Shown here piece after piece: positions 1 through 64,000 of a stretch of 64,000 nt of DNA. The notes beneath the pieces are model-generated. The model had not been told where the DNA came from. It ran no database searches and saw only the letters and a list, made by a program, of their open reading frames with translations. Position numbers and translations under genes: made by a program. The stretch's first letter is position 1; each line of letters starts with the position of its first letter. The stretch is taken from positions 3,782,001 through 3,846,000 of the forward strand of contig NC_089432.1 of NCBI RefSeq assembly GCF_026210795.1. The letters are read 5' to 3'. Source of the stretch: Rhizophagus irregularis. Its lineage: Eukaryota.

Positions 1-48
1 ATCACGTTGTTATTTTAGTAACGTAACAATGCATTGTACGTTAATACG

Positions 49-175
49 GGTTACGGTACATTTCGCCGAAAGCCATTTCGCCGAAAAATAGGGCCAACAT
101 TATGCAGAATTATAAATAACTCAGGCCAGAGATTATTTTTCGGCGAAATGGCTTTCGGCGAAATGTTCTGATACC
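49..175. mobile_element. MULE (Mutator)-like MITE
   Basis: Inverted arms acatttcgccgaaagccatttcgccgaaaaata / tatttttcggcgaaatggctttcggcgaaatgt with GG...CC termini; flanked by 9-bp direct repeat GTTAATACG (40-48, 176-184). Confidence 0.8.
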
Positions 176-871
176 GTTAATACGAAATTGCAATACATCT
201 TCAATACTGTGATTGCGTTGTTTGATACATTGACAATATCATAAATATGGCTTTTTTTTATATTAAAATTTTCTAAGTATTATTTTTTCATTTTCATAAT
301 ATTGATGTTGAATATACGACTACAATGCTTATAATTGCATAGTAACGATGATGATGCTATATTATACTGAATAATCAATTGTTTTATTGCGCAGATATTT
401 ATACTTAAGTATCAGCTAATGTAAGACAAAAAAACTTAATAATAATTTCTTAAAATATTTCTGAATGCCATTTGTTTTTTTTATTATTTTATATTCTCCC
501 TATAGGCACTAATGGATATACATATCAAAAATCAAATTTATTTTACAGTATGTCAAGCAGGAAAAAAAAATCAAATTTCAAGGAAAAGCCCCTTATTTAT
601 ATGAATTATGTATCACGTGATTAACGTGCAAACCAGCCCCGTTTTTTTTTAAACTTTAACAAACCTTTTTCCTTTCTCAATTTCCCTTCCCCGTCTTTTT
701 CTCTTCATCTTGTTTCACTCTCTCTAATAAAAATCTTTAGCAGAACGTTTAGCAACATTTTGAAATTTTCCTTATTAGACAAAAATCATTACATTATGCA
801 ATGAAAATTAAGAGTTCATAACGATTTTTTTTTTAAAAAAGAAATAAGTATATTATAACTTAAATGACAAA

Positions 872-978
872 ATAACTTCGGTAATAAAATGGATTGAGAA
901 AAATCTAGAGAATGAGTATATTCATTATTTTAAATATGATGAATTTAAAATCGATGAAGAAGAAATTGGTAGAGGAAG
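872..978 (+). pseudogene. 5' fragment of a TKL-type protein kinase
   Basis: Reads WIEKNLENEYIHYFKYDEFKIDEEEIGRG, similar to the N-terminus/Gly-loop of the kinases at 31300 and 36985 (WIEEAVDKE...IGTGGFG). No further kinase sequence follows. Confidence 0.65.
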
Positions 979-984
979 GGGTCC

Positions 985-1500
985 GGAAAGATTTTTTTTC
1001 TTTTTTTTCATCTTTATTTTTTAATAAACGATTCTAATGGTTCATTTTTTTTCTTTCTTTAGATGGTTCTTTCAAGTTACTTTGGGAGACATTTTGGTAA
1101 AGTTTTTTATTTATTTCTTCCATCTTTTAACAAACGGTTCCTAACAGTTCATTTCTTTCTCTTTTTAGGCGGTTCTTTTGTATTTCTTGTGGTAAGTTAA
1201 ATTTTTTTTCTTTCTTTTTTTTATTTAACAAAACGTTAACTGGTGGTTAACTAAAATATTTTCTTGTCTTTTTCTTTTTTTTAGATGGTCAGGCCTTTGG
1301 ACGTGTGAAATTTCCAACGGTTGGTTTCTTTTACTTTTTTAAATTCTTTTGAATTAAATTTTTTTATTTTGGTAAGATGTTAACTATCATTTCATTTTCT
1401 TTCTTTGTTTTTAGACAGGTCAGGCCTTTGGATGTGTGAAATTTTCAACGGCCACGCACGTTATACTAGAAAGGTATGATGGCAGAGGAATTGTTGCGAA
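985..1500 (+). other. Intron/micro-exon array A (putative spliced non-coding transcript)
   Basis: Repeated polypyrimidine-TAG acceptors (~1062, 1168, 1284, 1413) and GTAAAG/GTAAGT/GTAAGA donors (~1096, 1192, 1372), with CTAAC/CTAAT branch sites and ~23-35-nt exons. Confidence 0.6.
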
Positions 1501-2345
1501 AATTTAATATGAAACTATTAATAAAAACAAGTTGTGGATGAACAATTTATGTTAGGTGGTGCATTATTCAATTGTAAGAACATGCAGATTGTTAGGCAAA
1601 CGTATACAAATTAGTAAATTTATTTTAATTTATTAGGAATTTTATGTAATAAAATGAGATATTAAAAAAAAATATTTATTAGAGTATATAATATGTAATA
1701 AGTTTTTAATGAAACAAATTGAAAATAAAAATTGAAAATAATAGAAATAAAGGTTGTAAACCATAGACAATTATTTTATTAGAGTCATTACTTATTGTTT
1801 ATTATGTTTAAGACATAAAATTCAATAAAATTCCTGACCTTTACAACAACATATACCCAACATTTTCTTGTCCTTCAACCTAAACATTCACAGTTTAAGA
1901 GTCCCTACCTATGAAGCATGTAAGAAACCTACTACCGGCTTTGCTGAAACCTTTGATTTAGCAACTTTAATGTTGTTTGCATGTGACTATCACGTGACTA
2001 TAGGACTGCTAGTGGCATTTTTTTCATTTTGACTGTCTAATTTCTACCTCACTACTTTATGCTAGCTACATGGAGGTAATATGAAACCTTAATTGTTTTT
2101 TTAATTTTGGAAAATATGATTATTTTTTTTTAAAAAAAACATAAAAAAATATGGAATTATAGATTCTATCATTTCATTTCATATCTGATATAAAGAGGTG
2201 ATAAGTTGTATACAAACCATAATAAGATGCTCATTATTAATTATTTAAATTTTAATAAATTACATAATTTTTTAATCATTGTAAATTATTAATCATCGTA
2301 TGATAGTTAACTTTAATTGTTCATTAACATATATATTATTATATA

Positions 2346-4091
2346 CCAGCTGGATGCCCGCGTTTCACGCGGGCCTGGCTAATTAAAATTATGAAAATCA
2401 GATACCTTTCTGCTAAGCTGTTATATAAAGTCTAGAATGGTTATTAGCATTAATTTGGAATTTTGTGGTAAATAGGGAATCATAGGCTGTGTATGGCAAG
2501 TGATTTTACAGCGCTCACAATCCTTGCGAAATATTTTAAAAATTATTACATATTAATAGGAATATTAATCATTACAAAGTATAACAGATAATGAGTGTCA
2601 GTATAAATAATATGCAATACATTTTTTATTATAATAGTTATTATAATAGTTATAGTGGTTCATTAGGAAGCCGGCAAACCTAAAAAACATTCAAAGAATC
2701 ATTAGACCTAAAAAAAGGTACCAAAATTTAAAAAAAGAAAAGAAAAAATGATTAGTAATTATGAAAAAGAATTTTTTTAAAAAAATTAAAAATATAATTC
2801 AAACTAACCTTCACTCTGAAAGGTACCTCCAAAACCTAAAAAAGAGAAAAGGGTTGTTTCCTACAAAAAAAAAGTTAAATTAGGGACATTTTTTAAAGTT
2901 TAAAATTCATTTTCAGAACTTACCCAAAGTTCTCAAAAATTGATCATCTACTAAAAAAAAGAAAAGAATGAAACATCAATAATGTTTTGTTAAAGAAATA
3001 ATGTTAGGAAAATATTATTTACCAAAATTTACATCTGTCCAAGGTGTTGCAGTACTGTCTAAACTACAAAATATAGAACACAAAATGTTAGTTTTAATGT
3101 TTCATTTCATTAAAAAATAAAAAAAATTAATGAAAAACACTTACAAATTCCATGTCTGGAAAAAGCCAAAGAACCACCCTACAGAATGCAAAAATAAACA
3201 TTAGTAAACATTTTGTTAACTAACATTATGTTAAAAGAAGCATTTTAAAAGAACCTACTAAAATTTCACATGTCCAGAATCACGAACAAACCATATAAAA
3301 AAGGAAGAAACATGATGTTAGTAATGTTTTGATAAAAAATTTTTCAAAGAAAAAATATTCACCACAATTCTGTTCGTGTATAAATTATTCCTTATTCAGT
3401 TATCTAAAAAAATGAAAAATCAAACTGTTAGAAATGTTTGATTAAAAGAAATGTATTAAATCCTTCCTTACCAAATTTCCACGCGTCTGAAGACAAACCA
3501 AGAAAACCACTGATACCTAAAAAAAGAAAGCTTTATTTTTTGGGTTTTTTTTTGGTTTTTTGCATAGTTATTAAATACCTGTAATTGCTGTTATTAGAAA
3601 TGTTCAATTCCCCTGGTAAAATCCTACTTTGAGAGCTGTGCAGGCATTAGAAATTAAAAATTAAATGTAAAAGAAAAGGTGTATTTTTTTTAAAAGAAAG
3701 GGATTTTTTTTCATCATATGGGAAAATTCAGAAACTGAAAAATATTTTTTTTTAAAAAAAAAAAGAAAGAAAATGTGTCGTATGGGAAAATCCAAAAAAC
3801 TTTTTTTTTTAAAAAAAAACAATGATGATTGCTCAATAAATTTTTTATATTTTATATTACAATTAGTACTAATTGCTATAATTTGTTTTTACGCCAATCA
3901 TTTATGCAGCCTAATTCAAGGATTAGAGCTGCTAATCAATGTCAAATGATGCGCCACTCCGAATCCCTATATAAAAATCTGTAGCACAGGGCGCAGACAC
4001 ATGATGATGGACGATCCAATTTAAATCCGCCTTTTTATGCAGGGTAGTCTTAACGTCACGGTCGCACAATGCTTTTTTTTATAGATATAGA
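2346..4091 (-). mobile_element. Non-autonomous Helitron carrying a micro-exon array
   Basis: Minus strand begins A|TCTATATCTATA (4091) and ends with an 8-bp GC hairpin gcccgcgt-ttc-acgcgggc (2356-2374) followed by CTGG|T (2346). A-T target, no TSD. Confidence 0.8.
2700..3580 (-). other. Intron/micro-exon array B inside the Helitron
   Basis: About 8 units of ~110 bp. On the plus strand, ttacc/cttac (donor), a short exon, ct-a(n) (acceptor plus polypyrimidine tract) and ttag/ttagt (branch point) recur regularly. Confidence 0.65.
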
Positions 4092-4117
4092 TTATTATTA
4101 ATATATAATATGAATAT

Positions 4118-4465
4118 GGGATCTGTCCAAAATCCTGAAACTCAAAATCCTGAAGGTGCATTATCCCAACACACTAAATCCCGAAATGTCAAAATCCTGA
4201 CTTGTCTAAATCCTGAAACGTCAAAATCCCAAATTGTCATAATCCCGTATTTATAATCCTGACCCATAATCATATTGATTTTCTTTCTTTTATTAATAAA
4301 TTTCAAGATTTTCATTTCGGTCAGTATTTGAATTTCGGGATTATGATGTGTCGGACTTATGAAATGTCAGGATTATGGCAATTCTGGATTTTGACATTTC
4401 GGGATTTAGAGTGTCGGGATAATGTACCTTCAGGATTTCGAGTTTCAGGATTTCGTACCAAACCC
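4118..4465. mobile_element. Foldback MITE, MULE-like (GGG...CCC termini)
   Basis: Long imperfect TIRs built from aaatcctga/tcaggattt subrepeats; no exact TSD seen. Confidence 0.7.
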
Positions 4466-4873
4466 AATATTATTATATATTATTAACACATATTTTAAAT
4501 TTTAATTGTAAAATATTGTAAATTTAATTATAAAATACAGTACAATACAAATCCATTATCTAATGTAAAATTGTCAAATTGTCTAAAAATTAATTCCTCT
4601 TATTATAATTGGATTGCTGCGGATTGTTAAGCGCGTTGTGACATAGCGCCCCTGGTAACACAACTATAAACAAGGTGGGAACGTGATTTGAACAATCACC
4701 TGATTGATCTTTCTCTGAACTGAATTTTTAGATACGTCCACAGATAAAGAATTTAAGTTATTGATTGTATTCGACTTGCTCTTCTGTAACACTATATCGC
4801 ATATTTTTCTCCCTCTTACTTCCTTCCAGCCATTCTTCCGGACAAATAAAATACAATTGTGCGTTTTGATGAT

Positions 4874-5773
4874 CATTTACCTGGGAGTTTATGGGTCACT
4901 TTATAGTATATTATTAAAAAATATAAAAAAAAATTGTAATACAGTATTTTAAAGAGTACAACAGATTACCAAATAGGAAAAAGTTATTGTCTGTTTTTTA
5001 CTCTATGATAACAATACTAATAACAAAGCACATGAAATTACTTTTTAAAAAATTATTTCTAACTAAAAATTAGGACTATAATTTAGGAATAAGAAGTAGA
5101 ATGGTAGTATCTATTCAATTTCAAAGCTTTCTTTTGTCAATGTTTCATATTTATAATTTAAAATCTATCTATCAGCAGAATAAACCAAATATGTTTAAAC
5201 GAAATTTCGAAAATCATCTGAACAACTAACACAAGACTGACAACAAATCTCGACAATCCAAGATAACAAGTCAAAATCCTGACAAGTCAAAATCCCAACA
5301 AATCATTATACTGACAAGTTGATGATTCTGACAATTTTAGAACAAAATCAACTAAATATTACATATTGCAACAAATTATTTTATTGGAACACTCATCATT
5401 AAATTTACAAAATTGTCGATATAAATGACTTGTCAGGATTTTGGATTGTCGAGATTTTGGATTGTTTAAATTTTGTTGTCGATCTTAAGTTAGTCGTGCA
5501 AGTGACTGATCGGATACCAAAAAAAATACGGTATATAATACATTCGGATAAAGCACTATTCAAAAAATGCATATATCTTTTTTTGGGTAAATAAGTAAGA
5601 ACACAGTACTTAAATGAATAATAGCATTTGTATATTACAGTATGGTGCCTAGAGAATTTAGTGATTATACTATACGATCACAAAATTATCTTTCTAAATT
5701 TAATAATTTTTGGTGTTGACGCGTTGTAATTGGCTTTTCGGATACCAAGTACCAATGAGATAATATTTATAAA
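4874..5773. repeat. Segmental duplicate of the ML-gene 3' flank (copy 1 of 3)
   Basis: Colinear with 12053-12800 and ~14230-14945, including a shared degenerate foldback MITE (gacaa/ttgtc subrepeats ending gatcggatacc). Confidence 0.9.
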
Positions 5774-6149
5774 CATTGCAGAAACTTCATATTATTTTTA
5801 AACAACGTTGACACTGCGCCAAAATCACGTGATTACCGTCGTTTGTGCGTCATTATTGAACGTCATACGAACGCGTTGCAAAGGTGGGAAAATGTATCAC
5901 CATTACTATACCTATTTTACTATTGTAATTTATTTTTTACAACATTGTAAACACACTTTATTTGCATATATATTTAATAAAGCAAACTATGTTATATATT
6001 AGTACATTACTAGTTACTACGCTAGCTAACTATTAAATTATACATTATTATGCATAAAAGTAAAATTATTTAATAAACATGTTTCGCTAAAGGTAATTTG
6101 AAAAAGTCCAAAAAAATGAAACTTTTCCTTAAACGAAATAATCCGAAGA

Positions 6150-7280
6150 AAGGGAGCCTCCTACAAAAATTCTACACGTTTAAGGACTTCAAAAAGCAAT
6201 CTGTCCAATAACAAGAAGGTTTGAAGAAGCTGAGATCTAAAAAAAAAATAAAATAAACATTAAAAATGTTTCTAATTAAAGAAAACAATAAAAAGTAAGT
6301 TTTGCAAAGAAACTTACCGTCTCAAATCTATCAAAGCCCTTCTATAACTACAAAAAAAAAGTAAAAAGTAAGGATGTTTCCAAACATAACTTACTATTTC
6401 AAGATTCCAATACCCTATTCCGCTATTCGAAACTTTACAGAACCTATAAGTAAATAATTTTTCGCGATGAGGGAGCATTTTAAGTTCTTGTATCCGCTCT
6501 TCTGTATCCAGAATAAAAGTCAAATTTTCGCACTGAAGCCTCACATGTCAAAAAGTCTGGACATCTGAGAAGTATTGAAATGTAGAACCTAGAAAAAGAC
6601 ATGACTGTTTAAAAAAAGAAAAAAGATGATGAAACGTTAGTTAAACGTTTCGTTAAATAAAAATGAAAAAAATTTAACTTACCGCAAGAAATACAAAAGA
6701 ACCGCCTAAAAAGATAAAGAAATGGACTGTTAGGAACCGTTTGTTAAAAAATGTAAGAAATAAATAAAAAATTTTACCAAATGTCTTCCAAAGTAACTTG
6801 AAAGAACTGAACCATCTAAAGAAAGAAAAAAATGAACCATTAGAACCGTTCATTAAAAAAATAAAGATGAAAAAAAATGAAAAAAATCTTACCAGAATCC
6901 TGATATCCCTTTTTCTACTTATTTCTTCTTCATCAATTTAAATTCATCATATTTAAAATAACGAATATACTCATTCTCTAGCTTTTTCTCAATCCATTTT
7001 TTTACCGAAGTCATTTTGTCATTTAAGTTATAATATACTTATTTTTTTTTTAAGAAAAAAAATTTCATCATTATGAACTCTTAATTTTCATTGCATAATG
7101 CAATGATTTTGTCTAATAAAGAAAATATCAAAATGTTGCTGCTAAAGATTTTATTAAACTGAAGAAGGTGAAACAAAGAGGAAGAGAAAAGAAGGGTGAG
7201 ATTGTGAGAAAGGAAAAAGGTTTAAAAAAAAAAGTGGCTGATCTGTTAAAATTGTCACATTAATCACGTGATACATAATT
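6150..7280 (-). other. Inverted paralog of 603-1290: E-box promoter-like region, kinase 5' fragment (7014-6905) and micro-exon array C
   Basis: Reverse complement aligns with 603-1290. ATG at 7014 gives MTSVKKWIEKKLENEYIRYFKYDEFK. Donors at ~6890, 6776, 6680, 6315. Confidence 0.75.
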
Positions 7281-7301
7281 AGCTTGGAGATAAGAATCAT
7301 A

Positions 7302-7559
7302 AGAATGCCAAAAGCCTGTGTAATGTGTCTAGCTTTAATCGTAGTATTATTTTAATAAATTCGTTGATCGTACTAACCATGAAATTCAATATATAGTTAA
7401 ATATAACTTAAACTTTTCCAGCATTATTATATTAAGCTTGAAGCTTGAAGCTTAGCATATACTTAAGTGTAGGCTTAAGCATAAGCTTCAAGCTTCAAGC
7501 TTCAAGTATTGGATCCGCAGTTAGCCTCTCTACAGATGGCAGGTTAATATATATTTAAA
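7302..7559. repeat. ~260-bp dispersed repeat with an AAGCTT-rich palindrome (copy 1)
   Basis: Colinear with 45588-45840; contains (aagcttg)n ... (aagcttc)n inverted arms. Confidence 0.85.
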
Positions 7560-9439
7560 AAAACGTGATTCTTTTCAAAAAAAATGATGATCATTTACGT
7601 AATCATGTATTCCGTATTCATATAGTTGATCAGCAAATCCAATTATTTTTAAGTTCTTGGTAAAACTTATTAATATTTTTTAAAACTATCGCTCTTTTTA
7701 CTTTTTTTATTATTTTTTTTTACACTTTTTTTTGTACAATGGATCGGAATTTGTTTTCATTTAGTAATTTTTTTTTATTTTTTTTTTTAGGATTTTTCAA
7801 TTTAGAAATTTTTTTTAACAGGTCGGATTTTTTTTCATTAGAATTTTTTTTTTATTTTTTAATTTTTTTTCCAACAATAGATCGGACTTTGCCCTTTCTT
7901 TATGTTCGGTAACTGACGTTTACTAATATTAATTGGTAATAGTTGATGTCTTCTTGGTGATGAGAAATTTATTATTTTTTTTTGTAACAATTAATTATTC
8001 AGAATTGATTTTGTGATGAGTCTGATAAACCATAAATTCTATAATACTGCAAACATTTGTTTAATATTATAATATTTGTACTATAAAGTTATTGTAATAT
8101 TAAATCATTCTAATTTCATCATATTGTAAATACACTTCACATTATTGTATTGTAAATATTGTAAATATAAATTACTGTATGTTCAGAATTATACAATGTC
8201 TTCTTAAAATTAAATTGTTAGTCTAATATTAAATACAAATCTACATAACTACTACAGTCTTTTCTTAACATGCAAAAAATTTTTTAATATCATATGTAAA
8301 AGAATTTTTTCTGAGGGTACTGACTACTTTTCGGAACCCCTTCTTAGGCTTTTTTTTTTCACCTTTTTAAATTTTTATTTTATTTAATTTTATTGTCTCA
8401 CTTTTGCAATCAAAATTATTTAGCGGAAAAAATAAAAACTAATGGAACATTTAGCAAAAGCTACAAAGTGAAGAATGGTAGAGTAGCAAGAGAAATTTGT
8501 ATGATGCTATCAAAGAGGGAGGGAGTACGTGGATCCTAGGCCATTTAGTGCAATTATTCTCAGGCTTATTGTATACTATTTGTTTTGTTCTTGTAACTAT
8601 TGCTAGCTAGATTCCATCTCCTTTTCTACTAAAACGAAATGAATTATATCTACGAAATTTCGCCAATCTAAATCACTCTCACCTACACAGATTATATAAA
8701 ATTTTTCGATTTTAGCTAAATTCCGTAAGAGTAGTTTCCAGAGATTGAATCGTATGATGATGCGAGTATGAAAGACATGGCGTAGAAGGTCCTTGGTCAT
8801 ATTATCTGGCTGTTAGAGGAGTCACAAAAGGCGGATTCAGCTGTTAAAGTAGATAAAGAAAAGTAAATAAAAAGGGTGTCGAATAATCACAGTAAAATCA
8901 GACACTGTAGAGTCGTATAGAAAGAGCGTAGCTCGCATCCCAAATTTGTATTTATCTTTTATTGTATTAATAAAAAAATTTATTTTATGTACACAGAAAC
9001 ACGTACACGTCTTAAAAGGCAAAGAACTTAAACGTCAAATCATTAATATTAATAGCTACATTATTGTAAATATAATGCTAAACGTCGCCTGGGCGATTGT
9101 CGCCTGAGTTTTTTTTAAATATGTCACATGATGTACAATATATAAAGAGTAAATTTACTATTAATTGGCTGACGGCTGATTTTTTCAAACTTGGCTAATT
9201 TTGATCGGCTAAACTTAAAAATTTTTATATTTTAAAAAAATTTTTTTTTTACAAACATATTTATCCAAAATAATCTTATCTAATGAAATTTTATTTGCAA
9301 ATATTAAAATTTAAATCACACATTTAAAAAAATCACTGTATTTATTTTTTAATGAAGTGATACAAATAAAAGAAAAGATAAGTAAATTACAATGATCAAG
9401 AAAAAAGATGCTAATAAAAAAACAAAATAACAATGGAGT

Positions 9440-9900
9440 AATGAGAAGTAATAGAAAATGAAAGGGAGTAAAAAAGAGTAATGAGAAGTGATAGGAAGCA
9501 AAAAGGAGAAATAGGGCATGATGGAAGATGAATAGGAGTGATAGGAAGATGAAGAGGAGTGATGGGAGACGAAAAGGAGTGATGGGAAGATGAAGAGGAA
9601 TAATGAGAAAACGAAGAGGAGTGATGGAAGACGAAAAGGAGTGATGGGAGACAAAAAGAAGTGATGGGAAGATGAAAAGGAGTGATGGAAGACGAAAAGG
9701 AGTGACGGGAGACAAAAAGGAGTGATGGGAGACAAAAAGAAATGATGGGAAGTAAACAGGAGAGAAAAAGAAATAACGGAAAATGAAAAGATGTAATAGA
9801 AAATAATGGGAGACGAAAAGAATGGAATAATGAGAAGTAATAGGAGGGGAAAAATTATGAGAGACAAAAAATAAAAAAATGATCATGATAGGAGGTTGGG
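9440..9900. repeat. Purine-rich minisatellite (~21-bp unit, ggagtgatgggagacgaaaa-like)
   Basis: Directly visible tandem units; the overlapping F/L/S-rich ORFs are by-products. Confidence 0.85.
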
Positions 9901-9959
9901 TAGCAAAAGGTAATGATAGGAAACCAAGTAAAAAATAAACCATAAAGTAAAAACAATGA

Positions 9960-10290
9960 AGTTAGTAAGAAACGAAATATAAGATAGAAACAAAATAAAA
10001 AAATAAAAAACATACCTTTATTAATTGTAGAACCGAAAGAACTAAAAGATCTAAAAAAAATGAAATAAAATTAGTGAAAAACGAAATATGAAACAGAAAC
10101 AAAATAAAAAAAAATAAAAAAATAAGAAACGAAATGTAAAGTGAAAACAACTGAACCTTAATTGCAGAACCGGAAGGACTAAAAGACCTAAAAATAATGA
10201 AATAGAGTTAGTAAGAAACAAAGTGTAAGGATGTAAGTTAGAAATAAAAATAAATAGAAAAAAAGAAAAATACCTCGAGACCGAAATAGC
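9960..10290 (-). other. Short intron/micro-exon array E
   Basis: Minus strand: ctaac...ttttag|gtcttttagtccttccggttctgcaattaag and ctaat...ttttag|atcttttagttctttcggttctacaattaataaag|gtatgt, i.e. two paralogous ~31-35-nt exons. Confidence 0.5.
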
Positions 10291-10587
10291 TGAGAAAACG
10301 AACCTTGAAAATGAGATTCGATAAACAAAATAAATATGACGCGATCATGTGGCCAATCTGGCCAATCAAAAATATTAAATTTGCCGCATGATCGAAGACC
10401 CATTCCCAATATAATTTATATCATTCTAATATTATAATTATAATTTTTTATTAATTTTTGTTAACTAATTATTACCTATATTAAATTCCTAATTATAAAC
10501 AAAAACTGCTGTAACCATCTTTAATTTACTTAGTATTACATTTTAATAATTTTAATACTAAAATTTTCTATTTAAACAAACTCATTG

Positions 10588-10617
10588 GTCCCGGTGCGGA
10601 GCAACGGTAACTGCTAG
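10588..10617 (+). mobile_element. Helitron 3' terminus (5' end uncertain; candidate A|TCTACATAAC at 8240)
   Basis: Hairpin ccggtgc-gga-gcaacgg followed by CTAG|T; nearly identical to the hairpin of the Helitron at 24382. Confidence 0.7.
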
Positions 10618-10747
10618 TTCTTGTTATAAATATTTATTCCCAAAGACCCATTATATTTTCACTACCGCTATTAATTACAGATCCATCTATATATATACTT
10701 ATATTACTTTCTCTATTAATTTGTTTAAATTTGTTTAAGTTTCATAT

Positions 10748-11711
10748 TTATACTTTTAGTTTATCAATATTTTTATTGTTATTAAACAATATATATTGAT
10801 CAATTAAATTCGAATTTGATGACGTATCATCAATCAACTCATACTTAATTCTATAATCATCTGGTTTATATAATCCCGGATTTCTATAAAACAAGTAATC
10901 TTGATGCATAGTTTTTTCGAAATGATATTGACTAAATTCCGTAATTATTATTGCATCATTATAAATCAATTTAAAATTCGACGATGTTCTTCTTTGCTTT
11001 TCTAAATAAAACTGAAAGTACGATTTGTCACGGCAGATACTAAACACACATATCGATCATAATATTTTCTACGATTATTACTCCAATTTTGATCTACATC
11101 TATTTTTTTCCCATTACTTTTGGACCATTATTAAATTCTTTCATCGTTGCTAAAATATTTTTTCCTCAACAAAGGCCCATGTGATACTTGTTGTAATTCG
11201 CTACCTTTTAAGTCTTCAATAAAATTGTTCGTCAATTTTATAAATATACATTCTTTGATTTTCCTATCCACCTCAGAATGTTATATCAATTCAGACTCTA
11301 GATCCATCCAGGCTTTTTCAATCAAATTCCTTCTAGATGAATTAAATCCAACGAACTTCTTTTGAAATATTTCATAAAAAGTTAACATAAATTTACCGTC
11401 AATCGTTATCATTAGGTCTAAAAATATTATTTTTAATTTCCTAGGGACAAAAAATTTCTAAAGAAAAGTGAATTACTAGTACTAATGTCTCCTTTAACGT
11501 TATATATATTCCCCCCTGAAATTTCCATTTTTTTAGTTTTGCAATTTTCTATTATATTAAAATTATTTTTTTTCATAAGTCTAATATTATCAACAATGAA
11601 ATTATTATTTAATTCTTTTTTCAAAATATTTTTGTATTGGTTAATATCTTCGACTGTTAAAACTATCAGTGGATTATCTCTTAATAAAAGCAATTCTTGA
11701 ATATTAAACAA
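10748..11711 (-). pseudogene. Decayed intronless ORF of unknown function
   Basis: Two ORF pieces (11433-11711, 10748-11047) joined by coding-like sequence containing stops; no domain recognised. Confidence 0.35.
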
Positions 11712-12956
11712 TCTTATATTCGTGATTTGACCTCACTAATATCTCTTGATCATTAATTTGAAGGCCGAAATTAGTTAACTTGGATTGAATTTGGTTGTCT
11801 TTAATATTTTTCAGATTATATAATTCTCTCATATGGACGATAGCATTTGGCGCTGTCCTAAATCCAATAATCTTTTTTTTTTCCGGTTAACAAAATTATT
11901 TATTAAAGAAATTACAAATATGCCATTAGTTTGATACAAGTTATAGAAATACTATATAAACAAAAATACTAAACTAATCCTAAATCCAATAATCTAAATC
12001 TAAGATATTAAATTCGCGAGCAAAGTTTTCATGTAGATCACGACCGACGATCGTTTACCTGGGTCACTTTATATTATTAAAAAATATAAAAAAAAATTGT
12101 AATACAGTATTTTAAAGAGTACAACAGATTACCAAATAGGAAAAAGGTTATTGTCTGTTTTTTACTCTATGATAACAATACTAATAACAAAGCACATATG
12201 AAATTATTTTTTAAAAATTAGAATGGTATCTATTCAATTTCAAATCTTTCTTTCGTCAATGTTTCATATTTATAAAGAAATTTCATTTCTTTTTATTTTA
12301 AAATCTATCTATCAGCAGAATAAACCAAATATGTTTAAACGAAATTTCGAAAATCATCTGAACGATTGACACAAGACTGACAACAAATCTCGACAATCCA
12401 AAATCTTGACAAGTCAAAATAAATTATACCGACAAGTTGATTATTCTGACAATTTTAAAACAAAATTATAAAATTTACCACATTTAAACTAAATATTACA
12501 TATTGCAACAATTGTCAGGATTTTGGATTATCGAAATTCGTGCAACGAGATTTTGATCGGATACCAAACAGATAAAGCACTAGTTCAAAAACTGCATATA
12601 TCTTTTTTTGGGTAGAATAAGTAAGAACACAATACTTTAAAAATGAATAATACCATTTGTATAGTACAGTATAATTCCTAGAGAATTTAGTGATTATACT
12701 ATACGATCACAAAATTATCTTCCTAAATTAATAATTTTGGTGTTGACGCGTTGTAATTGGCTTTTCGGATACCGAGTACCAACGAGATAATATTTATAAA
12801 ATATTTCACATTTAAAATATTTTAAACGCAAATTTAATAAATATAAAATAAAAAATTTAAAATAAAAATAAAATTATTATTAATTAACTAATTGATTTAC
12901 TTATTATTAATTAAAGATTCGTGTAAAATAGGTACATCAAATACTTATAAAAAACT

Positions 12957-13448
12957 CTAAAAGTCAGGTACAGCAGAAGATTCACTATCACCAATAATCT
13001 TAGCAACTGAACAGGCGTATGGTTTTGTTAGTTCATGATGTCCAATTAAAATTCCAATAGTGTATAATAAAGGCAATTCTGGTGTAGTGCATTTCTGCGT
13101 TATAGAAAATGCTTTTCCGGCTTTAATCGGACAAGTAACTCCAGGTCTTGTACAAATATCAAACCAATGGGTATCTCCTATGGGTCGTTGCTCGTAAAGA
13201 TCGTAGAATATAAAAGCAAGCCAATCTCCAGCGATAATATTGGTTTTCATTGTTCCTTTAATAACAAACGTTTCTTCTGTGTTAGAAACGGGAGGATCAG
13301 GTGTCATGTTTACATCGAGTACCACTACATCTGGAAAATCGGAACATTGTTGAAATTGAGTTTCTCTTTTTTCAAGTGCAAGTGGTGCTGCATTGACCGC
13401 AAAAAGCGTAGCAAATAAAACGAATGCCAAAATAAAAATTCGACTCAT
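12957..13448 (-). CDS. Secreted ML (MD-2-related lipid recognition, NPC2-like) domain protein
   Basis: Signal peptide MSRIFILAFVLFATLFAVNA, Kex2-like KR, FQQC...LDVNMTPDPP, DIC...CPIKAG and C-terminal AC motif; intronless, 163 aa. Confidence 0.9.
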   Translation of the reverse strand: MSRIFILAFVLFATLFAVNAAPLALEKRETQFQQCSDFPDVVVLDVNMTPDPPVSNTEETFVIKGTMKTNIIAGDWLAFIFYDLYEQRPIGDTHWFDICTRPGVTCPIKAGKAFSITQKCTTPELPLLYTIGILIGHHELTKPYACSVAKIIGDSESSAVPDF

Positions 13449-13630
13449 GATTACTTAAATTTTCTTGTAATCAGATTTTTATTAAAATAATTATCTTTTA
13501 TAAGAAAAATACAACAACCACAAAAGATTTATTTTGTTTCATCTTCGTATTAATTTTATTAATTTGCAAATCTAGAAATCTAGAATCTATATCATCATGC
13601 TATACATCAATCATGTTAGAAGAAAATCAT

Positions 13631-13980
13631 CCCTATAAAAAATGTTTGTCCGATAAATATTCGGAATGGGGTCAATTTTCCGGACACTCGCACGCTATTA
13701 TACAATGTTTGTTACAATTTAATACAAGATCCCTATAAAAAATTTTTCAGAAAAATGATCACATGTCTGAGTTTCTTTGGAATAAAAACTAGAAAAATGA
13801 TCATTTATTAAAGTTTTTCCCAGAAGTTTTTTTATAGGGGTTGCGGAGACTGAGAAGTTTTAACACATAAATAAAAAACGTACAATATCATGATTAACGT
13901 CCAATAAATGTCAAGTAAATGTTCGGAATGGGATCCGCGATTTTCCGAACAAAAAACCGAATAGTATATTTTTTATAGGG
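13631..13980. mobile_element. MITE with CCCTATAAAAA TIRs and 3-bp TSD, containing a nested element with the same TIRs (13731-13839)
   Basis: cat|ccctataaaaaa...tttttataggg|cat; a second ccctataaaaaa...tttttataggg pair lies inside. Confidence 0.75.
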
Positions 13981-15097
13981 CATACTAAAATAATAATTAT
14001 GTATTACTGCGTTGGATATCTTAACTAATTTCGTTTTTGTTTAAAAAAAAAAATTTTTAGACATATCTGGTCGTTGTTTCTTTAGATAAGAAAGCGGCTG
14101 TGCTTTGTTTATAACATAAGAAGTAATGATGAAATTTCAGCCGTCAGAATTTAAAAAAGGATATGGGAGGAGTGTAGAAATTTGAATTTTGTAGATCAGT
14201 AAAAAATTTTTATCTTTTTAAAAATCAGCTAACATACTAATAACAAAGCATATGAAATTATTTTTAAAAAAATTATTTCTAACTAAAACAAGAGAAAAAT
14301 TAGGACTATAATTTAGGAGTAAGAGGTAGGTTTCATTTCTTTTTCATTTTAAAATTTATCTATCAGCAGAATAAACCAAATATGTTTAATTGGTTTTTGT
14401 ACGAAATCTCGAAACGACTGAGACAAGACCGACAACAAATCTCAACAATCCAAAGTCTTGACAAGTCAAAATCCTGACAAGTCAATATACCGACAAATCA
14501 TTATACCGACAAGTTGATTATTCTAACAAAATTATAAAATTTACCACATTTAACTAAATATTACATATTGCAACAAATTATTTTATTAGAACACTCATCA
14601 TTAGATTTACAAAATTGTCGATGGATTGTCGAGATTTTGTTGTCGTCTTGTGCTCGTGCAAGTGACTGTCGAGATTTTGATCGGATACCATAAAAAAATA
14701 CGGTATATAATACATTCGGATAAAGCACTAGTTCAAAAACTGCATATATCTTTTTTTGGGTAAAATAAGTAAGAACACAGTACTTAAATGAATAATAGCA
14801 TCTGTATAGTACAGTATAGTGCCTAGAGAATTTAGTGATTACACTATACGATCACAAAATTATCTTCCTAAATTAATAATTTTGGTGTTGACGCGTTGTA
14901 ATTGGCTTTTCAGATACCGAGTACCAACGAGATAATATTTATAAAATGTTTCACATTTAAAATATTTAAACGCAAATTTAATAAATATAAAAAAAAAAAA
15001 TTTTAAATAACAATAAAATTATTATTAATTAATTAACTAATTAATTTACTTATTATTAATTAAAATTCGCGTAAATTAAAATAGGTACATCAAATAA

Positions 15098-15590
15098 TTA
15101 TAAAAAACTCCAAAAGTCAGGTACAGCAGAAGAATTATCAAAAGCAACTGAACAGGCGTATGGTTTTGTTTGTTCATGATGTCCAATTAAAATTCCAATA
15201 GCGTATGGTATTGTCAATTCTGGTGTAGTGCATTTCTGCGTTATAGAAAATGCTTTTCCGGCTTTAATCGGACAAGTAACTCCAGGCATATCCACAAAAT
15301 GGGTATCTCCTATTAGTTTTTTCGCGACAACATCGACGAATGCAATCCCAAGCCAATCTCCAGCGACAATATCTTTTTCATTGTTCCTTTAATGTCAAAC
15401 GTTTCTTCTGTGTTAGGAACGACAGGATCAGCCGATCAGGTGTCATTTTTATATTGAGTCCCACTACATCTGGTGGCAAATTGGGACATGGTTGAAATTA
15501 AGTTTCTCTTTTTTCAAGTTCAAGTGGTGCTGCATTGACCGCAAAAAGCGTAGCAAATAAAAGGAATGCCAAAATAAAAATTCGACTCAT
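15098..15590 (-). pseudogene. ML-domain pseudogene, tandem paralog of 12957-13448
   Basis: Same ATG and signal peptide; CAA>TAA at codon 31 (15498-15500) plus indels near 15380-15440. Confidence 0.9.
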
Positions 15591-15830
15591 GATTACTTAA
15601 ATTTTCATGTAATTAGATTTTTATTAAAATAAATGTTTTTTTATTTTTTTTTTTGAATTCGGATTAAATCAGTTACTTCTTTTATAAGAAAAAAACAACA
15701 ACCAAAAGATTTACTTTGTTTCATCTTTTCTTTTTCGTATTAATTTTATTAATTTGCAAATCTAGAATTCTAGTATCTATATCATCGTGCTACATATCAA
15801 TCATGTTCGGTGTATCCGATCTTAGTATAG

Positions 15831-16220
15831 TAGTATGATTTTGTAAAATAGTATGTATATTGCATTTTTTGTTAGTACGTATGATTTTAAATTGTACGTA
15901 CTACTTTGATTGTTAAATATAGAAAAATTGTACGTATGTAGTGAAAAAAAATCATATACACGTATATAAATCATACTTTTTTACCAGCCTCGTCATACAC
16001 TTTTTCGATGGCGCTCGTTCCTTTTTTAAAATATGAAAATAAAAATTTAAATTAATATTTTTATTTTTTATACTAGCATATCGTTATTTATGTGCATTTA
16101 TCTTTAAATAAATACTATCATACATACATATTATTATATATTGTGATAAGTATATGTACCATAAAAAATCATACAAAGTAAAATTCCACAAACATGATAC
16201 TAACTTACAAAATCGTACTA
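15831..16220. mobile_element. Degenerate MITE-like inverted repeat element
   Basis: tagtatgattttgtaa ... ttacaaaatcgtacta; no TSD confirmed. Confidence 0.4.
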
Positions 16221-19200
16221 TACAATATAATATACTCTGGGCTTACTTAATTATCACATAAACGCCGATCATTTTTTAATTTCATCACATACTCGCATTT
16301 TATAAAATACTATTGTTTGTTAGTTTTTCAGATATGTTTATTTTATTATAAAATTTAATAAATGGTGATCAAAAGAAATTTTTAGCGCGTCGATAGTAAT
16401 AATAGCGAAAACTATAGCTAGACATTAAATATAAATTTAAATAAACAAATTAGATACTAGTAAACAAGAGATACTTCGTTGTTCTACGTATATCAAATAA
16501 AATAGTTATTTCTTACTATATCTTTTTCAATTACAATAATAATATTTATTTGTTTTTTTTACCCGCTTGAATAATTCTGATTCATAGCACACATCGAAAT
16601 TAACGGTACATTATCACGTTTCACCAATCCCAACCCGCTTAAACAAATCACTTAGATTTATACCACACCTTTTAGTAATATGCCTGTACAGCATTGACTA
16701 GTTGGTTGATAAATATAAATAGTCGTGATAGTAATCACGAAATGAAACTGTCATCTGATTTGTAGAAAAATGATAAATTATGGGATGAGGAAAATCCACG
16801 ACTACACGCAATAATTCTACAAATGCACACACGTGATTTTGTGCGACCTGTTTTTTTTTCATTACTACTCATAATAAATATTGCCAAATAATGATGAAAT
16901 TACTTGTTAATTATACAAATAAATAACATAAATATCATATATATATATATGTAGATAATGTAATTTAATAATAAATGAATATTATATTTAATATCCAACT
17001 GACTTTATTATATAAATAAATCCCATGATAAATTTATGCTCACCTGTGCCCAGTCCCGATGGAGTGCATGTATGGAGAGCTGACTGAATTGTTTTAAACA
17101 AATTTACTTACCTTTATCTTCCTCGGCGCTTAAAACTAGTTTTATTTTGTTTTAAAAATTTTAGAATGATTACAGTTTGTGTCGAATATCTAAATTCATG
17201 TTATATGCTTTTACCTTTCTCATTACTTTGAGCCATTGCTGAATAATTATATTAAAATTCTTAAATAACAGGTAAATATGCAGTGCTTTATATTTCCTTA
17301 TTAACCGCCTTTACTAAAGCATATAATTAACCAGAATGAAAAATCACTTTAAAATTTTCTTTTAGAAAAATCATTGGAGATCAAAATGCACTTGAAAAGG
17401 AGCTGATCATATAAAAACTTATACTGATTATGAACAATACTGACTTTTCGTTTATTTTTATAATATATATTTTATTTTTATTTTTAGGATCATGACAGAT
17501 ATTTTTATATATTTCGAAAGAAAAATGGTTGTGCCGCCACGGACACGGAACACCATATGGAACACCAAATCACGGATATGGATACCAAAATAGTTCAGAT
17601 TATGCAACGGCATGTAAAAGTTGTGTAAGTTGTGTCAACAGGATAGTACCTGATAATGCCGGGTAATTTCCTTTTTTATTGTTAGTTTTCTACTCTTCAA
17701 AAAATTACAATATATCAAGGTTATATGGTAAAAAGTAAAGTTGATAGAATATAATTAGAAAATCTTTTCATAAGTCTTTAATTTCATGTAAAAATATAAT
17801 TGCATTTAGTATTTTTTTTTTTAAGGGACACGTAATTTTTGCAGTACCGAAATTACGATCTCAGTAATGATTTGCTCAATAAAAAAAAACATTATAAATA
17901 ATTTTCAAACAAAATTTCTACTAATGCAACAATAAATAAGAGTTTATTATAAATAAGGTATCAAACATAGAAAACTAAACTATGTTTCTTTCACAGCATA
18001 TTATTTTGTTTATTTTTATGGTTTCATAATGAGTCATTGTGCAATTATCCAGGTTTCAGAAATTTCGCCAGAACTCTTGCACTGCGTAAATGTGCAATGT
18101 TACACCTTTTATATGGGCGATTTTTGGAATTAATGACACACCTGGGAAGGACTTATATATATTTGGCGCACCTCTTTACCTGGAAGAATTGGTTAATATA
18201 TATGAACTATAAAAGCAGACTTTTATTTCCTATAATTATCGACGCAATATGAAGTAGGACTTATTGTAAAATATATTCCATAATGAAAAGTGATAAAATG
18301 TAAAATATTTTTTAAACCAATTAACTAAGTTAAATTTCAAATTTTGATGTATGCGATAATGATTTTTCTTTTTCTATTTGTAAGATATTCCAAGAACTTT
18401 AGAAAATTATAATATTAGCTTGAGTAAAGAAGTCCTAAATAGAACAAAATGCGTTAAACATATAGTAACATATTAATAAACATTACAAATTATAACAAAA
18501 AGTAAACAGAAAATATATATATTGTATAATGACTGTACATTATTTCAATTTTTATATTATAAGACATTGAATGAGTATAGAGATCGTTATTGCAATGTTC
18601 CAATAATAAAATTTATCTTGGTTGAAAGATTTGAAAATCTGTCCCAACAATATTGATACCAATTAACTATATACGACAATAACAATGTAAACGGTAAGTT
18701 ACTCTTTCAATTAAATAAATAGCAAAGTTCTAACGTACCCAACATAATACACTTAGAATTATCTCAACGACAAAGTTTCGTTTGCATACGATAACAAGAT
18801 ATGAAAGTTATTATTCGCGATAAATTCTAATCTAACTAAAGATGATAAAACCTACCACGAATTGAAACCAAATTCCGTAAACAAAAAAAAAATTTAAATT
18901 TTTCTAAAAATACTTAACGTAAATAAACTTGGAAAGATTCTTAACTAGTATTCCAACAAATCAATAACCTTCGTTGTCTAGAACCACCTGACTTCGAATT
19001 TTTTTCTTAATAGCAGAATCTAAACTTTTGCTGCTAGCTTGTTATATACTAAGATAATTTCATTTCCTTTCGCATATTTGCATATATTATTTTAGAATAA
19101 TAAATACATTTTTTTTATATCGGTCTAGATTTTTGTGATTTTAGCGATTGTCAAAATGTAGAGACATATTTTATATAATACGAGTAGTGAAATTATATAA

Positions 19201-20273
19201 GTTAATTTTATTAATTGTGAAATAAGAATATTTCATCATTATTAAATAATTATATCATTTTATATTTTGAAAAATGATCATTAATCCTACAAAGTGGCGC
19301 AAGTGGCGCATGGGTGTTTCGATCATTTATTACTATTGCTAACGACAATCTGTTGAAAAAAAAAATCATAAATAGTAAAATTTTTATTTTGTTAAAATTT
19401 AATTGATGTTTCGTAAAATTAGTTTGCAAAAAAATCCGAAATGTTGACTTATCCATAAATTAACTTTCGTTTATCATTCGCGTTACAGTAATATTAAGTT
19501 ATTTTAACCTTATTTCTTATTTTAGTTTTCGATATACGTTTTTATTTATTTGTTACCCTTTACAGTTTTCAATTGAGTTTATCCCATTAAATTCTATTAA
19601 TTTATTTTTTTTTCACTGAAAATGACAGCTTATTAAACTTCTACATATTTATATTACTGATGTGGAAAGATGATTTAATTTAAAATGAATGACATAATAA
19701 TAGACACAAAATTTATTTTATAATAAGAAAATATATATAAGAAAAATTACTTACATAAAATAGTTTAAAGTTTTACAATTTAATAATTATATAAATTATT
19801 GATTTTTTTTAAACTATTTTGTGCACCTTGATTTCCTTGTTTGGCGGATTTTTCAAACCAATAAATTGATTTTAAAAAATAACCTACAGTATATACGATA
19901 ATATATTATGTTATTTTGTCTAAATTAGTTATGAAACTCTTAAATTAAATTACCTGCGAAGAAAAGTATTCAAAAATTAAATGTTAAATTGTAAATTAAG
20001 AAATAAATGAAAAGTTACAATTAGTAACATTATTATTACAGTATTCGATCATAATTCAGTAAACATTACATTTTATCTGTTTGTAATAAAAATAATTGTA
20101 ATTAATGTTAAAATAAATTTTATTTATTTATTTATTGAGTAGGGAAAAGTGAAAGAGGCGGAACTGTTTTTGATCAAAAAACATTTGATATCAACTGACT
20201 TTTTTTATTTTTGCTTTAGATTTGCGGTTTACTTTTTTTTTATTATATTTAAAAATTTCTTCCAAAAGATAAG

Positions 20274-20706
20274 TAGGGTTTGATCATCAGTCATCAGACC
20301 AATTATATGATGACAAATTACATATTATTAATCAAAGTTTCGGCCATTTTGGAATATCAAGATTTTCAGGTTTAGGTACGAGAAATAAAATAATTTTTTA
20401 ACCATTCGTATGGGCCGATATGACTCATTGCATACATAGTAATGGGGAATCAAACACTATTAAATTATCACATGCAAACGAACATATCCGCCGATATGTG
20501 CAGATTTACAATTTTTTTTTTAAAATGGACCAGTATTTTTATTCTCATTTGAACCATACTTTATAGATAACAATGAAAACAATAATAAATTAAGCTCAAA
20601 AATTGTGACCTTTATTTCTTTTGTTTTGCTGATCAACTATAAACCGCCATTATAAATAAAATAAAGGACTTGGGCTGAAAGACCGGTCTTTTGTGATCCA
20701 ACCCTA
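20274..20706. mobile_element. Degenerate hAT-like MITE (same family as 33399-33947)
   Basis: TAGGGTTTGATC...GATCCAACCCTA termini; internal blocks shared with 33399-33947; TSD not retained. Confidence 0.65.
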
Positions 20707-20889
20707 ATTCATATATTATAAAATAAAGATATATAGAATATTTATGTTTTTGAGGTAATGTATTCATTATCTTGAATTTTTTAAAAAATTAGCGTTGTAA
20801 ATTAATAATTGCTGATTTTTTTGACCTATTTTGTGATCAATATAAATATGATTACATGAGACTACGCGTCGCAATCGTCGCATCCTGAT

Positions 20890-21213
20890 TTATTCCTGAT
20901 TTCCTTGTTTTACAGATTTTTCATACCAAATAAATTGCTTTTTATCTATGTCTTTTGTAATTCCATCTCCTTTTTCATATATTGAAGCAAGATTTACATC
21001 ATTTGCTAAATTTGCAGCATTTTGATATAATTCAAATGCTTTTTGATTGTCAATTTTAGTTCCGATACCTTCATCATACATAACAATATCCCAACATCAA
21101 TATTCCATTTGAATACTCTTCTTCAGTTGTAAATAATTCAAAAATCTTTTTCAACATCTATTGCATTTTTATAACATATACTAAGAATATACATTGCTAT
21201 CATAATACCGTTA
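20890..21213 (-). pseudogene. Sel1-repeat fragment (3' end of a kinase-Sel1 gene)
   Basis: GIGTKIDNQKAFELYQNAANL...YEKGDGITKDIDK...WYEKS, close to 29121-29500, with deletions and frameshifts. Confidence 0.85.
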
Positions 21214-24080
21214 GTTTTAATGATCAGATACTGACCGTGAACATAGAATTAAAACTCATTTTATCGTTCAAGGTTATGAAACAGAAATTAAAAATCTTAA
21301 AATCAGATTTCTGAACTTTTAGAAGCTTCTCATCATCCACGTAAATCTTCCTTGGCTGGAACACCACCAGGAAGAGATTCTTCGATCCTCATATTTATTC
21401 ACTTGATGATGTTATTCATCGTCTTAATAATAATGATGACAATAATAATAATAATAATAAAGAGAATGCTGAGAAGAAAGGTAAAAAAGAAGAAGAAACG
21501 TTCTTCAAAGGAAAGTAAGATAAGATCTGATGGTCACTTCCTAGTTTCCAATTCGACTTCTACTAAAATCTCACCTATTGGTCCTTCTTCATCTCATCAA
21601 CTTGGACATGTCGTCAATGATCAAAATTTGGAAGAAACTAAAATCTTATTCACAAAATATGATGATAAAGAAAACGCTGAAGAAGGAGATGATGAAAATT
21701 TGAAAGTTGAATTATTCAAATTAACTCAAAAATTAAGAAGACGTAGCAAAGACCAGAGATAAGCTTGAAAAGGACAAGGAACAACTCAGACGAGATTACA
21801 TGATAATAAGGAGTGAAGGCTCTTTACATGATGGTCCTATTTAAGTCAATTAATAAAACAACCCTCATCAACTAGGAGAACTACTTAAGAGTGAAAGTTA
21901 TGTTGATCAATTGATTCGCAATCATCAAAAAGAAAAAATTGATTTCTCCGATCAATGGTTCAACTAAATATTCTCAAGGTGGCACTGGCTGCTAATCTCA
22001 ACAAGAACATACCGTTATTGATCTTACCCGTACGGTACATCAAATTCAAGCTGATATTGCCATTAAAGAACAACTCGTTTCACAATTGGAACGTGCTGAA
22101 CAAGAATATACTAATATGAAAGCTCAATAGAACATGCTGCTGTTGAACGTGGAATCGAAATTGAAACAATACTCAAGAGTATGCGTGCTCAAATTAAACA
22201 ACTAAAAAGTGAAAAGATGCGAATGATGAAGCGTATGAAAGATGAAGCTGAACGTGTCCGTGAAATAACTGAACATAATCAACGTGAAATTCAAAGTCTT
22301 CGTCGTAAAGAAAAAGCTGCCCAAGAACAAAAGTAAGAACTAATGAAATGCAAAAAAATTATGCTTGAAAAGAGACAGGAAGAAGTTTCACTAACGAACA
22401 TTAAACTTAAATCAGTTATGGAATTACTCAAACGAACCACTACTCCAAAGTCATTTACCAAGGCTTTCCGTAATCACATACGAAAACAATCAATATCTAG
22501 AAATGATGAAGACAGAAAGGAATCGGGACGATCCTCTGATGATTTTAGTCCTATCTATGATGAAGTATTTGCCAGTGGTTATGATAAGAAAAAACTTCTT
22601 GATGAAGAAATCTATAAATATATTAGTGATCGTCAAACATTGACAATGATGATGGATGAATGGATCGTTAAAAGAATAATTACAAGAGGAGAAGGATGAA
22701 TTATTTGTAGAACGTGAAAAGATAATTACTAGTGAAATTGGAAATGAGTTAGGAGGAGATGCTCAAGCATTAGATGATAAGATTGAGATGATCACCTCGG
22801 AAATTGCTTATATTAATGCTAAGATTCATTCTTTACAATTAAGTATTGCCGGTGAATATAGCAAAGAATCTGAAGATAAATCACGAAAGAATAGTATCAA
22901 GTCTAGTAAAATTGAACGAAATTTTGATGAATATGAAAGTTATACAATATTGGAATCCTTCTTTAAGGAAATTGTTGATTCTCGAACTGGAGATTGGTCT
23001 TGATGAATGACCTTAGAACAACAAGAAAAGACAATTATGGATTTAAGAAAAACTTTATTGGCCATGAGAAGAGCTGCAGTTCTTACAACAAGTGAATATG
23101 AAAAGAAAAACAGAGAACTTGAAGAAGCTTTACGTCTCGGTGAAAGATCACCAAGTCCATCAACTCTGGAAAAGAGAGAATTGCAGATGGATGATATTGA
23201 AAATAGTACTTTCAATGCCATTTCCTTATTTGATCATAAATTAGATCAAGCTTATGCAGAAGTCGAAGCTGCAGTATCAGCAGGAACTCTTGGAACTTCT
23301 GGTCAACTGGGAACGCAATTCATATCTCTTTGACGATGATGCAGCTTACTTCTCTTCACTATTGTTTGCAAGTCCAATGAATACTGGTAATAATAGTGCA
23401 AATTTCTTAAGACCACCAATACCTCCCGCTTGGTTAAATCTTCAACCACGTGAAAATGTGCTCGAACAAACTAATGAAACGATGCCAGATGTTCCAACAA
23501 ATCCAAGAAGAAAAGATTCTGGTAATAGTGAATCTAGTGGTGATAACAATAATAATGTAAAGAGAAGGATTTCAAATGGTCGAAGATTAAAGAGACCATC
23601 TAATGGTCCATCTACACCATCTACACCATCTACACCATAAGATGAAAACATTTCTCTTTTAGAATGTACAAGATCACTTAATAGTCAACCTTTAGAACGC
23701 ACAAAATCACTCAATAGTCAACCTTTAGAACGTACAAGGTCCATTAGTCAACCTTTGGAACGTACTAGATCCAGTGACCAACATTTAAAACGTGCCAGAG
23801 CTGGTGTTCAACTTTTAAGTTCACGACGAAGTTCGCTTTGTGATGGGTCAACAATTCTTGCACATAATCGACAAAGTAGTTCAATAAGCATGGGTTTCCA
23901 CTTAGAATCAGGTGGTGATGGTTTCACGTGATAGCGGATATTTTAGCAGCGGTGATAAGCGAAGATCACAAAGCAGTATGGAACGACGAGGTTCCAAAGT
24001 ATAACAGCAGCATATCATATACGACAAAGTCCATATGGATGTAGTTCACCCGATAGTGATGATGCAGCAAGCGTAACATA
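21211..24080 (+). pseudogene. Decayed duplicate of the kinesin stalk/tail (no motor domain)
   Basis: Colinear with ~41136-44400, with multiple stops, frameshifts and internal deletions (ORF pieces 21352, 22343, 22788, 23007, 23254). Confidence 0.95.
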
Positions 24081-24381
24081 TTTCGTGTATCATTTAAGCT
24101 ATTATTCAAGCAGTCCACATTACCAAGAATTTTTAAAATGAAAAGTTGGCTTGATAATAGAATTCTATTTGAATGCCAGAAAATTATTCACTTCTAGAAG
24201 AACAGAAACTTCAGTAATATAAAGCAGTAAAGACCTATTAATAAATTAGTTGAGGATGTTGAAAAATTTTAAAAAAGTGTACTACAGTATTCATTAACAT
24301 GGAAGGCCATACTAATATAACACTTGTTAATACAGTAATTTACCATTGTAAATTATTTTATTTAGTTTTTTTTAATTGTAA

Positions 24382-24616
24382 CTAGCCGTTGAACCCCGTT
24401 GCTCCGCAACGTCAGATAAACATACACGTGATTGGTACGACGGTCAAATGTTATACGCGATTTTATACAGTCTTTCGGGTGCACAGGTATAAATTCGTAG
24501 TCTAAACGTTACGGATACACAGGTATAAATTGTAGTCTAAACGTTACGGGATCACAGATATAAATATGTAATCTAAACGTGACTGTCACACAGGAAAACA
24601 ATTATTATATAGTAGA
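24382..24616 (-). mobile_element. Miniature non-autonomous Helitron
   Basis: Minus strand A|TCTACTATATAA ... hairpin cgttgc-gga-gcaacg ... CTAG|T; three internal ~36-bp tandem repeats (cacaggtataaat..gtagtctaaacgt). Confidence 0.85.
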
Positions 24617-26285
24617 TTTAAATTAATTATAAATTAAAATCTGTACCACTGACGTTTTAAGCATAGGATTAGGGTAGGCTGAATGGCTGAAAGATTACCT
24701 TTAGAGTTAAATGTTGACAACTCTACACATGAATCAGTGAATCACGTGCCCGAGCTTTATGCGGGATTTAATAAATTTGTAAAAAAGAGTATCATCATAA
24801 TTAAACACTTTTCTATCGTGTCTATTGTTAAAAATAAATCACTTACTTAACAGTTAAGAGTTCTTTTATTATTATTTCATTATGGTCAGTTAATTTACAC
24901 AAATATTTATGTGCTTTTATGTGCAAAATTAATAATTGGAAATTTTAAAGCTACAATCCACGACTCTAAACTCTTATTCCTCAACATAAAACATTACTAT
25001 TATTATGAGAAACCTTCAAATAGAGGTTAAAAATATGTTATATAATGAACTTAATATAAGATAATAATTCTCTAATATCGGTCTACGCCTGATTTTTTGT
25101 GATTAATTTAGACAATTTTAACGATTGTCAACGTGTATTCATTTCATTTATATTGTTTAGAATATTAAAAATATAATTTGACTTAATATAAATGTAATAA
25201 ATGTTATTTAGAAAAATTCCATAAAATTAAGAAATTTTCAAGAAAATTTCCAATTAAATGAATATTGATTAAAAAAAGATGATGGTTTTGATGATTTTAT
25301 AATCAATAAATTTTTTTGATAATTTGATTAATATATTACCAAATGATTTTGTTGACATGAGCATTGAGTAATGATTTTTTTTTATTTTTGAACTAGATTT
25401 CAATAATTCCTCAAAGATGCCTAAGTTGGTAAGACTTCAATATTTGAAAAAGTTATTTTAATCGTATAATTCGATTGATCATTGTGACGGATAAAAAGCC
25501 CTAGCCAAGTGGCTGACACGTGACTACACATATATTTCGTCACTCTTTATTTTCACGTGTTAGTGCGAACGACTATTTATTTATAAATACAGATCTTATA
25601 CGATGGAATTTATATACCCTCGAGTGGTTCTCGAGGCAATTATACGGGTTATTATTATAACAAAACCCTTCCCTATTTTAAGCATATCGTCAATATAGAC
25701 GATTCCGCCAGTATTCGGTGGACTTCTTGTAATTTTTTACATAGTGGTACTTGGGAATCTTATAGAGATACTCTATTATTCGCGGATTGCAATTATTTAC
25801 CAGATTTCACTTTTCTTAGATCCCCATAGTTCACATTTTTTTCTTATTATTTTTTTTCTTCCTTTAACCTTTTCTCTAGTGTAAGGTGGTAGGAAATGCT
25901 TCGGTTGATCCTCCACGGTTTCTATTAAATTTTCGCACCAGGGTGGCGCTGTCTTTCGGGCGGTTTGATTATAGCGTAGTTTAGATAGCGTTTGACTTTT
26001 TATTTTAATTAGTTCTTGTCTATCTTTCTGTAATCTTGTTCACATGGATATTAAAAATAAAAATAAAAATAAATACGATGGAATTTATATTACGTTGGAA
26101 ATTCACATTGAATATTGTGGAAATATGTGGAAATCTAACCAAAAATTATTTAATAAAAAAATCAATAAAATAATTACTGGTAAATATTATTATATTAAAG
26201 TTATAGAAAAATACAAAAAATTTTAATATAAATTAGTGATAATTGATTTTTTTTTTTATTGATCCTTATCATTAATTACGAATTA

Positions 26286-26777
26286 CAGTCAAACCTCTAT
26301 GTACCGATGAGGTTGTATTAGGGAAAAAGTATCGGTACATTGAATTATCGGTATTGTAAATCACGTCTATTATCAGATTAGCGGACAGTCAGACCTTGAT
26401 ACCGATGCTTCTAATATCAATACATTGAATATATTACGAGTAACATAATGCGGACAGACACCACCCGATTAATGGGCCAAAATAATTAAATTTCGGCAAA
26501 ATAAACCGCAAAAGAGTTCAAATTAAATCTTTTACTCGGGCCAACTTTATAGTGCTGGCCCGAATTAATACTAATGTAGCTAAAATATCGGTACATCTTA
26601 ATATTATATGTTATTGAAAAGGGACCAAGAAAAAGTATCGGTATACGTTACATCGCGAAATTATATACAATATCGATACAACGCGGTTTTTTTATTATAC
26701 GTGAAATGGGACAATGAAAATTTATCGGTACAGGAAATTATCAGTACACCGGGGATCGGTACATAGAGGTTTGACTG
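26286..26777. mobile_element. Tc1/mariner (pogo/Tigger-like) MITE
   Basis: TA|CAGTCAAACCTCTATGTACCGAT...ATCGGTACATAGAGGTTTGACTG|TA; perfect 23-bp TIR. Confidence 0.92.
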
Positions 26778-28033
26778 TATAAATTATAATAAAATTATAT
26801 CGTTGGCTTTCTAAAGTGTTAATAAATCGTTGCTTGTAAAAATTTGAAATCGTAGCTTAAAACAAAAATTAAACAAAACGCTTTTTGTGTGAAAATTTTT
26901 TTTTATCGAACAACATTTCGGAAATAAATCAAAAATCTGTAACGTAGTACAACGAAGAATTTAACTAGATTATTTAGCTATACATTTTTAACATTTTTTA
27001 ACTATAACTTTAGCGATACATTTTTTAACTATACATTTTTTAGCAATACGCCAATACATTTTGTTTTAACTTTAGCAAGACATTTTTTTTTGCAGACAAT
27101 TTTAATTTTTTTGTAATATGTAATTGATGATCATGTGATTATAACGCTTCGCTCCAACAGTTCCTGTTTCCTAGTAATAAAGAGTAATGTGCCGCGGTAT
27201 AAATAATTCGCGGGACTAATGTGGAAGAAAGATGCACGCAAATTATAAATATAGAAAAAAATAATGAGTATCTCGAGGAAAAAATTACAAGGACAGAAAA
27301 GAAACAGAAACTGATATTGTCAACAATTCGGTTGTAACAGATAAATATGGATGAACTCAAAGAATAGTTAATAGAACGATTAAGAACAATGAAACAATTA
27401 TAATGTGTAGCGAAAAAAATCGCCGTAACAAAATGTCGCATATGTCACAATAAATATAAATAAAATTTATTTGAAAAAAGCTAAACAATATTATTATTAA
27501 CCATTGTTTTATAAAATAAATATATTTGCATATTTAAAATATTTAAAACTTTTTTATAAATATGTTAAATAGAAAGAAATTAAACGTATTTAAATAGCAA
27601 CTTTTTCGTTACACTGTATATCAGCAAAATTTATCAGCAAATTATTTTAACCAAATATGTCGTGACTCGTGATTTCATGCATAAGATAAGTGACTGGTCC
27701 TTAATAAACAAGTTAAACTCTGAAATGTGAATTGTCCAGATTCGTAATTCTTTTATTTATGCAAACCACAATAAAGCAATCATAAGTGACTTTGAAATTA
27801 TGGTTTGTTGGAACCAATAATACCAAGTAATGATTCGCAAAATGGCATTAATAAACGATAGGAGAATAGCGTCAATTTTCATACTGTTAACTAATAAGAC
27901 ATTTTATATATTACAAGATGTGTAAAAAAAATAATCAAAATTCCGAAATAGTTTTCAATTCTGAAAACTGTATTAATGTAAAAAGGTAAATTATTTTTTC
28001 AGAATGAAAATTTATAATCACAATCATGAAGTA

Positions 28034-28250
28034 TCGTCTAGCACTGCATAAAATACTCCGGGTTACAAAATACCTGATTTAAAAATTTGAATAATAACCA
28101 GGGTAGTGAGGGTACTTTGTGAGATATACCACATATGACCAAAATTAGCCTAATTCTACCAGAATTAAGATTTTTAGGCCATGTAATATACCCGGGTCTT
28201 TTAAAGTGGGGATATTCGCAAAGAGAGGTATTTTATGCAGTGCTAGACGA
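28034..28250. mobile_element. MITE with TA TSD
   Basis: TA|TCGTCTAGCACTGCATAAAATAC...GTATTTTATGCAGTGCTAGACGA|TA; the paralogous flank near 34410 shows the empty site aagTAagaatatt. Confidence 0.88.
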
Positions 28251-29120
28251 TAAGAATATTTCATTATTATTAAAGTTTTATATCTAGTTTTTATATTTCA
28301 TCATTTTGGAGTGTCGTCGATCATTTCATGATTATTGACAACTGTCATTCTGTCAACTAAAAAAGTTTTTTAGTAAATACTATAATTGTTGATATTGAAA
28401 TTAAGATACGCATGATTACTCCCATTATATAGTTTGATGGATGGGAATTAATTGTAGTTTCATTGTACCATAATGATGAATAAATTTCATAAATAAATAT
28501 AAGTTTAAATTTTTATACAAAATTATACTTTTTATCTGCGTTCAAGTTATGGCGAATGATAACCTGTTGGTAAAAAATTTATAAATGGAATTTTATAAAT
28601 AATGTACTATCGGCAAGGCAGGTTTAATTAAAAAAATTTTTATTTTGTTAAAACTTATTGAATTGATGCTTTATAAAATTAGTTTGCAATAAAATCTGGA
28701 AGTTGAATTACTATAAATAAATTAATTCTCGTTTATCATTCTCGCATTACAGTTATAAAAATAAAAATTCTCTTAACCTTATTTCTTATTTTATACGCTT
28801 TTATTTATTTGTTACTTTTTTACGGTTTTCAATTGAGTTTATCTCGTTTATCTCATAAAATTCTTTAAAATAACATCTCATATTAAACTTCTAGTACATA
28901 TATATATATATTGCTGATGTGAAAAGATAATTTATGATATAACGATAGATGAAAATTTATTTTATAATAGAAAATATATATAAGAAAATTACATAAATAG
29001 GTATTTTTAGAATAGTGTATTTACTATCTTGTAAATTAAAGAAATAATAAATACTGTAAATAAATGATATAAAGTTTTTACAATTTCAGTTAATACTAAT
29101 TAAAGAAAATTATTATTAAA

Positions 29121-31300
29121 TTATTGATTTTTTTGAAGTCTTTTTAAATTATTTTTTGCTAACTCATATCCTTGATTGGCAGATTTTTCATACCAATAAA
29201 TCGCTTTATCTATATCTTTTGTAATTCCATTTCCTTTTTCATACAATACAGCAAGATTATTTTGTGCTATATCATGTCCTAAATTTGCAGCATCTTGATA
29301 TAATTCAAATGCTTTTTGTTTATCAATTTTAGTTCCAACACCATTACTATGACAATATCCTAACATCATTATTCCACTTGGAAATTTTCCTTCAGCTGAT
29401 TGTTTAAACAATTTAAAAGCTTTATTATAATCTTTTTCAATTCCCTCTCCATTTTTATAACAAAGTCCAAGTTCATATATTGCAACTATATTTCCATTAT
29501 TTGAAGCTTTTTCAAAATAATCAAAAGCTAATTTTTCATTTTTTATAATTCCATATCCATAAAAATAACAATAACCAACAAAAAGTTGTGCTAATATATG
29601 ATTTTTTTCTGATGAATTAATAAATAAATTAAATCCTTTCTTATAATTTAAACTAGTTACAATTTCACGATAATTAAAATATCCAAGAATAAAAATAGAA
29701 TTTGAACTATTTTGATTATTTATTAACCAATTATAAAATTCTTGTGAATTTAAATTATGATTATTAAAATATTCAATAATTTGTTTCTTTTCTAATTTCC
29801 AATTGATTCCTTTATCTCTTAATTTATAAATAAAATCATTGATTTCGTCAATTATAATGTTGAAATCAAAATTTTCTTGTTTGCTTAATATTATCATAGG
29901 ATCAATTTCTTTTATATTTAATTTATCAAAATTTTGAATAAATTGAGATATTAAATCTCTATATAATTTTGAATTATTATTAATTAAAGAGGCCTCATTA
30001 AGTTCTTGTTCATTTAACATTTGGTGATTTTTTACTATTACATCTGTTTTTGTAATTACGGTATTTAGCCAATCAACTACTTGATATATTGTTGGACGAT
30101 TATCTGGTTCCCCATCCCAACATTCTAAGAAATAAATGTAAATAAGGTTAATTAAATAATATTTTTAAATTATAAAATATAAGGATTTAAATTTTTAAAA
30201 TTTACTCACTAGTATAAATTTTAACATATTCTTCAGGAGTATCAGGAACAACAGTTTCTCTAAGACCTTGTGAAATTTCCACAGCTAACCCAACATCATA
30301 ATGTTCATCCTCAACATAAAAAGGAGGTTGACCACTGGATATTTCCCAAAATAATACGCCTATACTATAAATATCACTTTTTTCATTTAATGAATACATT
30401 TGTGTTGATTGATTATTATTATTTCTAAAGCTTTTTGGATCGACATAAGGAACCACACCACCAAATAATTTAGATTGAAGATTAGATGATGTTACAATTC
30501 TTTTGGATAATCCAAAATCTGCTAATTTGATTGTGTTATTATGGACTAGTATATTACAGGAGTGCTATTAAAGAAACATATATATAATCAAATTTTTTTT
30601 TAAATTAATGATACAAAATACATTATAATTAATGATTAAATAGTAAATTACCAAGTCACGATGCACTATTCTTTCGTTATGTAAGCATGATACGGCACAA
30701 GATAACTGGTATGCCATATTATATTTGTCATCCCAAGTAAGCTTGTTAAAATTTTTCTTTAAATAACTTCGAAGAGTACCACCGTCGGCGTATTCCATTA
30801 CTAACTGATAATTATTATAATTTTCTAATGAATAAAAGAAATAATTACTAAATAAACTTTTGAAAAATTTTGCGATTAAAAGAATATCATATTTATCAAG
30901 GTGATGTTAATAATACCTGTCTCAAGGTTTGTTATTCCATAGCAACGAATAATGTTATCATGAAAATCAACTTCGCGTTGAATTTTTAACTGAATAAAAA
31001 ATAAAATATTTGAAATAAAGATATTAGATAAAATTTCAGACAGGAAAAAAGTGTATTATACATTATAAATACCTCACGAACGATTTCTTTCATGGTGATG
31101 TTATTAAGACTAAAAAAAGATTTTAACGCAAATAATTTTTCTGAATTTTTCCAATTGGCACGATATATGTTTCCGAAACCTCCCGTACCAATATGTTGAA
31201 TATTATTAAATTGCTGGTATTCATAAAATTTTAAATGTTCTTTATCGACAGCTTCTTCAATCCAATTAATCCATTCATTTGTATTTTCGATATCTTGCAT
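29121..31300 (-). CDS. TKL-type protein kinase with C-terminal Sel1 repeats (5 exons)
   Basis: Exons ~31300-31073, 30989-30917, 30824-30652, 30564-30210, 30124-29121 with GT-AG introns. Motifs IGTGGFG, ALK, HRDLHSCN, DFG, SDIYSIG, CWDGEPDNRP; Sel1 repeats (LG.CY..G.G..KD..KA). Confidence 0.93.
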
Positions 31301-33398
31301 TTTGACGTATTTAATAATAATAAGTTAACAGAAAGTTAAAAAAAAAAAAAGAAAAGTTTAATTGTGTATGCTTTTTATATGAAGTTGATGTAGTACAACG
31401 TACAGCGTAATTTAATAATTTTAGTATTACCAAACAAAGAAAAAAGTCAGTAACGCACGCAGTAAATGTAATATATACACAATGATGTCATTATGAAATT
31501 TTTGAGAGAGTACGTACCATTAAAATATATACTACATAACAATTAAGTTAAAAAATTTTTTTATTAAAGGGAGGATGTTATTTGAATAAAATTGAACAAG
31601 ACATCTCATCTACAATAATACCAACAACATATTGAAGTTTTAAAATGTATTGTTATACGATGAAAAATAAGAATATATTAATTTATTAAAAGTATCCTTA
31701 CATCTAGAATATTTAAAATATAATTTGATTTAATATAAATGTAATAAATGTTATTTTTGAAAAAACGATCTTTCATACCGTAATATTTGAGTATGTTATT
31801 CGATTGATGATGAAGAAATATTTCGCAATAACAATGTTGTATTGGCATTATTCGTATGAGATAAAATATTAAGAACTATTGGAGAATTTTTGTGGTTTCT
31901 TTTAATTTAGCAAAAAATGACAGATCTTTAACCTCTAAAATTTAGTAAAGAAAGATTTGAAGTTTTTGGTAAATAAGCTTCTATTATCGTTAACATTTTA
32001 TTCATTATAATCAAAATTATGAAGACAAATTTTTAATTCTATTGTATTAATGAAATTTGAAATCTTTTGAATTGATAAATAAATCGTCATCTTTCTGACG
32101 TTACGAATTTTATTTCTCCCAAAATATTTTTTTTTTTTTTTTGAGAATTATAGTACTTACAGTATATTGTTATCAAATTTTAACTTTCCTCAAACAATTG
32201 ATAATGATAAATTTTCAGATTTAATATTATCCAATCAAAATTCGATATTCAGGACAGAATATAATATTAAACTTTAGAGTTGAAAATGAAAATAAAGATT
32301 TTTTTTAATACAGAATATTCGAAAATATGCAAAAAATTTTTTTTTTTATATTTTTTTTAACAATTGTTTATAATATCACCAAATACACATTTGATTAATT
32401 CATTTATTACTCTTGAAAAGTTAACTGAATATATGGAAAATCTCACAAAATGTTGTTTGAAATATAAAAGATCTATTAAAAAATGTTAATAATAATGAGT
32501 AAACATGAATTTAATAGTTTTTCAGTTTATTTCCCTTAAGATTTCTTTAAGTAGTACAATACAATCTTTGAAAGTGATATCAAAAATGGAAAAATGGAAA
32601 AATTATTTATAATTACGCCTAACCGTAACAGTGTAATCGGATTATATTCTTTTTTATTTAATCTATCCTTTGTTTTTATATTGCTTTAATTAATCTTTAT
32701 GTTTTTTACTTATATTTCTTTATTTTATTTAATTATGCTTTTTAATTAATTGTCTAGTTTTATTTTACTGATTTTATTTGTTTATTACTTAATAAAAAAT
32801 AAACTTAACGATAAAAGCGATTGATTCAACTAATTTTGATCAAACGATTAACAAAATTTTTAAAATTAGGTAACTTGGTAACTTAATAAGAAAGAAATAT
32901 AATAATAAAGAATTTATTTTTGTCTTTTTTTCCTCATTATGAGTGACCTGAGCAGGACTAATAACTAATTGAAACCCGAAAATAATGTATGAAGGGAAAT
33001 TAAATAACATTATTTGCACTAAAAAAATTAATATGCAGTAAATATGAAATAGGTTATGATAACTAAAATCACCTTTCTAAGAATTGTTTTATTTTTCAGC
33101 TTATTTATTAGGTTGAGAAAATTGGAACATACTTTGAATTTTTATTATTAAAATGGTAAAACAGGTAATATTATGGGCAGTTAATTTACACGAATTTTTA
33201 TGTTGCAAAATTATTTAATTGGAAATTTTTAAAGCTGCAACAGGCGACTTTAAACTCTTATTCCTCGACATAAAACATTAATGAACGTAACAATAATATT
33301 TTGATTTTTTCAATAATCTTTTCGCGTCTTTGTATAAATTTTGTCTACATATAAGTGTACTATATTATTTTAGAACAATAATAATAGGGTATTGCTAA

Positions 33399-33947
33399 TA
33401 GGGTTGGATCGGTCCTAGCAAAGACCGGTCCTGTATCAGTCTTGGGACCAGTCTAAGTCTGGACCGGACCGGGACCGACTATATAAAATTTGTTATCTAA
33501 TATAATTATATAAAAATGATAAATTATATATTATTAATAAAGTTTCATTTTGAAATATCAAAATTCTCAAATATCAATATCATTTGATTTCTCATTGATG
33601 CGTTAAAGTACGAGAAACAAAATTTTTTCGTATATGCAATTATTCTGTGTTACATGATCAGCATCCATTACAATTTTTTTTCATATTCGATAGTTGTATA
33701 AGGTTTTAAAATTTTATCCAGTATTTTTACTCTTAAACTTTAAGATTTTATTTGGGTAATACTTAGTTTACAATGAAAACAAAGGTAATAAATAATAAAT
33801 TAATGTCATAATTTTAGTGCGACCTGCATTTCATTATCTTGTTGACAACCCAAGAATACCGCTGTTATAAATAAGATAATTTAAAAACATTAAGGACTGG
33901 TCAAAAGACCAGTCCGGTCCGGTCCGGTCCGGACTAATCCAACTCTA
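33399..33947. mobile_element. hAT-type MITE with 8-bp TSD, nested in an older small foldback element (~33385-34075)
   Basis: ATTGCTAA|TAGGGTTGGAT...ATCCAACTCTA|ATTGCTAA; subterminal ggacc/ggtcc repeats. Confidence 0.9.
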
Positions 33948-34215
33948 ATTGCTAAACATCGCCTGGCCCTTACTGCATTAGGATGGCATTTTTAGCGGAG
34001 TTACATTCATATTATTAATTCTGCCCAAGTTCCATCCTAATGCTGGTAAAGGCGATGATCGCCCAGGATGTTCATAATAATAAATACATTTTTTTTTTGC
34101 GCGATTAAATTAGACGATTATAGACGTGTATTAAAATTAATAAAAACATTGTTTACAATTCTGAAAATTAATTTTATTAATGTAAAAAGGTAAATATATT
34201 AAAAAAGTTTTCCTG

Positions 34216-34379
34216 CCCTATAAAAAAGGTTTGTGCTAAATTTGTGCCAAACGGGCTAATCATACAACATTTATTCGAAATTTGTACTAAAAAATAATAT
34301 AAAATTCGAACAAATTCTAAACAAATATCGTATGATTAACCCATTTGGCACAAATTTAGCACAAACTCTTTTTATAGGG
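34216..34379. mobile_element. Foldback MITE with CCCTATAAAAA TIRs
   Basis: Near-perfect ~70-bp arms; same terminus as 13631; absent from the paralogous flank near 28000. Confidence 0.85.
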
Positions 34380-34600
34380 CAAAGTGAAATTTATAATCAC
34401 ACAATAATAAGTAAGAATATTTCATCATTATTAAACCTTTTATATATTAAATATATTTGAAAACGATCATGCATTTGAATCTTAAAAGTGGCGAATTATA
34501 ATGATGGATGCAAATTTATTTAAGAATAAAAGAAAATATATCTGATATATAAAAATAATTTTTTAGAAAAAAATAAATATACAAAAAAATTTTATTAAAA

Positions 34601-36985
34601 TTATTGATTTTTTCGAAGTCTTTTTAAATTATTTTTTGCTTTCTCATTTCCTTGTTTGGCAGATTTTTCAAACCAATAAATTGCTTTATTTACATCTCTT
34701 GCAATTCCAATTCCATCTCTATAGATTACAGCAAGATTATTTTGTGCTACATCATCTCCTAAATTTGCAGCATTTTTATATAATTTAAATGCTTTTCTCT
34801 TATCAATTTTTGTTCCAATACCATTATTATAACAATATCCTAACATTACTATTCCATCTAAATATCCTCCTTCAGCTGATTGCTTAAATAATTCAAAAGC
34901 TTTATTATAATCTTTTTTAACACCAATCCCATCTTCATAACATTTACCAAGATTATATTTTGCTATTAGATTTCCATTATTTGCAGCTTTTTTATACCAA
35001 TAAAAAGCCTTTTTTAAATCTTCGTTAATACCTATTCCAAAATCATAATAATAACCAATATTTAATTGTCCATTTGATAAATTTTTATCAGCTACTTTTT
35101 TATAATATTCAAAGGCTAATTTTTCACTTTTCATAGTTCCATATCCATGTCTATAACACAAACCAACAAAATATTGTGCTAATGTATGATTATTTTCTGA
35201 TGCATTAATAAACAAATTAAATGTTTCCTTATCATTTTCGCTTGTTACAATTCCAAAATAATTGAAATATCCAAGAATAAAAATAGAATTTGAATTATTT
35301 TGATTATTTAATAACCAATTATAAAATTCTTGTGAACTTAAATTATGATTATTAAAATATTCAATAACTTGCTTCTTTTCCAATTTCCGTTCAATTCCTT
35401 TATTATTTAATTTATAAATAAAATCAATTATTTCATCGATTATAACGTTAAAATCTTTTTCAATTGAATGATTTTCTTGTTTACTTGATATTGATATAGA
35501 ATCAATTTCTTTTGTATTCATCTTATCAAAATTTTGGTCTCCTTGTAATTCTGAATTATTAGTACTTAAAGAAGTCTCATTAAGTTCTAATTCATTTGTT
35601 ATTTGATGAGAATCAATTTCTTTTGTATTCATTTTATCGAAATTTTGAATAAGTTGAGATAAATCTCCTGGTAATTCTGAATTATTAGTACTTAAATTAG
35701 CCTCTTGTTCATTTGATATTTGACGATTTTCTATTATTATATCTATTTTTGCAATCTTTGCATTTAGCCAATCAACAACTTGATATATTGTTGGACGATT
35801 ATCTGGTTCCCCATCCCAACATTCTAATAACCAAATGTAATTAAAGATTAATAAAAATAATATTCATTTACAAAATTTTAAAATTTAAAATATTACTCAC
35901 TGGTATAAATTTTAACATATTCATCAGGAGTATCAGGAACAACAGTTTCTCTAAGACCTTGTAAAATATCCAAAGCTAAACTAATATCATAATGTTCACC
36001 TTCAACATAAAAAGGAGGTTGCCCACTAGATATTTCCCATAATAATACGCCAACACTATAAATATCACTTTTTTCATTTAATGAGTACGCTTGTGTTGAT
36101 TCATTATTATTATTATTATTTCTTCGTTTACTAAAGCTTTTTGGATCAATATAAGGAACCACACCAAATAATTTAGATTGAACATTGGATGATGCTCCAA
36201 TTCTTTTTGATAATCCGAAATCTGCTAATTTGATTGTATTATTACGGACAAGTATATTACCAGAATGCTACGAAAGAAATACATTTTCAAATGAATATGC
36301 AGAATAATATTATTAACGATTAAATAATGTTAAATGAATTACCAAATCACAATGTACTATTCCTTCGTTATGCAAGCATGATAAAGCGCAAGATAACTGG
36401 TATGCCATTTTATATTTGTCGTCCCAAGAAAGTTTGGTAAAGTTTTTCTTCAAATAACATCGAAGACTACCACCGTCGGCGTACTCCATTACTAACCAAT
36501 AATTATTATGATTATCTAATGAATAAAAAAAAAAAATCATTAAAATGCATTTCTTTGAATTTTACGATTAACAAGAATATTATATTTATTAAGATAACTT
36601 CGGTCAATAATACCTGACTCAAGCTTTGTTATCCCATAGCAACGAATAATGTTATCATGAAAATCAACATCTCGTTGAATTTTTAACTAAAATAAAATTC
36701 AAATATTTAAAAATAAATATATTAAATAAATATAATCATTATTTTATATTAAATTACCTCACGGACGATTTCTTTCACGGTGATATTATCAAGACTAAAA
36801 AATGATTTTAACGCAAATTGTTTTTCTGAATTTTTCCAATTTGCACGATATACTTTTCCGAAACCTCCAGTACCAATAGGTTGGATATTATTAAATTGAT
36901 TGTATTCATAATATTTAAAATATTCTTTATCAACAGCTTCCTCAATCCAATTGACCCATTCATTTGTATACTCAGTATCTTGCAT
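34601..36985 (-). CDS. TKL-type protein kinase with C-terminal Sel1 repeats, paralog 2 (5 exons)
   Basis: Same exon structure as 29121-31300. Motifs IGTGGFG, HCDLHSGN, DFG, SDIYSVG, CWDGEPDNRP; the last exon is open through ~6 Sel1 repeats. Confidence 0.92.
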
Positions 36986-37769
36986 TTTGATATTATCAAA
37001 CGTAACGTATTGAATAATAATAAGTTAACAGTAAAGTTAGAGAAAATGAATTGTTAAGGTTTCTATTTTATAATTTTTTTTCCCTCCATAATAGTCGCAC
37101 AACGTACAGCGTGATTAGTGTTACCAAACCAAAAGGACAATCAGTTGATACCACATGGTACCGCAGATTTATACGACTTTTTTAGGATCAGTCATCCCGT
37201 CCTTGCTTCTAAAAATAGATTTTATTTGTCACTACCATCACACCCATTCGCGTTTCTAGGACAAGTTTTTAGCCAAAATCCTATTTGTAACACAATTAGT
37301 CATCACTGTGTTGTTTTCCACGGTCACGGGTTGGGACGGGTTGGGACTTGTTTAATTAGTAAAATCTATTTTTATAAGCGGCTGCAAGCTATTACAAAAG
37401 GATTATGATTATTTATTATTAGAATTGTACAACTTTTTTCATAGAAAGAAACGATAAAAAATTTTATCCGTAATTTCTGTATAAACTCCATGAATATGAA
37501 ACATTTATAGATTAGATTATAAAGGAAAAAAAAAAAAATTTCGGTTTTAAATTTCATTAATTGACATTGGATTAACCACATATTGGAACTTACACATGGC
37601 CAACAGTCGTTTCATATTACACAATTCAATTTATTTATATGGAGACTATTCTAAACGTCAGAGACAATAATTTTTTTTTTTAAAAAAAAAAAATTCTAGA
37701 GATTTTCTTCTCGTTTCTTTCCATAAATTAAGAAAGTTTTCGATTTCCAGATTAGAGAATTTCCAGTCA

Positions 37770-38240
37770 TCAATTAATGAATATTAATTAAAATACTCAT
37801 AAAAATTAATATACAAGTAGTTTAACATTTGCTGAACAACATTCAATTAATAAAGTAAGTAAATAGAATAATTTTGAAATTAGTACGATTTTCTCTACAA
37901 GATTATACCTACACTCATAAAAATTAACACACACAACTTTTAATTAAAAAAGGAAGTTGATTTCATTTGACCAATGTGGTGAAATTATGCTCTAATGTTA
38001 GAAATAGAAAAACAAAATTTTGGAAGTAGTACTGTTATGAAAAACATACTTTTCTATGAATAAGCATAAAATAATTTCATATAACCAGTGATAAGTAGTG
38101 AAATTATGTTTTAAAGTAAAACATATTTTTAATTAGTAAAAAAAAAATAAACATGTATAATATGGTAATTTTATATTAAAAGTGGTGCACTGAGTTTGAT
38201 AAAAATTAATAAAAGAAACTATTAAAAATAAATGTAATAT
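37770..38240. repeat. Dispersed repeat, inverted relative of 47860-48560
   Basis: For example ttgctgaacaacattcaattaa vs ttaattgaatgttgttcagcaa, and gtagtgaaattatgttttaaagtaaaacatattt vs aaatatgttttactttaaaatataatttcactac. Confidence 0.75.
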
Positions 38241-39121
38241 CAGTTATTTGTTATTAAAATCACCAAATTCGAATTCCCAGTTTATACGTGCACAAAATTG
38301 TAAAACGTAATACAAAATTAATATAAATAGACTATCATTTGGACTAAATAATAAGTTGAGTAAAAATCTACATTTACGAAACTTCAATTATTCGACTCCA
38401 GTTCACTAACAAAAAGCCCATTCCTCACCTACATAGTTATTTTAGTGTGTATCATTAGAAAGTAAGTATGCTTTAATAAAACAAAATGTAAATAGAAAAT
38501 TTATATAGTCATAATAGCTATGAATATTTTTAAAAGTATTTTAAAACTCAATGAATATTGTTTAAAAAATTTTTTTTATGATAATTTTTTATAAAATTGT
38601 CTATTTTTTATATTTTTCAAGTCATATAACTAATTCACGTTTCACATTATAGGAACTTTACACTCAAACTGATTGTAAAACATACTTTCAATTTACAAAA
38701 AAAAATTACAGAAATTATTGTGCAAAGTGAGATCCCATATTAAACGGATATTATCAATATTATCAAATCATATTTATTATATTTTTGGCTTAAAAGAAGT
38801 ATTTATCAAATTATTGTATAGCAAAACCAAATAAAAATTTTTTTAATGTTCGTCCCCAAACTTACTACGCCTTATGTAATGCTTTGTGTAACAAAAATAA
38901 ATTAACACGTTGATTAATCACCTCTGGTGAATTAATTATTCTTATTTAATATATATATATATACTACATATTACTTTCTAGTTTCTACCTTTTTTTAAGT
39001 TTTTTTTTTGTAATCCAAACGCATATATTCGTTTGTATTATAAACAATAACCCCTTTTTAAAAAAAATTCGTTTTTTTTCTTATTTTTAACAAATATATA
39101 CATAAATACACACGAAAAAAA

Positions 39122-41381
39122 ATGACCTCAACTTCCGTACGGTAAGTAACTGTAAATCAAAAAAATCAAATAATTCCTTTACTATTTTAATCTTTATTCC
39201 TATTTCTTTCACATTCTTGTTTTCTTCTACCTTTTCTCCCTACCGTTTTTCGTTTCTCACTCATTTTCCATTCCGTCCTCTCTAGAGTTGCTTTGAGAGT
39301 AAGACCACTCAATAACAAAGAAATACTACAAAATTGTAGTGAATGTTTAACAATAATACCTGACGCACCACAAATACTCATTGGAACCGATAAATCATTT
39401 ACATTTGATTATGTATTCCCATCGGATACTGAACAAGAAGAAATATTTCATGATTGTGCAAGTCCGCTAATAGATAAACTCATGGAAGGGTGAGTACACA
39501 GGAAAAAAAAATTCGGCCTCACGTCGCACGCGCAAGAAGAATCAAATTTATATCAAAAAAAAAATTTTTTATCAAATTCGGATTTTTTTTGATGATATCA
39601 CTTTTATTTTATCGTGTCATTGTTAAATTATTATTTATTATTATAATTTAATTATTTTAGTTATAATGTCACAATCTTAGCATATGGGTAAGTAAATAAC
39701 ATAATTAACAATTATTATCTAAATTAATTTGCATGTTTATTATTTATTTATTATTTATTATTCAACCCTTCCCCCCCTCCCTACTTTTTTAGTCAAACTG
39801 GTAGTGGTAAAACATATAGTATGGGTACTGCTTTATATGGTTCAGATATTCCACCCGAATATCAAGGTATGTTTGTCCCTTGCATCATTTTTTAAAATGA
39901 TTATCAAAAGTTGATCATATGTTTATCAAATTAATGACGTCATTTATTATTAGGTATCATTCCACGTGCTATAAGTAAATTATTTGCCGACCTTAACGAA
40001 CGAAAAGAAAAAAATCCTTCCTATGAATTTGAAGTTTATGTATCATTCTTAGAATTATATAATGAAGATTTTATAGACTTACTTAATAAAAAAGGAAAGA
40101 GTGATTTAATGATAAGAGAAGATGCAAATAGTCAAATATATTGGGCTGGTGTAAAAGAAGTTCAAGTTTCGGATTCAGATGAACTCTTAGGGTATGTTTC
40201 TATTATGTTTATAATATGTTATATAAAAATATAAATATAATTTATCAATTTTACTATCAAAATTTTTTAGACAATTACAAAAGGGTTCACTGTGTCGAAC
40301 TGTCGCTTCAACAGATATGAATATGGTATCTTCAAGATCACATGCTATATTTTCCGTAATACTGAAACAAACAAGAGTAGAAAATTTAAAAGAAAATAAA
40401 GAAAATGATGCTCCACCACCTGAAACTTCAACCACTTCAAAAAGAAAGAGTAAACAAAAATTATTAACATCAAAAGTAACTTCAAAATTTCATTTCGTAG
40501 ATTTGGCTGGTTCTGAAAGGGTAATGTATTTAATATATATATATATTTCTTCCTTAATATTCTTGATTATTTTCTTAATATTAATTTTTTTTTTTTACAT
40601 AAATAGTTAAAGAGAACTAACGCCGTAGGTGATAGAGCAAAAGAAGGAATAGCAATTAATGGTGGTTTACTAGCCCTTGGTAATGTAATTAGTGCTCTTG
40701 GTGATGAATCAAGAAAGGTCACTCATATTCCTTATAGAGATTCAAAATTAACACGTTTATTACAAGATTCACTTGGTGGTAATAGTCAAACTCTTATGTT
40801 GGCTTGTGTTTCACCAGCTGATTCTAATTTTATGGAAACCTTAAGTACACTAAAATATGCTAATCGTGCTCGTAATATTAAGAATAAAGTTAGTGTTAAT
40901 GAAAGTTATGGTGGTAATTCTATTGAAATAAATCAATTACGTGGTCAAATAAGTAGATTAAAGATGGAGATTCAAACTTTACGAGCTGGTGGTTGTAATG
41001 AAGAAACAAGTCGTAAACATGAAGAAGAAATTGAGAGTCTTAAAAATGAATTAGGAATGACAAAATGGAAACTTAAAAATGTTGAACAAGAACTTATCAC
41101 TACAAAAGCTGAAAGGAACACTCTTTTAATGGAAATTAGTTTTAATGATCAAGATCTTTCAGATGCTGATCGTGAACATAGGATTAAAACTCATAATATC
41201 GTTCAAGGTTATGAATCAGAAATTCAAGATTTTAAAAATCAAATTTCTGAACTTTTAGCTGCACAAGCTTTTCAACATCTAAGTAAATCTTCTTTGGCTG
41301 GAACAACAACAGGAAGAGAGAAAGGTCATATCAAATTCTCCGATCCTCATATTTATTCATCTGATGAAGATATTCATAATC

Positions 41382-41416
<35 letters not shown>

Positions 41417-44230
41417 GAGAATAGTGAGAAGAAAGGTAAAAAGAAGAAGAAACGTACTTCAATAAGAGCTGATGGTCACTTCCCAGTTTCTGATGAAACT
41501 TCTACTACTAAAATCTCACCTGTTGGCCCTTCCTCATCTCATCATCAACTTGAACATGTCGTAAATGATCAAAGTTTGGAAGAAGCTAAATCCTTATTCA
41601 CACCATATGATGAAGACGAAGAAAATATTGAAGAAGAAGATGGTGAAGATGGTGAAAATGTTGATGGTGAATCATTCAAATTTACTCGAAAATTGAGAAG
41701 GCGTAGCAAGACAAGAGATAAGCTTGAAAAGGCCAAGGAACAACTCAGACAAAGTTACATGATAATAAAGAATGGAGGTTCTTTACATGATGATCCTATT
41801 TTAAGTCAATTAATAAAACAACCTTCATCAACTAGGAGAACTAAGAGTGAAAATTATATTGATCAAATGATTCGCAATCATCAAAAAGAAAAAAGAAGAT
41901 CAAGCAGTGTATCTTTCAGTGAAATTCAAATCATTGAAGTACCAGAATGGCAAGAATCTAATCCACAACCACCACAACCTACTCGTCGTACTTCAAATTC
42001 AGGTTGTTCTGTTAGTTTCTCCGATCGACCAATTTCTTCTGGTTCAACTGAATATTCTCAAGATAGCACTGATTGCTCATCTCAACAACAACAACAAAAT
42101 GTTATTGCTCTTACCCGTATGTTACATCAAATTCAAGCTGATATTGCTGTTAAAGAACAACTCGTTTCACAATTGGAACGTGCTGAACAAGAATATACTT
42201 ATATGAGAGCTCAATATGAACAAAAATTGGCTGATATGCAAGAAGCTATAATTACCTTACAACAAGAAAGAAATTCTGCTGTTAAACGTGCTCAAAATGC
42301 TAATACTGGCGTTAGTACTCGTGATAAGAATTCAATCCTTGTCGAACTTAAATCTCGTTATGAACACAAGATGAAACGTTTAATCCAAGAAATTGGTGAA
42401 CTTCGTAGAAAATATAATGAAGCTACTCAATCTACAACCACGTCAAAGAATCAAAATGAAACAATGCTCAAGAGTATGCGTGCTCAAATTGAACAACTAA
42501 AAAGTGAAAAGATGCGAGCGATGAAGCGTATGAAGGATGAAGCTGAACGTGTCCGTGAAATGACTGAACGTAATCAACGTGAAATTCAAAATCTTCGTCG
42601 TAAAGAAAAATCTGCTCAAGAACAAAAGAAACGTTTTGAAAGAACTAGTGAAATGCAAAAAATCATGCTTGAAAAGAGACAGGAAGAAGTTTTACAAACA
42701 AATAGTAAACTTAAATCAGTTATGGCCTTACTCAAACGAACCACTACTCCAAAGTCAATCACCAAGGCTATCCGTAATCACAAACGACAATCAATATCTA
42801 ATGATGAAGACAGAAAGGAATCGAGACGATCCTCCGATGATATTAGTCCTATCTATGATGAAGTATTTGCCAGTGGTTATGATAAGAAAAAACTTCTTGA
42901 TGAAGCAATCTATAAATATATTAGTGGTCGTCAAACATTGACAATGATGGATGAATGGATCGTTAAAAGAAATAATTTACAAGAAGAGAAGAATGAATTA
43001 CTTGAAAAACGTGAAAAAATAATTACTAGCGAAATTGGAAATGAGTTAGGAGGAGATGCTCAAGCATTAGATGATAAGATTGGGATGATCACCTCGGAAA
43101 TTTCTTATATTACTGCCAAGATTCATTCTTTACAATCAAGTATTGCAGCCGAACAAGAAGAAAAAGCTGCTGAAAATAGCAAAGAATCTGAAGATAAATC
43201 ACGAAAGAATAGTATCAAGTCAAGTAAAATTAAAAAGAAACTTTCTTTCCTCTTACCAGAAAATGCCACACCTGAAGCATCATATGACGTTGCTGTTCGC
43301 ATTTTACGAAATTTGGATGAATTTGAAAGTTATACAATATTAGAATCCTTCTTTAAGGATATTGTTGATCTTAAAACTGGAGATTGGTCTCGACAAATGA
43401 CCTTGGAACAACAAGAAAAGACAATTATTGATTTAAGAAAAACTTTATTGGCCATGCGAAGAGCTGCAGTTCTTACAACAAGTGAATATGAAAAGAAAAA
43501 CAGAGAACTTGAAGAAGCTTTACGTTTCGGTGGAGGATCATTAAGTCCATCAACTCCGGAAAAGAGAGAATTACAGATGGATGATATTGAAAATAGTACT
43601 TCCAATGCCATTTCCTTATTTGATCATAAATTAGATCAAGCTTATGCAGAAGTCGAAGCTGAAATATCAGGAACTTTTGGTCAAATGGGATCATTATCAA
43701 GACGTAATTCATACTTCTTTGATGATGATGCAGCTTACTTCTCTTCTTCACCATTATCTGCAAGTCCATTGAATACTGGTAATAATAGAACAAGTTTCTC
43801 TTCAAGACCACCAATACCTCCCGGTTGGTTAAATCTTCAACCGCGTGAAAAAGTACTCGAACAAACTAATGAAACAACGCCGGACGTTCCAACAAATCCA
43901 AGAAGAAAAGATTCTGGTAATAGTGAATCTAGTGGTGATAACAACAATAATACAAAGAGAAGGAGTTCAAATGGTCGAAGATTAAAGAGACCATCTAATG
44001 GTCCATCTACACCATCAACACCAAAACCATCAACACCAAAAGATGAAAATATTTCTCCTTTAGAACGTACAAGGTCCATTGGTCAACCTTTGGAACGTAC
44101 CAGATCCAGTAATCAACATTTAGAACGCGCCAGAGCTGGTGTCCAACTTTCAAGTTCACGACGAAGTTCGCTTCGTGATGGGTCAACAATTCTTGCACAT
44201 AGTCGACAAAGTAGTTCAACAAGCACTTAG
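39122..44230 (+). CDS. Kinesin-4 family (KIF4/KIF21/KIF27-like) motor protein, 7 exons
   Basis: Exons ~39122-39141, 39286-39489, 39661-39687, 39793-39867, 39954-40191, 40271-40520, 40607-44230. Motifs [19 protein letters not shown] (P-loop), [38 protein letters not shown]; long coiled coil. Confidence 0.95.
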
Positions 44231-45587
44231 AACCAGGGGGCGATGGTCCACGTGATAGCGGATATTTTTAGAAGCGGTGATAAGCGAAGATCACAAAGCA
44301 GTATGGCACGACGAGGTTCCAAAGATCATATTATATGCGACAAAGTTCATATGGACGTAGTTCACCCGATAGTGTAGTGATGATGCAGCAAGCGTAACAA
44401 GTACGACCAGTGAATGTGAAAAACGTGCATTCATGTCACATCATACACATACAAGATCAGAAACACCGACAGCATGAGATAATATTTTTGATCGTTTATC
44501 AAAGAGTCAACCACATTTGAGTTCAGCAAAGAGATATAACGGTGAGAGACATGATTACTACTTACTAGTGTCTCCAGTGTCTCCAGTGGATATCCTGGTG
44601 GTGTGGAAGACACTTTGGCAACATTAGAAAGGAGGCGAGAAGAATATGGCGAATCGCCTGAACCAAAAGTACAAGCATAATTTATTAATCTTAGAATACT
44701 AATATTAGATTTTTAATTCTCTCGAAATTTAATATCTTTTTTAGACTAATTATTAGCGGCTAATAAATCTCTCGGGACATTTAATAATTTAGAAACTTTC
44801 TCGCTTACATTTTGTTCATATTGTAAAAATTTTATTTGTAGATATAAGTGTACTTTTTATTTTCTTTTTATTATTTTTTTTCTTTCTTTTTCTTTTATCT
44901 TTCTTATTATTCTCCAACCATAGATAGTAACCAAAAAAACAGATGAGATTTTTTTTTGTATATATGAATAGTATATGAATCATATGATTTAATTTTGAAT
45001 TGTTTATTTGTAATTTATTAAATAGATGCTAATAATAATAATATAATTATAATTTAATAAATACAGTATTATACATACTGCCCAAATTATTTTGGGATGT
45101 CATAATTAAAATTATTGTTTTTTTTGGTTATTAGGGATTGACTTTTTTTTTTAAAAAAAAAAATTAATTTGTAATTATAAAAAAAGAGTGAATGATTTCT
45201 CACTATGGGTTGAGATTTGATATTACCCCAAGTCAAATAAAATGTCAAAAATGGTATTTATGACCTTTGTTAAGGTTTTAACAAAGATAGAATTATTAAA
45301 ACACGTAACACGAGATTTATTATGACGAATTGAGAAATTGGGATTAGATTTCACGTTTTTTAATCTAACCGTAATTCTCAATTTGGACGCAAAAACTCTC
45401 GTTATTAGTATAGATGAAACCTAAATTATTTTTATTAGAAAAGGAAATCACTTACCATTTTTAATTTATTTCATAATAAAAAAAAGCTGACTCAAATAAA
45501 AGTGAAAATCGTTTCCTATTTTTGATTTATTTTCTCTAAAAAGAGTTTTTAAATATTCAAAAAATTTACATTCTTTTTTTAACTTGA

Positions 45588-45840
45588 AGAATGCCGAAAA
45601 GCTTGTGTAATGTGTTTAGCTTTAATCGTAGTATTATTTTAATAAATTTAATCGTACTAAACCATGAAATTCAATATGGTTAGTTTGATGCCCAAATATA
45701 GCTTAAACTTTTCCAGCATTTTTATATTAAGCTTGAAGCTTGAAACTCATGCTTAAGCCTACACTTAAGTATATGCTTTCAAGCTTCAAGTATTGGATTC
45801 GTCAGTTAGCTTCTCTACGGATGGCAGGTTAATATATATA
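45588..45840. repeat. ~260-bp dispersed repeat with an AAGCTT-rich palindrome (copy 2)
   Basis: Colinear with 7302-7559 except for an inverted 29-bp core. Confidence 0.85.
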
Positions 45841-46292
45841 TATATATATTTTTATTATTTATTAATAATTTATTTACTATGATAAATAAATAAAAAGTAC
45901 TATGAAAGTTATCGAAAAAAATATATGATATTACCATAAAATAATATCATAAATAAATATCTCAAATAAATAAAATAATTTTTTTTCTTTTTTTTTAATT
46001 AAAAAAAAAAATGTTATCTACCATTATCGGTTAAATAAAAAAAACAATGGAAGATTTCGGTAAATGTCAATAATTATGTAATCAAATTTTCATTCAAGTA
46101 AAAAAATTCGGACAAATTGATATATCTATAAATAAATAAAATGTTTTTTTTTACAAATATATAATAATTATATCAAAATATTTGATCATAAAAAAAAAAT
46201 GATTCTATTTATTTATTATGAAGAAATATTGACTTCATTTTTTAATTTTAATAACACTCTTAAAAAAAAATATTTAATAATATGGATTTTAT

Positions 46293-46669
46293 AATTTTCC
46301 GCTATAGCGGAGTTCCGCTAGTGTCACGTGACATGAAGATCATTTCCTTTTTAGGAAATTTGTGTAACATTATATGATTTGACTGGAATTACGGAACTTG
46401 GCCGGAATTAACCATGTGACGAATAAGGTGACAAATATGATTTTTTCATTAAAAAATTCTAAGTTCAAATAATACTTAGTAATTTTTGAAAGCTTGAGGG
46501 TGTGATACAGGGTGATGGTTTAAACGTTACACAAAATTCCAAAAAAAGGAAATTTTACTTCTGATGAAAAACGAAAATTATTTATGCAAATGGGTTACAC
46601 ACATTTTCAAAAAAGGAAATGATCTTCATGTCACGTGACACTAGCGGAACTCCGCTATAGCGGAAAATT
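46293..46669. mobile_element. Young MITE with perfect ~60-bp TIRs (superfamily unassigned)
   Basis: aattttccgctatagcggagttccgctagtgtcacgtgacatgaagatcatttccttttt and its exact reverse complement. Confidence 0.88.
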
Positions 46670-46790
46670 TTAATTTTCTATCAATAATATCTCCTTTTTT
46701 TTGAAAAAAAAAAAAAAGAAAAAAAAATCATTTAAGAAAAATATTAGTAAAAAAAATATCTATTCTTTACATAAAAAATAAATAAATACT

Positions 46791-47340
46791 ATGGCAGCAA
46801 AACTCAATTTAATTTATGTAATTTATTCAATTGTTGAATAAGAAAGTAATAATTTTATTATAAAAGAAACTATTGGTATTATGAGCAAAGAAGATAATAC
46901 AACAATGAATTTAAAAATAATTGCCTTTTTTCCAAAAAAATTCATCAGTTTCAAAATGGATTCCTGATTTTGCATCTGGTGATGTAGTTAGGTTTACAGG
47001 AAAATTTATGTAAAAAAAAATAATACCCAATGAAAATAATTATTAATTCTTTTTTTTTAAAAAAAAAATAAAAGTAAAAATAAATTAGATGACAGCTAAT
47101 GCAGGTAATCATTTAAACCTTACAAAAGATAATCTTCTGATTAGTTCAATCTCTGTTTTTCTTATTGGTTACGTTATAAAACAAGTATAAGATAATGATG
47201 ATTTATTTAAAAGTATTAAACTTAATGTTAATGAATTTGTTAAAAAGGGAAATGTTGCTGACAAACTTAATATAAAATGTAGATACTTAAAAAAAGCAGA
47301 TGAGAGAATAAATAATAAAGTGAAAAAAATCTATAAACAG
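46791..47340 (+). pseudogene. Decayed gene of unknown family
   Basis: MAAKLNLIYVIYSIVE*...MNLKIIAFFPK / SKWIPDFASGDVVRFTGKF, then a probable intron (~47009-47089) and more coding-like sequence; contains a stop and a frameshift. Confidence 0.45.
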
Positions 47341-48049
47341 ATTCTTTTTCTTAATATATTCTATATTATTACAAACAAAAACATAAAACCATAACTTACA
47401 ATAAATAATATAACTGAAAAAATATTAAAGATCATGCCAACTTAATTCCTGACACCACCCTAGTTTTTAAATAAAGAATTTGGTTAATTTAAATTATAAG
47501 TAAATATCACATAAATATAATAGAGTTGAATAGGACTCCAGAAAATGCTTATATATGTAAGATACCAAGGTGCTTAGCCAACATAGAAAAATTTTATGAT
47601 GTAAGATTGTAAGAATTTTATAATGCTTAATTTTGAGAAAATTTTATACAATATAAGATAATTAAATTGCTTATTTTTGGTATTATTTTAAAATACTAAG
47701 AGTTTTTAATTGCATATTTATAGAACTTTTTAAAATGTTATATATTGAATTTATAATTAATTTTTATTTTATTTTCACTAACGGTGAGTACTACATTTCA
47801 CAATTTTATATAAATACATAAACAAAAATTTTTTTTTGATGAAAATTTCAGTTTTTTTTTTTCAATGTTTTATTAATTATCTTTCAATAGTATCTTTTTA
47901 ATTTTTATTAAACTCAGTATATTATTTTTAATATAAAATTACTATATTATACATGTTTATTTTGTTAAATAAAATTACTGTAAATATGTTTTACTTTAAA
48001 ATATAATTTCACTACTCACCACTTTGGTTATATCAAATTATCTTTTATG

Positions 48050-48560
48050 CTTAAGTAAGGTTGTTCAGCAAGTTAAATCTACTTGTATTTTAATTTTCAT
48101 AAGTCTAAGTATGATATTTATATAGAAAAGCATATTTTTTATAACGGTAATAACTTTTAAATTTTTCACTTTTTCATTTATAACTTCAGAGCGTAATTAC
48201 ACCACTTCAGTCAAATGAAATCGACTTTCTAAATTAATTGAATGTTGTTCAGCAAGGTCGAAACTACTTATATATTAATTTTCATGAGTGTGGGTATAAT
48301 ACTTATGGAGAAAAGTGCATTTTTTATAACGGTACTAACTTCTGAATTTTTCATTTCTCCGTTTACAACTTCAGAGCGTAATTACACCCCTTTGGTCAAA
48401 TGAAATCGACTTTCTAAATTAATTGAAAGTTGTTCAGCAAGGTCGAAACTACCTACATATTAATGTTTATGGGTGTAAGTATAATACTTATGGAGAAATT
48501 TACATTTTTTGTAATAGTATTAATTTCAAATTTTTCTTTTACTGTTTATTAACTTTATTA
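48050..48560. repeat. Tandem repeat, ~180-bp unit x ~3
   Basis: ttgttcagcaag...ctactt...aacttcagagcgtaattacac...gtcaaatgaaatcgactttctaaattaattgaa recurs. Confidence 0.85.
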
Positions 48561-48730
48561 ATTGAATATTGTTAATCTATTTGTATATTATGTTTAGTTT
48601 AGCTTCACAATGTATTGATCATATTTAAAATTGGATTTAATAAAATATATTTAATTAATAAATATGTTTTATAAATTATATGTGTTATAATAAAAATTTA
48701 ATTAGGTTAAAAGATTGATTTGCTTATTTT

Positions 48731-49405
48731 TAGAATTCCGAATGGGTCAGGTCAGGTCAGGTTAATTGATAAACCTGACCTGAAATTTTTTTTCAGGTCA
48801 GATCAGGTCAGGTTATATCAGGTTGTCTGTTTGACCTGACCTGACCTGAAATCTGAAAAATTTCAGGGCTATTTTTATTAAAGTATTGAAAAAAAATGGT
48901 ACAAAACTTTTTTTTTAAATATAATATTATGAAAAAAAATGTTTTTACAACGTTTTTTATTAAAATATTGAAAAAAAATATTGCAAAACGTTTTTTTTAT
49001 ATAACATTATGAAAAAAATGTTTTCGCAACGTTATTATTGAAATATCAAAAAAAAAAACGGTATGAAATATTTTTTTAATATAATATTATAAAAAAAAAC
49101 GGTTTCTCTCAAAATATTGTGATTCAACATTTTTATATTAAAATCATATAAAAAAGTGAATCCCAATATCGCAACTCACTTTTATTATATAAAATCAATA
49201 TAAAAAAGTGAATTGCAATACCACAACTTACTTTTTTTATATAAAAAAGTGAATCGCAATACTGCAACTCACTTTTATTATATAGTCGAATCAATAGTTT
49301 CAGGTCAACAGGTCAATCAGGTCAGGTCAATCTTCATATCTGACCTGAATTTCAGGTCAGATCAGGTCAGGTTACCTGAATTTGGCTGACCTGTTCGGAG
49401 TTCTA
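48731..49405. mobile_element. hAT-type MITE with 8-bp TSD
   Basis: CTTATTTT|TAGAATTCCGAA...TTCGGAGTTCTA|CTTATTTT; subterminal caggt/acctg repeats. Confidence 0.9.
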
Positions 49406-49512
49406 CTTATTTTTATATAATTTTCAAGGTTAGATATCAACAATGCTTAGCGATCATAGTAAAAACCACTAGTCAAAAACCAATATATCGGGTAGCAGAT
49501 ATGTATCAGATA

Positions 49513-51172
49513 CACTCCCGCGCCAAAAGTTTAGGACCACCCAATAAATTTTTAAAAAAATGGTTTTTTTTAACCAACTAATATTTTAATAAACTATAAA
49601 AAGTAATTTATAATTACTTTAATGGATAAAGAACAATTTTTTATTATTAGTTAAAAATGTAAAAATAAATTATCGGTAATTTAGTTATCCAGCATTTCGC
49701 AAAGTCACGTGACTAATGTTTACATCACGTGATTTTTTGTGATGAAGGAAAAAAATTCGTAAAATGAATAAAATATAAAAACTTTTTATTAAACCTCTTG
49801 TTATGTATAATAAAAAAAAAAATTCTGGTCCATAACTTCACAAAATTAAAAGTTAAGATAATGAAAAAAAATTTTAATAAAAAATGCTTAATTTTTGGTA
49901 AAAATGTAAACAAAAAAACCAATTTACCGAAACTAACTTTATAAAAATATAATTAAAACATTCCTCAATATCTTGTGGGATATCCACGAGCTTTTATAAC
50001 TGCCTCAATTCTACGGTTCATGCTCTCCACAAGCTTTTGGTAGACCTCACATGAAATTTCTGACCAACATTCTTGAAGAAGTTCCTCCAATTCTCCTAAA
50101 TTTTTAGGATGATTTTGCTTTGCTCTTATACGCCTCTCAAGCTCATCCCAAAGATGCTCAATGGGATTGAAAGGTTCGGCTCTGCCCCGGCCATGATAGC
50201 AAATTTATTCCCATTTCTTCACAGAACTCTCTTGTTCTTGCACTTGTATGAATCGGTGCATTATCTTGTTGGAACAAATAATCACCATTTTCTTCTTCAA
50301 ATCTTTCCAAGAAAGGGATCACGTGATAGCCAAGTATCTCTTCTATATACCTTTGACTATTAACTCGACCATCAATTCTTACCAAAGGGCCCAATCCAAA
50401 CCATGTAAAACACCCCCACATCATGACTCCACCTCCACCATGCTTCATGGTTGGAACAAGGTAATTAATATCATATTTTTCTTTTGAAGACGCCAAACCC
50501 GAATTTTTCCATCATTCTGGAACATAGTAAATCGAGACTCATCACTCCATACAATTTTTTTCCAATCATTTATAGTCCATAAGCGTCTTTCACGAGCCCA
50601 ATTTAAGCGTATTTTTCGATTACACTCACTAACACAGGGTTTTCTTAAGGCTGCACAACTATTATATCCCATTCCATACAATGTTCGTTGTATGGTGCGC
50701 CTACCTACATCATTTCCAGTGGATTCCATAAAAATTTTTCTAATTTTTTCTTCAGGTTCACGTCGGTTTTTATTAATAATAGCTTTAAGATGCCGTTTAT
50801 CCCGTTCAGTTAGTTTCTTAGGACAACCACTTCTGGGAGCGACAGTAACAGCACCAGTTTCACGATATTTTGCTATTATATTATGAATTGTAGTTTTTCC
50901 ATAGCCTGTTTTATTTGAAATAGCTCTTTCTGAATCACCGGCTTCATAAAAACCGATAACTTTTCCACGTTCAAAATCCGTTAGTTCTCTTTTTTTAACC
51001 ATTTTGCTTTTAAACAAAAAAAAAAGCTGCTAAAATTTTGTGTAATTATCATTACTAATCAATAAATAACGTAAATAGTTTTTATTTATGTTACACAAAT
51101 GCGTAATTATTACTGTTTAGGTGTTGTTTATGGCGATCATAAAGGTGGTCCTAAACTTTTGGCGCGGGAGTG
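49513..51172 (-). mobile_element. Full-length Tc1 (DD34E-type) transposon
   Basis: TA|CACTCCCGCGCCAAAAGTTTAGGACCACC ... exact 29-bp reverse complement|TA; encloses a transposase. Confidence 0.97.
49965..51002 (-). pseudogene. Tc1 transposase with two frameshifts
   Basis: HTH region, WSDESRF, KHGGGGVMMWG, FQQDNAPIH, WPGQS..NPIEHLW, GYPTRY*; frame breaks near 50480 and 50175. Confidence 0.92.
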
Positions 51173-51407
51173 TATGTACCTGATATGTGTAGTATTAATG
51201 CAGAAAATCGGGCACCTGATATGTGTAAGATATGTGTAAATATATATATCGTATACGTATCGGGTACCGATATGTATATGATATGTAAATGATATGTATA
51301 TGATATATATATTTACACATATCTTACACATATCGGGTACCCAATTTTCTGCATTAATACTACACATATCGGGTACATATCTGATACATATCTGCTACCC
51401 GATATAC

Positions 51408-54400
51408 CACTGGTCAAAATCAATTCTATCGGGTACATATCAGGCACCTATATATCGGTGGCTAATCAGATAAATATCGGGTATTTTTACATATCGGGTA
51501 CCCGATAGCTAAGCTATTAGTCACTGATATTGTATATCGGGCATTGATCTATCTTACACATATCAGGTACCCGATATGTAAATTTTAATACGTAAGATTT
51601 TTATTTTGTACAACGTACTGTATTATATATAATCCGTTTCAACTAAAATTTTTTATTTAAATTCATTTTTTAGATAATTTTTATAAATAATTTTCTAAGA
51701 AATTTTAAAAGTCCATTTGAATAATATTTAATAGGAATTTTATTTAAGAAACTTTTAGATAGATTTTTTTGAGAAATTTTTTAAGAGTCCGTTTGGAAAA
51801 ATTATTTTTTTAACTAAGAGGATCATTTAAAGCATTTTTGATAGAGAATTTTCTAAAGATTTGTTTGGAGAGATTATTTTTGAGAATTTTTTAACTAAAG
51901 GGACCGTTTGGAACATTTTTTGATAGAGAATTTTCTAAGAATTCATTTGGGAAATGGTTTTTTGAGAATTTTTTTAACTAAAAGGATCATTTGGGCATTT
52001 TTTGATTGAGAATTTTCTAAGAGTTCGTTTAGGGAAATTATTTTTTGAATTTTTTAATTAAGGGGATCGTTTAGGGCATTTTTTGATTGAGAATTTTCTA
52101 AGAGTTCGTTTAGAGAGATTATTTTTGAGAATTTTTTAACCAAAGGGACCGTTGGAATATTTTTTGATAGAGAATTTTTTTGATAGAGAATTTTCTAAAA
52201 GTTTGTTTGGAAAAATTATTTTTTGAGAATTTTTTAACTGAAGGTATCATTTGATAGAGAAATTTCTAAGAGTTCGTTTAGGAAAATTATTTTTTGTATT
52301 TTTTAATTAAGGGGATCGCTTAGGACATTTTTGATAGATAATTTTCTAATAATTCGTTTGGAGAGATTGTTTTTGAGAATTTTTTAATTAAAGGGAACGT
52401 TTGGAACATTTTTGATAGAGAATTTTCTAAGAATTTGTTTGGGAAATAGGGTTTCAAGAATTTTTTAACTAAAAAGATCATTTAGGGCATTTTTTGATTG
52501 AGAATTTTCTAAGAGTTCGTTTAGGGAAATTATTTTTTGAATTTTTTAATTAAGGGGATCGTTTAGGGCATTTTTTGATTGAGAATTTTCTGAGTTCGTT
52601 TAGGGAAATTATTTTTTGAATTTTTTAATTAAGGGGATCGTTTAGGGCATTTTTTGATTGAGAATTTTCTAAGAGTTCATTTAGGGAGATTATTTTTGAG
52701 AATTTTTTAACCAAAGGGACCATTGGAACATTTTTTGATAGAGAATTTTCTAAGAGTTTGTTTGGAAAAATTATTTTTTGAGAATTTTTTAACTGAAGGT
52801 ATCATTTGATAGAGAAATTTCTAAAAGTTCATTTAGGAAAATTATTTTTTGTATTTTTTAATTAAAGGGATCGCTTAGGGCATTTTTGATAAAGAATTTT
52901 CTAATGATTCGTTTGGAGAGATTGTTTTTGAGAATTTTTTAACTAAAGGGAATGTTTGGAACATTTTTGATAGAGAATTTTCTAAGAATTCGTTTAGAAA
53001 ATGGTTTTTCGAGAATTTTTTAACTAAAAGGATTATTTAGGGCATTTTTTGATTGAGAATTTTCTAAGAGTTCGTTTAGGGAAATTATTTTTTGTATTTT
53101 TTAATTAAGGGGATTGTTTAGGGCATTTTTTGATAGAGAATTTTCTAAGGATTCATTTGGAGAGATTATTTTTGAGAATTTTTAAGAGTTTGTTTGGGAA
53201 ATGGTTTTTTGAGAATTTTTTAACTTAAAGGATCATTTAGAGCATTTTTGATTGAGAATTTTCTAAGAATTCGTTTAGGGAGATTATTTTTTGTATTTTT
53301 TAATTAAGGGGATCGCTTAGGGTATTTTTGATAGAGAATTTTCTAAGAATTTGTTTGGAAAATGGTTTTTTGAGAATTTTTTAACTAAAAGGATCATTTA
53401 GGGCATTTTTGATAGAGAATTTTCTAAGAGTTCGTTTGGGGAAATTATTTTTTGAATTTTTTAATTAAGGGGATCGTTTAGGGCATTTTTTGATAGAGAA
53501 TTTTCTAATGATTCGTTTGGAGAGATTATTTTTGAGAATTTTTAAGAGTTTGTTTGGGAAATGGTTTTTTGAGAATTTTTTAACTTAAAGGATCATTTAG
53601 AGCATTTTTGATTGAGAATTTTCTAAGAGTTCGTTTAGGGAGATTATTTTTTGTATTTTTTAATTAAGGGGATCGCTTAGGGCATTTTTGATAGAGAATT
53701 TTCTAATGATTCATTTGAAGAGATTGTTTTTGAGAATTTTTTAACTAAAGGGAACGTTTGGAACATTTTTGATAGAGAATTTTCTAAGAATTTGTTTGGG
53801 AAATGGTTTTTTGAGAATTTTTTAACTAAAAGGATCATTTAGGGCATTTTTGATAGAGAATTTTCTAAGAGTTCGTTTGGAGAAATTATTTTTTGAATTT
53901 TTTAATTAAGGGGATCGTTTAGGGCATTTTTTGATAGAGAATTTTCTAATGATTCGTTTGGAGAGATTATTTTTGAGAATTTTTAAGAGTTTGTTTGGGA
54001 AATGGTTTTTTGAGAATTTTTTAACTTAAAGAATCATTTAAAGCATTTTTGATTGAGAATTTTCTAAGAGTTCGTTTAGGGAGATTATTTTTTGTATTTT
54101 TTAATTAAGGGGATCGCTTAGGGCATTTTTGATAGAGAATTTTCTAATGATTCGTTTGGAGAGATTGTTTTTGAGAATTTTTTAACTAAAGGGAACGTTT
54201 GGAATATTTTTGATAGAGAATTTTCTAAGAATTTGTTTGGGAAATGGTTTTTTAAGAATTTTTTAACTAAAAGGATCATTTAGGGCATTTTTGATAGAGA
54301 ATTTTCTAAGAGTTCGTTTGGGGAAATTATTTTTTGTATTTTTTAATTAAGGGGATCACTTAGGGCATTTTTGATAGAAAATTTTCTAATGATTCGTTTG

Positions 54401-56691
54401 AAGAGATTGTTTTTGGGAATTTTTTAACTAAAGGGAACGTTTGGAACATTTTTGATAGAAAATTTTAAGAATTTGTTTGGGAAATAGTTTTTTGAGAATT
54501 TTTTAACTAAAGGATAATTTAGGGTATTTTTGATAGAGAATTTTCTAAGAGTTCGTTTAGGGAAATTATTTTTTGTATTTTTTAATTAAGGAGATCGTTT
54601 AAGGCATTTTTTGATTGAGAATTTTCTAAGAGTTCGTTTAGGGAAATTATTTTTGTATTTTTTAATTAAGGGGATCGCTTAGGGCATTTTTGATAGAGAA
54701 TTTTCTAATGATTCATTTGGAGAGATTGTTTTTGAGAATTTTTTAACTAAAGGGAACGTTTGGAACATTTTTGATAGAGAATTTTCTAAGAATTTGTTTG
54801 GGAAATGGTTTTTCGAAAATTTTTTAACTAAAAGGATTATTTAGGGCATTTTTTGATTGAGAATTTTCTAAGAGTTCGTTTAGGGAAATTATTTTTTGAA
54901 TTTTTTAATTAAGGGGATCGTTTAGGGCATTTTTTGATAGAGAATTTTCTAAGGATTCGTTTGGAAAGATTATTTTTGAGAATTTTTTAACTAAAGGGAA
55001 CGTTTGGAACATTTTTGATAGTGAATTTTCTAAGAGTTCGTTTGGGAAATAGTTTTTTGAGAATTTTTTAATTAAAAGGATCATTTTTAGGGCATTTTTT
55101 GATAGAGAATTTTCTAAGGATTCATTTGGGGAGATTATTTTGAGAATTTTTTAACCAAGGGATCGTTTGAAACATTTTTGAGAGAATTTTCTAAGAGTTC
55201 GTTTGGGGAGATTATTTTTAAGAATTTTTTAACCAAAGGGATCGTTTGGGACATTTTTTGACAGAAAATTTCTAGGAGTTCATTTGGGGAAATTATTTTT
55301 TGGGATTTTTTTAACTAAAGGGATCATTTAGGACATTTTATTTTTAATAAAGAAATTTCTAAGAATTCATTTGGAAGATTTTTTGAGATTTTTTTAATAA
55401 ATCTTCTAAGGGTTCATTTGAAGAAATTTTTTAAAAAAGTTTTTTAACTAGAAGGGTCATTTCAAATATTTTTTTGATGAGAAATTTTCTAAAGGTTCAT
55501 TTGGAAAGATTTTTTTTTTTGATAATTTTTTTAATCGAAAGGGTCATTTGGATTGAGAAATTTTTGTTTTACGACGTAATTTTACCAAATTTAATTATAA
55601 ATGTATTCAGGCTATAAAATAACATGTGGTAAGTTACATTACGTAATATTGTTATCATGTGATCACATGATTTAAATATTTACATTTCGCATTTTTGTTT
55701 ATCTTATTAAAACCTTTTCTTCGTTCTCAATTTTTTTTTACTTAAAAACACAATTTTTTATCTATTTAATATATCCAGAAATACATATTTTTATTATTTG
55801 TTATATCTAGAAATGCATAAAAAGGTATATATTACTAATATTTCTTTTCTTTATTAATGTTTTTCTACCATTTTTTTTTCGTTTCTTTCTTTTCTTTTAC
55901 TAATACTCCTACTAATATATTTTTTATTATTTTTTTCTACTATATTAACATTTTTACTATTTAATATTTTCTATTAATATTATATTACTACTGATATACG
56001 TTCTCTTTCTACTAACATTTTTTATTCTACTAACTTTTTCTTTCTGCTAATGTTTCTACTAATATTTTCTATATTTATATATCTATACTAATATTTTTTA
56101 ATAACATTCTCTTTTCTCTTACTAATATATTTATCATTAATACTTCTTTTAAATAATCAAACAGGTATAAGCAAATAAGTGATTTTATTTTTATGCTACT
56201 TTTAGTAGAAGTTATATATTATATATATTTATTCAAGTATTCAAGTATAATTAGTATAATTGTTTTTTTTTAATTAAAAAGTGTAAATAAATTTAAATTG
56301 TAATAAAGTTTTGAATTAAAATTAAAAAAAATATATAAATTATGATTGCATTTTATAATTTTTTTGCCTGAATTAAATTATAAATCTACTAGTATTAATA
56401 CGAAATCATTATCCTATATCTATCCGTCTGATATCTGTATGATATCTGTATGATATCTATATGATATATATCATAATATATCGGGTACCCAATAAGTCTA
56501 TTTAACTACCCGATATGTGTAAGATGTATATGTGATATGTACATGATGTGTCACCGGTTTTCTACATTTCTACTACACATATCGGGTACCTGATATGTGT
56601 AGCATTGTTAAATATCATACACATATATCACATATATTGTACACATATCAGGTACCCGATAGGTACCCGATAGTATTAATTTTGACCAGTG
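51408..56691. mobile_element. 5.3-kb non-autonomous CACTA/EnSpm-type element containing a satellite
   Basis: TAC|CACTGGTCAAAAT...ATTTTGACCAGTG|TAC (13-bp TIR, 3-bp TSD); subterminal atatcgggtacc repeats at both ends. Confidence 0.88.
51690..55550. repeat. Satellite array, ~40/80-bp unit with higher-order variants
   Basis: gatagagaattttctaagagttcgtttagggaaattattttttgaattttttaattaaggggatcgtttagggcattttt and variants repeated for ~3.9 kb, degenerate at both edges. Confidence 0.95.
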
Positions 56692-57404
56692 TACAGTCAA
56701 CTCTCTTTATAGTCACACATATGGGACAGTCCATATTTGGTGATTATGAGCAAACAGTCTTATGACTTTATCTTTTATTATAAAATTTAAACGAAAAGTA
56801 CAATGATCAAATTGAACAATATTACAAAATATAGAAAATTAAACAAAAAATAAAAAGAACTAGCTTCACGATTCATACAAGTAAAGAAATCTAAACAAAA
56901 TAAAATTAAGTAAAGAAAAACTAAACTATTACAGAAATGCATACCCCATCTTTACCTGAAGGCCAGTGTGAGTCAACTATCAAGCATGTCCTAAGATCCA
57001 ATCCATTACCAAAAAGAAATCCTAAGTAGAGGCTGAACTGTTAAGCGGCACCAAAAATCCAAATGTGAAATCTAAGATTCTCACGGATTATATAAGAGGA
57101 AACCCAAGAAACCCAGGAATCCAAGGAAACTGTCGCCAAGGAAGGTGTCAAAGAGTCAAAAGGAATGTTAGAGGAGGGACACAGGTTGAAGGGGCACCAT
57201 TGTCCAAAATTCAAAAAATGCAAATTCCCCATTTTTCTGGAAAATGGTGGAAAATTGTGGAAAATGCTACATTACGCTGAGCAATTTTTTGGAATAATAT
57301 TGTTACAACATTGTCCGATTTAGCAAATCTTATGAAATTTTGGGAAAATGCTACATTACACCTCAAATGTAACATTTCGTAACATTGTTATAACATTGTC
57401 AATT

Positions 57405-57745
57405 AAATCAAATTTTGCTTTTTTTTTGTCAAATGGTGCATTTTTATAAAAATTCCGCATTTTGCCACCAATGTAATATCATTGTAACAACATTTCATAA
57501 CATTGTTATAACATTGTCAATTAAAATCAAATTTTGCTTTTTTTTTGTCAAATATTCCGATTTTCTGCCAAATGGTACATTTTTATGAAAATTCCGCATT
57601 TTGCCACCAATGTAATATCATTGTAACAACATTTCATAACATTGTTATAACATTGTCAATTAAAATCAAATTTTGCTTTTTTTTTGTCAAATATTCTGAT
57701 TTTCTGCCAAATGGTATATTTTTTATGAAAATTCCGCATTTTTTA
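57405..57745. repeat. Tandem repeat, ~125-140-bp unit
   Basis: aaattccgcattttgccaccaatgtaatatcattgtaacaacatttcataacattgttataacattgtcaattaaaatc repeated. Confidence 0.85.
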
Positions 57746-57795
57746 GCAAATTTTATGCAAATTTCATGTTTTTTTGGTCAAATGTTACATTTTTC

Positions 57796-58327
57796 CACAG
57801 GTCGAAAAGTGAAAAATCAGGCATCAATCAGTCACCAATCGGTCACCAATCAGGTACCTGATTGGTGACCGATTGGTGCCTGATTGGCATTTTCGCCAAA
57901 TACCAAATCACCAATCAGGCAGTTTGCTAACTTTTGATCCAGTGATCAGAAAAAGATGAAATATAGCTCATTGGAATCGTCTCAACAAGACGAATCTAAT
58001 GGTAGTAAAATCGCATCTTTAGGATTAATACTTGATGAGAAATTAAGTAAAATATAAAAATGAAAATGTATTATTTATATTTTATTTAATATTTTATTAA
58101 CTATCAATCCTAGAGATGCGATTTTACTACCATTAGATTCGTCTTGTTGAGACGATTCCAATGAGCTATATTTCATCTTTTTCTGATCACTGGATCAAAA
58201 GTTAGTAAACTGCCTGATTGGTGACTCGTATTTCTTAAACGAAAATATAATCAGGCACCAATCAGTCACCAATCAGCTACCTGATTGGTGACCGATTGGT
58301 GCCTGATTTTTCACTTTTTGACCTGTG
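57796..58327. mobile_element. CACTA-type (CACAG) foldback MITE with 3-bp TSD
   Basis: TTC|CACAGGTCGAAAAGTGAAAAATCAGGCA...TGCCTGATTTTTCACTTTTTGACCTGTG|TTC; nearly the whole element is one inverted repeat. Confidence 0.92.
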
Positions 58328-58526
58328 TTCGTTAGAATGTTATTTTTTTTCGACACTTTTTTTGCAAAATGTACATTTGTTGACATTTTCTAGAAAGATG
58401 TAACATTTTATCAAAAAATTAGATCATTTACTAAAAAAATGCGACATTATTTACTGAATATTGAATAATTTGATATAATAATCGGATAATTTCGCAAAAA
58501 AAAAAAAATTATTTATTATGGTAAAT

Positions 58527-60247
58527 TTAAATGTGAAATTTTCTATTTAACGGTAAAATGGCCAAGTATTCAGTACGTTTGTATTTAAATTTTGCTGGAA
58601 CAAATCTACCTAATATGTGATGAACTGGAATTATACTATTAACCGAAGAATTAAAAAACTCCTTTTTCCAAAGTTCCGGATCATTCGTAAAATCATCAGA
58701 ATCTTCGCTGGAAAAAAAAAATCTGATGTTTGCAGTCGCAGCGGGTTTATACCAATTTACAAAAGCCAAATAATATTCCGTCAGACCATTTGGAAGATGA
58801 ACTGTATGTTTGAAATAGAATTGTACCTGGCCAGGATATGTGTCTATATCATTTTCACGTTGTTCTATAAAACGTGCTAAGATATAAGAGCTTCTAATAT
58901 ACCTTTTGGATAATATTGACCCAAAATATTCTGCACTGATGCGCAATCTGCCACATTGTGTGATATTTCCAGTTACAGCAATGTAATTTTCAGTTGATGA
59001 AGAAGGATCTAACCGTGGTCGGCTAAAATTATATTCTTCATAAGCGTGATTGTAGTAATCAACTAGTAAATCCAAAATATCATCCGGTAATATGACATTC
59101 AATTTTATCGGACTTAAAAGTTCTCCAGGATATTCTTCCGTTCCTGTTGCCCCGCCAGAAACCAGCTTTTCAGATATATCTAAAAATGCCTGTAATTCCT
59201 CACTTTCGAGAGATTCATTTTCGTTATCGTCAGTTGTATCATCATTTAAATCAAGTATTTGAAAAATGGCCTGATGATTTAGAGCCAATGTATTGAATCT
59301 TCGTTCAATTTGAGAACTCTGCATCATAAATCGCATAATTTCCGGTTCAATTTTTCGTCTACTATTAGGTAAACTCCCTGTATAATTGTAAAATCGTAAG
59401 TAATAATTCTGAATAATTTGAATAATATTATTGTAAATACCAACCAAGAATTCCATTCATCCTTTCAAAGGAGAAATACCAAAATGAGTAAAGAGGACCG
59501 TAATCTTTACAACATTTGTTCAAGTGTAATGAAAGATGTAAATTTGGTGTTATTGAAACTTCTCCGTAATTCGTTTTGATAAGTTTCAAAATTTCAATTA
59601 AATGTTCATGTGCGTCATCTAAATTTTTGATTGTAACAATCCTTCAGACTAATATAGAACAAGCTTGGCTGAAATGTACTAAGATTTTCCGATCTTCTTG
59701 GTCCAAAAAATCCCAAAGAACAACTCTGGCATAAATCAGGAAAAAATTTTTCCATTCGTTAGCCGTTAAATTAGAAAATCCTTCCCCAATATCTATTTTA
59801 TGAGGAATTCGACCGATTTCTGATGGTGGATGAATATTGTTCATGTTTTTTTGAATTTTCGTCAGATCATCCATATTTATTTTACCATGTCCTAACCAAA
59901 GTTGTTTTACGATAAATGATGCAATTCCTATAAATAAATTATGCATCGGGTCCACAGGTAAAAATCGTATCAGATCGAAATAAGACAAACGGAGCATTTC
60001 TGACCATCTCGCGTGATATTGCTTCGCATGTCTTTTTCTAGCTTCGTTGCTTTTACATTTTCTCCATTCCAAAGCCATTTCTCGATAACTATTCACGCTT
60101 TTAGCAACAAACCATTCATTAATAACATCCATGCCACTAAAATTTCTATTTCTTGCAACCTTTAAGCATCTGTGACAGCTTACATTGGCTGAATAATGGC
60201 CACATAATTTTCTAGCAGCTGGTATATCGCAGCAACAAGCAATTACT
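58527..60247 (-). pseudogene. EnSpm/CACTA-family transposase, 5'-interrupted, one in-frame stop, one intron
   Basis: CDIPAARKLCG, VDPMHNLFIG, LTANEWKNF, TPNLHLSLHL..DYGPLYSFWYFSFERMNGILG; TGA at 59644-59646; intron ~59444-59378; YPGQVQFYF..LAFVNWY tail. Confidence 0.9.
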
Positions 60248-61225
60248 CACAGGTCGAACAGATGTCATTGTCGCAAAATTTGCCTGGAATTTTTCTGGCA
60301 AATTGAGAATTATCCCGATAAATTGGGGTAAATTGTGTTACAATTTTGGGATAATGGAGGACTTACAATTTGGCAAATTTTGTCAAAATGGCAGAATTCT
60401 TACAGAATTCCTAATTCAAATGTTGAGAAATTTTTCAGTAAATTATCATTAATTGTGGGAAATTTTAGGTAAATTTTTAGTAATTTTATGTAAATTGTAG
60501 TGAATTTAGTCAAATTTTTAGTAATTTTATGTAAACGTAATGCAAATTGTGGTGAATTTAGTCAAATTTTTAGTAATTTTATGTAAACGTATTGTAAATT
60601 GTGTAAATTTTAGGCAAATTTTTAGTAATTTTATGTAAACGTAATGCAAATTGTAGTAAATTTAGTCAAATTTTTAGTAATTTTATGTAAACGTAATGCA
60701 AATTGTGGTGAATTTAGTCAAATTTTTAGTAATTTTATGCAAACGTAATGCAAATTGTGGTAAATTGTAGTGTATTTTTAGTAATGTTATATAAATTGTT
60801 GAAAATTTAGGTGAGTTTTTCAGCAATGTTGTGCAAACGTAATACAAATTGTGGAAAATTGTGGTGAATTTTGCATTTTTTCGGTAAATGTTAGCTAAAC
60901 TTTTGATAATTTAGTGAAATTTAGGATAATTTTGGACAATTGAGTGAAAAATGTTTTACTGATTTTGTACAATTGAGTGTAAACAGTATAAACACAACAT
61001 TTTCGGAGACAATTTAGTGAAATTTTGCAATAATTTCGGACAATTGAGTGAAATTTTGCAATAATTTCGGACAATTGAGTGAAATTTTGCAATAATTTCG
61101 GACAATTGAGTGAAATTTTGCAATAATTTCGGACAATTGAGTGAAATTTTGCAATAATTTCAGACAATTGAGTGAAATTTAGTAATAATTTTAAACAATT
61201 TAGTGCAAATACCATGACAATTTAA
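60248..61225. mobile_element. Partial CACAG-terminated element with tandem repeats (~59-bp at 60470-60880; 31-bp at 61008-61200)
   Basis: CACAGGTCGAA (same terminus as 57796) starts exactly where the transposase frame breaks; gacaattgagtgaaattttgcaataatttcg x ~5-6; other end not found. Confidence 0.65.
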
Positions 61226-61239
61226 AACACTGGTTTAAT

Positions 61240-63642
61240 AATTTTACATAATTTATTACAATATTATTTATTAATAAATGCACAATTATTATTTAACGAT
61301 GAGAATCTATATTAATCTATATTCATCAGATATCCAATAATCCATGGGTAATCCGCACATCTAATTCATTCATGTATCTCCGATGCCAAAGTAGAAGCTG
61401 GTAAAAACCTACAAAAAAGAAAGTAAAGAAACGTTAGTTAACGTTTCTTAAAAAAAAATTAATAAAAATTAAGTTTCACAACCAATGTTGCGAAACTTAC
61501 CGGTTCGTTTTGATTTCCATTATCCAAACGTCCGAAACCTACAAAAAGTAAAAAAGAAACGTTAGGTAATGTTTCTTTTAAAAAAAAAGAACAAAAATTA
61601 AGTTTCGCAATGTAACATTGCGAAACTTACCGGTCGTTTCATTCATTCTAACATCCGGAACCTACAAAAAGTAAAAAAGAAACGTTAATTAACATTTTTT
61701 TTAATAAAAAAAAACAAAAATTAAGTTTCGCAATGTAACATTGCGAAACTTACCGGTCATTTCATTCATTCTAACATCCGGAACCTACAAAAAGTAAAAA
61801 AGAAATGTTAGTTAACGTTTCTTTTAATAAAAAAACAAAAATTAAGTTTCGCAATGTAACATTGCGAAACTTACCGGTCATTTCATTCATTCTAACGTCC
61901 GGAACCTACAAAAAGTAAAAAAGAAACGTTAATATAAACGTTTCTTTTAATAAAAAAACAAAAATTAAGTTTCGCAATGTAACATTGCGAAACTTACCGG
62001 TCGTTTCATTCATTCTAACGTCCGGAACCTACAAAATTAAAAGAAAGAAACGTTTAGTATCGTTTCTTTAAAAAAAATTAATAAAAATTGTTTCGCAACA
62101 CAATGTTGCAAAACTTACCGGTTCGTTTCGAAGTTCATTATCCAAACGTCTGGAATCTACAAAAATTAAAAGAAAGAAACGTTTAGTATCGTTTCTTTAA
62201 AAAAAAATAATTAAAAAAATAAGTTTCGCAATACAATATTGCGAAACTCACCGGTTCGTTTCAATTTCTATTATCCAAACGTCCGGAACCTACAAAAAGT
62301 AAAAGAAACGTACGAAATAAAAGAAACGTACGTTAGTATCATTTCTTTAAAAAAAAACATAATTAAAATTAAGTTTCGCAACAATTGTTGCAAAACTTAC
62401 CGGTTCGTTTCGAGTTTCAAACGTCTGGAACCTACAAAAAAAAAGAAAGAAACGTTAGTTAACGTTTCTTTTAATAAAAAAAATCAATAAATTAAGTTTC
62501 GCAACGATTCGTTGCAAAACTCACCGGTTCATTTCATCCAAACGTCCGGAACCTACAAAAAGAAGGAAAGAAATGTTAGTTAACGTTTCTTTTAATAAAA
62601 AAAAAATTTAACAAAAAAAAGAAAATATTACCTTTCTTCCAAAGTCCGGGTCGTAATTTCGTCTGGCGTTCCTACAAAAAGAAGAAAGGAAACGTTAGAA
62701 ACGTTTCCTAAAAGAAATTAAAAAAAAGTAAGTTTTGAACATGAAACTTACCATTTCACTTTTCGAAGTTGAAGACCTACACAAAAGAAAAATAGGAAAC
62801 GTTAGAAACGTTTCCTTACAAAAAAAGAATTAAAAAAATTTTTTTTAAAAAAGTTTCGAAGCGAACGCTTCAAAACTTACCATTTTCGTTTCCTCGTTTC
62901 CTAAGTCAAAAATACCGAAAGACCTAAAAAAAAATAAAGGATCGTTAAAAACGATCCTTATAAAAGCAAAAAAAAAAAAAATTTATTTTAAAGTTTCAAA
63001 GCGAAACGCTTCGAAACTTACCATAATTTCAGTAGTCAAAACATCAAAAATCCTACAAAAAAGAAAGAAAGGAAACGTTAGAAACGTTTCCTTACAACAA
63101 AGAATTAAAAAAAAAATTTAAATTTAAAAAAGTTTCGAAGCGTTTCGCTTCGAAACTTACCATTGTTTTTCTGAAAGACGGTTCCGGGAAGGGGAAAGAG
63201 AATGGGGAAGGAGTGGGAGGAAAAAGGGAAGGGGAAGGGTGGAAGAAGAGGAAGGGGAGAAGAGGAGAGAAAGAGGGAAGGGAAGAGAGAAAGAGGGAAG
63301 GGGAAGGCGAGAGAAAAAGGGAAGGGAAGGGAAAGGAGAAAGAGGGAAGGGAGGAAGGTGAAAGAAAGAGGGAAGGGGAAGGTGAAAGAAAGAGAAAGGG
63401 GAAGGGGAAAGGGGAAGGAAAGAAAGAAAGGAAGAAAGAAAGAGGAAAGGGGAAGGTGAAAGAAAGAGGGAAGGGGAAAGGCGAAAGAAAGAAGAGGTAA
63501 AGGCCGTGAGAAAAAAAAAATTAAGCTTTTGCTAAAAAAGCTTAATTTTTTTTTTCGTTATACCGCAGCTGAAGCTGCAGTAATTATTAAGTAATATCAC
63601 GTGACGCACGTGATATATAATTTTATATAAATAGGGCTTTCC
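61240..63642 (-). ncRNA. Putative multi-exon non-coding transcription unit: 14 hairpin-bearing introns and 13 internal micro-exons (array D)
   Basis: Donors GTAAG/GTGAG/GTAAT at ~63160, 63021, 62880, 62751, 62631, 62524, 62400, 62251, 62118, 61997, 61874, 61753, 61630, 61500; branch-point-like sites and polypyrimidine-TAG acceptors; exons 25-43 nt. Transcription itself is not shown. Confidence 0.6.
63186..63500. repeat. GA-rich low-complexity tract
   Basis: gggaaggggaaggtgaaagaaaga-like units, almost purely purine on the + strand. Confidence 0.9.
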
Positions 63643-64000
63643 CCCGCCCCGGAATTTTTTTTTTTATTTTAATAATTTTAAATAGATGTATATATATGCT
63701 TATATATACATATATATATATCTATTAACTAATACTTTACGAAAAGCCCTTCCTCTGTAAACAGGTAGAGGCCATAAAGTACCTATAGGGGGAGAGCCAT
63801 TGCTGCTTCCTCCACCTGTTTATAGTGATAAAAAGAGGGAGTCTTCAGTGGTAAGGTTTAGTACTAAATTAAACATCATAACACATCGTGTTGATACATT
63901 GTTTATATTAACAATGTGATTTAATGTTAAATAATTCATTTAGAATATAAATATTATAAATTTAATAATGTTTGTAATTTACAAATAAATAAAAATAAAA

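Follow-up and report, generated by a model that had tools for sequence, protein, structure and literature searches.

A conserved upstream E-box element as putative promoter of a dispersed micro-exon family in Rhizophagus irregularis

The micro-exon genes of Schistosoma consist of runs of very small, symmetric exons that maintain one open frame, and their secreted products carry a signal peptide. In Rhizophagus irregularis, a mycorrhizal fungus of the Glomeromycotina, about one quarter of the genome is unclassified repeat and 41% of the small-RNA loci are unannotated, according to the portions of PMC8647823 consulted. The unclassified repeats, class B orphan genes and unannotated small-RNA loci of this fungus are repetitive, expressed, free of known domains and labelled 'hypothetical' in the consulted portions of three papers (PMC8647823, PMC10234402, PMC11075540), and in this they resemble the family presented here. 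Those portions give no structure for such loci, whereas here there is a defined anatomy comprising a putative promoter, a pyrimidine tract and micro-exons. With it, one unclassified R. irregularis repeat family, which the repeat library of PMC11075540 may hold as an unnamed consensus, gains an anatomy that can be tested.

Here, we analyse a window of 64,000 nucleotides (contig NC_089432.1, positions 3,782,001 to 3,846,000 of the forward strand) that includes four micro-exon arrays, A to D. Our main reading, to which we assign a probability of roughly 0.55, is that a motif upstream of the arrays is a conserved promoter element, an E-box followed by a tract, of a dispersed, spliced and probably non-coding family. 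The features concerned are the following, in window coordinates:

582-628, plus strand: motif copy A, with AAAGCCC box, AT-rich spacer and E-box TCACGTGA at 613-620
640-725, plus strand: poly-T/CT-rich tract of A, 84% pyrimidine over 70 nt (composition)
860-985, plus strand: captured 5' end of a tyrosine-kinase-like kinase gene (WIEKNLENEYIHYFKYDEF...IGRG), by sequence match; start codon ATA in A, ATG in B
969-1414, plus strand: array A, introns 969-1062, 1097-1168, 1192-1284 and 1320-1414 (joints for introns 1, 2 and 4; intron 3 predicted)
Plus strand, on the same basis: array A exons of 34, 23 and 35 nt, and a last exon from 1415
2924-3516, minus strand: array D, a related micro-exon array without upstream motif (predicted)
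6130-7230, minus strand: locus B, with tract, frameshifted kinase-derived exon, micro-exons of about 38, 23, 48, 51 and 30 nt, and last exon from 6236 (predicted)
7262-7280, minus strand: motif copy B, 3' half only, where the A/B duplication begins (sequence match)
61250-63160, minus strand: array C, 14 predicted GT-AG introns (79-111 nt) with two hairpins each
Minus strand: array C exons, 13 internal ones of 25-43 nt in a tandem unit of about 123 bp, last exon from 61408 (predicted)
63161-63520, minus strand: long pyrimidine tract/first exon of C (composition, array prediction)
63510-63556, no strand: perfect 21-bp inverted repeat between the C motif and tract (repeat search)
63594-63643, minus strand: motif copy C, E-box doubled at 63612-63607 and 63603-63598 (sequence match)

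The G+C content across the window ranges from 21 to 35%, and its gene content includes kinase/Sel1 genes, a kinesin, an ML-domain gene and a Tc1-like transposase. A KIF21-like kinesin gene and a decayed partial duplicate of it (81-88% identity) are located at 21200-24100 and 39130-44400, a Tc1/mariner-like element, whose terminal inverted repeats measure 32 bp and whose transposase frame is broken, at 49510-51175 (minus strand), and a small element with inverted arms of 80 bp, each holding GTCACGTGAC, at 46289-46673. Elements of a family ended by CAC(A/T)GGT and flanked by 3-bp TSDs (TTC, TAC) lie at 57796-58327 and 51408-56691, the 5.3-kb copy containing an 81-bp satellite (51806-55401, about 44 copies), and unpaired homologous ends at 57180 and 60248 flank a 5'-truncated Transposase_21/Plavaka-like frame.

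The three motif strings reported in a preliminary description of this DNA were all found at the positions it had given. Copy A (582-619, plus strand) and copy C (63643-63607, minus strand) are identical in 33 of 39 alignment columns, and the likeness runs on to about 628. Their alignment score of 45 compares with a mean of 27.9 (sd 1.9, maximum 33) in 100 block-shuffled windows, and the score of the two upstream regions, 48, was reached by none of 1000 shuffles. Among 756 pairs of CACGTG-anchored 40-mers the A-C pair ranks fourth, and the three pairs above it belong to known repeats, namely the inverted repeat at 46.3-46.7 kb and the kinesin duplicate. The idea of a motif shared by three loci stands only in part: all three copies are present, but the copy at 7280 is half a motif, without the AAAGCCC/TATTTATAT part, and belongs to an A/B duplicate (604-1241 and 7280-6639, about 640 bp, 82.5% identity), at whose edge it lies. 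Since copy B sits at the start of this duplicate it is not independent, and the window holds two independent copies of the motif.

These figures bear on the suggestion that the A-C match arose by convergence, with a common E-box in AT-rich sequence lying beside pyrimidine tracts as in many promoters of the genome. The E-box core is indeed common, TCACGTGA occurring 11 times in the window against 0.32 expected (about 35-fold enriched), the match was picked post hoc, and a similar AAAAGCCC...CACGTG is found at 25495-25522 with no array; the A-C score nevertheless lies above that of every shuffle and of every CACGTG-anchored pair not belonging to duplicated repeats, and the relationship of the downstream arrays rests on separate evidence, described below. 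We consider convergence very improbable.

Several further occurrences were recorded. At both A and B, a second TCACGTGA follows the motif at a distance of about 1.4 kb downstream (1990-1997 and 5825-5832), which could be chance, the word being frequent. At 25495-25560, AAAAGCCCTA stands about 20 nt ahead of a CACGTG, with another CACGTG 37 nt further on and neither tract nor array, and at 38305-38330 (minus strand), 1.3 kb upstream of a kinase gene, there is a borderline motif match (score 35, against 33 for the best shuffle) that has no CACGTG. The viral contigs and prokaryote genomes scanned for the motif gave 0 matches, and the sole match in a metagenome (L001, 6001-6022), on a grass-like contig that has no array and does not match the window by BLAST, was rejected as chance. 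The summed DNA depth over the motif was about 330 as against 19-42 for single contigs, a value that is no measure of copy number.

At loci A, B and C, the motif, the pyrimidine tract and the GT-AG micro-exon array follow one another in this order and in one orientation. The 20 CACGTG sites of the window make 40 pairs of site and orientation, four of which (614+, 7265-, 63598- and 63607-) then show a 70-nt stretch of at least 84% pyrimidine, the other 36 reaching at most 67%. The same four pairs, representing the three loci, have 4-8 array matches each within 1.3 kb; one other CACGTG pair has a single antisense palindrome match within this distance. Among the 40 CACGTG orientations, the succession put forward earlier is therefore specific to loci A, B and C. 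Array D lacks a CACGTG in the 1.3 kb preceding it, and the element is present at three of the four related arrays.

The grouping of arrays A to D into one family sharing intron and exon sequence is supported by comparisons in which the motif played no part, so that the family link, first proposed from the motif, is borne out independently of it. A profile of the 13 exon-centred units of C matched all four A introns (E 0.005-0.4), five places in B (E 0.005-1.6) and six weak places in or just beside D (E 1-4), all on the array strand; its background consisted of few unrelated matches, at E of at least 1.5, and the best match in a reversed-window decoy had E 4.7. With a covariance model built from the 14 introns of C, B or D introns made up seven of the top eight matches in 2800-61300, and all four A introns were matched, two only partially. 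Moreover, exon 4 of A and one exon of D share 15 of 16 bases, the top result among 276 comparisons. Array C itself has grown by tandem copying of an exon-plus-intron unit. An array-like locus E at 9135-10360 (minus strand) shows CACATG at about 10347, a T-rich tract, and two or three micro-exons followed by a pyrimidine-rich tandem repeat of 20 bp; neither C model (exon-unit profile or intron covariance model) matched its array (10330-10016, minus strand), which was kept outside the family. Beyond the window, a profile of the locus-A family matched 18 proteins, 17 of them named Rhizophagus irregularis, and three loci of the A/B subfamily, under one locus-tag prefix, are on three different multi-Mb contigs, which makes this subfamily dispersed.

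For evidence of splicing, region 1-2600 was compared with contigs of three runs guessed to be RNA and of one DNA run (X6). The joint 967>1062, with intron 969-1062 removed, is present in X20, and the joint 1095>1168, with intron 1097-1168 removed, in X18 and X20 from two studies, both with GT..AG ends. The joint 1317>1414 (intron 1320-1414 removed) occurs in X20 in a copy with one base changed, with GT..AG ends once that base is placed, and X19 has a matching loose end for this intron. None of the three joints is present in the DNA run X6. For intron 1192-1284 no joint was found among the contigs of the probable RNA runs, some of which retain introns. Three of the four predicted introns of array A are thus joined out in contigs of these probable RNA runs, and splicing of this array runs in the direction leading away from the motif. 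Many contigs are paralogues, 22 of 38, 7 of 18 and 18 of 41 in the probable RNA runs being less than 90% alike, and the joints therefore show splicing of the family and not of the locus A copy alone. The contigs of the probable RNA runs, which cannot show start sites, give almost no cover over 523-783.

The first exon of the A/B subfamily, overlooked in the preliminary description together with the hairpin introns, is kinase-derived: exon 1 of B matches the start of kinase P0020 in 24 of 25 residues. A reading in which the A/B subfamily is a young de novo protein-coding family, with micro-exons joined to the promoter and 5' end of a kinase, a product of 120-170 residues, and the motif as a promoter possibly inherited from the kinase, draws on the spliced form of A. 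This form reads open through 97 codons of the kinase frame (for its micro-exon part, p is about 0.05), its final 61 residues are identical to database model P0015, its frame (x) is the one used in 14 of 27 database models of the subfamily, and some models repeat a 12-residue (36-nt) exon in frame. The open frame of A, however, has no Met, B is frameshifted relative to A, and most A-B differences in the kinase segment alter residues. The 27 models begin differently and read exons 2-3 in frame x (14), y (10) or z (2) or lack a frame call (2), one model showing both x and z, and Pfam found no family in the three that were scanned. Array C has the motif but neither kinase piece nor open frame, with none of its 13 internal exons divisible by 3 and with its three frames containing 12, 8 and 9 stops over 436 nt (9.9 in shuffles); when one unspliced frame of C, a weak query, was searched against proteins, nothing matched. 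Neither of the kinase genes at 31.3 and 37.0 kb has a clear motif, the borderline match with score 35 lying 1.3 kb upstream of the second. We regard a coding family as quite improbable; the product of the family is probably non-coding, and the 'hypothetical proteins' of the A/B subfamily, with frames that conflict between loci, are probable mis-annotations.

The C introns are predicted to form one stem of 13 pairs, which begins inside the donor, and another of 11 pairs around the branch point. In these stems 94.4% of cells are paired, as against 37-53% in slid controls, and two-sided changes occur in 7 of 24 pairs, although the introns are tandem copies, such that p-values are inflated and the change counts overstate independent events. 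The median folding z is -5.6 for the 14 C introns and +0.2 for 14 ordinary introns of the window; the 15 introns of A, B, D and E have a median of -0.69 (p 0.056 versus controls), and strong hairpins are confined to C. Four or five distinct self-complementary versions of the inner donor stem were distinguished by eye, and the wobble counts (G-U 11, A-C 7) do not separate the RNA from the DNA level. The palindromes may be maintained at the DNA level, and the perfect 21-bp inverted repeat and doubled E-box beside the C motif suggest that they may also arise there. Rfam gave 11 weak matches in 61000-64000, all far below the gathering score, and none in 400-1900, and as regards a snoRNA or miRNA host gene, no C or A intron matches a known RNA family in Rfam. 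Introns with hairpins lying over donor and branch point, and with compensatory changes, would be unusual substrates for the spliceosome.

Fungal promoters can have a T/CT tract behind an upstream activating site, and the order of motif, tract and spliced array suits this layout. The shared promoter suggested in the preliminary description accordingly fits the family link and the splicing of array A away from the motif, but its wording as E-box plus TATA fails: the sole TATA consensus common to A and C, TATAAATA, lies upstream of the E-box on the strand opposite the arrays. C alone has an additional sense-strand TATATAAA. Against the promoter reading are the lack of a motif at D, the half motif of B, the number of independent copies, which is two, and the shared TATA consensus that points away.

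Under the promoter reading, the CACGTG box would be bound by a bHLH factor, RiPho4 or similar; RiPho4 binds CACGTG/T in R. irregularis, according to the portion of PMC9895418 consulted. The T/CT tract would help to set the start site downstream, RNA polymerase II would transcribe the array, and the spliceosome would remove the 70-110-nt introns, probably slowed by the hairpins over donor and branch point. The product, having no stable reading frame, would likely be degraded or enter small-RNA pathways. The motif appears to be the best-kept piece between the subfamilies, and we propose that this is because the copies need it for transcription; read in this manner, it provides a phylogenetic footprint of a cis-element for a fungus whose promoters have received little study. 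Dispersal of the family has likely occurred as passive cargo of DNA transposons or by segmental duplication.

The motif had also been proposed as the terminus of a mobile element, an idea the boundaries do not bear out: the A-C likeness starts at 582 and the A-B likeness at 604, which leaves no common boundary, and neither TIR nor TSD is seen at the motif. A related possibility is that the motif is a subterminal sequence, transposase-binding or terminal, of a non-autonomous DNA transposon such as CMC/Plavaka, with the arrays as cargo and their transcription incidental. Elements of the CMC/CACTA/Plavaka type have TIRs starting with CAC at both ends and 3-bp TSDs. Capture of gene fragments is typical of non-autonomous DNA transposons, and TCACGTGA stands near the ends of other repeats in the window (46324/46631, and 49705/49725 by the end of the Tc1-like element). 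Array C lies to the right of the unpaired CACAGGTCGAA end at 60248, which is about 1 kb downstream of the array, is homologous to the unpaired end at 57180, and is placed exactly where the Transposase_21/Plavaka-like frame (60246 to 58527) breaks off; as this end cuts the frame, an interrupted CMC-type element encloses array C. However, the window does not contain the mate of the 60248 end, and C may have inserted independently as a nested insertion; no CAC-type end lies near A, B or D, and a relaxed search found no CAC-type end or TSD at the motif of A, B or C. We hold this transposon origin of the motif to be unlikely, though deserving of attention, and it is compatible with the promoter reading, as both may hold. 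Two candidate sets of ends were rejected, CACTA at 508 with TAGTG at 2010 for A, a 5-base match with no TSD (by eye), and CACTGGT at 61228 for C, which is within chance. The DUF3504 tyrosine recombinase, the hallmark of Crypton/Glomhopper elements in the consulted portion of PMC13465315, was found in none of the 11 frames scanned (10 of the 36 frames of at least 100 aa, and the kinase fragment).

A much broader idea, which we regard as speculative and rather doubtful, is that the arrays represent an undescribed class of fungal RNA genes that spreads with its E-box promoter, grows by tandem copying of exons and hairpin introns with self-hidden splice signals, and captures 5' ends of expanded families, such as the tyrosine-kinase-like kinases. 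Members of such a class might be a regulated source of small RNAs against these families or raw material for mycorrhizal orphan genes. No description of these arrays was found in the open-access literature searched, and the anatomy of the family is apparently undescribed.

The family shares features with several known systems. Its tiny exons are like those of the Schistosoma micro-exon genes, but here the exons are not multiples of 3, share no frame and are separated by tiny introns. As in gene-capturing transposons (Pack-MULE, Helitron, CACTA), there are dispersed mosaic copies, a captured gene 5' end and a spliced chimeric RNA; in contrast to these, no terminus or TSD was found here, and the family's own unit, copied in tandem, gave rise to most exons. 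Helitrons begin with 5'-TC, carry a 3' hairpin plus CTRR and insert between A and T. Non-coding host genes of snoRNAs, for example GAS5, likewise have many short non-coding exons and structured introns, whereas the present introns match no snoRNA family in Rfam and their hairpins overlap the splice signals. The introner-like elements (ILEs) and same-gene intron duplications treated in PMC3609843, of which portions were consulted, are, like array C, multi-copy introns with stable predicted hairpins and compensatory changes. Exon and intron are here copied together in tandem, as in the same-gene type, and not put into unrelated genes, a comparison that applies to this window. ILEs are about twice the length of ordinary introns in that account, while the C introns measure 79-111 nt against 71-171 nt in 14 controls; conversely, the consulted portions report no extra stability for same-gene duplicates, whereas the C introns are strongly structured. 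The family is therefore not an ILE, and resembles instead a same-gene intron duplication with ILE-like stable structure.

Follow-up and report, generated by a model that had tools for sequence, protein, structure and literature searches.

An array of 14 predicted tandem introns with non-coding micro-exons beside a CACTA-type transposon end in Rhizophagus irregularis

Host genes of small nucleolar RNAs (snoRNAs), such as GAS5 and UHG, contain many introns and poorly conserved, stop-rich exons, and introners are families of similar, structured spliceosomal introns that are inserted singly in genes. In the accessible part of their description, the transposon-derived long non-coding RNAs (lncRNAs) of Blumeria hordei are fungal, transposon-associated and partly spliced, and have been proposed as RNAi precursors; they have 2.3 exons on average, less than 1.9% of them have more than five, and most run antisense over transposon genes (PMC10648671). 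In Cryptococcus neoformans, introns of transposon transcripts signal the production of small RNAs, and stalled spliceosomes can trigger siRNA (Dumesic 2013, as related in the accessible text of PMC6643885). The available sections of two further reports describe CACTA elements, the En/Spm tnpA region and soybean Tgmt*, with many small, erratically spliced exons that code for TnpA-like proteins (PMC2613891), and the micro-exon genes of Schistosoma mansoni, in which runs of very short exons coding for secreted proteins lie between long introns (PMC10526429). The locus described here resembles each of these systems in part, the Cryptococcus pathway by analogy. It is an array of intron-like units within a 64,000-nt stretch of Rhizophagus irregularis DNA (hereafter the window), and it is real, a member of a family and apparently undescribed. 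The window has 27% G+C and carries genes of kinesin, kinase/Sel1 and lipid-binding type, including a long kinesin gene and its broken partial duplicate (21301-23931 and 39100-44230, plus strand). Going by their translations, we take the genes at 29121-37024 to be tandem kinase-Sel1-type pairs and those at 12957-15388 to be tandem pairs encoding small secreted lipid-binding-type proteins.

On the minus strand, positions 63160-61409 hold 14 intron-like GT-AG units of 79-111 nt, each running from a GT donor through a T-rich spacer, a branch-like motif and a pyrimidine tract to TAG (GT..TAG in 14 of 14). Donors read GTAAGT in 11 units, GTGAGT in two and GTAATA in one, and predicted intron accounts for 1316 of the 1752 bases. 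The sequence features of U2-type introns, from the GT donor consensus and the branch motif to the pyrimidine tract and YAG, are all present on one strand, and splicing of the 14 units is predicted from sequence. Introns 1-5 (62553..63160; 63160-63053, 63021-62924, 62880-62777, 62751-62672 and 62631-62553) are separated by exons of 31, 43, 25 and 40 nt; the donor of intron 5 is weak and is not in a hairpin of the kind described below. Introns 6-14 (61409..62552; 62524-62432, 62400-62290, 62251-62157, 62118-62029, 61997-61906, 61874-61785, 61753-61662, 61630-61539 and 61500-61409) alternate with mutually related exons of 28-38 nt and, to judge by their likeness, are near copies from a recent tandem expansion. 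Across units 6-14, predicted splicing joins the exon ends into a short palindrome (AACCG joined to GTT). A first-pass annotation of the DNA had proposed 14 minus-strand introns and internal exons of 31, 43, 25, 40, 28, 31, 38, 38, 31, 31, 31, 31 and 38 nt, and both proved exact. The array is flanked by a predicted C/T-rich, low-complexity exon 1 with an ATG at the first donor (63161..63520, minus strand), opposite which a 153-aa frame had no Pfam match, and by a predicted last exon with an ATAGATT-rich, putative 3′ end (61300..61408, minus strand). CpG occurs at 2.6-fold expectation in the array and at about 1.0 in the neighbouring transposase, a contrast that is uninformative on methylation.

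None of the 13 internal exon lengths is divisible by three. The predicted spliced RNA from 63600 to 61230 measures 1055 nt and contains 27 ATGs, the longest ATG-initiated open reading frame (ORF) being 52 aa; when exon skipping is allowed, the best ORF over all 8192 paths reaches 71 aa. The ATG at the end of exon 1 opens a 3-codon ORF in the predicted product, in keeping with the earlier observation that it is soon stopped after splicing, and the exons are non-coding and out of frame, as had also been claimed. The lack of a coding frame, with random exon phases, is as in transposon-derived lncRNAs. A micro-exon gene, with frame-preserving exons, was rejected as a class for the locus. As a weak test, public proteins were searched with one 55-aa read-through frame; none of the 24 candidates reached E 10. 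Gene prediction is likely to mistake such arrays for orphan genes with many exons.

Beyond the features first annotated, the locus has two hairpins per intron, an upstream block, a downstream transposon end and two further units in the window. Thirteen of the 14 donors open a near-perfect stem (median 13 bp) that spans intron positions +3 to about +31, and a second stem (median 10 bp) surrounds the branch motif in nearly all introns. The combined motif of donor, hairpin and branch stem gave 4 matches, compared with 0.00 in 100 shuffles. At the donor and at the branch site, z was below -2 in 13 of the 14 array introns each, compared with 1 of 6 (donor) and 0 of 6 (branch) in a control of six kinesin introns placed by hand at approximate positions. 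In an alignment of the stems, 94.3% of cells pair, against 36-52% in slid controls. Double-sided changes were found in 19 cells versus 6.2 after shuffling (as many in 0 of 500 shuffles) and in 7 of 24 alignment pairs (33 of 500 shuffles). As the 14 units are related by descent and their covariation is thereby inflated, these figures do not amount to a probability. Across the window and its relatives, the stems are 97-99% Watson-Crick, with 13 internal G-U against 10 A-C oppositions; a ratio of 6:0 occurs only in the donor stems of the main array. Since G-U pairs are not favoured and the region upstream is equally palindromic, the hairpins may be DNA palindromes rather than RNA structures. Template switching is an established mechanism that maintains DNA palindromes. 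The splice signals of the array are consensus-strong rather than suboptimal.

Upstream of exon 1, a putative promoter at 63607..63641 (minus strand) consists of GAAAGCCC, a TATA-like stretch and ATCACGTG. The same block recurs at 583-619 (plus strand) before another intron unit (2 matches versus 0.00 in 100 shuffles). Around it, four back-to-back near-perfect palindromes, including a 22-bp stem, occupy 63505..63650 on the minus strand, a region that folds at -55.1 kcal/mol (z -9.4, equalled in 0 of 200 shuffles) and does so well on both strands; the folding stability of the DNA at 63745-63860 does not exceed that of its shuffles (z -1.3 and -1.6). The second unit (583..1450, plus strand) is partly decayed and comprises the promoter-like block, a C/T-rich exon and about four intron-like units, and a third, likewise partly decayed (6150..7280, minus strand), is 82.5% identical to it over 676 columns. 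Apart from the main array, a profile of the same family matched the window twice at 6618-6774, once at 1100-1169 and once, weakly, on the opposite strand within the array, and none of the 18 matches of the intron-unit profile within the window fell in host genes. In exon 1 of both decayed units, a short stretch resembles the N-terminus of a kinase family of the window (884-976, plus strand, 35% over 31 aa, E 0.008; 6928-6999, minus strand, 33% over 24 aa, E 0.019; both searched against the window), and may possibly represent a captured gene fragment.

A metagenome scan returned 15 loci, 13 of which are A+T-rich arrays that we sorted by eye into about six groups (L001/L005/L012, L004/L010, L007/L014/L015, L002/L003/L013, L006 and L009). 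The other two, L008 and L011, lie in DNA that looks coding and were rejected as matches by chance. Viral contigs and prokaryote genomes, scanned with the pattern, gave 0 matches each. The contig of L006, the array nearest to that of the window, joins it to bacterial-looking coding DNA (positions 1-330) and is probably an assembly chimera. Together with the two decayed units, these arrays form a dispersed family; a profile built from 46 introns of other loci recovered all 14 units of the main array. Branch-hairpin anchors were collected from 10 of the 13 array loci and two window stretches, with L005, L014 and L015 omitted as near duplicates and L004 and L010 partly redundant. In this set, a pyrimidine tract and YAG follow within 8-35 nt at 65 of 77 anchors on the sense strand and at 0 of 77 on the other, and GTRAGT precedes 44 of 77 versus 2 of 77, about ten of the 44 following from the construction of the search pattern. 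Automatically called exons at nine loci are mostly 20-45 nt long, and the 48 unique ones outside the main array, which include a few merged miscalls, divide 16/17/15 by length modulo three. After 8 calls judged wrong were removed, 48 unique related introns were retained. Between seven groups, mean alignment scores were 0.50 for introns (0.22 shuffled) and 0.17 for exons (0.05 shuffled). These values and the strand-specific anchors uphold the first-pass claim that splice signals are kept despite unrelated exons. Among 62 introns, donor -1 is G in 52, acceptor -5 is T in all 62 and acceptor -4 is G in 43, a tally that leaves out GT and AG themselves because they served for intron calling. In L002, L003 and L013, the donor hairpin is shifted: the end of the exon (TTTCGAAG) forms its 5′ arm, which places the GT atop the stem, and some introns of L002 and L003 keep their splice signals without hairpins. 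No precise intron loss between related loci was seen by eye; the one deletion that begins at a donor (L004 versus L010) does not span a full intron. ATAGATT-rich sequence, similar by eye to that of the main array, also follows the arrays of L004, L009 and L010. Because the introns and both hairpins are kept across arrays and the exons are not, the act of splicing is likely what matters.

A transposon end (60248..61250), with the array 1.15 kb to its inner side, consists of a terminal repeat that begins with CACAG at 60248 and of tandem subterminal-type repeats at 60270-61250. The terminal repeat starts CACAGGTC, like the paired ends at 57796 and 58327, and since its partner lies outside the window, we infer rather than observe that the array belongs to the CACAG element. 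Beyond this end, and outside the unit, is a broken, 5′-truncated CMC/EnSpm transposase (Transposase_21, PF02992; 58527..60246, minus strand), 95% identical to an R. irregularis protein; the alignment begins at residue 499 of 982, at position 60246, so that the first ~500 residues are missing. The CACAG end cuts the transposase off from the array, which is therefore not its leader. Among the relatives, L001/L005 have a CACTG end about 450 bp from the start of the array, with 91% identity over 100 nt to the element end at 51408; L004 and L010 share an end boundary with different flanks, and L009 terminates in similar subterminal repeats. In a Rhizophagus-like fungus, several family arrays thus appear to lie close to the termini of CMC/CACTA-type transposons. 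The arrays of L001 and L003 point at the 3′ end of an ORF on the other strand; these ORFs have no Pfam family and one homologue without a name, and that of L001 may be a CACTA accessory gene. Other mobile DNA lies close by. An element at 51408-56691 has CACTG-starting inverted ends, of the end family shared with L001/L005, and encloses a strongly GC-skewed satellite whose 81-bp unit occurs in about 44 copies (51806-55401); a small MITE-like element just past the transposase (57796-58327) has paired CACAG-starting ends and internal inverted repeats; and a Tc1/mariner-type transposase occupies two frames at 50158-51029 on the minus strand (Pfam HTH_Tnp_Tc3_2, E 8.7e-13).

Four RNA runs, chosen by species label and possibly from other strains, were mapped on 58300-63650 at 90% likeness; roughly 1/4 to 1/3 of every raw run was read. 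The poly(A) runs X21 and X22 gave 498 and 555 mapped reads, of which 40 and 24 matched at ≥99%; most were 90-99% alike, and 76-81% continued into unlike sequence (64-81% for the mapped reads in general), so the reads come mainly from paralogues, whose reads extend to 63199-63244 within predicted exon 1. Mean poly(A) depth over 61343-62416 was 9.0 (X21) and 11.5 (X22), part of it being poly(A) that matches T runs, compared with 0.0 and 0.03 over the transposase (59016-60089) and 3.4 and 4.4 over the subterminal repeats, which are of high copy number. In X2, which may be another strain and gives no copy number, contig depth summed to 376 for the array, 213 for the transposase and 9498 for the subterminal repeats. 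The contrast between the two sets of depths indicates that the array family is over-represented in poly(A) RNA relative to its neighbours. Reads spread alike over introns and exons, and both mate directions were equal, so that strand is not given. Of the transcript expected by the first-pass annotation, family poly(A) RNA over the array, mostly of paralogue origin, is a possible sign. None of 15 of the 37 joints was a minus-strand intron-end joint (CT..AC); exons of 25-43 nt are hard to map. The best-supported loose ends and joint other than poly(A), at 62507, 63052 and 63077-62475 (about 21-23 reads each in X21), belong to a paralogue unit that reads GA instead of GT at the donor and lacks the branch A, and their similar counts suggest a single transcript. 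If so, the most visible retained intron is a dead paralogue one, which suggests that intact introns are removed and so go unseen.

We consider it fairly probable that the array is non-coding and spliced and that its introns are under selection, and about half of that confidence extends to a role in stalling and silencing. The reading that we tentatively prefer is a transposon-borne, many-times-spliced non-coding RNA whose masked splice sites would slow spliceosomes and feed small-RNA control. CMC/CACTA-type elements likely carry the array as a transcription unit, in which the promoter-like block would drive a non-coding RNA, presumably made by Pol II from the minus strand of the array, across a filler exon and an intron ladder. 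The ladder would lengthen by unequal crossing-over of intron-plus-exon units, with the splice signals staying, presumably under selection, and the exons drifting within the sole constraint of 20-45 nt. By covering the sites where U1 and U2 pair, the stems would then slow assembly or stall spliceosomes, and the stalled complexes would mark the array RNA for small-RNA control of the element; this small-RNA link, drawn by analogy, is the least supported part. In the accessible texts of the respective papers, 41% of R. irregularis small-RNA loci are unannotated and lie nearer to transposons than by chance (PMC8647823), the fungus has about 40 AGO-like genes, and about 30% of arbuscular mycorrhizal fungal genomes consists of unclassified repeats (PMC11075540). 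A wider generalisation, possible and decidedly doubtful, is that Glomeromycotan DNA transposons carry a "splicing cassette" of promoter, filler exon 1 and up to 14 or more tandem introns with hairpin-locked donor and branch sites, which would serve only to load or stall spliceosomes and thereby direct the silencing of the element and of any gene fragments that its exon 1 has captured.

Much of the same evidence bears on a neutral, DNA-level origin, which we regard as unlikely, in which one ancestral intron and exon were amplified as a minisatellite inside transposons, with the splice signals as inherited passengers and the palindromes as binding sites of an element protein or products of template switching. 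Near-copy units 6-14, stems without G-U bias, an upstream region also full of palindromes, the existence of decayed units, conservation even at the non-essential acceptor -4 and the lack of a junction among 15 of 37 joints are in keeping with it. The minisatellite label, which the first-pass annotation had foreseen and disputed, accordingly fits the tandem copying of units 6-14; against the neutral reading stand strand-specific signals that persist across groups with unlike exons and in units without hairpins, exon lengths held mostly at 20-45 nt, one upstream block preceding two unrelated arrays, and family RNA enriched over neighbouring repeats. Quite unlikely, in our estimate, is that the array serves as camouflage, with dense, efficient introns giving the look of a host gene and keeping the element transcribed or unsilenced. 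Consensus-strong signals, family poly(A) RNA beside a silent transposase and the fit of the best-supported intron-bearing reads to a dead paralogue intron that has lost donor GT and branch A speak for such a role, but hairpins at the U1 and U2 sites would hinder efficient splicing. By analogy, human HUSH is countered by introns, although, in the accessible part of that study, protection was independent of splicing and spliced stuffer sequences gave none (PMC8770142).

Two further readings concern the products of the array. That it is a host transcript for intron-derived hairpin RNAs, akin to snoRNAs, mirtrons or stable introns, would explain why introns are kept over exons and why two stems covary; we hold it to be improbable. 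A Dicer-sized stem is about 22 bp. The stems here, with medians of 9-13 bp, are short for Dicer and include donor and branch sequences, some family introns have no hairpins, and none of 22 Rfam matches in 58000-64000 reached the gathering score, so that no C/D or H/ACA snoRNA was found in the introns either. The idea, raised when the array was first noticed, of stable intronic RNAs or small-RNA precursors from stems of ~10-13 bp that contain the splice signals is accordingly unlikely, and a mirtron or tailed mirtron was rejected on stem length (medians 13 bp at the donor and 10 bp at the branch). It is highly improbable that the array is a coding micro-exon gene or the 5′ leader of the downstream transposase: exons 8-14 are singly open in the first frame and array and transposase share a strand, but exon phase is random here and in relatives, the longest ORF is 52 aa (71 aa if exons may be skipped freely), the transposase is missing ~500 residues at its start and is separated from the array by a transposon end, RNA depth over it is zero, and the arrays of L001 and L003 face the 3′ end of an opposite-strand ORF.

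Returning to the transposon-borne, repeatedly spliced RNA that we prefer: if its introns are spliced, the array would be a natural case in which selection preserves splicing in place of a protein or of an RNA encoded in exons, and would tie splicing to transposon control in arbuscular mycorrhizal fungi. Were the cassette real, three units per 64 kb could make it a major unrecognised part of the unclassified repeats and unannotated small-RNA loci. In agreement with the first-pass remark that no described equivalent was known in these fungi, we found no description of such arrays in the literature covered, that is, mostly outside subscription journals and without the supplementary repeat and small-RNA tables, which may list them. 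The accessible parts of the R. irregularis genome and transposon papers PMC10234402, PMC11075540 and PMC8647823 make no mention of them, and in those of the latter two the word "intron" is absent from the main text. Nor did the literature covered yield a report of introners in Rhizophagus.

Compared with the systems set out above, the array departs from snoRNA host genes in having no snoRNA match, in consisting of mobile-element repeats and in the homology of its introns to one another. Unlike introners, its introns stand in tandem, and none occurs in host genes of the window, where no dispersed single copies were found. Whereas the exons of En/Spm and Tgmt* code for protein, those of the array are frameless and point towards an end or against the gene of the element, and whereas Schistosoma micro-exons are coding and separated by long introns, here they are non-coding and the introns measure 80-110 nt. 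The Cryptococcus introns lie in coding transposon transcripts; here, the introns form a dedicated non-coding array whose consensus signals are masked by stems. Nearest in kind, on the accessible part of their description and as far as our sequence comparison goes, are the transposon-derived, partly spliced lncRNAs of Blumeria (PMC10648671), from which the array differs in its 15 predicted exons, its tandem homologous introns, its two hairpins per intron and its place in non-coding element DNA.

Follow-up and report, generated by a model that had tools for sequence, protein, structure and literature searches.

The minus strand of the 64-kb window analyzed here (the whole stretch of Rhizophagus irregularis DNA, 64,000 nucleotides) carries, at 61409-63160, 14 tandem GT-AG introns of 79-111 nt each with near-ideal splice signals, separated by 13 exons of 25-43 nt. 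It is one member of a sizeable and apparently undescribed family of non-coding arrays of repeats. The introns are genuine: two of them are seen spliced in a few RNA reads. A sequence-only reading of this DNA had drawn attention to two hairpins in the introns; beyond that reading, the host of the introns is found to be non-coding and the repeat unit belongs to a dispersed multi-locus family with common start and end motifs. The explanation that we prefer, tentatively and as somewhat short of probable, is that the dispersed non-coding arrays grew by tandem duplication of a micro-exon with its intron, and that the two predicted hairpins pair with the near-ideal signals and in this way put a brake on splicing.

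Anatomy of the array

The window is AT-rich and codes for Sel1, kinesin, ML-domain and Tc1-type proteins, the ML protein having 99% identity with one from Rhizophagus irregularis. The features of the array and its borders, all on the minus strand, are as follows, those outside the introns being assigned from sequence.

63594..63629, minus: putative promoter, with a TATA-like TATATAAAA (63629-63621) followed by a palindrome with two CACGTG boxes (63616-63594)
63510..63587, minus: common 5' motif AATAA..C[C/T]GC[A/T]GC..GC, then an AAGCTT hairpin
63161..63500, minus: CT-rich putative first exon, up to donor 1; locus L066 has a comparable CT-rich exon before its first donor
63053..63160, minus: intron 1, hairpin 1 (HP1) at 63130-63158, hairpin 2 (HP2) at 63070-63092
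62924..63021, minus: intron 2, HP2 variant GGATCG/CGATCC at 62937-62959
62777..62880, minus: intron 3
62672..62751, minus: intron 4, shrunken HP1
62553..62631, minus: intron 5, without HP1; weak donor GTAATA, donor position putative
62432..62524, minus: intron 6
62290..62400, minus: intron 7, degraded HP2; spliced out in reads
62157..62251, minus: intron 8, spliced out in reads
62029..62118, minus: intron 9
61539..61997, minus: introns 10-13 (61906-61997, 61785-61874, 61662-61753, 61539-61630)
61409..61500, minus: intron 14, HP1 at 61470-61499, HP2 at 61426-61449
61267..61408, minus: putative last exon; it stops near TATTAATAAA (61276-61267), which may be a poly(A) signal

All 14 introns possess a U2-type set of donor, branch motif, pyrimidine tract and AG acceptor, with the branch motif CTAAAC in introns 8 and 9 and the weak donor in intron 5. 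Introns 10-13 are recent tandem duplicates of 121-123 nt, with identical HP1 and exons of 31 nt. The paralogous locus L066 shares the upstream block and the first intron with the window, with different exons; the CACGTG pair of the putative promoter and the AAGCTT hairpin are both kept there. The 5' motif (GCAGC) is present upstream of the array in five sequences (the window, L027, L036, L050 and L066), and TATTAATAAA or a similar A-rich motif is found within 400 nt past the last module in 12 of the 34 tails examined.

A protein-coding micro-exon gene was considered and rejected. When the exons of the window array are joined in silico, all frames are closed (the longest ATG ORF is 52 aa), and exon lengths in the family are frame-blind (40/38/35 modulo 3); the run of 3n+1 exons in the window array is not general in the family.

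Several palindromes are associated with the array. In the window (63500-63616) and in L066, three of them (the double CACGTG, GCAGC/GCTGC and the AAGCTT stem) follow one another before the array, and CACGTG occurs also directly after the array in several loci. At the exon junctions of window 61500-62552, splicing would create the palindrome GAACCG/GTTC (GACCG/GT in the youngest units) at successive joints.

Two hairpins at the splice signals

All eight stems quoted in the sequence-only reading are present in the DNA; they had been written as the plus strand, and the introns are on the minus strand. HP1, which was said to start at intron position +3, is located at about this position in 13 of the 14 introns, being full-length in 12 (12-13 bp, 28-29 nt), shrunken in intron 4 and missing in intron 5. 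HP2, scored over 10 positions, surrounds the branch point in 14 of 14, in a degraded form in intron 7; the last HP2 (61426-61449) lies just beyond the span 61470..63160 to which the hairpins had originally been assigned. Each hairpin is followed by a U-rich tract, and a GAAAC core is common to both. Compared with dinucleotide shuffles, 13 of the 14 introns fold with z-scores between -4.0 and -7.6, intron 5 being the exception (-0.6); the energies with which the window introns fold are similar for sense and antisense. An Rfam comparison of these introns identifies no family at gathering score (best match 29 bits vs gathering 70).

The proposal that the hairpins mask the 5' splice site as well as the branch point holds in part, at the level of predicted pairing. 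Pairing is predicted for donor positions +4 to +6 in 12 of the 14 window introns and for the branch A in 11 of them, but the donor GU is often open, with HP1 arms extending over the whole GU in only 19 of 129 cases in the family, and the CU of CUAAC is mostly in the loop.

A dispersed family of arrays

Metagenome contigs were searched with a pattern combining the branch, acceptor and donor signals and leaving out the partner arms of the hairpins, which therefore were not selected by the search. The 66 loci returned include 58 that were kept and 8 that were dropped, seven as lacking an array and mostly coding-dense (L015, L020, L026, L030, L034, L051 and L052) and one, L049, as a duplicate of L050. 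Many loci represent one array from different assemblies, so that independent arrays are considerably fewer than 58. The window and the 58 loci contain 288 introns, 231 of these distinct, with HP1 in 147 and HP2 in 194 of the 231; about 36% of the family introns have no recognizable HP1, and many arrays are decaying. Partner arms are retained in 56% (HP1) and 74% (HP2) of the 231 introns, compared with 0.6% and 0.3% in shuffled sequences. The main donor of the family is G/GTAAGTTT, and the branch motif CTAACG or TTAACG is present in 185 of the 231 introns, 21-33 nt from the AG. The exons are far less uniform: 113 of them form 64 clusters, with a median identity of 0.50 vs 0.43 in shuffled sequences, and exons of the same units have no excess folding (mean z 0.10).

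A covariance model search, proposed in the sequence-only reading, was run on the family loci. The model, built from 13 window introns, yields 253 matches at E<=0.001 in the 68 loci searched. It produces no matches in the seven dropped chance loci or in the three viral loci, the viral contigs containing 3 single pattern matches; among the kept loci, L018, L023, L029, L045 and L055 have no match at E<=0.001. The introns of ordinary genes differ from those of the family. None of 17 heuristically picked coding introns used as control contains either arm; these introns are AT-rich with weak signals, and the median energy of their branch window is -0.3 kcal/mol vs -8.0 kcal/mol in the family (p=1e-9).

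Weak covariance-model matches are found elsewhere in the window, at 969-1168 (plus strand), 3179-3267 (minus strand) and 6237-6694 (within 6150-6900, minus strand, the strongest); the presence of degenerate family members at 6150-6900 and the other sites suggests high genomic density. L018 (321-1169 in array orientation) has exons of 53-54 nt and G-rich intron starts in place of HP1, with two frames open over five exons, which could be a coding exception or a chance one. In L017, L022, L005, L006 and L013, runs of short units with a U-tract and a TAG acceptor, without a donor and without a branch hairpin, are located beside full units.

Genomic context

The flanks of the arrays are transposon-rich overall, with the kind and orientation of the neighbors varying among loci: Tet/JBP (L024, L027, L050), Plavaka (L062), hAT-type (L029, L055), RNase H (L017) and kinase (L028). 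In L029 (1-476), four HP2-only introns are present, and a zf-BED/hAT-type transposase ORF has its ATG 13 nt past the last acceptor. In L024, L027 and L050, Tet/JBP dioxygenase ORFs are located 1-3 kb downstream of the arrays on the same strand. The named relatives of the L024 Tet/JBP protein are from Glomeromycota only, with 33-70% identity (40-47% for R. irregularis), and this dioxygenase family is widespread in Glomeromycota. These relatives hint that the arrays may range beyond R. irregularis.

In the window, two transposase-like ORF fragments (58527-60246, minus strand), which we take to be of the CACTA type, are found on the array's strand some 1.1 kb downstream of it; a relative bears the name transposase-domain and shows a weak DUF4218 match. 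Tandem repeats of 52 nt and 31 nt occupy 60450-61210, between the array and the fragments. Other repeats in the window include a 3.6-kb satellite (51806-55401) with units of about 81 nt, higher-order periods and a strong strand skew (GC skew 0.4-0.6), on either side of which are palindromic repeats rich in GGTACC (about 51170-51590 and 56400-56690), and a MITE-like region (57810-58310) with inverted repeats at 58000-58132 and 58249-58308 and a partner block near 57815-57910. At 21301-23640 and 39191-44230 (plus strand), a broken paralogue of the KIF21-like kinesin gene and the long-ORF copy are about 19 kb apart.

Covariation of the hairpin arms

In an alignment of the 13 window introns with HP1, 95.7% of the cells pair, compared with 38-50% in slid controls. 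Of 23 pairs, 7 show a change in both partners, a level reached by 10 of 500 shuffles. A tree-aware test (parsimony on a noisy tree, not R-scape) detects 19 same-branch double changes in HP1, 16 of which restore Watson-Crick pairing (3.4 expected; the non-partner control gives 1.5x and is 12% complementary), and 30 in HP2, 22 of which restore it (5.3 expected; control 2.5x, 23%). The earlier claim that both arms change together is thus borne out, with covariation beyond relatedness in this rough test. The inner HP1 stems are paired at 2.41 of 3 positions vs 1.60 in shuffled sequences (41 haplotypes); in the inner stems, several bases have changed at once with perfect pairing. In a separate count of 47 'long HP1' stems, six are spurious pairings with the U-tract and are still included.

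The kinds of departure from pairing bear on whether the stems are maintained in RNA or in DNA. On the transcribed strand, the 153 pairs of window HP1 include 8 G-U, 0 A-C and 2 other departures, the eight wobbles corresponding to perhaps 5 independent events, and window HP2 contains 2 G-U vs 5 A-C. Across the family, the counts are 21 G-U vs 13 A-C for HP1 (p=0.23) and 32 vs 56 for HP2 (p=0.014), the latter opposite to a wobble preference, an A-C excess that is partly expected because the branch C is constrained. With CpG pairs only, G-U vs A-C is 23 vs 16 in HP1 and 11 vs 24 in HP2; exon CpGs reveal no strong background bias (9 TG, 6 CA). Copies in decay, together with the constraint on the branch C, may make the wobble test less sharp. 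Since G-U is not favored over A-C family-wide, DNA template switching may explain the compensations; the accessible part of bioRxiv 10.1101/2021.04.15.439925 describes multi-base compensated changes as a product of such switching. The outer, CpG-bearing stems are fixed on both splice signals while the exons turn over, and this conservation of the partner arms favors constraint. Between selection on RNA structure and template-switch mutation, the alternatives offered in the sequence-only reading, the evidence is divided: constraint is favored by the partner arms, but the lack of a family-wide wobble bias does not favor pairing at the RNA level.

Splicing in RNA reads

Poly(A) reads under the same species label (4 runs, at most 3 samples, 2 studies) were placed on 61200-63200. 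For intron 7, an exact joint of 111 nt with CT..AC ends is found in 6 reads (2 in X22, 4 in X24), and for intron 8, an exact joint of 95 nt with the same ends in 5 reads (2 in X21, 3 in X24); only 2 reads for each intron are in runs recorded as RNA, the rest being from X24, the kind of which was guessed. Removal at the predicted ends is therefore seen for 2 of the 14 introns, in reads whose source may be an allele or a close paralogue. The poly(A) reads cover the array, introns included. Most of the placed reads are 90-99% alike and 57-82% run on into unlike sequence; therefore they come largely from related loci, so that splicing of the family is thinly shown and intron retention is not measurable from them. 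Intron-covering reads are no gauge of retention also because short-read seeding disfavors splicing over exons of 25-43 nt, look-alike loci exist and DNA carry-over is possible. Three loose-end motifs extracted from the reads have no match in the 66 loci.

A possible brake on splicing

Under the preferred explanation, HP1 would be the first to fold as transcription proceeds, in competition with U1 for donor positions +3 to +6, and HP2 would bury the branch A, so that U2 would find a toehold in the (U/A)ACU loop alone. Each intron would then be spliced slowly or conditionally, and 14 of them in series could hold most transcripts on or near spliceosomes. The likely outputs would be nuclear retention and the feeding of small-RNA silencing or, for arrays that act as leaders, damping of a downstream transposon gene. 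Template switching would probably supply the multi-base compensations, with selection keeping the outer stems. The silencing step is suggested by analogy with Cryptococcus, where, according to the part of PMC6643885 available (citing Dumesic 2013), stalled spliceosomes set off siRNA, and by the many unannotated small-RNA loci of R. irregularis, 41% of the total in the available text of PMC8647823, which also gives about 24% of the genome as uncharacterized repeat. A far-reaching extension, which we consider unlikely, is that arbuscular mycorrhizal fungi possess genome-wide, purpose-built 'splicing-trap' cassettes, in which strong introns, each locked by inverted copies of its own donor and branch point, would stall spliceosomes and thereby feed Argonaute pathways or throttle neighboring transposon genes; some of the Rhizophagus repeats that lack a class, and some of its small-RNA loci that lack an annotation, could consist of such cassettes.

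Alternative explanations

Less probable than the brake, although a serious possibility, is that the palindromes are a matter of DNA. The inverted copies would have arisen once in the ancestral unit and been kept paired by replication template switching, or would serve, within a repeat associated with transposons, as sites at which proteins bind inverted GAAAC/GTTTC; the introns would be real, and the RNA stems would have no selected role. The absence of a family-wide wobble preference and the perfect multi-base changes of the inner stems, which follow the template-switch pattern, are compatible with this origin, as are the GAAAC core in both hairpins, the palindrome-rich block upstream of the array and the transposon-rich flanks. 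It is harder to reconcile with the coincidence of both palindromes with splice signals, the lack of excess folding in exons of the same units, the persistence of the CpG-bearing outer stems as the exons turn over, and the 8 G-U vs 0 A-C in window HP1. It is improbable that the hairpins instead assist splicing, with HP2 offering the branch loop to U2 and local folds preventing long-range pairing and skipping among identical units, so that the micro-exons would be joined in order. The looped CU of CUAAC, the often open donor GU, the accurate splicing of introns 7 and 8 and the more frequent retention of HP2 than of HP1 (194 vs 147 of 231) fit such a role, but pairing is predicted at donor +4 to +6 and at the branch A, and the introns seen spliced are those with the weakest or most open HP2.

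The two remaining candidates concern what the introns themselves could be. Tandem non-coding exons and conserved structured introns resemble the SNORD116 and C19MC hosts, and with HP1 at the intron 5' end and a U-rich tract after each hairpin, the array could be a host transcript for intron-encoded small RNAs of the tailed-mirtron, agotron or stable-intron type, with throw-away exons. This is decidedly improbable: the local stems are of 11-15 bp and the window hairpins of 28-29 nt, lengths that do not accommodate a Dicer duplex of 21-24 nt, the intron ends are unpaired, and the Rfam comparison yields no family at gathering score. The mirtron-like nature raised in the sequence-only reading accordingly fails on stem length, despite the anchoring at the 5' end. 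The same reading had also raised an introner-like mobile intron, and self-insertion of this kind is very improbable. High copy number, stable predicted structure and compensatory changes are shared with fungal introner-like elements (PMC3609843, accessible portion), and one HP2-only array (L029) runs directly into a transposase ORF; however, the family spreads as tandem units of exon plus intron, no solo insertion is found among the coding introns (0 of 17, a small sample), and no terminal inverted repeat joins the intron ends, the folds being two local hairpins.

Implications

Through the family, part of the dark matter of R. irregularis gains an exact anatomy and a model with which to search. 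Should the stems act in RNA, the family offers hundreds of natural variants for asking in what way structure over the splice signals adjusts splicing and leads into silencing. If they are maintained in DNA, it is an unusually clean case for separating template-switch compensation from selection, such compensation being a long-standing reason for caution where covariation is taken to prove an RNA function. Gene callers, we infer, may render such arrays as spurious hypothetical proteins.

Comparison with known systems

Intron stems that are able to alter splice-site use are known, e.g., the donor hairpins of the RPL30 type. In the SNORD115/116 and C19MC clusters, as here, the repeated unit is a non-coding exon plus a conserved structured intron. 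The arrays differ from these clusters in that there is no C/D or H/ACA family match and no stem of pre-miRNA size, and the structure lies over the splice signals. The SCANR pathway of Cryptococcus reportedly acts on weak signals in transposon mRNAs, whereas here strong signals lie under structure. By analogy, a similar logic might apply, in which poorly spliced transcripts lead to siRNA (PMC6643885, in the part available).

Structured yeast introns, as described in the accessible text of PMC12350175, likewise contain stems able to alter splice-site use; those stems mostly avoid the canonical sites and belong to single coding genes, whereas here both signals are covered, 14 times in series, in a repeat family. 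Gomafu/MIAT (PMC3116199, available portion) is similar as a non-coding RNA with repeated UACUAAC-like branch motifs, but its repeats are exonic decoys, in contrast to motifs inside complete introns. The introner-like elements of Dothideomycetes (PMC3609843) and the sister (stw)introns of Hypoxylaceae (PMC8469720), as far as the accessible parts of both sources go, are also spliceosomal introns that occur in many copies and are predicted to fold stably, and for the former, compensatory changes are reported as well; they insert singly in unrelated genes, whereas the arrays grow in tandem together with a non-coding exon. The Hypoxylon introns have terminal inverted repeats of 45-55 nt, with the catalytic G, A and G frequently unpaired (PMC8469720, accessible part), in contrast to two short hairpins on the donor and the branch point. 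Full-text literature searches and the available portions of PMC10234402, PMC8647823, PMC9757828 and PMC6399891 yield no description of such arrays, although subscription papers or supplements could contain one. The family combines structured introns that cover their own splice sites with a tandem-host architecture; the features tested set it apart from mirtrons, from snoRNA hosts and from introners.
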